From positions 1 through 64,000 of the forward strand of contig NIVC01003248.1 in assembly GCA_002269645.1 (NCBI GenBank): a DNA stretch of 64,000 nt, read 5' to 3'. A model generated the notes under the pieces. That model searched no databases. It was given only the letters and a program-made list of their open reading frames with translations, and was not told where the DNA came from. Below are positions 1 through 64,000 of this stretch, in pieces. Positions within the stretch are counted from its first letter, which is position 1. Each line of letters begins with the position of its first letter. The position numbers and the translations under genes were made by a program. The DNA is from Macrostomum lignano. Lineage: Eukaryota.

Positions 1-78
1 GCGGAGGACATCCTGCGCGGCAGTCTGGGCATTTTGAGAATTCCCGGCGACTACGGCTGCTGTTTTGAGGCCCGCTAG
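1..78 (+). CDS. 3' end of a cytochrome P450 paralog (AEDILRGSLGILRIPGDYGCCFEAR*), gene extends off the left edge
   Basis: Frame 1 translation closely matches the C-terminus of the P450 at 12374 (QEILRGTAGILRLPGDYRLLFEARD*); TAG at 76-78. Confidence 0.75.
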   Translation, partial: AEDILRGSLGILRIPGDYGCCFEAR

Positions 79-1297
79 GTCTGGCGACGTTCTTCGCTGG
101 GCGAGCCGACGTGACGAATGCTGGCTCTGCCAGTCTCGAATTTATTGACTGAACTCAGATTTTCAATAAGTATTATTGCGCAACTCAATGACTCCACGAG
201 TGCAGGTATGTGTGTACCTGGGTTAGGTTGGATCTATTAAACTTTTGCGAGCTTCATTGTGTTTAATTTGGCCATTTTGCACGAGCTGCGGATAAATTAG
301 CCAAGCTAGCTAAACCAGTAGCACACCTAAAAGCGCATTGTGTAACTCCAAAACTATTGACAAAATATACTAGTAAGCATGCATTGTTAAAAATACAAGA
401 GATAAATCAGATAATCTTTTTTCTGACAACATCTCCGTTTTACAAGAAATATTACTGCGGCGAGGGGGGCAGTGCTCAGCGGCATGCCAGCGAGGGCCAA
501 CGCCCAAGGCCCAGAGTGTCATGGATAAATGAATAAACAGGAGATATTTTATACTTAGCCTCCACTTTTCCCCGTGTGTGCATATGCGTGCTCAGGGTCA
601 GCGGAATACACATGTCTGCTTGTCTTCTCTGTCGGCTGTCACTTTTGCTCCCCTTTGAGAACTACATGCATGTGTACTATATTATTACTGCCACGCGAGA
701 AATGTCTAGAAAGATAGCAGAGTGAAACGTAGCACAAAGGCAGGGGGCCTTGTTAGCAGAAGCCTCCCCGAGCAGGCAGGGAAGCTGGGCTCATGGGCAA
801 TCGATCGCTGCTGCATCGCCACTAATCAGGACCGGGGCATCTGATACTTCGCGTAATTGCGGCTTGTCTCCGGTCTGTGAGCAGCTCCGCTCAACAGCCC
901 GCCCACTGGAGCAGCTGCCTGGTGCTCGGAGGGTAAAAGCGACTTTGTCGCAGCTGAGGGCGGCGGAGGCGCTTTTTTACCTCCCTCCCTCTGCATTTCG
1001 AGGAGCCGACTTCGGCTCTCGGAAGCAGCTAATTGGGGCCGCGGCAGTCGGGCTGCTGCAGCGAAGCGCCGAGAGTCAGAGATTTAATTGACAGCGAGTA
1101 CTTTTGAACCGCTCCAGACAGCGGCTGCAACATTGCGGATTTTTCTGGGTTTTTTTCTGGGCCACTTGCATATTGCTAGTTTAGCCAGAGTTGGCAGGTC
1201 AGCATGCAGATGAACCAGCTGATTGCGCCACTCCGGAAGCTAAATAGGACAGCTTATTAATTTCAGTTCTGTTCACAAAGCTGAGGTACATTGCTGT

Positions 1298-1860
1298 GCC
1301 CCAGCTGCACCCACCTCCCCATTGTTTCTTCCCCAGTTATGCGCGGCTCAGCCTGATTGGCTGCCCCTCTCTGGCTGCTCCCCAGCTGCACTCACCTCCT
1401 CCTTCTTTCTGCCACAGTTATGCGCGGCTCAGCCTGATTGGCTGCCCCTCTCTGGCTGCTCCCCAGCTGCACCCACCTCCTCCTTCTTTCTGCCCCAGTT
1501 ATGCGCGGCTCAGCCTGATTGGCTGCCCCTCTCTGGCTGCTCCCCAGCTGCACCCACCTCCTCCTTCTTTCTGCCACAATTATGCGCGGCTCAGCCTGAT
1601 TGGCTGCCCCTCTCTGGCTGCTCCACAGCTGCACCCACCTCCCCATTGTTTCTTCCCCAGTTATGCGCGGCTCAGCCTGATTGGCTGCTTCTCTCTGGCT
1701 GCTCCCCAGCTGCACCCACCTCCTCATTCTTTCTGCCCCAGTTATGCGCGGCTCAGCCTGATTGGCTGCCCCTCTCTGGCTGCTCCCCAGCTGCACTCAC
1801 CTCCCCATTGTTTCTTCCCCAGTTATGCACGGCCCAGCCTAATTAGCTGCTCCTCTCTGC
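1298..1860. repeat. 81-bp minisatellite, about 7 copies
   Basis: Unit ccagctgcacccacctcc...ggctcagcctgattggctgcccctctctggctgctcc; 27-aa periodicity in the ORF track. Confidence 0.95.
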
Positions 1861-2838
1861 TCTACCCCCTTCTCTATCCCTGTGCATTGTCGTGTTTTTC
1901 TATCATAGAGAATCATTGCTACAACAACATAATAATAAATGAAGGGCATCAGACCATTCTATACCCGTAGATAGAGCACCACACGAGGTTGAATAAATAA
2001 GTTATTCTTGGCCATTTAGCAGTTATTAAGTCTCCAGCTGAGTTGGGGAAGTCAGGTAGACTCGTAGCGATGGGAAATCTAATTGCAAATCGGTCCCTGC
2101 GAAGTTCCGAAGCTGTTCGAGTCGACCTCTATTTTATTAATCCTAAGCCAGATCCCCAAGCCCGGGATTTGTCCTAAGCCAGATCAGACTAACCTAACCT
2201 AAGTCAGACTGGAGCCTGAGCTCTCTCGGCAGATTTTAGGATTTGTCAACCGATGCCGGGCATGCAGAGAGGGAGGCGGTGACGGTGAAATTAGCAGCCT
2301 CCGATGAGGCATCCTATCAATGCTAGTGCCGTCTGCAGCGCTCTGACAACATGGCTGGATATAGAAATTTTTTTTATAACTCAACTCAACAGATGCAAAT
2401 GAGACATCTGAGCAGAATGATTGCAAGCACGGGGGAATCTGCTTCAGCCTGGCAAATCTGAGCAGGACCCAAAAAATATGAATTTGTTTTTAGCCCCACA
2501 GCAGGTCTCCTGCGGGCACAGAAGGCAGTGATTAAAAATGAAGAAGACAGCTCGGTGTTAATTATGATTTCCAGTGGGACCGAGCCGCTGATGCTGCGGA
2601 TCAAGCAGAGATTCCATGATTATCATGCAAGACTTTGAACGCCAGCCGGTAATTACAGGATTCCGGCTTTGAGCACTCCCTGTTGCAAGCGACACCTGCA
2701 AATGGCACCTTCGCGCTGCAGGCCGTTGCTATTTTAGCTAACTTAGCGCTGTATATTGAATATTTTTATTCTTTACAGAAAATATTTTTAGCCGAGGCAA
2801 GCAACACTTCAGGCTTGAACTCCTACTTTAAAATGAGA

Positions 2839-3580
2839 GGGCCTCGTATCTGTGCAATGCTAGCCGTCCCCAATGTACAGAGATGGACCTTCTATCTGTG
2901 CAGTGCTAGCCGTCCCCAATGTACAGAGATGGGCCTCCTATCTGTGCAGTGCTAGCCGTCCCCAATGTACAGAATGGACCTTCCTATCTGTGCAGTGCTA
3001 GCCGTCCCCAATGTACAGAGATGGACCTTCTATCTGTGCAGTGCTAGCCGTCCCCAATGTACAGAGATGGACCTTCTATCTGTGCAGTGCTAGCCGTCCC
3101 CAATGTACAGAGATGGACCTTCTATCTGTGCAGTGCTAGCCGTCCCCAATGTACAGAGATGGACCTTCTATCTGTGCAGTGCTAGCCGTCCCCAATGTAC
3201 AAGAAATGGACCTTCTATCTGTGCAGTGCTAGCCGTCCCCAATGTACAGAGATGGACCTTCTATCTGTGCAGTGCTAGCCGTCCCCAATGTACAGAGATG
3301 GACCTTCTGTCTGTGCAGTGCTAGCCGTCCCCAATGTACAGAGATGGACCTTCTATCTGTGCAGTGCTAGCCGTCCCCAATGTACAGAGATGGACCTTCT
3401 ATCTGTGCAGTGCTAGCCGTCCCCAATGTACAGAGATGGACCTTCTATCTGTGCAGTGCTAGCCGTCCCCAATGTACAGAGATGGACCTTCTATCTGTGC
3501 AGTGCTAGCCGTCCCCAATGTACAGAGATGGACCTCCTATCTCTGCAATGCCAACCGTCCCCAATGTACAGAGATGGGTC
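2839..3580. repeat. 46-bp minisatellite, about 16 copies
   Basis: Unit tctatctgtgcagtgctagccgtccccaatgtacagagatggacct; gccgtcccca recurs at 3001 and 3047. Confidence 0.95.
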
Positions 3581-4253
3581 CATTTGAAGAAGGAATAGTA
3601 TGGACTTGGAGATTTTTGGTAGTTGGTTGCCACAGGTAAGCTTTTCCTTGTATTCCTAAAAGCAATATGCATAGGTTATCAGAGCATAGAATAAAATTAT
3701 GAAGGCCTCACGATTTTGCTTGTAGAAATTGTTGGTAAGTGTATGGACAACGATGAGCTGAGCATGGAGTTCTAATAAAAATAGCATCTGGACTGGAGCT
3801 AGACAAATTATTTTTGACGAATTCGCCACAGGGGGGGGCGAAAAGCTCTACGCTCGTATTCGTAAAAGCGTGCATTTGTTGGGTCGGCTACAAATATTTA
3901 TGATACCTGGAAAGCATTAGAAAATGTCATGCTGACAATCTAGTTGTCACAGTCGTCACAGCCACGCCCTACAGTAGTACCTGCTTTGGAAACAACCTTG
4001 CACAGAGAATTGTGCAGCGGAAAGATTGATAAGACTATGATCGTCAAAAAGTGCTTGTTTTTAAAGGCTTTGGGATTCCTCTCCAGATGCTAATTTTAGA
4101 ACTCCATGCTACATTGGTACCTGAGGCGAGACAAATGCGATGGCTACGCCACAACCTCTTTATCTAATTGGCTTTTATCTAACTTGAACAGTCAAAAGAG
4201 CGGACATGAACACAGCTCTTGATGCCCTTCGCGAGTCCTGCACTGGCTTCATT

Positions 4254-4280
4254 GTGAACACCAACAACAACAACAACAGC

Positions 4281-4317
<37 letters not shown>

Positions 4318-4319
4318 GC

Positions 4320-4358
<39 letters not shown>

Positions 4359-4361
4359 AGC

Positions 4362-4404
<43 letters not shown>

Positions 4405-4758
4405 CGTCAGTCAGTCAGCAGACAATGTCACAGGGCGCGTTTTAAGGCCTGGGCGCGAACGTAGACCGCACGCCAGCAGTGTCCGGGACGCCGGCATCAG
4501 ATAGCAGGGCAGTCGATGAAACGCCGAGTGCGCGCCTGTCCCCGCCGGTAGGGTGCCTGCAGCGTCAGCAGCAGCAGCACCTCCTGCACCGGCTGCGAGC
4601 AGTGTGACTCGGCTCGGATGAAATGGGCTGCCAGCTGGAGTCGCCGACGGTGCAGCAGTTCGATGGGACGGGACAGGCCGTTGCGGCGATTGAGTGCCGC
4701 ATTGGTGACTCGCTGGTAGCCGATTTTGAAGGCGGCGCGCAGCACGCTGGTGAACACC
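4254..4758 (-). mobile_element. 5'-truncated non-LTR retrotransposon with (GTT)n tail and 9-bp target-site duplication
   Basis: Minus-strand peptide LRAAFKIGYQRVTNAALNRRNGLSRPIELLHRRRLQLAAHFIRAES resembles the post-RT C-terminus of LINE ORF2 and matches the copy at 39.3-40.1 kb. GTGAACACC occurs at 4254-4262 and 4750-4758. Confidence 0.8.
4263..4403. repeat. (AAC)n microsatellite, the 3' tail of the LINE
   Basis: About 47 AAC units with occasional AGC/AAT variants. Confidence 0.97.
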
Positions 4759-5172
4759 GGATTTCTTTTATTAACGAAGCAATAACCAAAACTGGATAAT
4801 TTCGATGACATCTCGAATAACAATCAAAATTATCGAACTATTTTATTTCGTTCAATAGTACTTTATAAAAAATAAGTTGATTTATTACAAAAAGGTTTGC
4901 ATAGTGATTACCTGAGATAAATGATTAATCATGCGAGAAAAGCAGGCTGAGCAGGAGCGGCAATGGAGGTTCAGCACTTTTATCATAATTTCCCATGTAT
5001 TGTGTGTTCTTATGGGTTCATAAGCTACTCATACCAGTAGCACCTGTTCCAGTTTGCTTCAGTTTGGTGAATCTGGAACACGCTTTGTGTCGCTTTGCTG
5101 ACTATGCGCTCGCACAAGTAGCTGAACCAATAGAAATATTAATTTACTTCACTTTGCGATCTAACGGCCCGC

Positions 5173-8100
5173 TCAGGTGTCCTGGACCTCCCTTGAGCTT
5201 TTCGGCGGCGTCCCCGGAGGGCTGCGGTCGTCCCTGGCACTCTGGGAGCTTCTAGGATTGGTGCCCAGTGGGCTGCTGTCTGGAAAAGATTCGCTGATGT
5301 GCCCGCTGTCCTCCGCCGGGACGAGAATCGCCACGCGGTTAGCAGCGTCGCCGCGTCGGCTGCCTGACCGACCTGGGGTTGCGTTTGGGTGGAGCTTCTG
5401 TTGTGGGTTTTATGAGTTGCAAAAAGACTCAAACTCTCTGAAACTGAGACTCAGACTGAAGATTGAGGCCCCATACCGGAAGCCAGACCCATACCGGAAG
5501 CCAGGCCCAAACCGGAAGCCAGGCCTATACCGGAAGCCAGGCCCATACCGGAAGCCAGGCCTATACCGGAAGCTAGCCCCATACCGGAAGCCAGCCCCAT
5601 ACCGGAAGCCAGTCCCATACCGGAAGCCAGCCCCATACCGGAAGCCAGGCCCATACCGGAAGCCAGGCCCATACCGGAAGCCAGCCCCATACCGGAAGCC
5701 AGTCCCATACCGGAAGCCAGCCCCATACCGGAAGCCAGTCTCATACCGGAAGCCAGCCCCATACCAGCCCCTGACAAACGCACTCTGTATATCCTGAGCG
5801 GTGCCACTTGCAGCTTCAGCTTGCGCAGCAGATGTCACTGGCTGACTTTCATTATCCTGGGCCGAATCGCGTCCGCTGTCGGCCAATCTCGGGTCAAGAA
5901 TTGCAGCTTCCCGGTTCTGAGGGTGCTGATTAACTGGAAATTCAGAAAACACCATGCCGTGGCGACGGTCACTCTCAGTTCCGTTCTGTACATCGCTTGG
6001 TTGATGCGTCTGAAACAGTATTTTGTGTTCGATTCCTGCTTCTGACTCTCGCACTGAAGTATCTTGGGGGTTCGATTCCTGCATCTGACTCTCGCACTGA
6101 AATATCTTGGGGGTTCGATTCCTGCATCTGACTCTCGCACTGAAATATCTTGGGGTTCGATTCCTGCATCTGACTCTCGCACTGAAATATCTTGGGGGTT
6201 CGATTCCTGCATCTGACTCTCGCACTGAAGTACCCAGTGGGACAACTAAGTGGGGCGTACAGTGGGCGGTGTGCGCCCTCGCGACCGCCTGTGAGGGCAG
6301 TCAGTAAATATTTTTATTTTCACTTTAAAATGAAGTATGATCTGATTTTTCAATGAGAAATTGTGATTTTGTAATCGTAATACTTTAATTCGCCTTAATA
6401 AGTACGATCTTCGATCTTTGAAGCATTTCCAACGCCCATAGTCAATCAGCTAACGAATTGACTGCTGCAAATATCGGCTCGGCTCAGCAGAGTCCATATA
6501 GACGCTCTCACCACTGCCTCCTCGTCGCTTTGCTCATCTGACATGTTGACAAGGGGCAGGTGGAAATGATGGCGTCTTGCTTGGCAGTTCAGCGTCTCGG
6601 TTGTATGGAATTACTTAGCGGCTAAAACTGATTAGCTTTTCTGTAAAAGGCTTAGAATTCAAACTGATTTTAAACTTGGAACTAGGTATATAGACCACTA
6701 AGTATATTCTAAGATATATACTCGAAAAAAGAAATTTTTTGCTTGTCAGTGGTAATTTTAGGCTGGGTAGAGAGAGGGGTGCAAGCTACCAATCGCAGTC
6801 CTTTGCTACCGGACGTACGAGGGGCAAAGTGCAGCTGCATATCTATTTTTTACATGTACGAGCGATGCACACTCGCTGGAAAATAACGTACGCCTTGTGA
6901 CTGTGCAGACTTGCGCAGGCTGCCCAACGTCTCTCGCCATTTATGAAATACAGGGTTTTATCTTTTACAAGGTATGACAGAAAGGACTAAGCAAACTAAA
7001 TTGCCAAACCCTCGAAACCAAGACAGCTTCAGCAACTCAAGAATCCTTTTAACTCTTCTTAAACTCCCACTGGAGACTCTGCGTTATTGGTGTCGACACC
7101 CTGGCAACCAGCCTATAAGAGACTCTGGGGCCGCGTCACGAGGTGATAAAAAATTATTTCGAACTGAGAAACGCATTGAAAATTTGAGTATTTAAACAAA
7201 TTTTACATTAACTTTTTTTACATGCAACTTCCTCAACTCCGCGAAGATAACAGACTCCACTGGAGGACTCCATTCGATAACAATTTTGCGCGTGTTGCAG
7301 AAAATCAAGCAAAGTTCTCGTAGGCTATTCATTTAAGAGCACAGCACAAAATTCACGATAAATAAATAATAAATCAAGTGAGTCGCGTGCCCTGGACTGA
7401 ATTGCACCGCAAAAAGTATATTCGAATAATTTTGGTAAAGTAATTGCCGTGGCTTACTTTAGAGCAATAAGGACGTGATGGTCCAAAATCAATGGAGATT
7501 AGATAAGACCATCGTTTCTCTGAATAAAAGTCGCCTTAAACTCGAATAATTATCTAATGTAGAGATTAATAAGCCTCTCCGTTACCCAGTCCAACCAGCG
7601 AGTCCCTCAGTCCTCAACCTCCAGCGAGTTCCTCAGTCCTCAGCCTCCAGCGAGTCCCTCAGTCCTCAGTCCTCAACCTCCAGCGAGTCCCTCAGTCCTC
7701 AGTCCTCAACCTCCAGCGAGTCCCTCAGTCCTCAGTCCTCAACCTCCAGCGAGTCCCTCAGTCCTCAGCCTCCAGCGAGTCCCTCAGTCCTCAGCCTCCA
7801 GCGAGTCCCTCAGTCCTCAGCCTCCAGCGAGTCCCTCAGTCCTCAGCCTCCAGCGAGTCCCTCAGTCCACAGCCTCCAGCGAGTCCCTCAGTCCTCAGCC
7901 TCCAGCGAGTCCCTCAGTCCTCAGCCTCCAGCGAGTCCCTCAGTCCTCAGCCTCCAGCGAGTCCTCAGTCCTCAGCCTCCAGCGAGTCCCTCAGTCCCTC
8001 AGTCCTCAGCCTCCAGCGAGTCCCTCAGTCCTCAACTTCCAGCGAGTCCTTCAGTCCTCAGTCCTCAGCCTCCAGCGAGTCCCTCAGTCCTCAGCCTCCA

Positions 8101-9633
8101 GCGAGTCCCTCAGTCCTCAGCCTCCAGCGAGTCCCTCAGTCCTCAGCCTCCAGCGAGTCCCTCAGTCATCAACCCTCAGTCCTCAACCTCCAGCGAGTCC
8201 TTCAGTCCTCAACCTCCAGCGAGTCCCTCAGTCCTCAGTCCTCAACCTCCAGCGAGTCCTTCAGTCCTCAACCTCCAGCGAGTCCTTCAGTCCTCAACCT
8301 CCAGCGAGTCCTTCAGTCCTCAACCTCCAGCGAGTCCCTCAGTCCTCAGCCTCCAGCGAGTCCCTCAGTCCTCAGCCTCCAGCGAGTCCCTCAGTCCTCA
8401 GCCTCCAGCGAGTCCCTCAGTCCTCAGCCTCCAGCGAGTCCCTCAGTCCTCAGCCTCCAGCGAGTCCTCAGTCCTCAGCCTCCAGCGAGTCCCTCAGTCC
8501 CTCAGTCCTCAGCCTCCAGCGAGTCCCTCAGTCCTCAACTTCCAGCGAGTCCTTCAGTCCTCAGTCCTCAGCCTCCAGCGAGTCCCTCAGTCCTCAGCCT
8601 CCAGCGAGTCCCTCAGTCCTCAGCCTCCAGCGAGTCCCTCAGTCCTCAGCCTCCAGCGAGTCCCTCAGTCCTCAGCCTCCAGCGAGTCCCTCAGTCCTCA
8701 GCCTCCAGCGAGTCCCTCAGTCCTCAGCCTCCAGCGAGTCCCTCAGTCCTCAGCCTCCAGCGAGTCCCTCAGTCCTCAGCCTCCAGCGAGTCCCTCAGTC
8801 ATCAACCCTCAGTCCTCAACCTCCAGCGAGTCCTTCAGTCCTCAACCTCCAGCGAGTCCCTCAGTCCTCAGTCCTCAACCTCCAGCGAGTCCTTCAGTCC
8901 TCAACCTCCAGCGAGTCCTTCAGTCCTCAACCTCCAGCGAGTCCTTCAGTCCTCAACCTCCAGCGAGTCCTTTAGTCCTCAACCTCCAGCGAGTCCTTCA
9001 GTCCTCAACCTCCAGCGAATCCCTCAGTCCGATCCGCGGTGACGTGCCGCCGGCCGGGCTGTCCCGAGCGCTGCGGGGCGACCTCGGCTGGACGCCGGCC
9101 AAGTCTGGATGGGGCTCGGCCGCTTCTTCTAGCAGCTCGACCCCGCTGTCAGCGGAAGAGCGGTCCTGCGCTGCGTCGGAAACAATTCCGTATCGTCTTT
9201 CATCGGCACTTCCGGTCTGGGGCGATTGAACTCCTGGGGCGAGCTGCAAGTTCGGAGCACTGATTAGTTCAGACGGAATTCCATTGCAGACAGAGAATGG
9301 TGGCCAGGCAAATAAGTAGGGGCTTGCAGAATAGCTTACAACCCCAAGCTTTGAGCCAAAAAAGTAGAGACTCAGTGCGTACGAACATTCGTACGAGCGT
9401 GCATAAAATTCACAGAAAAATAAGAACAGACAAACAAGCCCCAGTGGAAAGACAGGAAATACTACAGTATAAAAAGAACTGCGAACTCCCACGCCTGATG
9501 GCGAGCCTGATGTACACAGAGTGGGCATTCGCAATGTTAATATTGTAACGCAGAGTTTTTGCTCAGGACTCACAGGCAACTGCAGTCGGCGTGCGACAGC
9601 ACTCGGTCCTGACTGGGGGTTCTCCTCTGACAT
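5173..9633 (-). CDS. Putative 4-exon orphan gene, about 231 aa, Ser/Pro/Arg/Asp-rich (exons 9633-9574, 9243-9010, 6009-5808, 5372-5173)
   Basis: GC-rich open segments with phase-consistent GT/AG sites (perfect GTGAGT donor at 9573; weaker donors at 9009 and 5807). Exons 2 and 4 share GxxPRSxxSARD and DSG motifs. No recognisable domain. Confidence 0.35.
5468..5770. repeat. 18-bp minisatellite (cccataccggaagccagg), about 16 copies
   Basis: Direct reading; produces the PYRKPG/GFRYGA pseudo-ORFs. Confidence 0.95.
6028..6231 (+). repeat. 42-43-bp tandem repeat, about 5 copies, each carrying a Pol III B-box-like motif (GGTTCGATTCC; first copy TGTTCGATTCC)
   Basis: ttcgattcct recurs at 6071, 6114, 6156 and 6199; followed by a possible SINE body at 6232-6305. 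Confidence 0.85.
7586..9030. repeat. About 26-bp minisatellite (agcgagtccctcagtcctcagcctcc), about 55 copies, with a higher-order block of about 500 bp
   Basis: Direct reading; the rare variant ctcaacttcc recurs at 8031 and 8534. Confidence 0.95.
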
Positions 9634-10446
9634 GCTCAAAAGCACAGCTTTGAGAATGCTTTTGCCTGCAAAATATGGTGTAAAATATGACATTAAAAAG
9701 ACAAATAATTGAATAGGCACTAACTGAAGCGATTGGAGGTGCGAGTAAATCATGCTGGAAATCATGCTGAGTGCAAGCCTCAAGAATCTGTGTGTAAATT
9801 TGGACTGATATAATGAATGTTCACAACAGCCTGATGCAACGACTTTGGCTTCATCGGGTCTCAACTACGAGCCGTAGCGGTAGTGGTATGGCAATTCTTC
9901 CCATTCCGCTGACTTTACCTGAAACTTTACCTGTACGAACTGAAGTCTGCCGAACAATTAACTGAACTGACACATGTGCCGCTTTAATATTAAAGGCAAC
10001 GCAGATGTAGCACAGTGCAAGAGTTTATATGCCTAGTATTTTAACAGGTGCGTACAGTAAGTAGTACACTGTTCGTGTCATGCACTCGCATGTCGCACGC
10101 CCATTGGCTGTGTGCTTCGAATTCAGCGTCAACATCCTTAATTAAGAGTAAGCTAACAGTGATGCGGTAGATATCTGGGGGCGTGATGAATCATTCTATT
10201 TTTGGCGATAACATTGGCGGTAAACACTGCTACGAGGTGCACACGAAGTGAGTTCTAAAGCGTTCGAATTTCTCTGGATTTAGAAGTCAGGCAGTTACAA
10301 CAGTCGGCTCCTTTGCTCAGCACTTGCTCAGGACTCTGTAAAGCCGATGGAGCAAACCAACTTTAGCCACACTAATTGCAGTAGAAATCAACTGATGCTC
10401 AAATCGTCGAAACTCATGCATCATTATCGAGGTAATAATCATTAAT

Positions 10447-10690
10447 TGGAGATCCCATTTATCCAGGTACAAATCTCTAATTAGGTATCCCATCATCCAG
10501 GTAGAAATCTCTAATTAAATATCCCATCATCCAGATAAAAATCTCTAATTAAATATCCCATCATCCAGATAAAAATCTCTAATTAAATATCCCATCATCC
10601 AGGTACAAATCTCTAATTAGGTATCCCAACATCCAGGTAAAAGTCTCTAATTAGAGATCCCCTTCATCCGGGTAAAAATCCGAACTATCG
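10447..10690. repeat. 34-bp minisatellite, about 7 copies (duplicated at 16424-16667)
   Basis: atctctaatt recurs at 10507 and 10541. Confidence 0.85.
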
Positions 10691-11569
10691 ATCCCATTGT
10701 GAAGTTTGCATGCGAGGCTGTGCCTTTATGCTTGTGTTTGTTATTTTATTCCTTCTATTTGGTCACGTGCTCTTTGTACATGGCTCTGTACATTTTAACC
10801 TCTGCCCCTCAGGGGTGATTCGTTTTTACTCTATTCATTATTCTATCGCTGACAATTTATAAAGTGAATGCTTTCGATAAAAAATGCCAAATATACTTCC
10901 TTTACTTTGCCCTACATTCTCAGCCCTTACACCATTTATCCACAAATAGCTACATGTAGTTAGAGATTCCATTTATCCGGGGCACAGTGAAGATTTCGTC
11001 ACTCAGGTGATCATATTTTTACGAGTATATTTTCAAATAATCGATAAAATTATTGGTGATCAGATAGTTGAATGAGTGAGCGCAGTTACTGCGAAACCAG
11101 AACTGAAACTACCAGAGGAAGCTGGAAAGATTTCCTCGAGCTGAATTCACGTCGAAAAAGTTGCCGAAAGGTCGAAACATGGAGAAAAGTCTCAGTGGAT
11201 TTCCTTTAAAAAATAAAAATAGGCACAGTCGGGTAGAAATTCAAGTCCTCATTTTGCGGGATCTAAAACGAGTAGATATGACTGAATAAATGTGAGTAGA
11301 TAACTATGAAGGTCATGTTTAACACACCTTTAAATAGAATACAGTAAGTAGTTAACCGAGCATTCAAAAGTTGCAACTTATCAAAAATTTGGAGTGCTTT
11401 CATGTTAATTTGGCCACTGATGCGCGGCTTTGAGCCCCTCAATACTACTGCAAGTATTTTATAAAGCTCGTATACCGATAGCTTAAAAAGTTCGGATAGC
11501 TTTACTTCAAACAAAAATTCAACGAAACCTAATTATCCAGACCAAGAAACGTTTACCGGTACATTATTT

Positions 11570-12376
11570 CCGCCTGCACCCGCCTCACCTGCATCAGCTC
11601 CACCTGCATCAGTTCCACCTGCACCAGCCCCACCTGCATCAGCTCCAGCTGCATCAGTTCCACCTGCACTAGCTACACCTGCATCAGCTCCACCTGCATC
11701 AGTTCCACCTGCACCAGCCCCACCTGCATCAGCTCCAGCTGCATCAGTTCCACCTGCACTAGCTACACCTGCATCAGCTCCACCTGCATCAGTTCCACCT
11801 GCACCAGCCCCACCTGCATCAGCTCCAGCTGCATCAGTTCCACCTGCACTAGCTACACCTGCATCAGCTCCACCTGCATCAGTTCCACCTGCACCAGCCC
11901 CACCTGCATCAGCTCCAGCTGCATCAGTTCCACCTGCACTAGCTACACCTGCATCAGCTCCACCTGCATCAGTTCCACCTGCACCAGCCCCACCTGCATC
12001 AGCTCCAGCTGCATCAGTTCCACCTGCACCAGCTCCACCTGCACTAGCTCCACCTGCACCAGCTCCACCTGCACCAGCTCCACCTGCACCAGCCCCACCT
12101 GCATCAGCTCCAGCTGCATCAGTTCCACCTGCACCAGCTCCACCTGCACTAGCTCCACCTGCACCAGCTCCACCTGCACCAGCTCCACCTGCACCAGCTC
12201 CAGCTGCATCAGTGCTACCTACACCAGCTCCAGCTGCATCAGTGCTACCTGCACCAGCTCCACCTGCATTAGTTCCACCTGCACCAGCTCCACCTGCACC
12301 AGCTCCACCTGCACCAGCTCCACCTGCACCAGCTCCACCTGCACCAGCTCCACCTGCACCAGCTCCACCTGCATCA
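11570..12376. repeat. 15-bp VNTR (ccacctgcaccagct) starting at the stop codon of CYP copy 1
   Basis: Direct reading; reads as GAGAG on the minus strand and PAPAP on the plus strand. Confidence 0.95.
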
Positions 12377-14323
12377 GTCGCGAGCTTCAAACAGCAGCCG
12401 GTAGTCACCCGGCAGTCTCAAAATGCCGGCCGTGCCCCGCAGAATTTCCTGCCGCCGCTCGGCGAACCCGGCCGCCAGGCGGACGCGGAACCGCTGCAGC
12501 ACGGCTGCGAACACCAGATACACCTGCATTCGAGCCAGCGACCTGCCTGCGCACGCCCGGAGACCCAGGGAGAACGGAACGTTCTTGCTGGCTCTGGCCC
12601 GGTCGAAGTTGCCCTCGGCCGTGAGGAATCGCTCCGGCAGGAACTCGTCGGGCCGGGGCCAAACGCCAGCGTCTCGCGACATTCCGTAGACGAACGGGAA
12701 GATCAGCGCGTCGCTAGGGATTCGGTAGCCCCGGAAGACGGTGCCGTCACCCACGGCCCGGTGGAACATCCCGAGAGGACTGAGCGACACCAGCCGGTAA
12801 ACTTCTTCGATGACCGCGCAGGTGACGGGTAGCCGGTCTTTGTCCCGCATCAGAGGTCGCCGCTCGCGTCCGACAATTTTGTCCAGCTCTGCGTGCACTT
12901 TGGCCTGCCAGGCCGGCTCGAAGGCGGCGTAGAGCATCAGCCACTCCAGGCTGCGCGCGGTGGTGTCCGTGCCGGCGAAGAACAGATCCATCACCACCGA
13001 AATGATCTGACAATCAGCATTGCGTCATCACAGATGAAAGATGATCCTAATCGCAGATGTATGCTCTAAGCGCCCCACATCCAGCAATTCTGCCAATTCC
13101 GCTGACTCCTGAGCACATGCATGTACAAGCGCGCCAGTACTGTACGCAGGCACGGTCTCATACACAGCCTCAATCTGCCAATTCCGCTGACTCCTGAGCA
13201 CATGCATGTACAAGCGCGCCAGTACTGTACGCAGGCACGGTCTCATCCACACCCTCAAGCAGGGTGTACAGCGGTCCTGCCGTGACTTTCTAATCGTCAG
13301 GCATGTACACTTTCTGTGCCTTGGAGATTGGCTGTCATGTGTGTGAATCGTATGGACGTATCGGCCCAGATACCCAGGTACATGCATATTTACCTGCTGA
13401 TCCTTGAATGTTTCGAAGTCCCCGCGAGCCTCCGCCCGGCTCCTTTCCTGGATGTAGACGTCGCACAGGCACTCGGGCTGGAAGGCCTCCACGTCGGCTC
13501 CCATCAGCTCCCTGCGCTGTCGAATCTGACCCCGGATGAACTCCTGGTTGGCCGCGACCAGCCGGGTGAAGTCGCTGGTGTCCGGGATGAGCCGCACCAG
13601 CCAGTCCAGCTGGGGGAACAGAAACGACAGGCCCTGCAGCGGACGCGTGGCGAACAGGCCGCTGGCTGCCGAGCGAATGAAGTCCAGATCCGGGTCGCCA
13701 CGCTTGAACTGTCGGCCGAGCGTCAGCGTGGCGATCACAGCGTTGCTGGCTTCGGAGAAAGTGTCCAGCACCTTCACTGGGCTGCCGGACTCGCTGGCCT
13801 CACGCAGGTCCGCCAGAATGTCATCCGTCTGGCTGTCGATCAACTTAGCCGAACCGTCTCTAGCGAAGCCGAAGTCCCTTAGTGTCCTCAGCGCGAGTCG
13901 CCGATGCATCTTCCACAGCGGACCTTCGCTGAACAGCAGGCCGCAGCCGCCGCTCTGCCGCTGGAAGATGGCAGCCTGGCACCTGCCCGTGTAGTTCTCA
14001 TCCTGGAGCATCTCGTCCGCCATCGCCAAGTCGTTGACAATGACGAACCGCTGGGCGCCCAGCCTGTAGGAGATGAGCGGGCCGTACTGGTCGCACAGCC
14101 GGGCAATGGACTCGTGCATCCGGGTCGGGTCCATGCTCGGCAGTGACCCCAGCACCGGCCAGCCCCGGGGTCCTGGCGGCAGCGGCGGCTCGCTTTTCTT
14201 CCGCCTGCGGACGGCCCTGAGAAGCAGCGCCACCGCTGCCGCTCCCGATGCAACGCCAGTCAGAAGGAGCAGCGGTCGGTTCTGGGCGCAGCCGAGGAGC
14301 CAGTCGCCCGCCTTCAGCAGCAT
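12374..14323 (-). CDS. Cytochrome P450, CYP2-clan-like, 520 aa, 2 exons (14323-13394, 13006-12374), copy 1
   Basis: N-terminal anchor, then PPGPRGWPVLG; I-helix AGTDTT; ExxR (EEVYR); PERF; heme motif FSLGLRACAG. Phase-0 GT-AG intron of 387 nt. Confidence 0.95.
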
Positions 14324-15265
14324 TTGCCTGTTCTGTGTTCCTGAGGCCCCCGACTTCAAGTTGAAACTTTAAGAAAAGTGTTTCCACTTGGCCCATAATC
14401 GCATGATGTGGTTGGCGAAACGATGATGCAGAGTGCCTAAATAGTAGTTTTATACTCGTAGTACCGTGTTTAAAAGAATCGTACTCAGACCGAACTGTTC
14501 TCAAGCCTTTCCAGAGTTCCTTGCCTGTGAGAAAGTTCAGTTTTTTTTCTGTACATTCGCTTAGATTATACAGCTGCCTGAGAGGCTTTCTTGGGTTCTC
14601 GTTCGTCTCTTGCGGACACAGCTTCAAATACACAGCTCACGCTCCAAGTACTTTTAATTGTGAAGCAAATTACTTTCGAATTCCAAGAAAACAGAAACAC
14701 CTGTTTTGAGCTCAACTGTCTCTTTCAAATAATTTCTTTATTGCCTGTAGTTTTTTGACACGTACACCCAGGCACACAAACTCTGCCTCGGTCTGTGCGT
14801 TCTCTTTTGTTCTTGTCAATCACCTGGCCGGTTCAGCGGAGCGCTCGCATAGCAGAGTTTGCGCGAGAGTACATGCTGATGGGGCTGCGTCTGTGTTTCA
14901 TGCAGCTTTCAGCTCAATTTCAAAAAAAGCATGCCAATTCGGGTTTTAAGTTGGAGATTTCTGAGCGCGCTGACAAACTTGGAGAAAGTTTAATTGTTCA
15001 AGAAAAGAATGCTATTTCTGTTAGCTGTCAGATCTATTTCCTGAGTGAGTCACCAATGATTCACGGCTCAATGCCAGGTGGGTTGGGCTATTCAATTGGT
15101 TTGATTTTATTGGCTGTAATTGCAGCTTACACAGGGAGCAGTTGGCAGGCATCGTTGGCTAAGCTATCGATTTCATATTGACAGACCATAAAAGGCGACT
15201 TCAGTCTCGAGTAAACAAGAGACTTGGACCGAGCTCACTGTTCCGGTTGTTCTCAGCGCATCGAA
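14324..15265. promoter_or_regulatory. Probable bidirectional promoter region between divergent CYP and DEG/ENaC genes (duplicated at 20526-21468)
   Basis: Start codons face away from each other 942 bp apart; no specific element identified. Confidence 0.4.
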
Positions 15266-15790
15266 ATGGCGTCTTGGCAGCAGCAGCAGCAGCAGCAGTC
15301 GAAAGCCGAGCTGGGAAAGCTCCGACGCAATGCACTGGTCTCCTTTGCTGAGAACACCTCAGCCCACGGAATCATGCACCTGACCCGGGGCTCAGGGGTC
15401 AGCCGCTTCATCTGGGTGGTGGTGATCGTGGGCGCCTGCGCCGGCTTTGCTCTGCACCTCAATGAGCTGGCCCAGCGGTACCTGAGCTACCCGGTGAGCA
15501 CTGAGTTCTCCAGCGAGGGCGCCGACTTTCAGTTTCCGACTGTGACCATTTGCCCGACCTACTTCATCACTTACAACACACCTGCAATTGAAAGCAATTA
15601 TTCAGTACCGGGTGGGTGCGATGCCTTGCCAGTGTGAGCAGATGCTTTTGCATATCCTTACACATTTTAACTGCATGAAATCTCGCTTCTCTATGTAGGT
15701 CATTCCAGGAACCTGAACCAGATGATCTTCGACATCGCGCTGCTGTTCTATCGCGCTGCTATTATATCAGTTCTATCAGGACTGATATAA
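15266..15790 (+). pseudogene. Truncated DEG/ENaC copy: exon 1 (15266-15611) plus partial exon 2 (15699-15752) reading into the junction; 145 aa if spliced
   Basis: Identical to the 5' part of the gene at 21469 up to ...CTGTTCTATC; frame continues RAAIISVLSGLI to TAA at 15788-15790. Confidence 0.9.
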
Positions 15791-15791
15791 T
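15753..15791. other. Duplication junction with 26 nt of templated insertion and an 11-bp hairpin
   Basis: gcgctgct is a copy of 15737-15744; attatatcagt is the reverse complement of actgatataat (start of the duplicated unit); gttctatcag matches 21948-21957. Confidence 0.9.
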
Positions 15792-17546
15792 GAATGTTCA
15801 CAACAGCCTGATGCAACGACTTTGGCTTCATCGGGTCTCAACTACGAGCCGTAGCGGTAGTGGTATGGCAATTCTTCCCATTCCGCTGACTTTACCTGAA
15901 ACTTTACCTGTACGAACTGAAGTCTGCCGAACAATTAACTGAACTGACACATGTGCCGCTTTAATATTAAAGGCAACGCAGATGTAGCACAGTGCAAGAG
16001 TTTATATGCCTAGTATTTTAACAGGTGCGTACAGTAAGTAGTACACTGTTCGTGTCATGCACTCGCATGTCGCACGCCCATTGGCTGTGTGCTTCGAATT
16101 CAGCGTCAACATCCTTAATTAAGAGTAAGCTAACAGTGATGCGGTAGATATCTGGGGGCGTGATGAATCATTCTATTTTTGGCGATAACATTGGCGGTAA
16201 ACACTGCTACGAGGTGCACACGAAGTGAGTTCTAAAGCGTTCGAATTTCTCTGGATTTAGAAGTCAGGCAGTTACAACAGTCGGCTCCTTTGCTCAGCAC
16301 TTGCTCAGGACTCTGTAAAGCCGATGGAGCAAACCAACTTTAGCCACACTAATTGCAGTAGAAATCAACTGATGCTCAAATCGTCGAAACTCATGCATCA
16401 TTATCGAGGTAATAATCATTAATTGGAGATCCCATTTATCCAGGTACAAATCTCTAATTAGGTATCCCATCATCCAGGTAGAAATCTCTAATTAAATATC
16501 CCATCATCCAGATAAAAATCTCTAATTAAATATCCCATCATCCAGATAAAAATCTCTAATTAAATATCCCATCATCCAGGTACAAATCTCTAATTAGGTA
16601 TCCCAACATCCAGGTAAAAGTCTCTAATTAGAGATCCCCTTCATCCGGGTAAAAATCCGAACTATCGATCCCATTGTGAAGTTTGCATGCGAGGCTGTGC
16701 CTTTATGCTTGTGTTTGTTATTTTATTCCTTCTATTTGGTCACGTGCTCTTTGTACATGGCTCTGTACATTTTAACCTCTGCCCCTCAGGGGTGATTCGT
16801 TTTTACTCTATTCATTATTCTATCGCTGACAATTTATAAAGTGAATGCTTTCGATAAAAAATGCCAAATATACTTCCTTTACTTTGCCCTACATTCTCAG
16901 CCCTTACACCATTTATCCACAAATAGCTACATGTAGTTAGAGATTCCATTTATCCGGGGCACAGTGAAGATTTCGTCACTCAGGTGATCATATTTTTACG
17001 AGTATATTTTCAAATAATCGATAAAATTATTGGTGATCAGATAGTTGAATGAGTGAGCGCAGTTACTGCGAAACCAGAACTGAAACTACCAGAGGAAGCT
17101 GGAAAGATTTCCTCGAGCTGAATTCACGTCGAAAAAGTTGCCGAAAGGTCGAAACATGGAGAAAAGTCTCAGTGGATTTCCTTTAAAAAATAAAAATAGG
17201 CACAGTCGGGTAGAAATTCAAGTCCTCATTTTGCGGGATCTAAAACGAGTAGATATGACTGAATAAATGTGAGTAGATAACTATGAAGGTCATGTTTAAC
17301 ACACCTTTAAATAGAATACAGTAAGTAGTTAACCGAGCATTCAAAAGTTGCAACTTATCAAAAATTTGGAGTGCTTTCATGTTAATTTGGCCACTGATGC
17401 GCGGCTTTGAGCCCCTCAATACTACTGCAAGTATTTTATAAAGCTCGTATACCGATAGCTTAAAAAGTTCGGATAGCTTTACTTCAAACAAAAATTCAAC
17501 GAAACCTAATTATCCAGACCAAGAAACGTTTACCGGTACATTATTT

Positions 17547-18578
17547 CCGCCTGCACCCGCCTCACCTGCATCAGCTCCACCTGCATCAGTTCCACCTGCA
17601 CCAGCCCCACCTGCATCAGCTCCAGCTGCATCAGTTCCACCTGCACTAGCTACACCTGCATCAGCTCCACCTGCATCAGTTCCACCTGCACCAGCCCCAC
17701 CTGCATCAGCTCCAGCTGCATCAGTTCCACCTGCACTAGCTACACCTGCATCAGCTCCACCTGCATCAGTTCCACCTGCACCAGCCCCACCTGCATCAGC
17801 TCCAGCTGCATCAGTTCCACCTGCACTAGCTACACCTGCATCAGCTCCACCTGCATCAGTTCCACCTGCACCAGCCCCACCTGCATCAGCTCCAGCTGCA
17901 TCAGTTCCACCTGCACTAGCTACACCTGCATCAGCTCCACCTGCATCAGTTCCACCTGCACCAGCCCCACCTGCATCAGCTCCAGCTGCATCAGTTCCAC
18001 CTGCACCAGCTCCACCTGCACTAGCTCCACCTGCACCAGCTCCACCTGCACCAGCTCCACCTGCACCAGCCCCACCTGCATCAGCTCCAGCTGCATCAGT
18101 TCCACCTGCACCAGCTCCAGCTGCATCAGTTCCACCTGCACTAGCTACACCTGCATCAGCTCCACCTGCATCAGTTCCACCTGCACCAGCCCCACCTGCA
18201 TCAGCTCCAGCTGCATCAGTTCCACCTGCACCAGCTCCACCTGCACTAGCTCCACCTGCACCAGCTCCACCTGCACCAGCTCCACCTGCACCAGCCCCAC
18301 CTGCATCAGCTCCAGCTGCATCAGTTCCACCTGCACCAGCTCCACCTGCACTAGCTCCACCTGCACCAGCTCCACCTGCACCAGCTCCACCTGCACCAGC
18401 TCCAGCTGCATCAGTGCTACCTACACCAGCTCCAGCTGCATCAGTGCTACCTGCACCAGCTCCACCTGCATTAGTTCCACCTGCACCAGCTCCACCTGCA
18501 CCAGCTCCACCTGCACCAGCTCCACCTGCACCAGCTCCACCTGCACCAGCTCCACCTGCACCAGCTCCACCTGCATCA
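17547..18578. repeat. 15-bp VNTR after CYP copy 2, 225 bp (15 units) longer than in copy 1
   Basis: Overlapping ORF is 366 aa vs 291 aa; offset changes from 5977 to 6202. Confidence 0.95.
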
Positions 18579-20525
18579 GTCGCGAGCTTCAAACAGCAGC
18601 CGGTAGTCACCCGGCAGTCTCAAAATGCCGGCCGTGCCCCGCAGAATTTCCTGCCGCCGCTCGGCGAACCCGGCCGCCAGGCGGACGCGGAACCGCTGCA
18701 GCACGGCTGCGAACACCAGATACACCTGCATTCGAGCCAGCGACCTGCCTGCGCACGCCCGGAGACCCAGGGAGAACGGAACGTTCTTGCTGGCTCTGGC
18801 CCGGTCGAAGTTGCCCTCGGCCGTGAGGAATCGCTCCGGCAGGAACTCGTCGGGCCGGGGCCAAACGCCAGCGTCTCGCGACATTCCGTAGACGAACGGG
18901 AAGATCAGCGCGTCGCTAGGGATTCGGTAGCCCCGGAAGACGGTGCCGTCACCCACGGCCCGGTGGAACATCCCGAGAGGACTGAGCGACACCAGCCGGT
19001 AAACTTCTTCGATGACCGCGCAGGTGACGGGTAGCCGGTCTTTGTCCCGCATCAGAGGTCGCCGCTCGCGTCCGACAATTTTGTCCAGCTCTGCGTGCAC
19101 TTTGGCCTGCCAGGCCGGCTCGAAGGCGGCGTAGAGCATCAGCCACTCCAGGCTGCGCGCGGTGGTGTCCGTGCCGGCGAAGAACAGATCCATCACCACC
19201 GAAATGATCTGACAATCAGCATTGCGTCATCACAGATGAAAGATGATCCTAATCGCAGATGTATGCTCTAAGCGCCCCACATCCAGCAATTCTGCCAATT
19301 CCGCTGACTCCTGAGCACATGCATGTACAAGCGCGCCAGTACTGTACGCAGGCACGGTCTCATACACAGCCTCAATCTGCCAATTCCGCTGACTCCTGAG
19401 CACATGCATGTACAAGCGCGCCAGTACTGTACGCAGGCACGGTCTCATCCACACCCTCAAGCAGGGTGTACAGCGGTCCTGCCGTGACTTTCTAATCGTC
19501 AGGCATGTACACTTTCTGTGCCTTGGAGATTGGCTGTCATGTGTGTGAATCGTATGGACGTATCGGCCCAGATACCCAGGTACATGCATATTTACCTGCT
19601 GATCCTTGAATGTTTCGAAGTCCCCGCGAGCCTCCGCCCGGCTCCTTTCCTGGATGTAGACGTCGCACAGGCACTCGGGCTGGAAGGCCTCCACGTCGGC
19701 TCCCATCAGCTCCCTGCGCTGTCGAATCTGACCCCGGATGAACTCCTGGTTGGCCGCGACCAGCCGGGTGAAGTCGCTGGTGTCCGGGATGAGCCGCACC
19801 AGCCAGTCCAGCTGGGGGAACAGAAACGACAGGCCCTGCAGCGGACGCGTGGCGAACAGGCCGCTGGCTGCCGAGCGAATGAAGTCCAGATCCGGGTCGC
19901 CACGCTTGAACTGTCGGCCGAGCGTCAGCGTGGCGATCACAGCGTTGCTGGCTTCGGAGAAAGTGTCCAGCACCTTCACTGGGCTGCCGGACTCGCTGGC
20001 CTCACGCAGGTCCGCCAGAATGTCATCCGTCTGGCTGTCGATCAACTTAGCCGAACCGTCTCTAGCGAAGCCGAAGTCCCTTAGTGTCCTCAGCGCGAGT
20101 CGCCGATGCATCTTCCACAGCGGACCTTCGCTGAACAGCAGGCCGCAGCCGCCGCTCTGCCGCTGGAAGATGGCAGCCTGGCACCTGCCCGTGTAGTTCT
20201 CATCCTGGAGCATCTCGTCCGCCATCGCCAAGTCGTTGACAATGACGAACCGCTGGGCGCCCAGCCTGTAGGAGATGAGCGGGCCGTACTGGTCGCACAG
20301 CCGGGCAATGGACTCGTGCATCCGGGTCGGGTCCATGCTCGGCAGTGACCCCAGCACCGGCCAGCCCCGGGGTCCTGGCGGCAGCGGCGGCTCGCTTTTC
20401 TTCCGCCTGCGGACGGCCCTGAGAAGCAGCGCCACCGCTGCCGCTCCCGATGCAACGCCAGTCAGAAGGAGCAGCGGTCGGTTCTGGGCGCAGCCGAGGA
20501 GCCAGTCGCCCGCCTTCAGCAGCAT
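18576..20525 (-). CDS. Cytochrome P450, CYP2-clan-like, 520 aa, copy 2 (exons 20525-19596, 19208-18576)
   Basis: ORF-track translations identical to copy 1; all P450 motifs intact. Confidence 0.95.
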
Positions 20526-21468
20526 TTGCCTGTTCTGTGTTCCTGAGGCCCCCGACTTCAAGTTGAAACTTTAAGAAAAGTGTTTCCACTTGGCCCCATA
20601 ATCGCATGATGTGGTTGGCGAAACGATGATGCAGAGTGCCTAAATAGTAGTTTTATACTCGTAGTACCGTGTTTAAAAGAATCGTACTCAGACCGAACTG
20701 TTCTCAAGCCTTTCCAGAGTTCCTTGCCTGTGAGAAAGTTCAGTTTTTTTTCTGTACATTCGCTTAGATTATACAGCTGCCTGAGAGGCTTTCTTGGGTT
20801 CTCGTTCGTCTCTTGCGGACACAGCTTCAAATACACAGCTCACGCTCCAAGTACTTTTAATTGTGAAGCAAATTACTTTCGAATTCCAAGAAAACAGAAA
20901 CACCTGTTTTGAGCTCAACTGTCTCTTTCAAATAATTTCTTTATTGCCTGTAGTTTTTTGACACGTACACCCAGGCACACAAACTCTGCCTCGGTCTGTG
21001 CGTTCTCTTTTGTTCTTGTCAATCACCTGGCCGGTTCAGCGGAGCGCTCGCATAGCAGAGTTTGCGCGAGAGTACATGCTGATGGGGCTGCGTCTGTGTT
21101 TCATGCAGCTTTCAGCTCAATTTCAAAAAAAGCATGCCAATTCGGGTTTTAAGTTGGAGATTTCTGAGCGCGCTGACAAACTTGGAGAAAGTTTAATTGT
21201 TCAAGAAAAGAATGCTATTTCTGTTAGCTGTCAGATCTATTTCCTGAGTGAGTCACCAATGATTCACGGCTCAATGCCAGGTGGGTTGGGCTATTCAATT
21301 GGTTTGATTTTATTGGCTGTAATTGCAGCTTACACAGGGAGCAGTTGGCAGGCATCGTTGGCTAAGCTATCGATTTCATATTGACAGACCATAAAAGGCG
21401 ACTTCAGTCTCGAGTAAACAAGAGACTTGGACCGAGCTCACTGTTCCGGTTGTTCTCAGCGCATCGAA

Positions 21469-24028
21469 ATGGCGTCTTGGCAGCAGCAGCAGCAGCAGCA
21501 GTCGAAAGCCGAGCTGGGAAAGCTCCGACGCAATGCACTGGTCTCCTTTGCTGAGAACACCTCAGCCCACGGAATCATGCACCTGACCCGGGGCTCAGGG
21601 GTCAGCCGCTTCATCTGGGTGGTGGTGATCGTGGGCGCCTGCGCCGGCTTTGCTCTGCACCTCAATGAGCTGGCCCAGCGGTACCTGAGCTACCCGGTGA
21701 GCACTGAGTTCTCCAGCGAGGGCGCCGACTTTCAGTTTCCGACTGTGACCATTTGCCCGACCTACTTCATCACTTACAACACACCTGCAATTGAAAGCAA
21801 TTATTCAGTACCGGGTGGGTGCGATGCCTTGCCAGTGTGAGCAGATGCTTTTGCATATCCTTACACATTTTAACTGCATGAAATCTCGCTTCTCTATGTA
21901 GGTCATTCCAGGAACCTGAACCAGATGATCTTCGACATCGCGCTGCTGTTCTATCAGCTGAAGCTGGACAACTGGAACGTCTCCATGCCGCCGGAGGACT
22001 TTGACTCGTATTATGACGGAAAGCTGGGGCTGCGGTCCCTCGCATATCGAGGAGTTCTGTTCCAGCTGCCGCATGAGACGGTCATCTACTGCCGGTACAA
22101 CTCGGAGCCCTGCTCCTATGAGAACTTCACCGTCTACAAGGATGAGGACAGGTGAGACAGAGTCAAACTTCATGTTAGAGAAATTTTAAAACTCTTCATA
22201 CGAAAGTTAAATTAAACTTCAGGTTCATGTGCCTGTCCTTTAATCCACTGAACCGGACGATCACGCAAGCTGGCGAGGGCAGCGGGCTGTACTTAGTGCT
22301 GTACAACTACGGCTTCTCGTTCCTCACCAATGCGGAGCTGGTGGACAATGTCCCCGGCTTCCGCGTGGCGCTGCACGAAAAAGGTAAGGCACTGTGCGAT
22401 CCTAGCGTTGAGGGTTAGGGTGGTCGCGAGCTCGGGTGCCTTGGACGTCTGCATTTAATGACATTCTCCACTGGCAAATGCGGTCAATACGGTCGTTCTA
22501 TGCACAAGAGCTGAACTGAACCCGCCAGCCCCCGCACAAAATGCAGGCTTCAAGCCCGACATGGTCTCAAGCTTCAACGCTCTGTTCGGCTACAAGACCT
22601 CGGCCCAGGTGACCGTGCAAAGCGAAACGAAGGTCAATCGAGCGGCTGCGGCGTGCACTGAAGACCTTCCGAACGTCACCTACACGGGGAACTTTTCGAT
22701 GCCTGGAAACTACGAGAACCAGAGCTTCTATGGAACAACTGAGGACTGCGTCATCAGAATCATGCAGGAGGAGTACCGCAACACCTGTAGCTGCTTAGGA
22801 ACTCACCTGCCGCTGCCTACGGACCTTATGAACGACACTGAAGTGTGTCACATGCTGCCTGAGGAGGTGGGGCCATTTTACTCTGGTACAAAATAGTTAG
22901 CAAAGCAGAAGAAATAAAATAAGCAAGGCAGTCAAGACTAACTTTGTTGCACTTCATTTCCAATGCAGGTGTTTTTCTTCGACATAAGGCATCGAAAAAA
23001 CGCTTTAAACATGACGGAGTACATCATCACAAATCGGAGCTGGGTGTACAACACACTGACCGAGTACCTGCAGCAGAACTGGGACGTGTACAACCGCACT
23101 GCGCAGCGGGTCAAATGCTTCCACCGAGTGCTGCAGCGCCAGAAGACGCATGGCGTGTGGGCCAAGCAGTGCCCGGTCCGCTGCAGCAACACCCGCTACA
23201 GCGTCACCACCGGGGTGTCCACCTGGCCCCGTGACACAACACTGGCGGTGGTCGCCGTGAGGGACTACGCCGCCGAACTGCTCAAGAAACTCGCTCGCAC
23301 CAACCTCTCCAGCTCGCGGCCGCAGATTCTGCACGACTACACTTCTTACATGATTGACAAAAAGTTCATCAGCGTGCTGGATCTGTACCCCAAGACCACC
23401 AAGATCAGCGTCTTCACCGAGTCGTTTGGATATCCTCTGAGGAATTTTTTCTCGGACTTAGGTGGCATTCTCGGTGAGTCCTAGCAGTTACCTAACTGTA
23501 ATCGCACCAAAACCTTTTTGGCCAGGGAGGTTGACGGCAACAAGTTGACTGCCGACGAATTGGGAGCAATAGTGAGGCCTAACGGCGAGCCTACGAGAAT
23601 AGAGCCAGAGGGAATCTTCTTAGTGTAAAATATTGGCTAGTGACTTTCCGTTAGCAACTGCTCCAGGAGACTTGTACCCAGTTCTAGGCTGGACATTGAC
23701 TACGTAGCATGGGGATGTAGAGTCCAAGGTTGAGCAATATGACCGCGCTGTAACTTCAGGCCTCTGGGTTGGAGTCTCGATCATCACCCTGCTGGAGATG
23801 GTGGAGCTTCTTGTCCAAATTCTGGTCCTGTCCGCATCCAAGCTGCAGTCGGGCGGCGGGCAACAGGTGCAACCACTCCAGGGCTCGCACCTCCAGGACA
23901 CGGAGTCACGTGACATCTATTCCTCCAAATTGGACTTGGATTGCAAGAAATCAACGGATCTGGAATCGGTTCGGGCCATGGAACAGCCGCAGTGCATTGA
24001 GGCGCTTGGAAATGAGCAGCGAATATGA
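21469..24028 (+). CDS. DEG/ENaC (ASIC/FaNaC-like) sodium channel subunit, 616 aa, 6 exons (21469-21814, 21902-22151, 22223-22383, 22547-22866, 22969-23473, 23760-24028)
   Basis: Pre-TM1 TSAHG; TM1; FPTVTIC; Cys-rich ectodomain; GFRVALH; TM2 SDLGGILGLWVGVSIITLLE with GxS filter. All introns GT-AG and phase-consistent (total 1851 nt). Confidence 0.93.
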
Positions 24029-25139
24029 CTATTGTCCGTTTCGAGAGTTTTGGCCTTTCCGGCTATGAATGATTCAATTGGAGAAAAACTTTTGGATGGA
24101 CAATTATTGCCTTGTAACCAGTGGCATCTCACGCATGCTTATTCTGTCCTTCATGTCTATTTTCCTATCCAAGATTATTTTCTAGCTAGCGGAGTCGCAC
24201 GTGAAATTTATATATTTTAACCTTTACTGCTCACACACCCGGTTCAATCAGTGGAGCTTGTCCAGCAGGACTAAGGGCTGTTTCTTTGGAAATTTTTCAA
24301 AGAACCGCAGAAGCGCTTTAGAAGGCAACTTTATTTACTGCTCTAACGCACAGGCACAAATTCACTGAGTTATTTAACTATTGCCACACCTGAGCAAATT
24401 GCTTATTAAATCTACTCGACATAAAATATAAAAACTTCCCACTCAACCTGAAGTAGCTCGTAATATTTTTGCACTGTGCGAGCACCCGGCTTTTCCAATG
24501 GAGTCACACGAGCGGCTGGTGCAGTTTCAAGTTGCTATTCATTTTGCTGGGACAACGTCAGCTTCAAGTCAGCTGAGACTGGGGGTGTATGCGATCGGAT
24601 TCGCACAGCATGGCAACTGCAGCCCACTACCAGTGAGTTGAACGGCACTGAGCGGGGTCATTGTTCTAAAACATCGATCACGAATGCGACTAAAATCTGA
24701 TCGCTCTGATGACTGAGCATCTCATGCCCTGATCTCTTTCAAAAGGCTCTTTGTTTCTTTGTTTAAATCCATTAATAAAGAACTTTTAAACCAGAGTTTC
24801 AGTGGCAACAATGGTCTGGTCTTCGAACAGACGAACTCTGAAAGCAATGGGCAAGATTTTTGTCATCTGATATCGTTCTACCCTGCTCAAACTTGTTTTA
24901 GCATCCCTGCCAAGAAGTGATTCTTTTTGGAACTTTTAGAAATTGATAGCGTAGAGAATTTGAAAATTTTTTTAAGTCGTTAAGCAGACATGCTTTGTTT
25001 CAATGCTCAGCTCAATGGAAGAGTCTGTCGCACTAAGGAGCTGCATGAAATGCATCATATGAAATGTGTAATAAACAGCCGGATGGAGCCGTTTATTCAT
25101 ATCATTGATTATTTATCACATCTATATGCTCATCGCTTG

Positions 25140-25630
25140 TTCTGGTGTGGCATGGCATACCACTGGTGTGGCATGATATACTACTGGTGTGGCATGATAT
25201 ACTACTGGTGTGGCATGATATACTACTGGTGTGGCATGATATACTACTGGTGTGGCATGATATCCTACTGGTGTGGCATGGCATACTACTGGTGTGGCAT
25301 GATATACTACTGGTGTGGCATGATATACTACTGGTGTGGCATGATATACTACTGGTGTGGCATGATATACTACTGGTGTGGCATGATATACTACTGGTGT
25401 GGCATGATATACTACTGGTGTGGCATGATATACTACTGGTGTGGCATGATATACTACTGGTGTGGCATGATATACTACTGGTGTGGCATGATATACTACT
25501 GGTGTGGCATGACATACTACTGGTGTGGCATGATATACTACTGGTGTGGCATGACATACTACTGGTGTGGCATGGCATACTACTGGTGTGGCATGACATA
25601 CTACTGGTGTGGCATGACATACTACTGGTA
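25140..25630. repeat. 21-bp minisatellite (ctggtgtggcatgatatacta), about 23 copies
   Basis: Direct reading. Confidence 0.96.
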
Positions 25631-26290
25631 GTGCCAGCATTCTTAATTCATTATCTAGTAGAGACTGCCCCATCTTTTTTTTGAAACGTTGAATGAACAA
25701 AAATAGTTTTCGATGTAAGGATAGCTAACAAACCAGTGACATCGCCCCCCCCCCCAAATGAACTGTTAAATAAAGAGCCTAAGAAGACGACTTGAATGGT
25801 CAAAGCTGTAGATTAAAAACATTCCAAATTTTTTTTTACACCTGAAGCACCCAAAAGCCTCTTAGCTGCTTCGTTGTGAACTTTGCTCAGCGCAACGAAT
25901 CTGACCAATTCAAAGTCCACGCAGCCTCGCCGCTGTTTGCCAACAATCCTGGAATTCATTTCACCTCGCAGCCTGTCGGACTGCTGGGGCTGCCCAGCCG
26001 GGCGATCCGCTGCCTCCACCCTCCCGCATTCCTCAGCACCGGCGGGTGTGGCGAGTGGCGGCCAGATTTGGATTCAGTTTTCAGAGAAAACAACACCCGA
26101 GAGCCGGGGGCCGCTCGCTAAAACCAGTCCAAGATGAAGCTTTGCACAGCCCTTGCAGTTCGGTCCGGGTAACCGGAGTTCGAGTTTGATAAAATTGATT
26201 GATATTCGGGTATTTATGGAAAATATTTCATCTTTATTGGTACAGTATAAAATGAACTGCTGGTCTATTCCATAGACAAATTAAAGGAGT

Positions 26291-26711
26291 GGATTGCTAA
26301 TCTACCTGGATGCACTGGATAAGGAATGACAAGGATTGCTAATCTATGCACTGGATAAAGGAATGGCATGGATTGCTAATCTATGCACTGGATAAAGGAA
26401 TAGCATGGATTGCTAATCTATGCACTGGATAAAGGAATAGCATGGATTGCTAATCTATGCACTGGATAAAGGAATAGCATGGATTGCTAATCTATGCACT
26501 GGATAAAGGAATAGCATGGATTGCTAATCTATGCACTGGATAAAGGAATAGCATGGATTGCTAATCTATGCACTGGATAAAGGAATAGCATGGATTGCTA
26601 ATCTATGCACTGGATAAAGGAATAGCATGGATTGCTAATCTATGCACTGGATAAAGGAATAGCATGGATTGCTAATCTATGCACTGGATAAAGGAATAGC
26701 ATGGATTGCTA
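26291..26711. repeat. 37-bp minisatellite (ggattgctaatctatgcactggataaaggaatagcat), about 11 copies
   Basis: tagcat recurs at 26401 and 26438. Confidence 0.95.
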
Positions 26712-27149
26712 GTTCTTACTAGTGCATCTACCGTAAAAATAAAAAATAAATCTGTAATTATAACAGATAATTCTTAAATACTTAAGAATACTTAAAATCT
26801 TAAATACTCTAAGATTCTCTGCAAGCGGCACCGCAGAAGCGCAGAGCCAATGATGACTTGCCGCCTCTGGGCAGCCAATGGTTGCCAGGGGATTCAGAGC
26901 GAAATTGCTCAGCTGGGTAGCTGAGTGAAAAGCAGCGTTTGCGCTGGAGCAGCCGCAGCCATAGCTTGTCTCCGAGGCGGATATCGAACTGCAGTTGTTG
27001 AAGGTCATGGTGAGTTTATTTGACCAATTATTGATTCAAACTCTTGGCCTCGTGTCACACAGCTGTGAGACCGCGATGGAACAATAGGCAATCTAAATAT
27101 TATGATTTTTAGTATAGGCTTTCGTGTTAAACGGGCAAGGCACAGGATA

Positions 27150-27672
27150 GAGAGGGTAGAGAGGGTAGGGAATACAGAAATAGACAGGGGTAGATGGGAT
27201 AAACAGGAATAGACAGGGATAGGCAGGGATAGACAGGGATGGACAGGAATAGACAGGGATAGACAGTGATTGATAGGGATAGACAGGGATAGACAGGGAT
27301 AGACAGGGAAAGACAGGGATAGACAGGAATGGACAGGGATAGACAGTGATAGACAGGGATAGACAGGGATAGGCAGGGATAGACAGGGATGGACAGGAAT
27401 AGACAGGGATAGACAGTGATTGATAGGGATAGACAGGGATAGACAGGGATAGACAGGGAAAGACAGGGAAAGACAGGGGAAGACAGGGAAAGACAGGGAT
27501 ATGCAGGGATAGACAGGGAAAGACAGGGAAAGACAGGGAAAGACAGGGATAGGCAGGGATAGACAGGGAAAGACAGGGAAAGACAGGGAAAGACAGGGAT
27601 AGGCAGGGATAGACAGGGAAAGACAGGGAAAGACAGGGAAAGACAGGGATAGGCAGGGATAGACAGGGAAAG
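27150..27672. repeat. 10-bp purine-rich repeat (agacagggat / agacagggaa), about 50 copies
   Basis: Direct reading. Confidence 0.93.
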
Positions 27673-28091
27673 AGAGGCAATGACAGACAAAAAGGCCAAG
27701 CAGAGGACAGGCGGTGGCACAAGAGAGGGCAGGAAGGCCTGCCCACCGAGGACCTCGGGCCAAAGTATGCTCGGCAAAAAAGTTGAGTCCTCGAAGTACC
27801 CAGCGCCTAAACCTGGATAGGAAGTGAATCCCCAGACAGCCGTGACTGAAAAGAGGCCGCAGGCAATGAGGATTCGAGTTCCTCTGCTGCGGTGCATCGC
27901 GCAGCTTTGCTCGCGAAGCTGTCTGAGAAGGGCAGGGCGGAAAGTGAATAATTCAGTGCTTTGCAGCTCTGGAGCTGGAGAACTTTGCCAGGGAGAATGA
28001 TGAAGCGGGGGAGACTGTGGGGAAGCAGCCGCTCTAGATGCTAAGTAGGTTGAAATCCCAGATGCATTGGTAAGCCATCTTAATGGAGATG

Positions 28092-28484
<393 letters not shown>

Positions 28485-29209
28485 CACGGTGGATGTGATC
28501 AGCGTCATAATAAATGTCCCTCCCAGCCAGTCAGTCCACAGCCCATGACTCACAGTCGCCATGTCCATCCCGTCTCTCCTTCGCCCCTGTCTACCATCAT
28601 CGCTCATAATCCCTTGGGTGCTCATAAACAGGGCGGTAATTGAATTCCGCTCTGACAGCCGCAGCCCTGCGCCGCGCTCTCAAAGGGATTAACGGAGTCA
28701 GGCAAAGCGACTTGCGGCCCACCCGCCTCCCTCAGAGGAGCTGGCCGGGTGACTCAGCCGCTGCCCCAGCCGGTGCTTGTCGCTGACCTTGCCGAGGTGA
28801 GCCGCTGAGTCGGGCCGGCTAAAGTCAGAATTGATTTATGAGTCAGCGCTGCCTCGGCGCCTCTGGGCTCTCGACTGATCGCGTCTTCTTGCAAATTCTG
28901 AGTGTAAGAAGTGAAAGTTAAGGATGAGTCTGCAGTGCGGTATTCCCATTGATGAAGTGGAGGCAATGCTCGGGAATCGATCGAGTCGCTGACGCGGCGT
29001 TGAAGTTCCTTATGTAATGACTGATATTTGGAGTCATTTCAAACGAACGCAGGGTTCAGCACTGGCTGAAATTGAGAACTTTCTCTCCGTAGATGTTTCT
29101 CACTCTCGTGCAGCCTGTAGTTCAAATTTTGCAGAGTTGCGCACGACCTTGAAAAAATCCACCGATAGCGGCGGGATCCATAAAGTTTTCTATAAAACTG
29201 TGAAGCTCT

Positions 29210-29469
29210 GTACGCACTTGTTGTCGCGCGATTCGAACCCATGAGGGTACGCACTTGTTGTCGCGCGATTCGAACCCATGAGGGTACGCACTTGTTGTCG
29301 CGCGATTCGAACCCATGAGGGTACGCACTTGTTGTCGCGCGATTCAAACCCATGAGGGTACGCACTTGTTGTCGCGCGATTCAAACCCATGAGGGTACGC
29401 ACTTGTTGTCGCGCGATTCGAGCCCATGAGGGTACGCACTTGTTGTCGCGCGATTCGAGCCCATGAGGG
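29210..29469 (-). repeat. 37-bp tandem repeat, 7 copies, with a B-box-like motif (GGGTTCGAATC), attached to a tRNA-like/SINE head at 29470-29520
   Basis: atgaggg recurs every 37 bp from 29241 to 29463; the head sequence is shared with the CYP intron at 13260-13305. Confidence 0.85.
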
Positions 29470-29576
29470 CAAACCCGAGCATGCCTGACGATTAGAAAGC
29501 CAGGGGCGCTGTACACCCTGTGTGAGCGAGTGCATGAGTTCGTGCCTGCGCACAGCGCTGGCTGTGGGGTTCACTA

Positions 29577-32500
29577 ATGAGTGCTCGCAAAGATTTGAGT
29601 TACCCTGGGTTTCTCCCGACTTCCCGACCCCAGACTCTGGCCGGGCTTCTTGCCAGCCTCATCCTCATCGGCGTCGGCCGGCCCGATGTTTTGGCCGCGG
29701 ATCCTCGGCCTCGCGCCGCTGTCATCCTGCAGACGCCCGCCGGCTCTGTGGTGGCCGGCACCGAGGCCGTCCTGACCTGCCAGCTGGCGCAGACCGTCAG
29801 CGGAGCCGCCGACTCGCTGCGCCCTGCCGCCAGGCTGCGGTGGCGCCGAATCGACGGCGTCAAACTGGGCGCGGCCGGCAGGGTCCGGCAAGTCAACGGG
29901 ACGCTGCGGATGGCGCCAGTGCTGATGTCGGATGCTGCGGAGTACGAATGCGTGGCCTCTACGGAAAGTGAGTGAGCTCATGCGCTTTACTTGCTTGAGC
30001 CTTCCTTTGTGCTATTAATGCTGAGAAAACCCGCCCTGCCAACTCAAGCCGGTCAGCTGAAGTCGCCGCCAGCCCAGCTCACCGTGGTCCCAGCGGAGTC
30101 GGCAAAGTCTGCAGCCGGCCGGCCCGTCTTTGAAGTTCAACCGCGCGATCAGACGGTGCTGACTGGCGAGTCGGCGACCTTCCACTGCTCCGCCACGTTG
30201 GCTGCGAGCGGCTCCGGCGTCTGGCAGCGACGACGGCCCGCGCTCAACTGGCGTCGAGAGTCGCTTGATGGCAAGCCGCGACCGATGCCGCCTCCTGCAC
30301 GAATTCAGCTGCTGGACAACGGCTCGCTCACCCTGACTGGCGTGCTTGCCGCCGATGCCGGCAGGTGAGTTGTGGAGCTGCTGACTTTTCCAGAGTTTCT
30401 GTGCAGCACCTGACCAATCATGGGTCATGAATCTGTGCCGCACCTGACCAATCATCGGTCATGAATCTGTGCCGCACCTGACCAATCATCGGTCATGAAT
30501 CTGTGCCGCACCTGACCAATCATCGGTCATGAATCTGTGCCGCACCTGACCAATCATCGGTCATGAATCTGTACCGCTTCAATAGATTACTTCAGTTGAT
30601 TAACCAATGTCGCGCCGCAGGTACGTATGCGAGGCCGCCAGCGCGGTGGGTCCAGCTGCCGAGTCGGCGGCTTGCCTGACGGTGCTTCGGCGGCCGACTT
30701 TCACGGAAACGCCAGCTGACGTGACCGCGACCGTCGGCGACCGCATCGTGCTCGCTTGCCGCGCGGTGGGCAACCCACCGCCGACCGTCTACTGGTCCAA
30801 GGGCTTTGTCGACAAGCACCCGGACGATGACAGCGACGATGGCCTGCGCGTCGGGCCCGATGGTTCGCTGACGATATCGCCAGTGGAGCGCAGCCACGCC
30901 GGTCAGTTCCAGTGCCACGCCACCAACGCCGTCGGCTCAGCGCAGGCTGCCGCTCTGCTGCACGTTGTCGATTCTCCAGCCAGGTCGCCGTCTACTGCCG
31001 CCGTTCCGCTGTTCGCCGAGGGACCGCCGGAAGCGGCTTTTGTAGCTGAGGGCTCCCGGCTCCGGCTGCCCTGCCGTCTGGCCGAGCCTGTTGAAGGCAG
31101 CCGCGTCATCTGGCGGCGCGGGCGCTCCAGCAGCGACCAGCGCGAGCAGCTGCGGGCGGAGACGGATGGCAGCTGGCTGGTCGCCTCGGCTCGGCTTTCG
31201 GACTCCGGAAGCTACACCTGCGCGGCAGAAGTTCCCGGCTTCGGTGTCACGGAGTGGCCGGGCGCTGTCAACGTCACCGTCCTCGGCGGCGCAGCCCGGC
31301 TGCCAGCGCCGCCCATCAAGCGGTCGCCCCCAAAAGCGCCGAAATCCGTTGAAGTTTTGGACGCTGGGGGCGACTGGGCGCTGCTGCGAGTTGCGGACGC
31401 GTGCGGTCGCGTTTATCGGCTCGAGAGGCAGTGCACCGGACATCAGAGCTGGCGCCGGTACGCAGGTGAGAACAGGCGATTGCTGCTGCGGACACAGTCC
31501 GATGTACGCAAGAAATTTTACACCGAAAAAAAGATTTTCTGTTCTTTTGCTTCAGTCAGTAATTTAGAGCTTGGGAGAGCGACCCAATGGCGGCTGGGTC
31601 ACAAAACAGAGTCAAAGGGCGCCGTAGTTAGCAAGCAGGCAGCCGATGATTACGAGTTTGCACCTGGCACGAGTTTGCACGAGTTTGCTTTGGGTTCACG
31701 ATATTTGACTGCTCCAGTTAGACTGGCCAGCATTTGACTACCACAAACTGACTGACAACCGCAACTCTAACCCAACCCTAACCCTAGCCCTAACCCTAAC
31801 CATATCCCTTACCCTAACCCTAGCCCTAACCAGTGTCTGTATGAGTCTCTTGCTCTCAGTATTAAAGTTTATTCGCTCGATCCATTGAAACATTCGTCAG
31901 TTTCTGACGCTGAAAATTGAAATTGAGACAAATGTGTTACGAGTTACAATTATCGATCGCAACTGGAGTACATTACCGTCTCTCGTCGCTCGAACTCCCA
32001 CCGTCCAGGTCTGTTCGAGTCCCGCCTGCTGAAAGCTGACGGCCTGCCCGCCGAGTCCGAGTGCCGCTTCGTGGCTCGGGCCGTCACAGACTGCGGCGAA
32101 GCCCTCCTAGACTCCGCGGCTCAGCGGCCGCTGTCGGAGCCGTCGGGCGTATCAGCGCCGGTGCGCACCCCCCGGCTGAAACGGCGCCGGCACTGGCGAC
32201 GGCTGGAGCTGCGGGCTGGCGAGGGTCCCGGTGTGCCGGTGCGCGTTAGGGACCTGGCCGTCACGGTTGGTTCAGGGCGCAACCGGGTCGAGGGTTGGGA
32301 AATCTCGGGCTGATGGAAATGCAGCAGACGAACCAAAGCTTAGACAACTAAAACCGCCACTACTCATAGTATAAAGGTGAAATATATTTAACCTTTTGCC
32401 AGCCGCTTGACCGCTCGCTCTCCGTCGCCTCGTGGCGTCTCGAAGGCACCGCAGCGGCCCGCGCCCAAGTCATTGGATTCCGCGTCACCTACCGCCTGGA

Positions 32501-34800
32501 GCCGCTCAGCAACTGCTTAGCAACCGCCACCGTTGCTCCCGCTGCTGCTGATGACTCGCTGGTCGCTGGAGCCGCGGGATACTGCTCGCTCAAGGCGGGC
32601 CCAGCAGCCACAGTGGAGCACCTCCAGGATGCTAAGCTCGCCTTCCAGCATGGCGGGGCTTCGATGCCCGCCCTGGAGGATGAGACTGTCGACGTAGTGG
32701 CTGCAACCGATTACAAGGAGGGCCGCCTGCGGCACCACGCCCTGCTGCAGCGCCCGATGCTCTCCTTTGCCTGCTACTCGGTGCTGGTCCGGCCGCTGCC
32801 ACTGGGCGTCCCGGAGCGGCGACTCAGCCTTACGAGGGAGGCCGCACCATCCGCAGCTCCGACGAGCATCACGGCCGAGTGGCTGCCTGAAGTCGCGGGC
32901 AGCCAGCAGCTCCGAGTCGCCTGGATGGCGCCACCATTCAACCAGCGCAATGGCATCCTGACGGCAACGCAAATTTACATCTTCGGCCCGAGCGCCGATG
33001 GTGAGGGCTGGAAACCGGCAGCCGTGAAGCCGCTCAGCGTCCCGTGGCCGGCTCGGTCGGTGAACCTGAGCGGCTTGAGCCCCGGGCGCGGCTACAGCCT
33101 GATTCTCTCCTCGGCAAACTGCATGGGCGAGGGCGTTCGCTCCGCTCCGCTGCACGTCGGCCGGGGACTCCTCGGCGATGACGCCTGGTGGCGCGACCGG
33201 CGCCGGCTGGCGGCCTCGGCGGCGCGTGGGCCCGGCTTCCTGGCCGCGATGGCCGGCGGCGCCTGCCTCTGGCTTGGCCTGTGCGCCTTTGTGGCCTACG
33301 CCGTGCGGAGGCGCAGCGGCGGCTGGCTGACGCGGAGCTTCGCGCTGCGGGACGCAACGCCGCTTCCGCGTGGCGAGAAATCGGCAGCGCCGGCGATGAC
33401 CTCGGCGGACTCCTTCCCGCTGCTGCTGCCGCCGCTGCTGCAGCCCGCGTGGCGTCACCAGGAGCGCCAGCAGCAGCCATCGCTGGCCGGCCCGCAACAG
33501 CCGCCAGTGCGCGCCGCATCGCCCTACGCCAGCGCCAGCGTCGTGCGGCGAGTCGCCGGCCTCAGCGATGAATACAGTCTGGGTGGCGGTGGCAGTGCGG
33601 AGGCAGCTTCTGACAGGTCACGACTCATGACTATGCGTACAGGGCGCTTTAGCCAAGAACACTTGGATAATCTAACATTCTTCAGTATGCTCAAAATCTC
33701 AAAGTAAATCTAAGGCCTATTTGAACTGTGCATTGGGGATCGGCCCTTATAGGCGCTAATCAACCATTTTTGTACACCAGCCCTAAACTGCTGGTGACTT
33801 TTGCCCCAGAGAGGCAGACAGGCTACCGCCCTGCTGCACAGGCCACCCACCTATTGAACGCAATCTCTAAGCAGTAAATTTAATCCAAGATCATCGAGAT
33901 TCTCCTGCAGAAGCTGCCGCTAGCACCGCTGCCCGCCTCTTTTTCCAACAGATTCACCCGGACGCCCGACGCATTCAACAGTCAGGGGCAGCCTGGCGGC
34001 AGCTTCTCGCAGCCTCCCAGTCTGCCGCTTCATCAGCAGAGCCCCGGTTTGGACGGCCACCTGAGCCGCAGCAGCCGCTGCCGCCGAATCCGCCGCCGAC
34101 GCCGCCGCCACCGCCGCCGATTCCGGGAGCTGTCGGTGTCGACTTCGGACAGCGACGAGCTGCGCGCTGCAGCGGAGGCGGCGGCGACTGCAGCAGGAGT
34201 GCCATTCGCCATCTGACTGCCATTCGCCATCTGACTGCCATTTGCCATCTGACTGCCATTCGCCATCTGACTGCCATTCGCCATATGACTGCCATTTGCC
34301 ATCTGACTGCCATTTGCCATCTGACTGCCATTCGCCATCTGACTGCCATTTGCCATCTGACTGCCATTTGCCATCTGACTGCCATTCGCCATCTGACTGG
34401 CATTCGCCATCTGACTGGCATTCGCCATCTGACTGGCATTCGCCATCTGACTGGCATTCGCCATCTGACTGGCATTCGCCATCTGACTGGCATTCGCCAT
34501 CTGACTGGCATTCGCCATCTGACTGGCATTCGCCATCTGACTGGCATTCGCCATCTGACTGGCATTCGCCATCTGACTGGCATTCGCCATCTGACTGGCA
34601 TTCGCCATCTGACTGGCATTCGCCATCTGACTGGCATTCGCCATCTGACTGGCATTCGCCATCTGACTGGCATTCGCCATCTGACTGGCATTCGCCGTAG
34701 CCGTTTTGGCCTGATGTTTCACGAGTTTATAGACTTTAACTTGGCTACTGAAGATCAGGAAATGTCAAATAACTACAGAAATTCACAGCCAATGCATTAA
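29577..34800 (+). CDS. robo: Roundabout-like receptor: signal peptide, 4 Ig, 3 FN3, TM, CC1/CC2-like motifs; about 1290 aa (exons 29577-29967, 30049-30364, 30621-31465, 32009-32265, 32403-33616, 33951-34800)
   Basis: Ig Cys/Trp/YxC motifs; FN3-3 WMAPPFNQRNGIL; Robo-type TM PGFLAAMAGGACLWLGL; SPYASASVV (CC1-like); LPPNPPPTPPPPPP (CC2-like); phases consistent. The end of exon 4 and the extent of the last exon are less certain. Confidence 0.8.
30407..30575. repeat. 34-bp intronic minisatellite, about 5 copies
   Basis: gtcatga recurs at 30424 and 30458. Confidence 0.9.
31767..31831. repeat. Degenerate (CCCTAA)n telomere-like tract in a Robo intron
   Basis: ctaacccaaccctaaccctagccctaaccctaac...accctaaccctagccctaacc. 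Confidence 0.7.
34201..34697. repeat. 18-bp minisatellite (gccattcgccatctgact), about 27 copies, in frame with the last Robo exon
   Basis: Direct reading; frame open from 33951 to the stop at 34800. Confidence 0.95.
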
Positions 34801-35847
34801 TTAGAACGTATTCATCAACTTGACTCACACGTACTGGTTCTCAATTGGGTACGTACTATGAGGAGGACATCTCATAGACAGGTGGTGTCTCCTCACCTCT
34901 ACTGCCAACGGTTCTTGGAATGTCGCTTGAAAAATGAACGCAAATGAACCAGCTTTGCTTCTGCGGTGTAATTTGTATTCTATTTAAAGGAAAAAACAAA
35001 ATATATTTGACTGTAAATAATCGTAAATATGCATTGGAATATTATTTGCTGATTAACTAACTAAAAAGATATTACAGTTTTCACAGGTAGCTATTCAGGA
35101 TCTTCTGTAAGTGCTTGACAGGATACTGTGATAGCAAATGGTATTTTACTCGTAGATTTACATTCACAACATTCGCATTCACAACATTCACGACTGTGCT
35201 AAATTGTTACCGTAAAATGAAGTTATGCTTGAAGGATTTCTTTAACAGTTAAGACAAATAGGTTAGCAATTTCTTTGCTTGCTACTCTTAGTAACAATAC
35301 AGTCATTTGCAGCAAGAAAGTACGACATAAGAACTAACAAATTTAAATATTTTTATTGGTTAGACAGGGAATGAAATTAGTTGTGTCGGTGTGACTAAGT
35401 GATTGCGGAGTGACTGAAATATCAAATGAGTGATTTTGGAACGGAGTGACTGAGATGTCAAACAAGTGATTGAACCGAAGCCCAGAAATCTGCTGTGGGA
35501 GCAGTCAGAGCTCAGTCCCAAGGATCCCCTGGAGACTGAGTGCACAGCGCACACATAATTACGCTGATTGTCCCTTGACGACGGGCGGCGGGCAGCCAGG
35601 CCAGAGTAAAAGCAAACTTGGCTTGAAACTCTGCTTCGGGTCAGCAATCTGCAATCGGAGCCTGCAAGAGCAGAAGCAAATCGATGTCTGAGAGCTGCTG
35701 CTGCTGGGAGGCGATAAGATGGACCGAAGGCAGAAGTTAATTGCTTGGCCTGGAAATGAGTTTTGATTGAGTGCTGGCTGGCAGGAGATGCGCAGGGCCG
35801 TCACTGTCCCATGCTTCAAGTCAGTGCTTCAAGTTAGTTCCACTGAG

Positions 35848-37240
35848 TGTGGCTCTGTTCTAGATGTGTTGTAGGTCTGTTCTAGATGTGTTGTAGGTCT
35901 GTTCTAGATGTGTTGTGGGTCTGTTCTAGATGTGTTGTGGGTCTGTTCTAGATGTGTTGTGGGTCTGTTCTAGATGTGTTGTGGGTCTGTTCTAGATGTG
36001 TTGTGGGTCTGTTCTAGATGTGTTGTGGGTCTGTTCTAGATGTGTTGTGGCTTTGTTCTAGAGTGTTGTGGGTCTGTTCTAGATGTGTTGTGGGTCTGTT
36101 CTAGATGTGTTGTGGGTCTGTTCTAGATGTGTTGTGGGTCTGTTCTAGATGTGTTGTGGGTCTGTTCTAGATGTGTTGTGGGTCTGTTCTAGATGCGTTG
36201 TGGCTTTGTTCTAGATGTGTTATAGGTCTGTTCTAAATGTGTTGTGGGTCTGTTCTAGATGTGTTGTGGGTCTGTTCTAGATGCGTTGTGGCTTTGTTCT
36301 AGATGTGTTATAGGTCTGTTCTAAATGTGTTGTGGGTCTGTTCTAGATGTGTTGTAGGTCTGTTCTAGATGTGTTGTGGGTCTGTTCTAGATGTGTTGTG
36401 GCTTTGTTCTAGAGTGTTGTGGGTCTGTTCTAGATGCGTTGTGGTTCTGTTCTAGATGTGTTGTGGGTCTGTTCTAGATGCGTTGTGGTTCTGTTCTAGA
36501 TGTGTTGTGGGTCTGTTCTAGATGTGTTGTGGGTCTGTTCTAGATGTGTTGTGGGTCTGTTCTAGATGCGTTGTGGCTTTGTTCTAGATGTGTTATAGGT
36601 CTGTTCTAAATGTGTTGTGGGTCTGTTCTAGATGTGTTGTGGGTCTGTTCTAGATGCGTTGTGGCTTTGTTCTAGATGTGTTATAGGTCTGTTCTAAATG
36701 TGTTGTGGGTCTGTTCTAGATGTGTTGTAGGTCTGTTCTAGATGTGTTGTGGGTCTGTTCTAGATGTGTTGTGGCTTTGTTCTAGAGTGTTGTGGGTCTG
36801 TTCTAGATGCGTTGTGGTTCTGTTCTAGATGTGTTGTGGGTCTGTTCTAGATGCGTTGTGGGTCTGTTCTAGATGTGTTGTGGCTTTGTTCTAGAGTGTT
36901 GTGGGTCTGTTCTAGATGCGTTGTGGTTCTGTTCTAGATGTGTTGTGGGTCTGTTCTAGATGTGTTGTGGCTTTGTTCTAGAGTGTTGTGGGTCTGTTCT
37001 AGATGCGTTGTGGTTCTGTTCTAGATGTGTTGTGGGTCTGTTCTAGATGCGTTGTGGGTCTGTTCTAGATGTGTTGTGGCTTTGTTCTAGAGTGTTGTGG
37101 GTCTGTTCTAGATGCGTTGTGGTTCTGTTCTAGATGTGTTGTGGGTCTGTTCTAGATGCGTTGTGGTTCTGTTCTAGATGTGTTGTAGGTCTGTTCTAGA
37201 TGTGTTGTGGTTCTGTTCTAGATACGTTGTGGGTCTGTTT
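35848..37240. repeat. 22-bp minisatellite (gttctagatgtgttgtgggtct), about 62 copies
   Basis: Direct reading. Confidence 0.96.
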
Positions 37241-37326
37241 CCCAATTAAGTCATTCGCCGGTTCAATACTGTAGTCAAAACCGCTTCAGCTGCTCGCATT
37301 CACTACACTGCTGTGCTGAGGCTGCA

Positions 37327-40300
37327 TCAGAGCTCAGTGATGGCCCCTGACTCTTTAGTCGCGACTGTGCTGTAGGTGCCACGTCGCCCCGACACGTTCA
37401 TCCCGCTGGTGCTGGCGAGTTCGCAGCCGCCAGTGCTGCGGCCGCCTCGGCCACCACGGCCGCCCCCGCCTCCTCCGCCGCGGGTTCCATCAGCGCCGCG
37501 TCTGCGGTTTTTCTGGACGGCATCGCCGCAGCAGTTGCAGCTGGGCACGGCCTGGCGGAAGGCGGAGCCAAACGCGTAGACGGTGAAGCTCAGGCAGTGG
37601 TTGGCCAGCTTGGCGAAGCGGCACACGTGGCCGGCCAAGCCCCAGGCCTTGATGTTCAGCGGCGAGCTGCCGGACAGCCACTTGGCCAGGCGCATCAGCC
37701 AGCCGCCGGTCACCAGGTAGTAGGGCAGGTTGAACACCAGGAACAGCAGCAGGATGCTCACGAGAGTTCGCGTCAGCCGGCGGTTCTGCGCAGCCACCTG
37801 GTTGGCGCACGCGTTTCTTGAAGCGGCGGCTGCGTCCTCCTGCTGATCCTTGCCGACGTTCAGCTGTTGAAGTCGCCGACCGACCGCTCGGATGAGCAGG
37901 GCGCTGGCCGTAGCCATGACAACCAAGGGTAGCACGGAGAACAGCAGCCAGCCGTTGGCGCTCCAGACCTTCCGAGCGCCGCGAGCTCCCGGCGACTGCG
38001 AACAGACGCCAGCGATGCGGCATCCGGTGCCGTTGACGCCGGGGACTTTGGCCGTCAGCAGGCGCGCGGTGAACACGGAGTGGCAGTTGATGGCAGCGCT
38101 GATGAGCAAAACGACGCCGACTTCCAGAAGAATGCGGCGGCGACTGCGGCGCACGGTGGAGCGGAGCATGCAGAGCCACTCAACGCTGACGGTGGCCAGC
38201 AGGTTGGCGGACACGCAGAAGGCCGTGGTTGGCAGGAAGTAGCGAAAGCTGCGAGGGGCGAGATTTTGGGTGGTGATCAGTCCATCGTACTGACCTCAAA
38301 AATCCCACCGCCCTGCATTTCAATGAACAATCAGGAAAAGTTTCATGTATCAGCTGGTGTCCTGAATCCGATGGGTTCTGTACTCATCGTCTGTCTAATA
38401 GCGGGACTCGATAGAGCAACCGCACCACTCTAATAAGCTCTGCTTCAACTTTTTGCTGTTCCAAGAAGGTTGGGCATTTCGCTAATGAAAAAGTCTTTAG
38501 TGAAGACGGTGGCAGGGAGGCTTCCGTCAAGTAAATCAGCAAACCAGTTGCTAGGCTGCTATAGCTTGTATTTCCCTGCTATTTTTCCAGCAGTTTTCTC
38601 ATCAAACGCCAATTTCAATTGAGGGAATTGAGCGTTGGTTCTACAGAAATGGACTTTTATTCCAGGGAATGCTGCAGGCTTGAATTCAGCATAAACAGCT
38701 GCACTTTTCTCACTTAGAAAGTTGGCTTCAAGGTTTTATCAAGGATCTCGTTCAAGACTTCTGCAAACAGTTTACACTTGAAGAGTAATCAAGTAAAAAC
38801 TGCTGGGTGGAACCTGTTGGCATCAAGGGTGCGACAGACACCGGCAGTCGGTGCAAAAATTTGCACAGGAATTGGACAGCTGATCTGCCTACACAGATGG
38901 AACTGATGGAGATCTGCATCAGCACAGGGACAGACAGACATGTATGATGCTTGCACTTTCTACTGCAAGTTCAGGGCTGCGTTCGGCATAAACAGTTTGC
39001 AGCAGCTGCTGTACTAGGTGCTGCAGCTCCCCATTTGTCACTACTGAGAGGCACCGCTGCTTTGAACTGGGAACTTGTGCATGAGAACTGAAACTGCATT
39101 TAGCTGCTACCGCACTAGAAGGTCCATTAGGTCGTCTGTCTCAGATTTTGATTTATTATCATTTTATTGCCAACTCCTGCCGCCGCCAGTGCATTGGCAA
39201 GCCCGGGACGCGGCTACACTGGCGGAATAATTTGCTGCGCGGAATGCTGCAGTTACCGGGGTGACTCCCTGGCCTTCTTTACGAGCCTGATAATGTACTT
39301 ACAACCTCATGGCAAATGGATCTGCCTTCCATTCGAATGAATCCAAATCAAGTAGTTTTTCCCATCGCAAACGGTTTGTTTTGTGGCAATCTTTATTGAC
39401 TAGATAAAGCCTAACTTTGCATCCGAATATATTTTATACATTAAACATTTGCAGGTTTGTGGGCCGCTCTTCCTACCAAACACGACGGCTTTCTGCTGCG
39501 GCGACGGGTGGGTCGACAACAACCGGAGGGCGGCTCAGCATGCTTGGCTACGCGGACAATCTCTCTTTGCTGTCCTTAACTGTCGAGGGCTCCACGCGAC
39601 AACTGGACAAGCTAGTCGCTGTTGCGGCGAGTGTCGGCCTGGTGGTCAACACGCAGAAGACCGTCGGGCTATGCGTGCCGGACGACATCGAGGCTGCAAC
39701 AAAAGGCGCAAAAGTTGGACAGGCGGTGGAGCTTTCAAGTTGTTGGCAGTTCATCTACCTCGGCAGTTTGGTTCCCGGCGTCCACGAAGATCTGCGGCAT
39801 CACCGCGGGGTTTGCCTGAGCTGCCTTTCATTCTGTGAGGGCAGTCGTTCGGTCAAATGCCCTACCTGACCGCCAGAGGCAGCGGTCGAGACCGTCCTGC
39901 TGTACAACGCTAAGATCTGGACGCTGACGGACTTGCTCGAGCAACCAGTAGGTGGCCTGCAGCGCGCCGCCTTGAAGATTGGCGACTAGCGAACGTTTCC
40001 AATGCGACTGCACTGCATCGCCGCGCCGGCTGGTCCATACAAGCGACCTGTTGCGCCATTTGCGACTCAAGCTGGCAGGCCACATCATCCGCGCCCGCCG
40101 AGTCGCACTGCTTACAGCTGGTGCAGGTGGTTCTACTGAAGCTGCAGGCACCCTACTGGCGAAGACAGGCGTGCACTCGGCTGAAGCCGGCACCCCATAT
40201 TGACGCGTGGCCTTCGTTCAAAGGCGACCCATGACTTCTGACCGAACATTTTGCTGTTTTTGCGCCATGCGGGCTGGGCTGGCTCTCACGGGTTAAGCTA

Positions 40301-42420
40301 CTCCCCCCTTCTCTCCTTTGAGCTGCAGAAAGCACTCTGATATGAGAGCGAAACCCACGGGGAACCGCGCCACTGTTCTTGAACTGAGTCTGGTCGACTT
40401 TCAAGTCGATCATAGCTCGTATGGGGATGACGTTCTTTTTCTTCATAATTTCTTCAATTATGGAATGATATTCCAGCTTAACTCTGCATTGGTTTAAACT
40501 GCAGAATCGGGTGATTAGACTTGGCTTGGGAACAAAGCAGAGTTTTCATCCAATCACGGGCTGCGTGGGGCAGGAAACAGATGAGCGAAGCAACCAATCA
40601 GGGCATCGGGAGAGGAGTTGGCGTCAGACAAACCATGACAGTAAAACTGAGGCAGTGAGCTGTAAAACCAGCTGAAACTAGTCAAGTATAAGTGCAAAGT
40701 TCTAATTTTTCAAATATTTCAATGGCGTCCATTTCTATTGTAGGGGCAGGATATATGGATGCAATATTGCACGAGATGCCGTCGCGTTGAGTCGGAAGGA
40801 ATTAGTCAGCTAAGGCGAATTGGTGCCGCAGCCTGGGAAGAATAGATGAGGGAAGTGATGCCTCAGGCCCGACTTGGCTGAGAAATGAGCCAGGAAGTCG
40901 GCCTGACGGAGCGCCCAGCAATCTGTTCTGGATTCCGGACTTTTCTCTCGCTCAGCGCACTTCCGAGAGCCTCCTGGCCCCGTCTGTCAGGGTCCAATGG
41001 AGGCTGCGCTAATGTCGCCAGTTGATGAAGCACCCGATTTAGCGGGGAGAGATGCAGGGGGAACTGTTTGGCCTCCTGGCCCGGACCCTCTGTCTGCGAT
41101 AAGGATCAGCCAGTTCAAACTGCTGCTCGCAAGTTTGGCGCGATCCCGGAACTCTCGGCCCTCACGCGCGCAAAAAACCGGAAGGCTTCTTGCGAACTTC
41201 CTTTCTGGCTGCTGAACCTTTCGAGCAGAGCTGGCCGCTGTATGTACAGTACATTGATGTGCTTCAAGTTCATGGCGCGGTGTAGAATCCAACTTTATTA
41301 TTCAAATTGGACCGCATGAATAAAGTGAGCAATTTCTTACGAGTAAATGATCCGACTCAGAGTTTGGGAAACTGCTCACTTTTGATGAATAAAGATTTAT
41401 CTCCAACTTAGAGCACATTCTCAGCCACCCGAGCAGCTGCTCAGTCGCTTTGAACCATAGACATAAAATAGATATCAAAACTCCTTTCCCTTTCTTTGCG
41501 GCTCAAAGGAACGAGTGTGGCTCGCCTCGCAAGCAAGATCTGCCAGGCGGTAGAAAAAAAAAGCCAAGTGAATGAAAAAAGCGAAGCAGCCTTCTGTAAT
41601 TATCCTCGCGAACGCATCCAGCGTACGTCGCTCCAAGCACACTTGCATTCGGGCGGGTGCCCTTTCTGCAACAAAATGAGGCACGCTAACAGAGCAGTAA
41701 GGTGATTATTCTGCTGAATACGACGATGGCCCGCTGAGCATGCCGCCGACTTGACTCGAGAAAATGCGAGCAAATGCTTAAAAATTTTGTCTATGGCCAG
41801 AGTTTCTAGTATCTATGCTCGTGCGGCCTTAGTGTTCAATAAACTGTCAAGTCATAGCTGATCATTTGTAGTCTGCCTACACCAAAACCAGGGCATTTCA
41901 GAGTTCGTTAATCACATTTTTGCAGTTTATAGTCTTCCCAAAGAGCCCAAGATGGCGCTTGACAGAGCTCAGCCCATCTACTCAAAGCGCGCCAATCCAA
42001 ACCTCAAGAATGTTAGATTTTTTTATATTCCCCGCAGCGCTTGAAGCCTCCAATTTTGAACACGAACCCCAAACAGAAAACCCGCAGAGAAACTGACCGA
42101 CACTGCATCGACGAGGTGGGGAAGACGATCCCCATGGTGAGGCAGATTTCTATCGCCAAGCTGCCGATGGACAGCAGGTCCGCCAGCGAAATCGCCAAGA
42201 AGAAGCTGAAGATTGGCGACCGCCGCAAGAGGCCTCCGCGGGCCATCACGCTGATGCCGAAGCAGTTGCCTGCGACACCCACCGCTGCCACCACCACCAG
42301 AGCCGTCACCACCAGCGGCTTCGACTTTTCAGAGGCCCACCGGCAGCTTTCCTCGGCTTCCACTGTGAGGTTTCCGCCTGACTCCGCTGCCTCATCTTGT
42401 AGAGCGGTGAAATTCGTCAT
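37327..42420 (-). CDS. Rhodopsin-class (peptide-receptor-like) GPCR, 414 aa, 2 exons (42420-42098, 38248-37327)
   Basis: TM1 GVAGN; TM2 LAISLADL; extracellular Cys (QCR); TM3 end SVEWL; TM6 FLVFNLPYY; TM7 LANHCLSFTVY. Phase-2 intron GTCAGT...CGCAG, total 1245 nt. Confidence 0.88.
39250..40110 (+). mobile_element. Decayed non-LTR retrotransposon RT fragment in the GPCR intron (same family as 4254-4758)
   Basis: RGDSLAFF (QGD-like); LGYADNLSLL (YADD motif); LVAVAASVGLVVNTQKT; FIYLGSLVP; LQRAALKIG. Contains stops and frameshifts. Confidence 0.85.
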
Positions 42421-43235
42421 TGTGGGCTGTCTGAAATGCAACAGTGGCGCAGTCGGAACCCAGCTATAGAAGTCACTCTTAGGCTGCATGCAAATGCAAC
42501 TCACCCGCTGCGGGAGACTTTGCTGGTGCGTGGATTTTCCTTTCAGTTGGGCAATCCCTCCCGCAGCTGTTCCCCTATTTATCGTTGCTGCCTAAACAGA
42601 AATCCCAAACCGATGGGTACAGGATGAGCCCCGAGCAGCCAATAAGCAAACCGGAGTCGCCCTGCCCTCGCGCTGGAAATTCTGCCTTGCTGACAGCCAG
42701 CTAATCCCGATTTCCGATGCCGACCAGGGAGATGCTGCCCAGCTCCATCTTTTGATTGGAGTTTGCTCGTCTCTTTAGGGGCTCGGTTTGTCTTGCAAAC
42801 ACTGACCATCTGGCCAGTTTTGTCACCATGGGAACAGTGCGACAACAAAACTATCTCTAGTTCTGGTGAAAAGTTAAGCTTTACATTGTCCCCACTATGT
42901 AAGCAGGTTTATTTGTTACCCCCGCTCCTGGTGGAAAGCCGCAGGACTACTCACAGAGGCATCGATCGCTGCTCCCCTTAATGCCCTCGAGTAAAATATT
43001 TGAGATGAGGCCGTCCGCAAACGAGAACTGATTTTGGCAACAGCCTCTGTTCTCTTCTCTGGGCATCAGTTCTCTGTGTAAAATAGGAATTCAGGTTGAC
43101 TAGTGCAGTTTAATCATACACATCACTGTAAGAATGCCCAAGGGTTTGAAAAAGTCACGAAATTAGTTTATGAGTCACATCGTAGGAAAACTTTCTCAGT
43201 GAAATGCTGACGCAGAGGGGAAAGGGTTGGTTTTG

Positions 43236-44125
43236 CCCATTCTGTGCTAAGAGACATCATATCCGATGGTTTCGCCCATTCTGCGCTAAGAGACATCATA
43301 CCCGATGGTTTCGCCCATTCTGCGCTAAGAGACATCATACCCGATGGTTTCGCCCATTCTGTGCTAAGAGACATCATACCCGATGGTTTCGCCCATTCTG
43401 CGCTAAGAGACATCATATCCGATGGTTTCGCCCATTCTGCCCTAGGAGACATCATACCCGATGGTTTCGCCCATTCTGTGCTAAGAGACATCATATCCGA
43501 TGGTTTCGCCCATTCTGTGCTAGGAGACATCATACCCGATGGTTTCGCCCATTCTGCCCTAGGAGACATCATATCCGATGGTTTCGCCCATTCTGCGCTA
43601 AGAGACATCATACCCGATGGTTTCGCCCATTCTGTGCTAAGAGACATCATATCCGATGGTTTCGCCCATTCTGCGCTAAGAGACATCATACCCGATGGTT
43701 TCGCCCATTCTGCGCTAAGAGACATCATACCCGATGGTTTCGCCCATTCTGTGCTAAGAGACATCATACCCGATGGTTTCGCCCATTCTGCGCTAAGAGA
43801 CATCATATCCGATGGTTTCGCCCATTCTGTGCTAATCGACATCATACCCGATGGTTTCGCCCATTCTGCGCTAGGAGACATCATACCCGATGGTTTCGCC
43901 CATTCTGCGCTAGGAGACATCATACCCGATGGTTTCGCCCATTCTGTGCTAGGAGACATCATACCCGATGGTTTCGCCCATTCTGTGCTAGGAGACATCA
44001 TACCCGATGGTTTCGCCCATTCTGTGCTAGGAGACATCATACCCGATGGTTTCGCCCATTCTGTGCTGAGAGACATCATACCCGATGGTTTCGCCCATTC
44101 TGTGCTGAGAGACATCATGTCCGAT
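43236..44125. repeat. 39-bp minisatellite, about 22 copies
   Basis: Unit cccattctgtgctaagagacatcatacccgatggtttcg; 13-aa periodicity in the ORF track. Confidence 0.96.
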
Positions 44126-44929
44126 GGGATGTGGCTAAACGTTTCTCGTGTGCGGCACAAAATGATAGCTATTTTACAATTTACAAAACTAAAAAGCGAC
44201 AGATAAGTGTCGTGGTGTGTGCTGTTTGTTACGTAATCGGAAGCATTTACGATATCCGCCATTTATGCTCTTACTTTTGTAAACGCTGGCCACTCTGTTG
44301 TCATGCAGTTGAGATGCAGCTAAGCAATCCGAGCAGTCTTGGCGGATGCTGAACTTCATACGGGAGACGGAACTGTGCCTGCAAAGGGAAATGACAAAAA
44401 ACTTGATCCGGTTATTGCACTGCGCTACCGACGTCCTTTAATCAGTCTACACGCATAGCAAGCTGAAATAAATCGCGCACAATATCCGAAATACTCAGAG
44501 AGCACAAAACTCACTGGAGCGATTTCGGTGTTTCGACAGGCAGTTGCGATCGGAGCTGAAATAATTCCCGAGTTGGGAACTAGAGAAGCACTTTTCTGCT
44601 CAGAGCGTGCACCAAGTTTGCTGTCTTTGCATCCGGTCGCTCGGCTAGGCTAGCGCTTGTAGAAGACTTTATTTGTCCCTCCAGACACGAGACAAAACTC
44701 GGGGCAGCTGCTAAAGGATATTAAGGACACCATTTTGATGTTTTTCCTATCCGGACTGAACTATACTTAATGAGCGCTCTGTGTCCAGAGTGAGCAAAGT
44801 AACGCCTGCTCGGACACTTTTATACAAGTAAGCAAATATGGTTTTCTGGCATAAAGTCAATTCCAAAGTTAAACATTTTTGTCCAGTCTCTTATTGAGAT
44901 GCAGCAGTGCAGCCCGCTCTCCCGCACCC

Positions 44930-45336
44930 GTAATTCATGAGAGGTCGAGCTTGGGATGCAATTCGATTGAATCCTAACAATGTGGCCGTGGATGAGCGAA
45001 GATTCTCAGGCGCATAAAGTCCTGGGGAAGGTTCTGCCAAGTGCAATGGCATGGGGCAACTTGAAGAAGTCCCGGACATGCTCGATGGGGTTCATGTCTT
45101 GGGGGAAGCAGGGTGTGGTTGGGAGACTGGGAGTTTGCATTACAATTAGCAGCTTACGGCGATCAGCCGTGGCTGGTGAGCTACGCAAATCGAGGTACCG
45201 ACTGCCTTAACGCGGGACTTTGCCAGCAGCCTTCGAATTTTGCTGCTCGCGTTCAACCAAAGCAACGTGCAGCCTCACTGATTGACACACCGTCTTCTAG
45301 CATTCCAACAGCTTGCCATCATTCAGCCTTAGTCAT
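44930..45336 (-). mobile_element. Internally deleted Tc1/mariner transposase remnant
   Basis: N-terminal HTH-like WQAVGMLEDGVSISEAARCFG (with in-frame stops), and PCFPQDMNPIEHVRDFFK resembling WPxxSPDLNPIEHxW. Confidence 0.6.
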
Positions 45337-45404
45337 TTGCCGCACAAAAATTTTGCAATCGTGCGTGTGATTAGTGTGAATTGGACTAACATGTGGACGA
45401 ACAG

Positions 45405-46160
45405 GAGGGTGTTGCATAGATTTGACAAGAGTGGCGCGACAAGTTACAAGTTGATTAGTGACAAGCTACAAGTGGGCCTGATTTGTGTTGCTGACGCACG
45501 CTTGTAGATTTAATTGACAAGTTACAAGTAGATGGGCAATCAACTGTAGTCTATGGTCGAGCTTATTCCATGCAGGTACAAATTGACTGCATGATTTTAT
45601 CTCCCCGCTAAGGTCTTCTTTGTTGTCCAACTATGCATTTCTTTAGATAAGCATGCCATTAACGAACGAAAACAAGCGACTGCTTTTATCTCTAGTTCGA
45701 GATCAAAAAAACCGTATTGTTTGGAGAATTTAGCGCCATTGTTACTAAGGACAAAAGAATTGCTTGCTGGAAGAATTTCCTTGAATTTTTTAAAGGGAAT
45801 GAATTCCCTTTCCTTGAATGTTCGGGGGCACTTAATTGGATCCTCCGCATCGGAATCTTCTGAATCCGAATCGTAAAACATTTTTGCTCAATGCATGTGA
45901 TATATGCTTTCAACCGATTACAAGCTTGAATAGCTCGTGGTTCACTACTCAACTTATCACACTTTAATTTACTATGACACTAGTCAATATTAGATTCTAT
46001 GCAACAAACCGCTTGTAGCGCGACTAGTCACTGTTCACTTGTAGCTTGTCGCCTACTTGTAACTAGTCAAGTATCTATGCAACATAAGTCACCATTCACT
46101 ATTCACTTGTCAAGCTTGTAGCTTGTAACTTGCGACTAATCAATTCTATGCAACACCCCC
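45405..46160 (-). mobile_element. PIF/Harbinger-like non-autonomous DNA transposon with TIRs and 3-bp TSD (CAG)
   Basis: GGGTGTTGCATAGA at 45407-45420 is inverted at 46145-46158; CAG at 45402-45404 and 46161-46163; subterminal TCTATGCAAC and ACAAGTTACAAG repeats; internal ORF 45597-45881 weakly resembles a Harbinger transposase N-terminus. Confidence 0.6.
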
Positions 46161-46350
46161 CAGAACAGAACTCCTTCAATCGGCTCGATGTGAAATTGTC
46201 TATGGCTTGAAGTCTGGCTAGCAAAAGAGGATTTTGGAAGAAGCTCAAGTCTGGCTTGAGCTCAGCCGAGTGCAGACCTGAACTACATACATAACATCTG
46301 CACGAGAGACGCGACTTCAAAACTTTGAAGAGTTTATACCAATAATAGCC

Positions 46351-48150
46351 ATGGATTTCATACGCTTGTCCGTCTTGCCGACAGATCTCCTACTTCAAGC
46401 CACCAATGAGGAATTCAAAGAGGAGTCCGAGACGACGCTTCCAGGCCGAAGGGTGTCGAATCTCAGCACAGGCTCGAACGATGATGCAACAGTTGTTCAT
46501 CGGGTTTGTTCCAGCCGGTGTGTGGAGATAATGCCCCTCCTGATTAACTCCAGCTTCAAGTCTAAGTACTGGACCTTCAAGACAGTCGCCATGCCAGACT
46601 GCTACGTATTCTCGCACAGGAGTTCGCGTTGCATCATCCTGGAAGTGGTTACCCGATTCCCGGAATCGCAGACTGAGAACCTGCACTCGTACAAGTTTTC
46701 CGCGCACCCATTGTTCGAGGACAAAGTGAGCACCTACACTAGGTGGAAAGGAAAGGACACGCCAAATCAAAACCTGGTTCGCTCCAGGACTTGGGATGTG
46801 GCACTGAATGTAGTGATGAAGATTGAGGCCGTGCCAGCTCCGTTTAACAAGTACCGTTACCTGCTGAAGCGTGAGTCGGAAATCCTGCAGTTTATGTGGG
46901 ACAAGTACCTGGACTCCGGCGCCGACATCGATGAAATGACGGGGATTCCTATGCTCTTCGAATACCAGGAGGTGCCGAACGACACTTTCTATGTGACAAC
47001 AAGCTCTAACCAAGTCGACGAGATTGACCAGTTCGGCAAGATGAAGCCGATCAGCTTCCCGCCTGCCTCAGACCAGCGAACGACCCTGTCGTACATGACG
47101 ATGGAGAAGTTGGGGCCCAATCTCAGCTACTTGCAGCGGCTCGTCAAGGCCGCTCAAGCACCGCCGTATACATTCGATTTGTGGACAGCAGCAAAGATAT
47201 TTGACCAGCTCATTTGCCGCATCCTGCAGGTGCACAAGTCAGGCGTCGTGCACAATGACATCTCGCCGGAAAACATCTACATGGGAAACGGAGTCGCATT
47301 CGACGTGGTCTACCTGAACAACTACAAGCGCTCGTACATCGTGGCCGAGGGAGATAAAAAAGGTCCGTCCGGCTTGGCCTCCTCGTCCATCGGCTGCAAC
47401 GTCCGGTTTGCCTCGGTAGGCCAGCTGAGTGGGTCGGTATACAACATGAGCCCCATTGACGATATTGAGTCGGCATTCTACGTGTTGCTGGCCATGCTGA
47501 GCGGCGACTCTCTGCCTTGGGACGGCGTGCTGCGCTTAAAGCGAACTTCGGAGTATTCGCTACGCGGCGCTTCGTCCAACTCCAATGCTCGAGTGAACAA
47601 CACAGTCACTGAGGAACAAAAGATGCAGATCCTGCCAACCCGAATCTCTAACGAGACTCTGAGAAAGGTGATGAATTTCAAAAATCGATTTTGGCAGTCA
47701 TCTCAGCTTGTTAACCTTGTCCTGTCCAACTGTCACTGCCTGTTTTCGGGTGACGCAAAGCAGGCGTCGAGTGTCGCGATGTTCATTACAGATTTGTACC
47801 TCCGGGTGCGGGACTGGCGACAGAACTTCAAGTCCTGCGACGACTACTATCAATACTCCAAGAAGCTCAACCGCTCATCCAGCGAGGAGTTCCGCCAGTT
47901 CATGGAGCTGCGCAAATGCGCGCTAGTTTACTTCGAGTTTTCCGAAACTTTTGACATACTCAACGACATCACTTTCCGCAAGAAGGTGGACCAGCTCAAG
48001 AATGACTCGGTTACCCAGCAGCCATGGAACGCTTTCGTGTGGTGCTTCAATAATATTGAAATCACGACGCAGAGCAAGAGGTCCGTCTCGTTTGTCTCCT
48101 CGGTTGCGCAAGGCTTCCGGAGAAAGTCAGTTGCGCCCACCAGCAGGTGA
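46351..48150 (+). CDS. Intronless casein kinase 1-family (CK1/TTBK/VRK-like) probable pseudokinase, 599 aa
   Basis: VVMKIE; LKRESEIL; GIP; MEKLGPNL; HNDISPEN; LNNYK in place of IDFG; GCNVRFAS; DDIESAFYVL; GDSLPW. Confidence 0.85.
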   Translation: MDFIRLSVLPTDLLLQATNEEFKEESETTLPGRRVSNLSTGSNDDATVVHRVCSSRCVEIMPLLINSSFKSKYWTFKTVAMPDCYVFSHRSSRCIILEVVTRFPESQTENLHSYKFSAHPLFEDKVSTYTRWKGKDTPNQNLVRSRTWDVALNVVMKIEAVPAPFNKYRYLLKRESEILQFMWDKYLDSGADIDEMTGIPMLFEYQEVPNDTFYVTTSSNQVDEIDQFGKMKPISFPPASDQRTTLSYMTMEKLGPNLSYLQRLVKAAQAPPYTFDLWTAAKIFDQLICRILQVHKSGVVHNDISPENIYMGNGVAFDVVYLNNYKRSYIVAEGDKKGPSGLASSSIGCNVRFASVGQLSGSVYNMSPIDDIESAFYVLLAMLSGDSLPWDGVLRLKRTSEYSLRGASSNSNARVNNTVTEEQKMQILPTRISNETLRKVMNFKNRFWQSSQLVNLVLSNCHCLFSGDAKQASSVAMFITDLYLRVRDWRQNFKSCDDYYQYSKKLNRSSSEEFRQFMELRKCALVYFEFSETFDILNDITFRKKVDQLKNDSVTQQPWNAFVWCFNNIEITTQSKRSVSFVSSVAQGFRRKSVAPTSR

Positions 48151-49165
48151 TCACTAATTGCTGCAACTACTTCTGAGTCTTCACAATGTACCGGGGGTAT
48201 GAAAACAATTGACGCACCGTGTATGCTAATATAATAAACAGCATACCTGTCTCTGTACTCTGGCCGTACGCTACCTACATTAATTATTTTATTCTGTTAC
48301 TAACCAGTAAGCGCAAACCATGAAATGTATTCCTACTGAAATCGCAATAAACTACTGACTGCAAGTGTAAAACAGCGCAGCGAATCTGCAATGCAGCCAC
48401 TGCGCGGGTATTCGAGTACAAATAATTAATCTTTAAGCCTTGAAATCTACTCTCTATAGTTTTTAGCAGTATGGTTTCTATATATTAGAAAACGGCATTC
48501 GTTGTATTTCACTCAGCGGAGGCTGGAAGCATCAGAGCCGATCTCGCAGTTGAAAGCCGGCCGTTCATAGAAAATAAAATAGAGAATCGGTGCTCAGTGT
48601 GCTCAAGAAAAGTCGCCGCAATGCACGGGAAAAATAAAATCAAGAGTATCCATCTCTATAAACTGATAGAAAATCTCGCGGCATAAATTAGGCACGTAAG
48701 CAGACATTCGAACAAGGAAAATCCCTGGCGAAGGAAAGCGGCGGCCAGGAAAGCAATGGACTGCGAATAGCGCGTGCTGGTTGCCAGGGCTGAGAGCAGC
48801 GAGCGCGGAAGACTAACAGAGTCGCTGTGCTTTGAAGGTGAGCAGTGGACAACGGGTCTACCAAGAGAACTCTTAGAATAACAATAAAAGGGCATCAAAC
48901 CAAAGAGTTTGGTCAGGTGCAGATATCGGGCTCAGAAATTATTACTGCAACACAGAACGTTTCCATGTTTTAAAATCCCTACAAGGCAATATAAAAGCTT
49001 TTATCTTTACGACGCAAAAGTACTCGTAAGTTCCAATTTTCAGAGAATTCTCAAAGTCAAATCAAAATCTGATTTTGATTTTTCAGTCTCGAAATTGCTG
49101 CAACTTTCAGTCAGCTGCTCTTGCAGGCGGCCAGTGGGCAGGCGCCCCACTCGCCATTAGCGGCG

Positions 49166-52100
49166 TCAAAGGGTGGCGTGGCACAGGGCGATCTTGTCGA
49201 AGGTCACAAATGTGCCTTGGTTCTGCTTGCTGCAATTGAGTTGAGTTTGGGTTTCAGTGCCAATTGCAAAACAGCTTAAAAAAAGAAAGCAAAAAGTGCC
49301 GAAATTTCCTGCTGCCTCACCACTGGAAATACCGCCGCCCGTCGAACACTCCGTCGTGCTTCCCGGCCAGCCCGTCCGCCAGCTCCACGCCAACGTAGGT
49401 GCCCTGCCGGCCGTGCAGACTGCCGACATATCGGACGCGGCCGCGGGTCAGGCGGCCTCGACTGCCGCAGAACTCAACAAGATCGCCTTGGCGGAGGTCT
49501 GACTCACTGCGAGGCGCAAAGGTTCGCGGCTGGCGTTGCTGGTGCGCCGGTGGCGCCTGTGGCAAGGACGGAGGCACCGTCGAGGACCAAACTGGACGTC
49601 GCGGTTGTACCGGTGGCGGCAGCGGGCTGGAAGCTGTCCCATCGACATCGCGATCGTCGTTCCGTCCCAGGATGTCATCGACGGCGTCATCGACATCGTC
49701 GTCAAAGTCTGTGCGCGGTGGTCGTCGCCGATTATTGCGCCGTCCAGGTGTCGTTCGACGAGGTTGCGGATCCTCGGCCAGTGAGGCGACGTCGTCGCTC
49801 TCAATGTCGTCCAAATCCAGTCGACGGCGTCGGCCAAGAGTTGATAAAGGAGGTGGTGGAGGCAACGGCGGCGGCTCCAGGATCCGGTAGCTTGGCTGTC
49901 GGTGGCCTGCGCGAATCCTCGGAGTCAGCGGCGGATCTGGGGAGTTTTGATGCTTGAGTAGTTATGCATCATAGCTACTCGTGGCCAGTAGAAACAAACA
50001 AATAAAATTATATAACTCCTATATAAGGTTAGGAAGCGCAATATTTACTGCAGAAAATAATTCGTTCCCTGTAACAATGTAACAATAACGTTCCCTGAAC
50101 ACTGCCACAGAATATACATATTCTGTGATTCACTGGTCTTAATTTATACCCGGAATTAGTAGCAGAAAATACTGGTACAGATGTAATACGATAGTCGATT
50201 TTTTTATAATGAATAAAAATATCCTTTGGGTATCATCAAAATTGGTTCTCAAACGAGAGCTGTGAGTCGAGCCTGTGTCCAACATGCCCATTGGATGTTC
50301 AACTCGACTGTACAAGCCAGGCTCTCACCATAGTCGCTGCGATGAGAAGTCAGCCCGGACAGAAAGGTACGCTGCAGGTTCACTTCATCTTTGAGTCGAA
50401 GATTCTCCCGTTGAAGCTCATCGGAGCGAATTCGCGTTAGCTCCAGCTCGCGGCGCAGCTCGTCTAGCTCGACCTGCAGGTGGGCGCACTGGTCGTGGCC
50501 TCGGTGCCGCAGTCGGTTCAACTGCGGGTCACGTGGGTGTCAGGGAAAACAGCTAAATGTTGAGAGGTGAATGACTAGCTTGTACGAGTACGGGCAGAGA
50601 TGCTGGTGGAGGAGGGGGCTTTTCGAAGCGCAACCGGTGGTTAACTGAATCGCATGAACCGACCAGCTGAATAGGACGAAGGGAGAACAGGGAATTGAAC
50701 AGTCATTGATCAGTGAGGCCAAGCATGCAGGGTTCAGCAATCAAGCAAAATGGCACCTCGTTCCGGAGCACCCGATTCTCCACCACAAGCTCGTCGACGG
50801 TGGCCTGCAGCCGTGCATCGCTTGGCGGCTCCCAGGCTGGAGGTGGGGGCGGCGGTGGTCCGCTGTAGTCGGGGTTGGCACGCAGGCTCTGATTGGCGTC
50901 GCTCAGGTTCAGCACCTGTGCCTCCAGATCGGCTGGATGCAAGGAGCGCCGGGATGGGAAAAGAAAATTATAATATGAGCTACGAAGTAGCAAAGTAAGA
51001 GAGAATTGTTTGGGGAACTCGGTAATAGAGTAGCTACTCACCAATTCTGCGATGCAAGGCGTCTGGTGAGATGAATGGCGGATCAGCTGCAGGTGGTGGC
51101 GGCGCTTCCTCTGCTGGAGGCTGCAAATAATCAGAGTTTTCGTTACTTTATACGCCTTAACTTGCACAAAATTTTAACTTTTAACTTACGTCTTCAACCG
51201 GGGGATCTTTAGAAGAGCTGGCCTTGCTTTTCCGACTGCTGCTCTTTTTGCTGCAGCTACTTCTGCTACTAGCACTGCTACTGCTGCTGCTGCTGGACTT
51301 CGCAGATCTGCGAGAACTTAACTCTGCCTTCGCATCGACCTCATCCAACCCAGCAGACTTTTCTTGCTTGCCAAGGTTTTCACCTGCTATCTGTGCTACA
51401 ATGGATTCCTCATCAACAACTGATGGTGCTTTCGATGGCGTCTTCTGACCTTCGTCTACAACTGATGGAGGCCTCGATGACGTCTTCTGACCTTCGTCGA
51501 CAACTGATGGAGGCTTCGATGGCGTCTTCTGACCATCGTCTACAACTGATGGAGGCTTCGATGGCGTCTTCTGACCTTCGTCTACAACGGACGGTGGGTT
51601 TGATGGCGTCTTCTGTCCTACGTCTACAACTGATGGAGGCTTCGATGGCGTCTTCTGACCTTCGTCGACAACTGATGGAGGCTTCGATGGCGTCTTCTGT
51701 CCTTCGTTGACAACTGATGGAGGCTTCGATGGCGTCTTCTGACCATCGTCTACAACGGACGGTGGGTTTGATGGCGTCTTCTGTCCTACGTCTACAACTG
51801 ATGGAGGCTTCGATGGCGTCTTCTGACCTTCGTCGACAACTGATGGAGGCTTCGATGGCGTCTTCTGTCCTTCGTTGACAACTGATGGAGGCTTCGATGG
51901 CGTCTTCTGACCATCGTCTACAACTGATGGAGGCTTCGATGGCGTCTTCTGACCTTCGTCTACAACTGATGGAGGCTTTGATGGCGTCTTCTGTCCTACG
52001 TCTACAACTGATGGAGGCTTCGATGGCGTCTTCTGACCATCGTCTACAACTGATGGAGGCTTTGATGGCGTCTTCTGACCTTCATCTACAACTGACGGTG

Positions 52101-53457
52101 GGTTTGATGGCGTCTTCTGACCATCGTCAACAACTGATGGAGGCTTCGATGGCGTCTTCTGACCATCGTCTACAACTGATGGAGGCTTCGATGGCGTCTT
52201 CTGACCTTCGTCTACAACTGATGGAGGCTTTGATGGCGTCTTCTGTCCTACGTCTACAACTGATGGAGGCTTCGATGGCGTCTTCTGACCATCGTCTACA
52301 ACTGATGGAGGCTTTGATGGCGTCTTCTGACCTTCATCTACAACTGACGGTGGGTTTGATGGCGTCTTCTGACCATCGTCAACAACTGATGGAGGCTTCG
52401 ATGGCGTCTTCTGACCATCGTCTACAACTGATGGAGGCTTTGATGGCGTCTTCTGTCCTTCGTCGACAACTGATGGAGGCTTTGATGGCGTCTTCTGACC
52501 TTCATCTACAACTGACGGTGGGTTTGATGGCGTCTTCTGACCTTCGTCGACAACTGACGGAGACTTCGATGGCGTCTTCTGACCGTCTACAACTGATGGA
52601 GGCTTCGATGGCGTCTTCTGATCTTTGTCTACAACTGATGGAGGCTTCGATGGCGTCTTCTGACCTTCGTCGACAACTGACGGAGACTTCGATGGCGTCT
52701 TCTGACCGTCTACAACTGATGGAGGCTTCGATGGCGTCTTCTGACCTTCGTCTACAACTGATGGAGGCTTCGATGGCGTCTTCTGACCTTCGTCTACAAC
52801 TGATGGAGGCTTCGATGGCGTCTTCTGACCATCGTCTACAACTGATGGAGGCTTCGATGGCGTCTTCTGACCATCGTCTACAACTGATGGAGGCTTTGAT
52901 GGCGTCTTCTGACCTTCATCTACAACTGACGGTGGGTTTGATGGCGTCTTCTGACCATCGTCAACAACTGACGGTGGGTTTGAAGGCGTCTTCTGACCAT
53001 CGTCAACAACTGACGGTGGGTTTGATGGCGTCTTCTGACCATCGTCAACAACTGATGGAGGCTTTGATGGCGTCTTCTGACCATCGTCAACAACTGATGG
53101 AGGCTTCGATGGCGTCTTCTGACCATCGTCTACAACTGATGGAGGCTTTGATGGCGTCTTCTGACCTTCATCTACAACTGACGGTGGGTTTGATGGCGTC
53201 TTCTGACCATCGTCAACAACTGACGGTGGGTTTGATGGCGTCTTCTGACCTTCATCCACAAGTGATAGAGGCTTTACGGGTGTTCTAAGGCCCTCGTCGA
53301 TAGCGGACCCCTTTGGAGAAATATTTTCTCGCTGGCTGTCAATGTCAGTAGCTCTACCACTGACTATGTGCAGCAGTGGTGGATCAGCTTCAATCCTGAA
53401 GTTTTCATCTTCTGAATTCCCTTGGTCTTCACCGAACTGTTGATCTTGAAAATCCAT
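49166..53457 (-). CDS. Repeat-array / coiled-coil / C-terminal CAP-Gly protein, 1131 aa (exons 53457-51190, 51120-51042, 50932-50757, 50521-50329, 49936-49321, 49229-49166); may have further 5' exons
   Basis: CAP-Gly GRVRYVG...YVGVEL...GKHDGVFDGRRYFQC...GTFV is completed across a phase-2 intron; heptad-rich exons; all phases consistent (3396 nt); AG lies immediately before the ATG. Confidence 0.82.
51410..53260 (-). repeat. Coding 42-bp repeat (KTPSKPPSVVDEGQ), about 44 copies
   Basis: Read from the 758-aa ORF; the only length variants are two 3-nt in-frame deletions. Confidence 0.95.
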
Positions 53458-55199
53458 CTAATCGGAAAACATTCTGTAATTTTAAAGAATAAGTTCATAT
53501 CTCTGGTCATTTACGAAAGTGGGTTCGGGATACTTTGTGTTAGTGATTTTAGATTAAATCAAACGCAAAAAAAATTTCTGACTCTAAAGTATTCCTAAAA
53601 ATCCTAAAGTATTTTTGAGCTAGATGGAAACACATGCTTTAAAAAGGTCCATAAATATATTGAATTTGTACTTATTAATACTTATACTATATGCATACAC
53701 AGTAAATACCATATAATTTACTAAAAATTACTAAGTTACATTGTTTTTAGACTTTTGGCATTAAGAAATTTTTCAATAAAGTTTCTAACTATTGATAAGT
53801 TTTATTCATAAGCCTTGATACTTCGTGTTGTCATAAATGATCCTCATATTTTTGGTACCAGTTATTTGCAATAAATATACTTATAATTTCAAATGAAAGT
53901 AATGATAGAATTACAATAAGAAATAATTTAAAATTCTTAATTTAAATTTTGTTTTTAACTTCTTTTTAAAATAAAGTATACAGAGTTTTTATTGAGAAAC
54001 AGAAAAGAATTGTACTGATGTTTGTTGCTATGAAAATTCTATTCACAATAACAGCGTGCTGTTGAAGCAAATTAAAAAACTCTTCATCGACATTTAATTC
54101 TAACTTGTACCAGAGTCCTCAAATTATTTATTAGGACTAGGCAATAGGCAGTCTATAATATTTTATCAGAGTATATTGTAAGCCGACAGGGCGAATCCCG
54201 AAAATTATATGGCCAACGGGCTCAAATTATAGAGCAAAATTACGTATTGGCAGGGTTAAAATGTATGATTCGATTTCTTTAGCCATTGCTGAGGGGACCA
54301 CAGCCCCTTGCCCACCTCCTGGATCTTCGCAGAGTTGCGTGATAAATGTTATAGTCACACAACTATTGAAAGTTGATAAATCTAAAATAAAATGTTTTAA
54401 ACTCTGAACTCACAGAATCACTGAGCAAACGCTACGCATCCATAGCAACAAAAAAGCTATAAAAGTTTTACCCTATAACCATTAAAAGTAAACTATTATT
54501 TTTAAAATTCAGGTGGTAAAATACTAAAACACTTTTTATAACATCTGGAATTGTAATGTGTTTGTTAAACCAAAGTAAATGTTAAAACTTAACGATTTAC
54601 CATCTGAGCTATTATGTCCGCTTAATTTAGTCTTATGAATTCGTGGTCACCATTCGTCCATAATAAACTTTTATTATGTCCATTTTATGCTCTCTGTGTT
54701 CATTCATTCAGTTTTTAAAGAAATCTTGTTATTTCTTACACAATAATTTAAGCTACAATTTTTTAAAAATGTTTTAAGCTGTCACATACAGTAGGACTCG
54801 GGGGCTCATTAGCTCTCATTGGACTCATTGATCTTATTAGGCTCATTGGGCTCAGCAGCTCGAGACAAATCCAAGGACTATTAAGCATACGCGCCATAAA
54901 CGACATTTAATAAGTACATGTATAGTCCGTGGACCATGCAATTACTTTGAAGGCTTGCGGAATTCTATTGCCTCGATCAGAATTGCCTCAAATTTAATGC
55001 TAGCTTATTACTTTACTCTGGCCTCGTCTCACCGTACTCCATGGCTTTGCCTCTTTATGCTACCTATTCTGGGGAACTTCTAAGCCATTTAGGTAGTTTG
55101 GTACATTTTTGTACAATGGTAGATGCACTATAGCTTTGTTAGCGACAGTTTTTCCGTAAAATCATATACTGTATAACGACTACTGTATAACACAATTTT

Positions 55200-55330
55200 A
55201 AGTCCCCATTTATTTTGTTGTCTAGCGGGCAAAAGCAAGAGGTGTCTCGTTTATTGACCGAGGCGAAGCCGAGGTCAATGATCGAGACACCGAGTGCTTT
55301 TGGCCCTAGACAGCTAAATAAGTGGGGAAT
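55200..55330. other. Imperfect palindrome of about 130 bp centred on GAGGCGAAGCC
   Basis: tccccatttattttgttgtctagcgggcaaaagca pairs with tgcttttggccctagacagctaaataagtgggga; ggtgtctcg with cgagacacc; attgacc with ggtcaat. Confidence 0.85.
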
Positions 55331-55932
55331 ATGATATGTATATCCCCCGTTCGGTATGTTGGCTGCTAGCTGTTTGTCTATGGTTGTTGTCTCGAATTTA
55401 TCAGCCCGTGGGGCAGCGGGAAATAAATGATTTATTCACCTAGGGAAATAAATGAAAACATGCGTCACATAGACACTCGCCCGGGGCAAAAGGGGGATAC
55501 ATCCTCGCGCAGCCCTCGTATTTGTGCCGTTTTGGCCCTAGGAAGCATAGACATATTTCTATTGTGTCATACTTCGCGGGCCGCATCACTTCATTTCGGC
55601 CCGCTCCTAGATGCAGGGCTAAGCAGAGTATGCAGTTTTCGATATACCATCTTTACCATAGACTATAATCCAGGGCCGAATCATTGATTCTGCCCGCAGC
55701 GTGGCTGAGCGCAAAAACTGGGGTGGGAGCTTCGCCCGCACATTTTAACCATAGAGAAAATCAACCAGAGTCTGACTGCAGTTAAGTAGTGGATATCAGA
55801 ATTCTTTTCATTCTGAATTTAACTTTTTTTGTCAAACTGCTGAGCTAGAAAAAAATGATCAATTTGTCAAGAATTGCGACTGGAGATATCTCCGGACTTG
55901 ACACTCTATGGATGAAATCAAGGCTGTACACG

Positions 55933-57695
55933 CCTCCCCTGAAGAGAGAATTCGGTCGATACAATATGCCCTGAAAACTACTGATTTCCCATGAATCCAT
56001 GACCCAGCAGAAGTCCAAAAAAGCAATCCTAGAAATCCTATCGAATTGTCTGCACAGTGTACAGGTATGCAAAATATTACAGTGACTTTAGTTGATATCG
56101 GTATAGAATGAAACTAATCCATTCTGCCAGAGCCTCAGAAGTTGGCCTTTCATGGCTGAGTATCGCCTCAGGCCAATCGCACGGAATCGAACCAACTATA
56201 CATGCATACATTTTTCGCAAGAGGCAGCTGCTCAGCCTCTCAATTGCTTCATCAGTTGTTTATTATTAAAGTGCAGCCGAGCTCTGGCAGCCCGTCTCTA
56301 TTCTGTCCAGCTCTCGGCCGCAGCAATTCGCTGCATTTTGCATTCCTGCCACCTGCAGCCAGCAGCAACAGACAGGCTTGAGCACGCACTGAATGGTCTG
56401 AGAGCCATCGAATTATGATATGCGAGCATGGTCACAATGGCTTTTTAAGACAAAACGCAGTCGAGCTGTAGGCAGCGGGTGGTTAGAGAGGCCAGCTTAA
56501 CCTCTCTGTATCTCTGCTCGCTCGCTATTCTCAGGCCAGCTCACCGCTCTGTCAGCCTCCCTGCAGTTTGGCAGACTCCGGGGCAACCAGCAGTGCTGTA
56601 CTCGGTCTGTTTTGAGTAGTGAGCTGAATGGAGCTGCATTCTAGCTAGACTTATTTATTATCTCAGGCAGGAGTTGCGGGGGTTGGGTGGTTCGAGAGGC
56701 CAGTATGGGGTGATTGCGAACTCGAGTAGTTTTCTCTTTGCGGGCTTTTATGACGCCAGACTGTCGCACTGCGAGTGCTGAGCTGGGTGGGGCCGTTCCA
56801 GATGAAGCTTGGAGATTCATTTAGCGATGAGGCTGCCGAGATGACCAGCGCAAAGCTGAGCTGTCTGAGGCTGCAGTGGCAGCTGCTCCCGAAAGAGTTG
56901 CAGCCCCAGCCTTGCACAATGGAGACTCTGCATTGTGCTTTAGCACCCTGCCTGCCCCCTCACTGCACCTTCGCTTCTGTGCTCAGAGATGACGGGCGGA
57001 GGCTGGGCTGCCAGCCAGCTGCATTTTTTTGATAGTTTAGCGCTTTCTCGAAGCATGAGAAAACAAGCGTTTATTGAGCGGAGTCTGCATGATCTGAGCT
57101 GGGATCTGATAGAGAACAAAGAAGCTGAGCTGGGATCTTATGGAGAGTAGAGAAGCTGAGCTTTCGAGTTGACAAATCTCAGCAGTGAAATGCTAAAGTG
57201 CCGGTCACCAAGTGCAAAATGCAATAAAAAAGCCAGGCAGCCGCAGTGCACAGATAAACCGTGTGAAATCCAAAATCAGCCTATATGTGAGTCCCGCACT
57301 GTCCTGGGCAGGCCGAGAGCTGGACAGAACAGAGACGGGCCGCCAGAGCTCGGCTGCACTTTAATAATAAACAACTGATGAAGCAATTGAGAGGCTGAGC
57401 AGCTGCCTCTTGCGAAAAATGTATGCATGTATAGTTGGTTCGATTCCGTGCGATTGGCCTGAGGCGATACTCAGCCATGAAAGGCCAACTTCTGAGGCTC
57501 TGGCAGAATGGATTAGTTTCATTCTATACCGATATCAACTAAAGTCACTGTAATATTTTGCATACCTGTACACTGCAGACAATGCGATAGGATTTCTAGG
57601 ATTGCTTTTTTGGACTTCTGCTGGGTCATGGATTCATGGGAAATCAGTAGTTTTCAGGGCATATTGTATCGACCGAATTCTCTCTTCAGGGGAGG
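55933..57695. mobile_element. 1.76-kb foldback/long-TIR element: arms of about 385 bp (55933-56318, 57311-57695) around a non-coding core of about 1 kb
   Basis: Same MAEYRLRPIARN... pseudo-ORF on opposite strands (56152+ and 57478-); I count about 5 differences between arms; no clear TSD. Confidence 0.85.
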
Positions 57696-57770
57696 TCAGT
57701 GTTCAGTTGTTTTTGTAGTGTGCTAAGTTATAGATTATAGCATCACTCTAAAGAAACCGATTTTTTGTAG

Positions 57771-57997
57771 GTCATCGCCGCGATGAATCCGTCAATCGAT
57801 ACACCAAGCGCATCTCTGAGAAGAGAGCTGAGATCCAGGTTTCTCGCAGTCTCACGGAAGCATCGCACTCAGAGTCGAAGATGTCGAAGGTGGTTTCAAT
57901 GGAGCACCGCCAGACGGAGTACAATGAGCCTGGCCCGTCGCGCAACCCAATAACTACTCTGGGGAAGGATGGAGCTAAAATCAGCTTCTTCTTGTAA
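57771..57997 (+). pseudogene. Crypton-like tyrosine recombinase C-terminal exon A: (G)HRRDESVNRYTKRISEK...
   Basis: Acceptor tttttgtag at 57762-57770; GH...Y catalytic box; clearly paralogous to fragment B. Confidence 0.65.
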
Positions 57998-58473
57998 AAG
58001 AGGCAAGCGGTGAATGGAAGTAAGATGTGAACCTGTAACGGACAATGAATTTTTCTAGCAATGTATGTGACAATTACATTTAATGGTTATCTGTTACAGC
58101 TTTTAATTATACGTTAATTACGAGTACATATGTTATACTCAATCGTTCTGGCAAAAGTTTGGCCATAGACTAGCCTCACATCTTCATTTCGGCCTGCGAT
58201 GTGGACATAATAAATCTAGACACAATTCTCCATAATCCGCTATTCCTACCCTAATTTGCAAGGGCGGGCAGAAACGCCATTTCCTGCCCGGTCTATGGTA
58301 ACTCCATACCATTTGAGTGTGAATCTTTTCGAATTTTTATTTCCTTTCCGCTGCCGATGTCTGTGATAAAAATCACGAGTTAATGCTTCGTCTATGTCTC
58401 AAGTTTACTGTAATTTCAGTTTTCTCTGCTAAATATCTTGAATTTTATTAAAATAGAAATACTATCTGTCCAA

Positions 58474-58785
58474 GTTTCTGTCCAAGACATTCAGGCTGTA
58501 ACTGGACACAAGCGCGCCGAGTCTGTAGTACAACGTTACACAAAGAGGATCAGTTCCGAGAAGAAGCAGAAGCTATCCAATTGTCTCAGTGAGTGTCTTC
58601 AACCGGAAAATCGCATTGATAGTGTTCAGATCTTCGATGCTCCGGCCACGGTTCCGACTGTCAGTGTCAATCCGGGATCTCCCAACGTGTCAGGAGGTGC
58701 GACGGCGACGGATGCTTTAACTGGCCAGCCTCGACAGTTGGTTGGGCCTTTTAATAATTGTACCTTCAATTTTTATTATAAGTGA
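58474..58785 (+). pseudogene. Crypton-like tyrosine recombinase C-terminal fragment B: VSVQDIQAVTGHKRAESVVQRYTKRISSEKKQKLS...FNNCTFNF
   Basis: IxxxTGH-x-S-x-Y pattern and FxNCxFN tail typical of Crypton/DUF3504 recombinases. Confidence 0.72.
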
Positions 58786-58926
58786 GTGATTGAGCAGACA
58801 TTTGCAGGTGAGTCATTACTCACGCAAGACTATTTTTGTTAGCAATTTGTTCACTATTTAAATGGAAATTTAAAAACTGCACCATCCTAACGTACTGAAT
58901 AGCTAATCTCGTAAGTTTTTCGCACT

Positions 58927-59535
58927 ATATTCTCTAAATCTTCTCTAAATCGCGTGTTCCCCGTGCTCTGCGTGCTGGTGTCGTCTATCAACTCAACTGC
59001 TCTGTTGACCAGAGCGTCTCCTACGTGGGGAAAACTAAAAGACACCTACACACCAGAACCAGGGAGCACTGGCTCAAACCGTCTGCTATAACAAGATCAC
59101 TTACTGCACTGTAGTAGCTGCTCTAACTGCAACCCAAACGAGCACTTTAAAATCATTGACCAATGTCAGTCGGACTTCAAACTTAGAATTCTTGAGGCCA
59201 TGCACATAAAAGCCCAGTCAACCAGCCTAAACACACAACTCCAACATAGTGGCGCGGGTCACCCACCCCGTGTCTTTTGATGAGAGAGAGTACTGGGTGT
59301 ACATTCTTTCCGCCCCGGACTTCACTCTGCCGTACGGACTAACTCATGTGTTCTCCAATATCGATTTGTTCAATAATTTTTCTAATTTTTCTTGTTTACC
59401 TACAACCAACTCCACATATTTATTCGCAAAACCTGTTTAATTTCGTTGTTGAAAAAATAAACCTGAAGATGCACCTAGGAGTGCGAAACGCGTCGTTACT
59501 TACACTATGTTGATTTTCGGATTCATATTCTCTAA
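58927..59535 (+). mobile_element. 5'-truncated Penelope-like element: GIY-YIG endonuclease (58956-59280, one frameshift near 59091) plus 3' pLTR
   Basis: GVVYQLNC...SYVGKTKRHLHTRTREH...SAI/QDHLLHC...FKII...LRILEAMHIK...LNTQ; 11-bp direct repeat ATATTCTCTAA at 58927-58937 and 59525-59535. Confidence 0.88.
59460..59497 (+). ncRNA. Minimal type-I hammerhead ribozyme in the Penelope pLTR
   Basis: CTGAAGA-T, stem II GCAC/GTGC, GAAA, palindromic stem III ACGCGT, GTC cleavage triplet at 59492-59494; stem I is only about 3 bp (AAC/GTT). Confidence 0.7.
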
Positions 59536-60944
59536 TTATTATTTTACAATATTAAATTTGACAATATGAAAATACCATCCATTATAACGTAATAACTGGT
59601 TAATAGTACATTAATACCCATGCTTTAAGGGCGTTAATAGGAAAATCAGAGGGCGCCTACGGCGTCCTTGACATAGACATTATTCATTATTGTGCCATAG
59701 ACATTTGTGTCCTTGACAAAGTGGGACAAAATTAGCTAATTTGCATTAGAGTAAGTTTGAAATAGACAATCGGGCGTTAAATGTCATTAACTGCCCGCTA
59801 ATTTGCATTTAAAGTAAGTGTGACTCCTGCAAGCGGGCTTAAATGTAGTTTATGGCATTAAAAGGCAAGAATAAGTGCCCAGCGGGCACAAAGGACATGG
59901 TACAATAAGTATTTCGTGTTCTTTAATTGTCCATAGTTTATTCAATGTTTGCGCTAAAATATATTCAGTTGCCATAGACAACTGAATTATGTCTATGACA
60001 ATGTCTTACGCGCTGTTTCTTTTACACTAAAAGGATTGAAGATTGAAGGAGTGAAGTGAACTTTTCACTTGTAGTTTGTGGTCTACAAGCTTGTAGCTTA
60101 TAATTTGTAACTCGTATGAGACGTAATTAAACGGGAAGTTTTTATTACCATGTGATCTGAATGACTTAAATGCTGCAGTAACATGTACCTGGTCAGTGAA
60201 GTTCGCATAGAGCTAGATTGCCAAAATTTCGAGTAAAAATGCCTTTCCTCAGACTCAACATTTAACTAACGAAACATTGACTCTTTTCAAATGTTTTTTT
60301 CTACTTTTTATATTGAAATGTAACATGTACGTCATTTTAATTTTGGATGCAGCTTGTAATTTAGTCAGTAGGAAATGACGCACTGGAGGCAGTGCTTTTG
60401 TCAAGAAGGCATCAAATACAGCATATGGAGGTGAAGCCTGCTTGGTGCTCGGCTCGCAGTTTGCAGAGAGATGGGGCTTACGGGACTGCGATTTAGCCCA
60501 GCAACTCTGGCCTTCTGTGCTCTCCCAGCTTTGCTGAGTGGACGGAAGTTAAAGTTATGTGGCTTTCCAGCCTGGCAGAATGAGCATGCACCTGATACTA
60601 GCAGTGCTGAGTCCAACTCAATCCTGATTCGCTGTCGGTGGTTGAGCGGCCAGTAACTCCCCCTGAATAAACACTAATATAGCAGGCTCCTGCCGTGTGC
60701 ACCCAGTGAGTTTCTCCCGCAGTTGTTAAAAGTTCCTATTTTGCAAGAAATCGATCGTGAAGAGCTGAGAATTCCAGCAAGAAAATAAAATCTTGTTCTC
60801 TGTGACTTGCCTGCGCAGTTGACAGCTGTCTCAGACCGAGCGCGTGAAGTCAATTACATACAGTAGCTCGTATTGGTTGCATTAAAGCAGCAACAGCCAC
60901 GCGATCGAGTAATAAAATTTCAGACAACTGTTCAGTTGATTGAA

Positions 60945-61865
60945 ATGCGCCACAGAAATGCCTTGTTTGCAGCCGCAGTGCTCAGCACATGCATTTGCCT
61001 GCTCCTGACCATCGGGGGAGGCGGCAACGGAGCAAAATTAATAAAGGGCGCGCAAAGTTCGACACATATGAACCCCGCAGGCAACCCATCAAGAAGAGAC
61101 GCAAGCGGCACTAAAAATGCAAGCTTAAAGGCGCAAGCACGCGCATCCAATATCATCAAAATCTTGCACCAGAGCTGGAAGACCCGCCAGCTGCCGGCCA
61201 GAGCTGTGCGATGGAGCGCCAGCTGGAAGTCCTGCTTTCCCGACTGGGAGTGGCGCCTGTGGACCGACCAGGACAACCTGGCTCTGGTGCGAGACCATTA
61301 CGCCTGGTTTCTGCCGGTCTACAACGGCCAGAGGTACAACATCGAGAGGGCCGACCTGGCCAGGTATTTTTATTTGTACCATTTTGGCGGCATCTACACA
61401 GATCTGGACACGGTGTGCATGAAAAACTTCGAGCACCTGCTTCACTTAGAGACTCTCGTGTTCGGCGCCATGGACACTCACCCAGGTGACTCAGTGCTTC
61501 CCGGACAGCTGGTGCAGAACTCCTTCATGGCCTCCCTGCGGCCGGGACACCCGTTCTGGATGCGTCTTCTCAGAAGGATCGAGCGAAACTTCAATGCTGG
61601 AAAGAGAGGTCGGCCGGAGGACAACACGGGGCCCACGGTGCTCATGGAAGAGCTGCGGCTCTACGTGCGCAGCAACGCCTCCGACGTGAAGGTTTATCCC
61701 GGAAAGTACTTCAACCCATTCAGCTGGACGCTGAGGAACAGCAAAATCTGCAAGGACTTCGGCCAGATGTCCGACTCGGTTGAAAAGATCTGCATAAATT
61801 CCTTTCCCAAGGCATTCGTTGTACAGCTGCACACGCAGAGCTGGGGCCGGGGTCGCATGAGGTGA
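60945..61865 (+). CDS. Intronless type II membrane glycosyltransferase, GT32 (DXD sugar-binding, OCH1/SUR1-like), 306 aa
   Basis: N-terminal signal anchor; KILHQSW; WEWRLWTD; ADLARYFYLYHFGGIYTDLD; NSFMAS..GHPF; TGP; KYFNP. Confidence 0.9.
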   Translation: MRHRNALFAAAVLSTCICLLLTIGGGGNGAKLIKGAQSSTHMNPAGNPSRRDASGTKNASLKAQARASNIIKILHQSWKTRQLPARAVRWSASWKSCFPDWEWRLWTDQDNLALVRDHYAWFLPVYNGQRYNIERADLARYFYLYHFGGIYTDLDTVCMKNFEHLLHLETLVFGAMDTHPGDSVLPGQLVQNSFMASLRPGHPFWMRLLRRIERNFNAGKRGRPEDNTGPTVLMEELRLYVRSNASDVKVYPGKYFNPFSWTLRNSKICKDFGQMSDSVEKICINSFPKAFVVQLHTQSWGRGRMR

Positions 61866-62672
61866 AAGCACTTTTGTTCTGACTTAATTTAGCATGGACT
61901 TCCCCGGATCCGCGAAGTAGTGAAGGCAAGTATAAATTCTACTACCGTCCCAAGAGTAGTCACTTATGAACCCATGGAGATCAGAGGCCAATAGCTCGCC
62001 GGTCGGTAGCAACAGATCCAGCATGAAACTGCATTTTTAGGAGCTGCGTCACTAGCAAAAATGAATCAAATGAACATGAGATGCTCGGATGTTGCGCCAC
62101 AAAAATTGAACCCGTATGAGCTAGCCTCGTCTCATTTTATGTCTCCCAGAGCAAAAAAAATGTTGCTTTTAGGCGGCGCGGAAGAAGAAAAATATTGGGG
62201 GGGGGGGAGCACAAGAACAAGCTAATATTTTTGGATGGGGAAGCCGTTCTAGTACATTATTTAGTCATTTTAATTAACTCCCTTTCCGCTGCTGCCCTAT
62301 GTACAAATGCAGCATATTGGAGTAGGATTCTGCGCTCCTTGACCTCCTTGGCCTCCTGCGCCGTAATGCATTGAAAATTGTTGTGCGGTTTGATATTTAG
62401 ACAAATGCACAGTTAATATTCTTGTTGTGGGTTTGTTCTTAAAACCACGTACATGAAAAGTACATGAAAATGTACTTTTGACGGATTCCTTTGCAGCAAA
62501 TCTTTTATTTCTGATCCTGTCGGGCTTTTTAGTGCGGTAATCAATAAGATGCTCAATCGATATACATGTGCTTAGTCACATCTTTGATCAAAACGTAGGA
62601 CGTCTTGGGTCGCCCTAAAATCAAAGGAACTTAAGCTCAAGCTCACAAACTTAAGCTCACAAAGTGGAGCCC

Positions 62673-62935
62673 GAGTAACCTATGTACACAACTGATTCGT
62701 CATTCTGCTCACAGTGACACCAGGAGGCTGGGTTCGGCAAAAAAACGAAAATTGGACTTGTAACTAGTTTAGGGATAGTTATGTCAACTCAAGCGCATAA
62801 AGTAGACTCCCTAATTACCCCTTGCTTATTGTTCTCCCCTATCCCAAGTCTGATTTTTGTTGCTTTTTTGCCGAGCCCAACTTCCTGGTGTCACTGTGAG
62901 CGGAATGGCATGTTATTTGTGTACATAGGTTACTC
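62673..62935. mobile_element. MITE-like element with imperfect TIRs of about 70 bp
   Basis: gagtaacctatgtacacaa...ctcacagtgacaccaggaggctgggttcggcaaaaaa is inverted at 62863-62935; right flank AGG|TTAA is piggyBac-like, left flank is not. Confidence 0.75.
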
Positions 62936-64000
62936 AGGTTAATTAAAAGGTGGGGCAAGTAAGTCACAAATTTGTTTTAATAATTGGGTTGAAGACAAAA
63001 ATGTTTATGGCTCAATTTTCTACTTATAGTAGGCACCTAAGAATGTTAACATATTTTGTATTTAAAAAATCTCTTCCTCATATAAAACCGGCTATATAGC
63101 TTCTCTTCTCTTATTGGTTGAGACTAATTTACTTGTTTAAAAGGGCCAAAAATAGAGTAGGATTCGAAATGGATCTGTCACTCACTCACTGACAACAAGC
63201 AGTCAGGAACATAGATATACAAAATGGCAGGCACATATCCATATTTGGTCTGTCTCAAGGACCACTAGGAACACTTCGTTATATAGTATAGTAGTCCTTG
63301 GGTCAACCATTGGGCCAACATGCCTGTGGCATGTCTCTTGGCGTGCAACCACTTCAACGCTGCAGCGTCAGTGCGCAGGCCTTGGTCTGTCTCTACAGCC
63401 AGTTCGCGATGGACAAGAGGCAATTGAGTGTTCTCAGTGCCTGAATTGACAGCACAGTGCATGCGATAGTCGCATCCCAATCAATCAGTATGCTGCAATG
63501 AGAAATATCGGTGTGAGTTTTCTGACTTTGCAAGCAATGCAACGGATGGGCTCCTGCAGGTAACTTAGCAGTGTCTCAAGCTGCAGATGCTGCAGTGGTA
63601 CAAGCTTCAAATGCTGGACCAGCGCCTGTGCCTGCTGAAAATCGAGAACCAGTGCATCTGATTTCAACACTGGGAAATTTTTTTTACCAGTATCCAGGTT
63701 TCAATGACCGCCCCTCAGCCTTCCCCTCCCCCAGCCCTTTGAGCTTCTTACAGGTGCGGTATGCAATCCACGGCAAAGACCTTCTGGTGCAGTACGTCCA
63801 GCGAGACCTTGGCCATCTGATGGAAACACGTACTATCGCTGCACTAAGCGTTTATCACTGCACTGTCATGGCTCAGCCGGGCTGATGGAACCATAGAAGC
63901 CCTTGCCCCGCACACATGCGATAGGCCAGCTCAGAAGAGAAAGGCAGCAAAGGAGGCAAAGGAGGGAGCGAAGCGCTTGCTGTTTACCTCTGCTAGAAAT

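Follow-up and report, generated by a model that had tools for sequence, protein, structure and literature searches.

The genome assembly of the flatworm Macrostomum lignano (line DV1) contains a head-to-tail duplication of ~6 kb whose two copies are separated by 26 nt of new sequence. The whole of this insert can be assembled from three short copies of the DNA that flanks the two breakpoints. Considering the identity of the copies together with the structure of the seam, we regard the locus as probably (probability of about 0.6) a real and very young tandem duplication, the seam of which would have been closed by polymerase-theta-type end joining (TMEJ). Replicative template switching is the first of the alternatives weighed below, followed by an artefact of the assembly.

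Materials and Methods

The stretch of DNA analysed here, referred to as the window, comprises positions 1-64000 (64,000 nt) of contig NIVC01003248.1. It belongs to assembly Mlig_3_7 (GCA_002269645.1, WGS prefix NIVC) of the M. lignano inbred line DV1, which was built from ~130x PacBio coverage with Canu 1.4, polished using Pilon with Illumina reads from both DNA and RNA, and scaffolded with SSPACE; the assembly description mentions no amplification step. A whole-window repeat finder was swamped by a 15/45-nt minisatellite that hid the 6-kb repeat, and the copies were defined by self-BLAST. In the tiling test, the query had to be covered by exact matches of 8 nt or more, drawn from either strand of templates spanning ±50 nt of both breakpoints (100 nt each). 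For the age estimate, we assumed between 1e-9 and 1e-8 mutations per site and generation.

Results

The coordinates of the features discussed in the text are collected in Table 1.

Table 1. Features of the duplicated locus and of the remainder of the 64,000-nt window.
Feature	Position	Strand	Description
Intact right-hand breakpoint	9801/9802		AAATTT/GGACTG; left edge of copy 1
Copy 1	9802-15752		5,951 nt; self-BLAST and global MAFFT alignment
Copy 2	15779-21955		6,177 nt; self-BLAST and global MAFFT alignment
Intact left-hand breakpoint	21955/21956		GTTCTATC/AGCTGAAG; right edge of copy 2
Junction insert	15753-15778	+	GCGCTGCTATTATATCAGTTCTATCA; 26 nt, unique within the window (exact-word search, both strands)
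Piece 1	15753-15760	+	GCGCTGCT; direct copy of 15737-15744 (= 21940-21947)
Piece 2	15761-15771	+	ATTATATCAGT; inverted copy of ACTGATATAAT at 15781-15791 (= 9804-9814)
Piece 3	15770-15779	+	GTTCTATCAG; direct copy of the intact left breakpoint, 21948-21957
225-nt tandem in 45-nt minisatellite	17887-18336		copy 2; exact, 17887-18111 = 18112-18336; single 225-nt block in copy 1
C-run difference	14392-14394; 20594-20597		CCC in copy 1 vs CCCC in copy 2; ~70 nt upstream of the P450 ATG
CYP2-like cytochrome P450, copy A	12374-14323	-	exon 1 14323-13394, intron 13393-13007 (GTAAAT...CAG), exon 2 13006-12374
CYP2-like cytochrome P450, copy B	18576-20525	-	predicted protein identical to copy A
Truncated DEG/ENaC (ASC) 5' fragment	15266-15790	+	exon 1 15266-15611, 87-nt intron, exon 2 from 15699, broken at 15752
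Intact DEG/ENaC (ASC) gene	21469-24028 (end about)	+	starts in copy 2, extends past the duplication
Ig/I-set and fibronectin-III (fn3) protein	30607-33707	+	unusually long exons
Rhodopsin-family receptor fragment	37327-38214	-
Annotated 599-aa ORF	46351-48150	+	no convincing domain
DXD-motif glycosyltransferase	60873-61865	+
Example minisatellite arrays	1299-1859, 2847-3577, 7595-9030, 25142-25629, 35848-37239, 43228-44127, 51416-53274

The two direct copies adjoin and each breakpoint is present once in its intact context, as in a tandem duplication; an exact-word search found GGACTGATATAAT opening both copy 2 (15779) and copy 1 (9802). Global alignment of copies 1 and 2 revealed no substitution over 5,951 aligned nt. 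The value of 99% identity given by BLAST was discarded as an artefact of the minisatellite register. The copies differ in two places only, and both differences are of the slippage type, namely a 225-nt step in a minisatellite and one C in a C-run. The minisatellite array occupies 11568-12378 in copy 1, the 225-nt block corresponds to 5 x 45 nt, and the 225-nt gap between the copies is free to slide across an identical tract of 233 nt. These two differences could have arisen through instability after the duplication, through errors of the duplicating synthesis or as PacBio consensus errors that escaped polishing. We find it unlikely that both arose as errors while the second copy was being made by a long-tract synthesis resembling break-induced replication.

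The absence of substitutions (0/5,951) sets a 95% upper bound of ~5e-4 differences per site (3/5951). At the assumed mutation rates, this bound would correspond to an age below ~25,000-250,000 generations, unless the copies are homogenised by gene conversion. The description of the duplication as recent, made in an earlier note on this DNA, is thus supported, and it is quite possible that the duplication is a polymorphism or is confined to the laboratory line.

We then read the seam nucleotide by nucleotide. Sequence to the left of it ends in ...GTTCTATC at 15752, and the 26 nt that follow are tiled completely by exact pieces of 8, 11 and 10 nt, two of them direct and one inverted, whose templates lie at most 16 nt from the breakpoints and belong to both flanks. 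Piece 1 is entered through a 3-nt microhomology, since ATC precedes both the piece (15750-15752) and its template (15734-15736), in agreement with the slip back to the ATC at 15734 that had been proposed. A direct repeat (15734-15749 / 15750-15765) is present at this piece, and ATCGCGCTGCT was located in the window at 15734, 15750 and 21937 by exact-word search. Piece 2 had been interpreted as the reverse complement of the other breakpoint and, indeed, ATTATATCAGT has a single + strand occurrence in the window (15761) while its reverse complement, ACTGATATAAT, was found at 9804 and 15781. As for piece 3, attributed to the left breakpoint of the unbroken allele, GTTCTATCAG is present in the window at 15770 and 21948 only (exact-word search). 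It includes an AG (21956-21957) that lies beyond the final left breakpoint and that is missing after the breakpoint of copy 1. The copying of AG into piece 3 implies either that the left single strand originally extended 2 nt or more beyond its final end and was then trimmed back, or that it was never broken. Pieces 2 and 3 overlap by GT, and piece 3 overlaps with copy 2 by G.

The insert also creates a near-palindrome (15761-15791) with arms at 15761-15774 and 15778-15791 that pair at 13 of 14 positions (one T/G mismatch) around a 3-nt loop, ATC, and with a predicted fold of -8.4 kcal/mol (z = -3.55). The 11-bp hairpin reported before (15761-15771 with 15781-15791) is therefore present as part of an inverted repeat that extends to 14 nt with one mismatch. 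Altogether, direct reading and exact-word searches confirmed the 6-kb tandem duplication with its three-piece insert in every detail that could be checked.

To what extent such a tiling might occur by chance was assessed with two controls. None of the ~160,000 real 26-mers elsewhere in the window was fully tiled, and only 1 of 3,000,000 random 26-mers was (chance ~3e-7). Because full tiling is so rare among both real and random 26-mers, the templated origin of the insert is beyond doubt. The proposal of an iterative, microhomology-primed insertion stands in what concerns templating, which goes far beyond chance, with one reservation in what concerns priming: one of the four switches lacks perfect terminal microhomology. 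The other three have 3, 2 and 1 nt of microhomology, and at the imperfect one (AAT vs AAC) there are 3/5 interrupted matches.

An in-silico replay that starts from the unduplicated reference sequence reproduced 15740-15800 base for base in four priming steps. In this reconstruction, a single 3' end, that of the bottom strand at the right-hand breakpoint (...CAGTCC-3'), would be extended in short aborted rounds. Its terminal C would first prime through 1 nt (C:G) on the top strand of the left breakpoint and 9 nt (TGATAGAAC) would be copied, including the complement of AG; the left single strand serving as template would then still extend 2 nt or more beyond where the breakpoint finally came to lie. 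The end would next dissociate and snap back on itself through AC:GT (4/5 bases paired, 3-nt loop), and the copying of 9 nt (TGATATAAT) would create the palindrome. In the third step, the end would prime again on the left region, this time with AAT facing AAC and hence no perfect terminal homology, and 8 nt (AGCAGCGC) would be copied. Finally, GAT/ATC annealing to the left end, trimming of the 3' flap carrying AG and sealing of the joint would complete the seam. As for the upstream events, the model put forward for C. elegans would have one end of a single break invade the sister chromatid and over-extend by ~6 kb, the over-extended end being then joined to the other break end in place of re-annealing. 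Both the order of the steps and the choice of the strand belong to our reconstruction, and a mirror-image reading on the top strand explains the product equally well.

Regarding the gene content of the unit, it holds a complete two-exon P450 gene (ATG at 14323, stop at 12374, predicted product of 520 aa), a 45-nt minisatellite downstream of it, the shared upstream region, and a DEG/ENaC gene over its first 1.15 exons. Pfam PF00067 matches both P450 exons; residues 30-519 of the 520-aa model can be aligned with CYP2B/2A/2E structures in PDB (best E=8e-63), and the haem-binding motif FxxGxRxCxG is present as FSLGLRACAG. On the basis of its predicted protein, we assign the duplicated gene to the cytochromes P450 of clan 2. 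An 85-nt tandem of two units (97% matches) lies in the P450 intron of both copies (13089-13258 and 19291-19460), and it is therefore older than the 6-kb duplication. At the very start of the contig, 24 aa encoded at 4-75 (+ strand) matched the C-terminus of the duplicated P450 in tblastn (67% identity). Probably a further CYP paralogue ends here, the rest of it being cut off by the contig start, which would make this locus a small CYP cluster.

The right breakpoint is non-coding and lies 2.6 kb downstream from the stop of the P450 gene, and the left one falls 54 nt into the second coding exon of the ASC gene. The truncated ASC copy was assigned by Pfam (PF00858), translation and alignment with the paralogue; its reading frame runs through the insert as RAAIISVLSGLI up to a TAA at 15788-15790, giving 145 aa. 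The ORFs that span the junction are short (22 and 27 aa). The truncated fragment is predicted to bear a promoter and points at the 3' end of P450 copy B, which is encoded in the - strand (18576-20525). If transcription from the fragment were not terminated, it would give an RNA antisense to P450 copy B.

Protein searches with a P450 exon and the ASC protein returned distant matches or M. lignano paralogues at 44-60% identity, and no allelic or homeologous contig was found among them. Look-ups of the exact products of two ORFs near the duplication gave no match, that of the annotated 599-aa ORF matched the source contig only, and no independent assembly with or without the seam was found. Nor did the 32 nt to the left of the breakpoint match any of the metagenome contigs scanned, a result that is uninformative for an animal genome.

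The window as a whole is rich in minisatellites, with 25 Tandem Repeats Finder rows of periods between 10 and 85 nt and arrays of up to 1.9 kb, several of which yield long, spurious-looking ORFs. This density agrees with the 15% of simple/tandem repeats published by the authors of the assembly, who also described a substantial redundancy due to the extra large chromosomes in DV1. The genes of the window (Ig/I-set and fn3, rhodopsin-type receptor, DEG/ENaC channel, P450) are in keeping with an animal genome. A 12-nt tandem, AAATCATGCTG(G/A) x2, is present at 9747-9769, 33 nt to the left of the right-hand breakpoint, and is a further small footprint of slippage or repair near the break site. Further along, a GenBank gene of 1131 aa (49166-53457, - strand) begins with an ORF that carries a CAP-Gly domain (49317-49865) and is likely to continue through the ORF at 51181-53457, which consists of a 42-nt (14-aa) minisatellite; its product could thus contain a long repeat that evolves fast. 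A search of the window against Rfam gave no match.

Discussion

Tandem duplications with scars of this type are known from other animals and from plants. In C. elegans brc-1/brd-1 mutants, tandem duplications of 1 kb-1 Mb, mostly 10-20 kb, depend on polq-1 (Kamp 2020, PMC7368036), and the model favoured by the authors is that a break end extended on the sister chromatid is joined to the other end by TMEJ (PMC7368036). Tandem-duplication junctions of C. elegans tnsl-1 show microhomology and inserts of 1-20 bp, some of them templated by the flanks; these features are lost in polq-1 mutants, and the duplications of Arabidopsis tonsoku are alike (PMC13031629). The M. lignano duplication resembles those of both organisms in its head-to-tail arrangement, kilobase size, microhomology and short flank-templated insert (PMC7368036, PMC13031629). 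It differs from them in that its 6-kb unit stands at the small end of the range, in that its insert has 26 nt made of three pieces from both flanks and in both orientations where 1-20 bp are usual (PMC13031629), and in that the seam was found in a reference assembly and in the germ line of a presumably repair-proficient flatworm, not in a mutant accumulation line; Pol theta would take part in its formation.

The chemistry of the seam can also be compared with the deletions produced by TMEJ in C. elegans. There, templates lie within ~20 bp of the breakpoints and ~85% of the priming occurs within 10 bp, a single nucleotide is able to prime, complex inserts result from reiterated priming with reverse-complement snap-back as a minority, and one flank only served as template in 16/17 complex inserts (van Schendel 2016, PMC5068794). 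The same signature is found in natural indels of C. elegans isolates (van Schendel 2015, PMC4490562). The M. lignano seam shares with these events the nearby templates, the priming by one to a few nt at three of its four switches, the reiteration and the occasional snap-back (PMC5068794, PMC4490562). All of its insert can be matched exactly to sequence in the vicinity of the junction, and its direct pieces and snap-back piece are the product expected of repeated priming, extension and dissociation. Three aspects fit TMEJ less well: one switch lacks perfect microhomology, 26 nt is slightly long, and both flanks acted as templates, unlike in most of the complex inserts of C. elegans. Furthermore, the C. 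elegans scars accompany small deletions, whereas the one described here seals a duplication. A literature search retrieved no work linking Macrostomum, or in a relevant manner planarians, to Pol theta or polq, and it is from these likenesses that we infer Pol theta as the enzyme acting at the seam.

FoSTeS/MMBIR, the replicative mechanism invoked for human copy number variation, also produces duplication junctions through serial microhomology switches that copy nearby sequence in either orientation, although the segments are typically longer and come from further away, and no end joining is involved. Applied to this locus and without Pol theta, a strand nascent on the top strand would stall at 21955, slip back 16 nt (ATC), move to the opposite strand at the upstream site, return through GT and then jump through G to 9802, after which the unit would be replicated again. 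This route passes through the same four switches (3, 0, 2 and 1 nt of microhomology) and accounts for the sequence just as well, and the AG beyond the first stall point would be natural if the template had never been broken. Serial switching onto nearby templates in either orientation, which the seam does show, is common to FoSTeS/MMBIR and TMEJ and does not discriminate between them. Break-induced-replication-like synthesis has also been invoked for the tandem duplications of TONSL mutants (PMC13031629). Against this explanation, animals and plants that have been tested genetically lose the templated inserts of their tandem duplications when Pol theta is absent (PMC7368036, PMC13031629), and pieces of 8-11 nt taken at most 16 nt from the breakpoints are the pattern documented for Pol theta (PMC5068794). 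Thus, template switching without Pol theta seems to us unlikely, yet it deserves to be kept in mind. The earlier note had named both theta and template switching; both fit, and a seam of this size is too small for its sequence alone to tell one from the other.

Whether the duplication is biological, as had also been claimed, has to be considered separately from the mechanism. One could think of an animal with a single copy, the tandem and its seam having been generated by chimeric molecules or by mis-joined haplotypes. The copies are 100% identical except for homopolymer and minisatellite lengths, which are the types of sequence that a long-read consensus gets wrong; Mlig_3_7 has a known redundancy that stems from the extra chromosome copies of DV1, and since short reads from identical duplicates map to more than one place, the length differences may have gone uncorrected by Pilon. 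However, the joining of haplotypes would not create 26 nt of new, structured sequence, and the window contains no Ns. A ligation chimera would consist of the plain abutment of unrelated fragments and would be lost in a 130x consensus, a missed PacBio adapter gives an inverted product while the copies are direct here, and the contig was polished with Illumina reads. The seam shows neither the gap nor the plain overlap that characterise a false duplication, its 26-mer being unique in the window and known from the assembly alone. An artefact is consequently improbable, and a biological origin is likely, short of proof, given the ~130x Illumina-polished PacBio assembly made with Canu and the new sequence at the seam.

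Two other scenarios would end in the same product. In the first, the 6-kb segment would be excised or copied as an extrachromosomal circular DNA whose ends are joined by templated end joining, and the circle would then recombine into the homologous locus to give unit-seam-unit. The structure of the product would be identical, and a two-ended fragment would supply both 3' tails for the replay. This route is very improbable to us, as it requires two breaks plus recombination; no specific evidence of it was found, and the seam itself would have a TMEJ-like chemistry all the same. In the second, a simple duplication with the junction ...GTTCTATCAG/GACTG (1-nt microhomology) would have been followed by a break at the seam and a templated insertion of 25 nt, a possibility raised by the fact that piece 3 and copy 2 read as a clean junction with one nucleotide of homology. 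It would demand two rare events at the same nucleotide in a time too short for one substitution per 6 kb, and we find it every bit as improbable as the circle. Lastly, unequal homologous recombination between repeats (NAHR) and transposon- or retro-mediated duplication carry next to no probability: the window is full of tandem repeats, but the breakpoints share 1 nt (G) only, self-BLAST gave no match between the breakpoint regions, which have no repeats in common, neither terminal repeats or other mobile-element ends nor a target-site duplication or poly-A is present, and the P450 and ASC introns are kept in both copies, all of which excludes unequal exchange, transposition and retroposition.

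Returning to TMEJ as the preferred mechanism, the scar type itself has already been established by C. elegans and Arabidopsis genetics, and the present case is a new example that will not surprise specialists. Its interest lies in offering a clean natural case of the birth of a whole-gene duplicate in a species other than the usual model organisms, with a seam that records the steps of repair. In practical terms, it may seed a genome-wide survey of the seams of young M. lignano duplications, it is attractive for teaching, and the seam offers a possible marker, by outward-facing PCR, of a structural variant between DV1 and other lines.

As a consequence of the duplication, the genome would have gained a second, identical CYP2-like P450 of the detoxification type with its full upstream region, together with a truncated DEG/ENaC fragment. 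In Drosophila populations, young segregating tandem duplicates capture whole genes and create partial fragments, and they are reported in excess for insecticide-resistance genes among other classes (PMC4503668). The M. lignano duplication is like the Drosophila duplications of detoxification genes in being young, in having captured a whole gene and in having made a partial fragment; the Drosophila work consists of short-read population surveys in which junction chemistry was not the focus (PMC4503668).

The further claim that the seam records the pathway generating gene duplicates in this genome is a generalisation from a single case (n=1) that is silent on any genome-wide rule. If, against our expectation, the two slippage-type differences were errors of the synthesis that produced the second copy, the locus would preserve both phases of the process, a sloppy over-extension on the sister chromatid and then closure by Pol theta, in a repair-proficient animal. 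By extension of this unlikely reading, tandem duplications sealed by TMEJ might be a main source of the near-identical duplicated blocks that make up an unusually large fraction of the M. lignano genome.

Follow-up and report, generated by a model that had tools for sequence, protein, structure and literature searches.

Cytoskeleton research works from a mammalian list of CAP-Gly proteins: CLIP1-4, DCTN1, KIF13B, TBCB, TBCE, CYLD, and CEP350. KIF13B contains a kinesin motor and an FHA domain, while in CEP350, a centrosomal protein of about 3000 aa, the CAP-Gly domain is internal. In p150Glued and CLIP-170/CLIP-115, CAP-Gly domains at the N-terminus (in tandem in the CLIPs) are combined with a stretch rich in Ser and basic residues and with a long coiled coil. 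In p150Glued a basic region and the dynactin coiled coils or shoulder come after the CAP-Gly domain, whereas CLIP-170/CLIP-190 have zinc knuckles and an EEY/F-like tail at the C-terminus. TBCB is a protein of about 240 aa with an N-terminal ubiquitin-like (Ubl) domain and a C-terminal CAP-Gly domain preceded by a coiled coil, and it lacks a repeat array. The CAP-Gly domain of TBCB typically contains GKNDG, and an Asn-to-His replacement in this motif is reported to have no effect on EE[Y/F] peptide binding (PMC3806363).

Neurofilament-H/M KSP side-arms and the proline-rich phospho-repeat regions of MAP1B/Futsch or tau provide an analogy for the repeat array described here. In these proteins a module that binds the cytoskeleton carries disordered tandem Lys/Ser/Thr/Pro-rich repeats, every unit of which has a proline-directed kinase site.

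The window is a 64,000-nt stretch of DNA from the flatworm Macrostomum lignano. Judged by its sequence, the minus-strand interval 53457-49166 is a real six-exon gene of this species, and its predicted product has 1131 aa. A sequence-only reading of the locus had described about 44 TPSK-type 14-aa units, a Ser/Lys-rich linker, a coiled coil, polyproline and acidic tracts, and a CAP-Gly domain with GKHDG, all of which are present on the minus strand where that reading placed them. It had also set the protein apart from CLIP-170, p150, TBCB, KIF13B, and CEP350, and Pfam content and domain order agree that it belongs to none of them. The CAP-Gly domain is similar to that of TBCB in position and fold, but the protein is far longer and has no Pfam match to a Ubl domain. 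Relative to p150Glued and the CLIPs the domain order is reversed: there is a single, C-terminal CAP-Gly domain, no Pfam zinc knuckle, and the tail reads CHATL rather than EEY/F. There is likewise no dynactin, motor, or FHA Pfam match, and only the CAP-Gly domain aligns with p150Glued, KIF13B, or CEP350. The product has no sequence homology to neurofilament-H/M, MAP1B/Futsch, or tau; here the anchor is a CAP-Gly domain, phosphorylation is putative, and the Macrostomum unit, unlike their repeats, is charge-neutral because of its acidic half.

All five introns of the gene model are GT-AG with matching phases. Exon 1 (51190-53457, minus strand like all the features below; 2268 nt) encodes residues 1-756, begins at an ATG at 53457, and ends in GAC|gtaagt. 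The array lies in a 758-codon ORF (53457-51184) that was translated and then split into units. An in-frame TAG immediately 5' of the ATG marks a possible (trans-)splice acceptor, ttttccgattag|ATG. Met1 is the sole Met of the predicted product; because the exons downstream of exon 1 contain none, an upstream start is needed. Residues 1-57 (53287-53457) form a unique acidic N-terminus with a net charge of -10 and no signal peptide evident by eye. The tandem array follows (51412-53286; residues 58-682), consisting of 45 units of 14 aa with the consensus KTPSKPPSVVD[DE]GQ. The Ser/Lys-rich linker (51190-51411; residues 683-756) completes the exon and contains an alternative donor, GCAG|GTGAAA near 51390, that is apparently used by the paralogue model P0002.

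The remaining exons encode the coiled coil and the CAP-Gly domain, and they are confirmed by tblastn with paralogue P0011 and by alignment to orthologues. Exon 2 (51042-51120; 79 nt) contains a Pro-rich segment and the start of the CC1 motif (FISPDALHRRI). Exon 3 (50757-50932; 176 nt) contains the rest of CC1 (ADLEAQVLNLSDANQ) and a PPPPPPP insert, and helix 2 begins within it, while exon 4 (50329-50521; 193 nt) encodes a long helix with the conserved CC2 motif RIRSDELQRENLRLKDE. Exon 5 (49321-49936; 616 nt) contains PPPLPPPPP and the basic and acidic tracts RRRRLDLDD and DFDDDVDDAVDDILG; the RTFAPRS lead-in lies here too, as does the bulk of the CAP-Gly domain with its GKHDG. The acidic tract DFDDDVDDAVDD lies downstream of the array. 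Exon 6 (49166-49229; 64 nt) supplies the final CAP-Gly strands (CKQNQGTFVTFDKIALCHATL) and a TGA stop. The CAP-Gly domain with its lead-in (49166-49532; residues 1041-1131) is thus split by the 91-nt intron 5.

TRF reports the array at 51416-53274 with a period of 42 nt, 44.4 copies, 90% matches, 0% indels, and a score of 2857. Of the 45 translated units, 41 have the full 14 aa and two have 13 aa; the first is degenerate (RTPVKPLSLVDEGQ) and the last is truncated. Most carry T-P-S-K, as the sequence-only reading had stated, with 33 TPSK and 10 TPSN sites; the +3 Lys is replaced by Asn in 10 of 44 units. The whole protein contains 51 [ST]P and 35 [ST]Px[KR] sites, and 33 of the latter are array TPSK (the remaining pair being a TPVK, from the degenerate first unit, and a TPGR). 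This clustering of [S/T]-P-x-[K/R] in a disordered region is as expected of a multisite CDK substrate or phospho-repeat side-arm. All TPSK copies derive from one amplified unit and therefore represent one evolutionary event, not 33 independent sites. Against a role as phospho-sites, Cks1 priming favors a hydrophobic residue or Pro at -2, but the residue at -2 from the array Thr is Gln. In composition, the array is 21% Pro and 22% Ser+Thr, with 81 K+R and 81 D+E residues and a net charge of 0. In an AlphaFold2 model of paralogue P0001, the repeat units and linkers have a pLDDT below 50.

The array is coding. The mismatch between a unit and the next is 0.018, 0.018, and 0.219 at the three codon phases (chi-square p = 1e-43), and the columns that vary between units include 10 of 14 at the third position, 4 at the first, and 3 at the second; it is this concentration of variation at third codon positions that identifies a coding array. 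Six other arrays in the window with a period that is a multiple of 3 have only a weak codon-phase bias. The frame is preserved over 1875 nt, and the sole deletion is in-frame. The two in-frame 3-nt deletions described earlier are one event copied by a 123-nt internal duplication. The 6-unit higher-order blocks that had been described are real, since a stretch of 311 nt recurs without mismatch at a lag of 252 nt, but the blocks are mixed, with further exact matches of 179 nt at 168 nt (4 units) and 96 nt at 123 nt.

The coiled coil had been assigned to two exons, a count that needs revision. The repeat exon is followed by exon 2, of 79 nt, before the first large coiled-coil exon is reached, and the predicted helices therefore span exons 2-4. 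The single-sequence AlphaFold2 model of P0001 places helices at 56-82 and 102-181, where pLDDT reaches 98. This model rendered the CAP-Gly domain poorly, which a family-alignment model mended (pLDDT 93.7 for the domain). Pfam CAP_GLY matches residues 1069-1123 of 1131 with E = 4.3e-18. Sequence matches in the PDB are to p150, CLIP-115, and KIF13B, the best being p150Glued and CLIP-170/CLIP-115 (E = 4e-10 to 2e-9). The best 44 Foldseek matches of the modelled domain are all CAP-Gly domains, led by that of TBCB (1whg; Foldseek TM 0.76, rmsd 1.9 A). In the alignment to p150, the position of Phe52, a residue of the groove wall in p150, is Gly, and Trp57 is replaced by Tyr; with these substitutions, EEY/F binding is not to be assumed.

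An exhaustive HMMER search returned 1971 matches, and members with a terminal CAP-Gly domain have CC1, CC2, RPFAPRS, and GKHDG in common; the search of protein representatives used paralogue P0001 as the query. By these shared motifs the gene belongs, as a divergent member, to an ancient metazoan family, so far unnamed, of coiled-coil proteins with a C-terminal CAP-Gly domain. The family ranges across corals, molluscs, nemerteans, rotifers, tunicates, lampreys, sharks, basal fishes, amphibians, and reptiles, and examples include Mytilus galloprovincialis A0A8B6E8N6, Biomphalaria A0A2C9LH93, Lineus XP_064629721.1, Latimeria XP_014343284.1, Anolis XP_060626120, and M. lignano A0A1I8FCT9. None of 30 named family clusters is mammalian. 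The database entries examined are all "uncharacterized" or carry a spurious low-complexity name, and a profile search with the CAP-Gly alignment returned mostly unnamed fragments and no characterised member. A literature search for CAP-Gly in Macrostomum or flatworms found nothing relevant.

The family CC1 motif is LQRKIADLxxQxxDLQEANE, or in longer form (Y/F)xPxxPxxLQRKIxDLxxQxxDLQEANE, and the Macrostomum gene carries it as FISPDALHRRIADLEAQVLNLSDANQ across exons 2 and 3 (LHRRIADLEAQVLNLSDANQ here compared with LQRKIADLQSQVQDLQEANE in the family). CC2, R(E/D)RNxxLxEENxRLKEE in the family, is present in exon 4 within the helix whose pLDDT reaches 98; the family form RERNYKLHEENLKLKEE corresponds to the exon 4 motif given above. 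The lead-in differs from RPFAPRS by one substitution. In a 27-member alignment, Pro8 is at least 90% conserved and His60, within the G[KR]HDG of the C-terminal CAP-Gly domain, is invariant. The last 92 aa are 40-53% identical to those of other members, in which the CAP-Gly domain is likewise at the extreme C-terminus and a long, disordered, Ser/Thr/Pro-rich N-terminal part is present. Among the differences, polyproline inserts are seen in M. lignano only, and the protein ends in CHATL where other members have MAWE or MAWAP. A tblastn search upstream in the window gave no match to the 'CKYRWAKT...' domain that invertebrate members have at the N-terminus.

The TPSK array is, by its distribution, a lineage-specific addition and not a family trait: the Macrostomum protein has 35 [ST]Px[KR] sites, whereas other members have 0-9. 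Richness in [ST]P was considered as a trait of the family and rejected, since the density is 4.5 [ST]P per 100 aa here and 0.5-2.6 in other members. The sequence-only reading had called the architecture unfamiliar, which is half right: the array is lineage-specific, but the coiled coil with a C-terminal CAP-Gly domain is the signature of a pan-metazoan family, one that is unnamed and uncharacterised. The same reading had said that a plain ortholog of a known CAP-Gly family with the same layout would refute it, and this is half the case, in that the module occurs in the family found by HMMER but the array is not shared.

A microtubule-anchored, phospho-tunable projection is a plausible reading of this protein. 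The long helices would pair two chains, and the paired C-terminal CAP-Gly domains may, as their domain family suggests, dock on tyrosinated alpha-tubulin or EB-type proteins by way of the C-terminal EEY/F tails of these partners. Some 680 residues at the N-terminus most likely remain disordered and project from the anchor. In one paralogue group, a 14-residue unit was probably amplified about 44-fold by unequal exchange, giving a charge-neutral, Pro-rich polyampholyte arm in which a Thr-Pro site of the proline-directed (CDK/MAPK) type recurs at 14-residue intervals. Phosphorylation could then turn the neutral arm strongly negative and alter its extension or binding. The chances are about even that the full combination of family membership, a dimeric CAP-Gly anchor, and a disordered arm with an amplified phospho-tunable array is correct. 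The gene points beyond the mammalian CAP-Gly list to one more family, well conserved across animals as distant as corals and lizards. With its 44 near-identical TPSK units and charge-neutral backbone, the array would offer a natural substrate of rare cleanness for asking how multisite proline-directed phosphorylation changes a disordered arm on a microtubule-binding module. Macrostomum lignano is tractable to transgenesis and RNAi, so the function of the family can be tested there.

The array may instead be a neutral coding minisatellite, a reading that is somewhat unlikely. The coiled coil and CAP-Gly domain would then work as in orthologues, while the array would be a recent, tolerated expansion, at most an inert disordered spacer, and the TPSK sites would have no regulatory meaning. 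The query N-terminus and repeats have no homologue at E <= 1e-3 among 5.8 billion proteins. The array is confined to one paralogue group and absent from the other family members and from the second M. lignano group (P0011), so it is young and may be functionally neutral. The exact internal duplications point to ongoing turnover, and the loss of the +3 Lys in ten units fits the same picture. Unrelated arrays occupy the same region of the Mytilus and Argopecten orthologues. The window contains 26 tandem arrays, and simple or tandem repeats make up 15% of the M. lignano genome (PMC5730564). Neutrality does not readily account for the strong amino-acid constraint between units, with codon positions 1 and 2 near-invariant while the third varies, or for a frame held over the whole array with an in-frame deletion only. 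A charge balance of 81 to 81 is also unlikely to result from accidental drift. If the array is neutral, it is a clear case of a coding minisatellite under amino-acid constraint.

A motif found elsewhere in the family bears on two further proposals. PhiPhi[DE]DPhiPhi occurs 36 times in 39 family representatives, compared with 1.4 expected from shuffles, and it is preceded by [ST]P at a distance of 1-6 residues in 10 of 38 members, compared with 0.1 expected (KMSPAVVDDVLG and PKSPDIVDDVVGDEI are examples). On the first, coiled-coil proteins with a C-terminal CAP-Gly domain may be an ancient, unstudied class of animal microtubule- or EB-associated proteins, present from cnidarians to reptiles and lost in mammals as sampled. 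Such proteins would be regulated by a conserved [ST]P...PhiPhiDD...G motif beside a phosphosite in the disordered N-terminal part, and the Macrostomum gene would have amplified it about 44-fold into a multivalent, charge-switchable array. This broader proposal is unlikely as a whole.

Less probable again is a multivalent motif scaffold. In that case the 14-aa unit would be an amplified, degenerate copy of the family motif ([ST]P, 1-6 residues, PhiPhi[DE]D(PhiPhi)G), and the array would recruit a single partner in many copies, perhaps depending on phosphorylation, to drive clustering or condensation on microtubules rather than act as an entropic brush. The enrichment of the motif and its spacing from [ST]P favor this, as does the window unit TPSKPPSVVDDG, which fits the first part of the motif only ([ST]P x1-6 PhiPhi[DE][DE]; 37 matches). 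The unit nevertheless lacks the two hydrophobic residues before Gly, and the strict PhiPhi[DE]DPhiPhiG (e.g., DVVDDVVGDE) has 0 matches in the window protein. The resemblance was also spotted post hoc, and paralogue P0011 has no clear copy.

The repeat exon is joined in one in-frame model to the exons downstream, as the sequence-only reading had proposed, and the M. lignano paralogues support that join. Two UniRef proteins of this species are 97% and 89% identical to the predicted product, and the closer matches rule out an insect (Drosophila-like) origin, which codon usage had suggested. The paralogue models P0001 and P0002 both link repeat units to the CAP-Gly domain; these models are predictions that use different donors and skip the Ser-rich linker. 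It is very unlikely that the 2268-nt ORF merely stays open across a satellite, unexpressed or on a separate transcript, beside a fragmentary or pseudogenic CAP-Gly gene: repeats often leave frames open, as on the plus strand of this array, and the exact product has no entry in the protein database, but the codon-phase bias, the ATG and consensus gtaagt donor exactly at the ORF ends and in phase with exon 2, the Met-free downstream exons, the joined paralogue models, and the long N-terminal region ahead of CC1 in all orthologues speak against it.

A functional link to a neighboring CK1/TTBK-like kinase ORF was considered and rejected for want of any support; judged by eye, the unit also departs from the primed or acidic CK1 consensus. 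The plus strand contains a 467-aa ORF through the same array. The window as a whole is rich in tandem arrays (26 TRF rows), and a 15-nt-register array lies within its positions 9000-22500.

The predicted CAP-Gly protein joins an array of 14-aa repeats, KTPSKPPSVVD[DE]GQ, to two coiled-coil motifs (CC1 and CC2) and a C-terminal CAP-Gly domain. The sequence-only reading described these elements correctly and called the architecture unfamiliar, which holds against the named CAP-Gly families but not against an unnamed, widespread family with the same whole C-terminal layout. An exhaustive HMMER comparison of P0001, a UniRef M. lignano paralogue model, against 1.84 billion representatives returned 1971 matches, many of them proteins of 340-2090 aa with a CAP-Gly domain ending a few residues short of the C-terminus. 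In this search, the C-terminal layout is not an orphan but recurs from coral to Anolis.

Source names were obtained for 30 clusters of the family. Members include a coral (Montipora), the molluscs Mytilus, Argopecten, Biomphalaria, and Elysia, a nemertean, a rotifer, a tunicate, lampreys, sharks, a chimaera, gar, sturgeon, bowfin, coelacanth, caecilians, frogs, turtles, and Anolis, together with a second M. lignano paralogue group (P0011); Capitella is present in the profile search with a CAP-Gly alignment. The 30 named clusters include no mammals, birds, teleosts, insects, or nematodes, which is not proof of absence. The list of human CAP-Gly genes agrees with the lack of a mammal. All members are named "uncharacterized", "CAP-Gly domain-containing protein", or low-complexity misnomers ("dentin sialophosphoprotein-like", "myosin-11-like"), and CAP_GLY alone is recognised by Pfam.

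Sequence comparison and a motif scan define four elements common to the family, and the window protein has all four: CC1 (YxPNxPxALQRKIADLQSQVQDLQEANE in the family, FISPDALHRRIADLEAQVLNLSDANQ in the window protein), CC2 (RERNYKLHEENLKLKEE and RIRSDELQRENLRLKDE, respectively), a lead-in (RPFAPRS and RTFAPRS), and the CAP-Gly loop GKHDG, identical in both. The window protein shares 40-53% identity with the other sequences of a 27-member alignment over the last 92 residues, and the His of GKHDG is invariant. It is well supported that this C-terminal module represents a conserved, widespread, unnamed family.

N-terminal features vary among related proteins (P0022, P0028, P0040, P0043, P0065, P0076, P0082, P0088, P0108, and P0139). 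Many invertebrate members carry a conserved N-terminal domain of ~100 aa, C(K/R)(Y/F)RW.KT ... YTFE.DLY.KD, unrecognised by Pfam, and P0108 and P0139 have an N-terminal Cys-x2-Cys...His zinc-finger-like motif; the window gene has neither. Between CC2 and CAP-Gly, orthologues share a second short motif, D(S/T)x(T/S)(D/E)(I/V/F)L(L/I/V), as in SDTATDILL, SENTDVLI, and DSDSTDFLL, at the place of which the window protein has AVDDILG (exon 5).

The CAP-Gly domain of the window protein (Pfam E = 4.3e-18) is closest in sequence to the solved structures of p150Glued, CLIP-115, and KIF13B (E = 4e-10 to 5e-9). AlphaFold2 with the family alignment models it at pLDDT 93.7, and all 44 top Foldseek matches in the PDB are CAP-Gly domains, the best being TBCB (TM 0.76, rmsd 1.9 A). 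In the binding loop, exchanging Asn for His is described as conservative and as allowing EE[Y/F] peptides to bind (PMC3806363). However, where p150 has Phe52 and Trp57, the aligned residues of the window protein are Gly and Tyr, so its EEY/F specificity is putative. AlphaFold2 run on the single sequence of P0001 predicts two helices, 27 and 80 residues long (pLDDT up to 98), that span CC1 and CC2 and would form a dimerising coiled coil; repeat units and linkers fall below pLDDT 50. Compared with orthologues, M. lignano has inserted polyproline tracts, both between the helices and after them.

Tandem Repeats Finder places the array at 51416-53274 (42-nt period, 44.4 copies, 90% matches, no indels). 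Its translation splits into 45 units: a degenerate first, 41 of the full 14 aa, two of 13 aa, and a truncated last. The two shorter units correspond to the two 3-nt deletions noted earlier, but both lie inside a 123-nt internal duplication and thus reflect a single deletion event. The six-unit blocks were borne out by an exact 311-nt match at a 252-nt lag, the strongest higher-order signal, and 4-unit and 3-unit duplications also occur. The array consists of 21% Pro and 22% Ser+Thr, and its 81 basic and 81 acidic residues give a net charge of zero. It holds 33 TPSK kinase-consensus sites and 10 TPSN variants, Asn replacing the +3 Lys in ten units.

The kinase-site array was considered as a family trait and rejected: other members have 0-9 full [ST]Px[KR] sites and 0.5-2.6 [ST]P per 100 residues, compared with 35 and 4.5 in the window protein. 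With the N-terminus and repeats as query, no match was found in 5.8 billion proteins. Given the few sites elsewhere and this null search, the array is a young, lineage-specific amplification. The corresponding region of the Mytilus and Argopecten proteins also has arrays, but unrelated ones (EGSLHGSDRRTPL and GSPAPASYHGSAT). The repeat unit may be an amplified, degenerate copy of a family N-terminal motif, PhiPhi[DE]DPhiPhiG (DVVDDVVGDE in vertebrates). This motif occurs 36 times in 39 representatives (1.4 expected from shuffles) and in 10 of 38 members an [ST]P lies no more than six residues ahead of it (0.1 expected). Against the composite motif, the window unit TP-SKPPS-VVDD-G fits over the first half and lacks the two hydrophobic residues before Gly.

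We infer a dimeric protein that would be tethered to EEY/F tails, either on microtubules or on EB proteins, and whose long disordered arms could be adjusted in charge by phosphorylation. The main rival, a coding minisatellite that is tolerated and plays no part in regulation, is less likely. All 33 TPSK sites amount to a single evolutionary event. The M. lignano genome is 15% simple or tandem repeats (PMC5730564), and the 26 Tandem Repeats Finder rows in the window (periods 3-85 nt) fit such a repeat-rich genome. Within the unit, 10 of 14 codon columns vary at the third position, and 4 and 3 vary at positions 1 and 2. Unit-to-unit mismatch by codon phase is 0.018, 0.018, and 0.219 (chi-square p = 1e-43), and phase bias is only weak in six other arrays of the window whose periods are divisible by three. 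Because variation concentrates at third positions, the array is translated in the ORF frame.

The gene itself is almost certainly real. A 758-codon minus-strand ORF runs from an ATG at 53457 to 51184, and a gtaagt donor two codons before its end is in phase with exon 2. Consensus splice signals yield six minus-strand exons (53457-51190, 51120-51042, 50932-50757, 50521-50329, 49936-49321, and 49229-49166), a span identical to that first proposed. All five introns are GT-AG, 69-392 nt long, with matching phases, and the predicted product is 1131 aa, ending at TGA. Residue 1 is its sole Met, so the coiled-coil and CAP-Gly exons are not translatable alone. Inclusion of exon 2 is supported by the start of the cross-phylum conserved motif there. 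In P0001 and in P0002, a second UniRef paralogue model, repeat units are connected to the same downstream exons from other donors, leaving out the Ser-rich linker, and every orthologue has a long N-terminal part ahead of CC1. By these indirect arguments, the predicted union of repeat and CAP-Gly exons in one gene is almost certainly real, and an artefactual six-exon model is highly improbable.

P0002 fits a donor, GCAG|GTGAAA, at ~51390 (minus), just past the array, joined to exon 3, skipping the linker and exon 2. For P0001 the fit is to a weak donor, GAAG|GTCAG, within a repeat unit, connected to an acceptor lying 7 nt into exon 2. The frame is preserved in both models, which imply alternative splicing and could be real isoforms or prediction artefacts. 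The TAG immediately 5' of the ATG belongs to a good acceptor, ttttccgattag|ATG, which could be a spliced-leader site and is a lead; 38.8% of M. lignano genes are trans-spliced (PMC5730564).

The C-terminal 449 aa matched only three M. lignano UniRef proteins (97%, 89%, and 71% identity), along with one weak CAP-Gly match, a pattern that fits the partly duplicated M. lignano genome. Convergent with the gene is an intronless 599-aa ORF (46351-48150, plus strand) encoding a divergent CK1/tau-tubulin-kinase-like kinase. Its similarity to CK1 delta (E = 5e-11) and TTBK1 (E = 1e-8) is confined to the C-lobe region, residues 247-402, its Pfam Pkinase match is below threshold, and nothing was found to link it functionally to the CAP-Gly gene. 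Two plus-strand ORFs are apparently unrelated to the gene: 30607-31737, with two immunoglobulin domains (Ig_3 E = 2e-25), and 60873-61865, with a glycosyltransferase DXD sugar-binding region (E = 2e-17). Some window arrays fall within long ORFs, such as 43228-44127 (period 39) and 34203-34696 (period 18). A ~6-kb tandem segmental duplication occupies 9500-21700, with 88% identity at an offset of 5977 ahead of a 45-nt array; past that array the offset is 6202. Both copies contain an ORF through a 30/45-nt array (11533-12408 and 17510-18610) and a cytochrome-P450-like ORF (13028-14359 and 19230-20561; Pfam p450 E = 6e-26).
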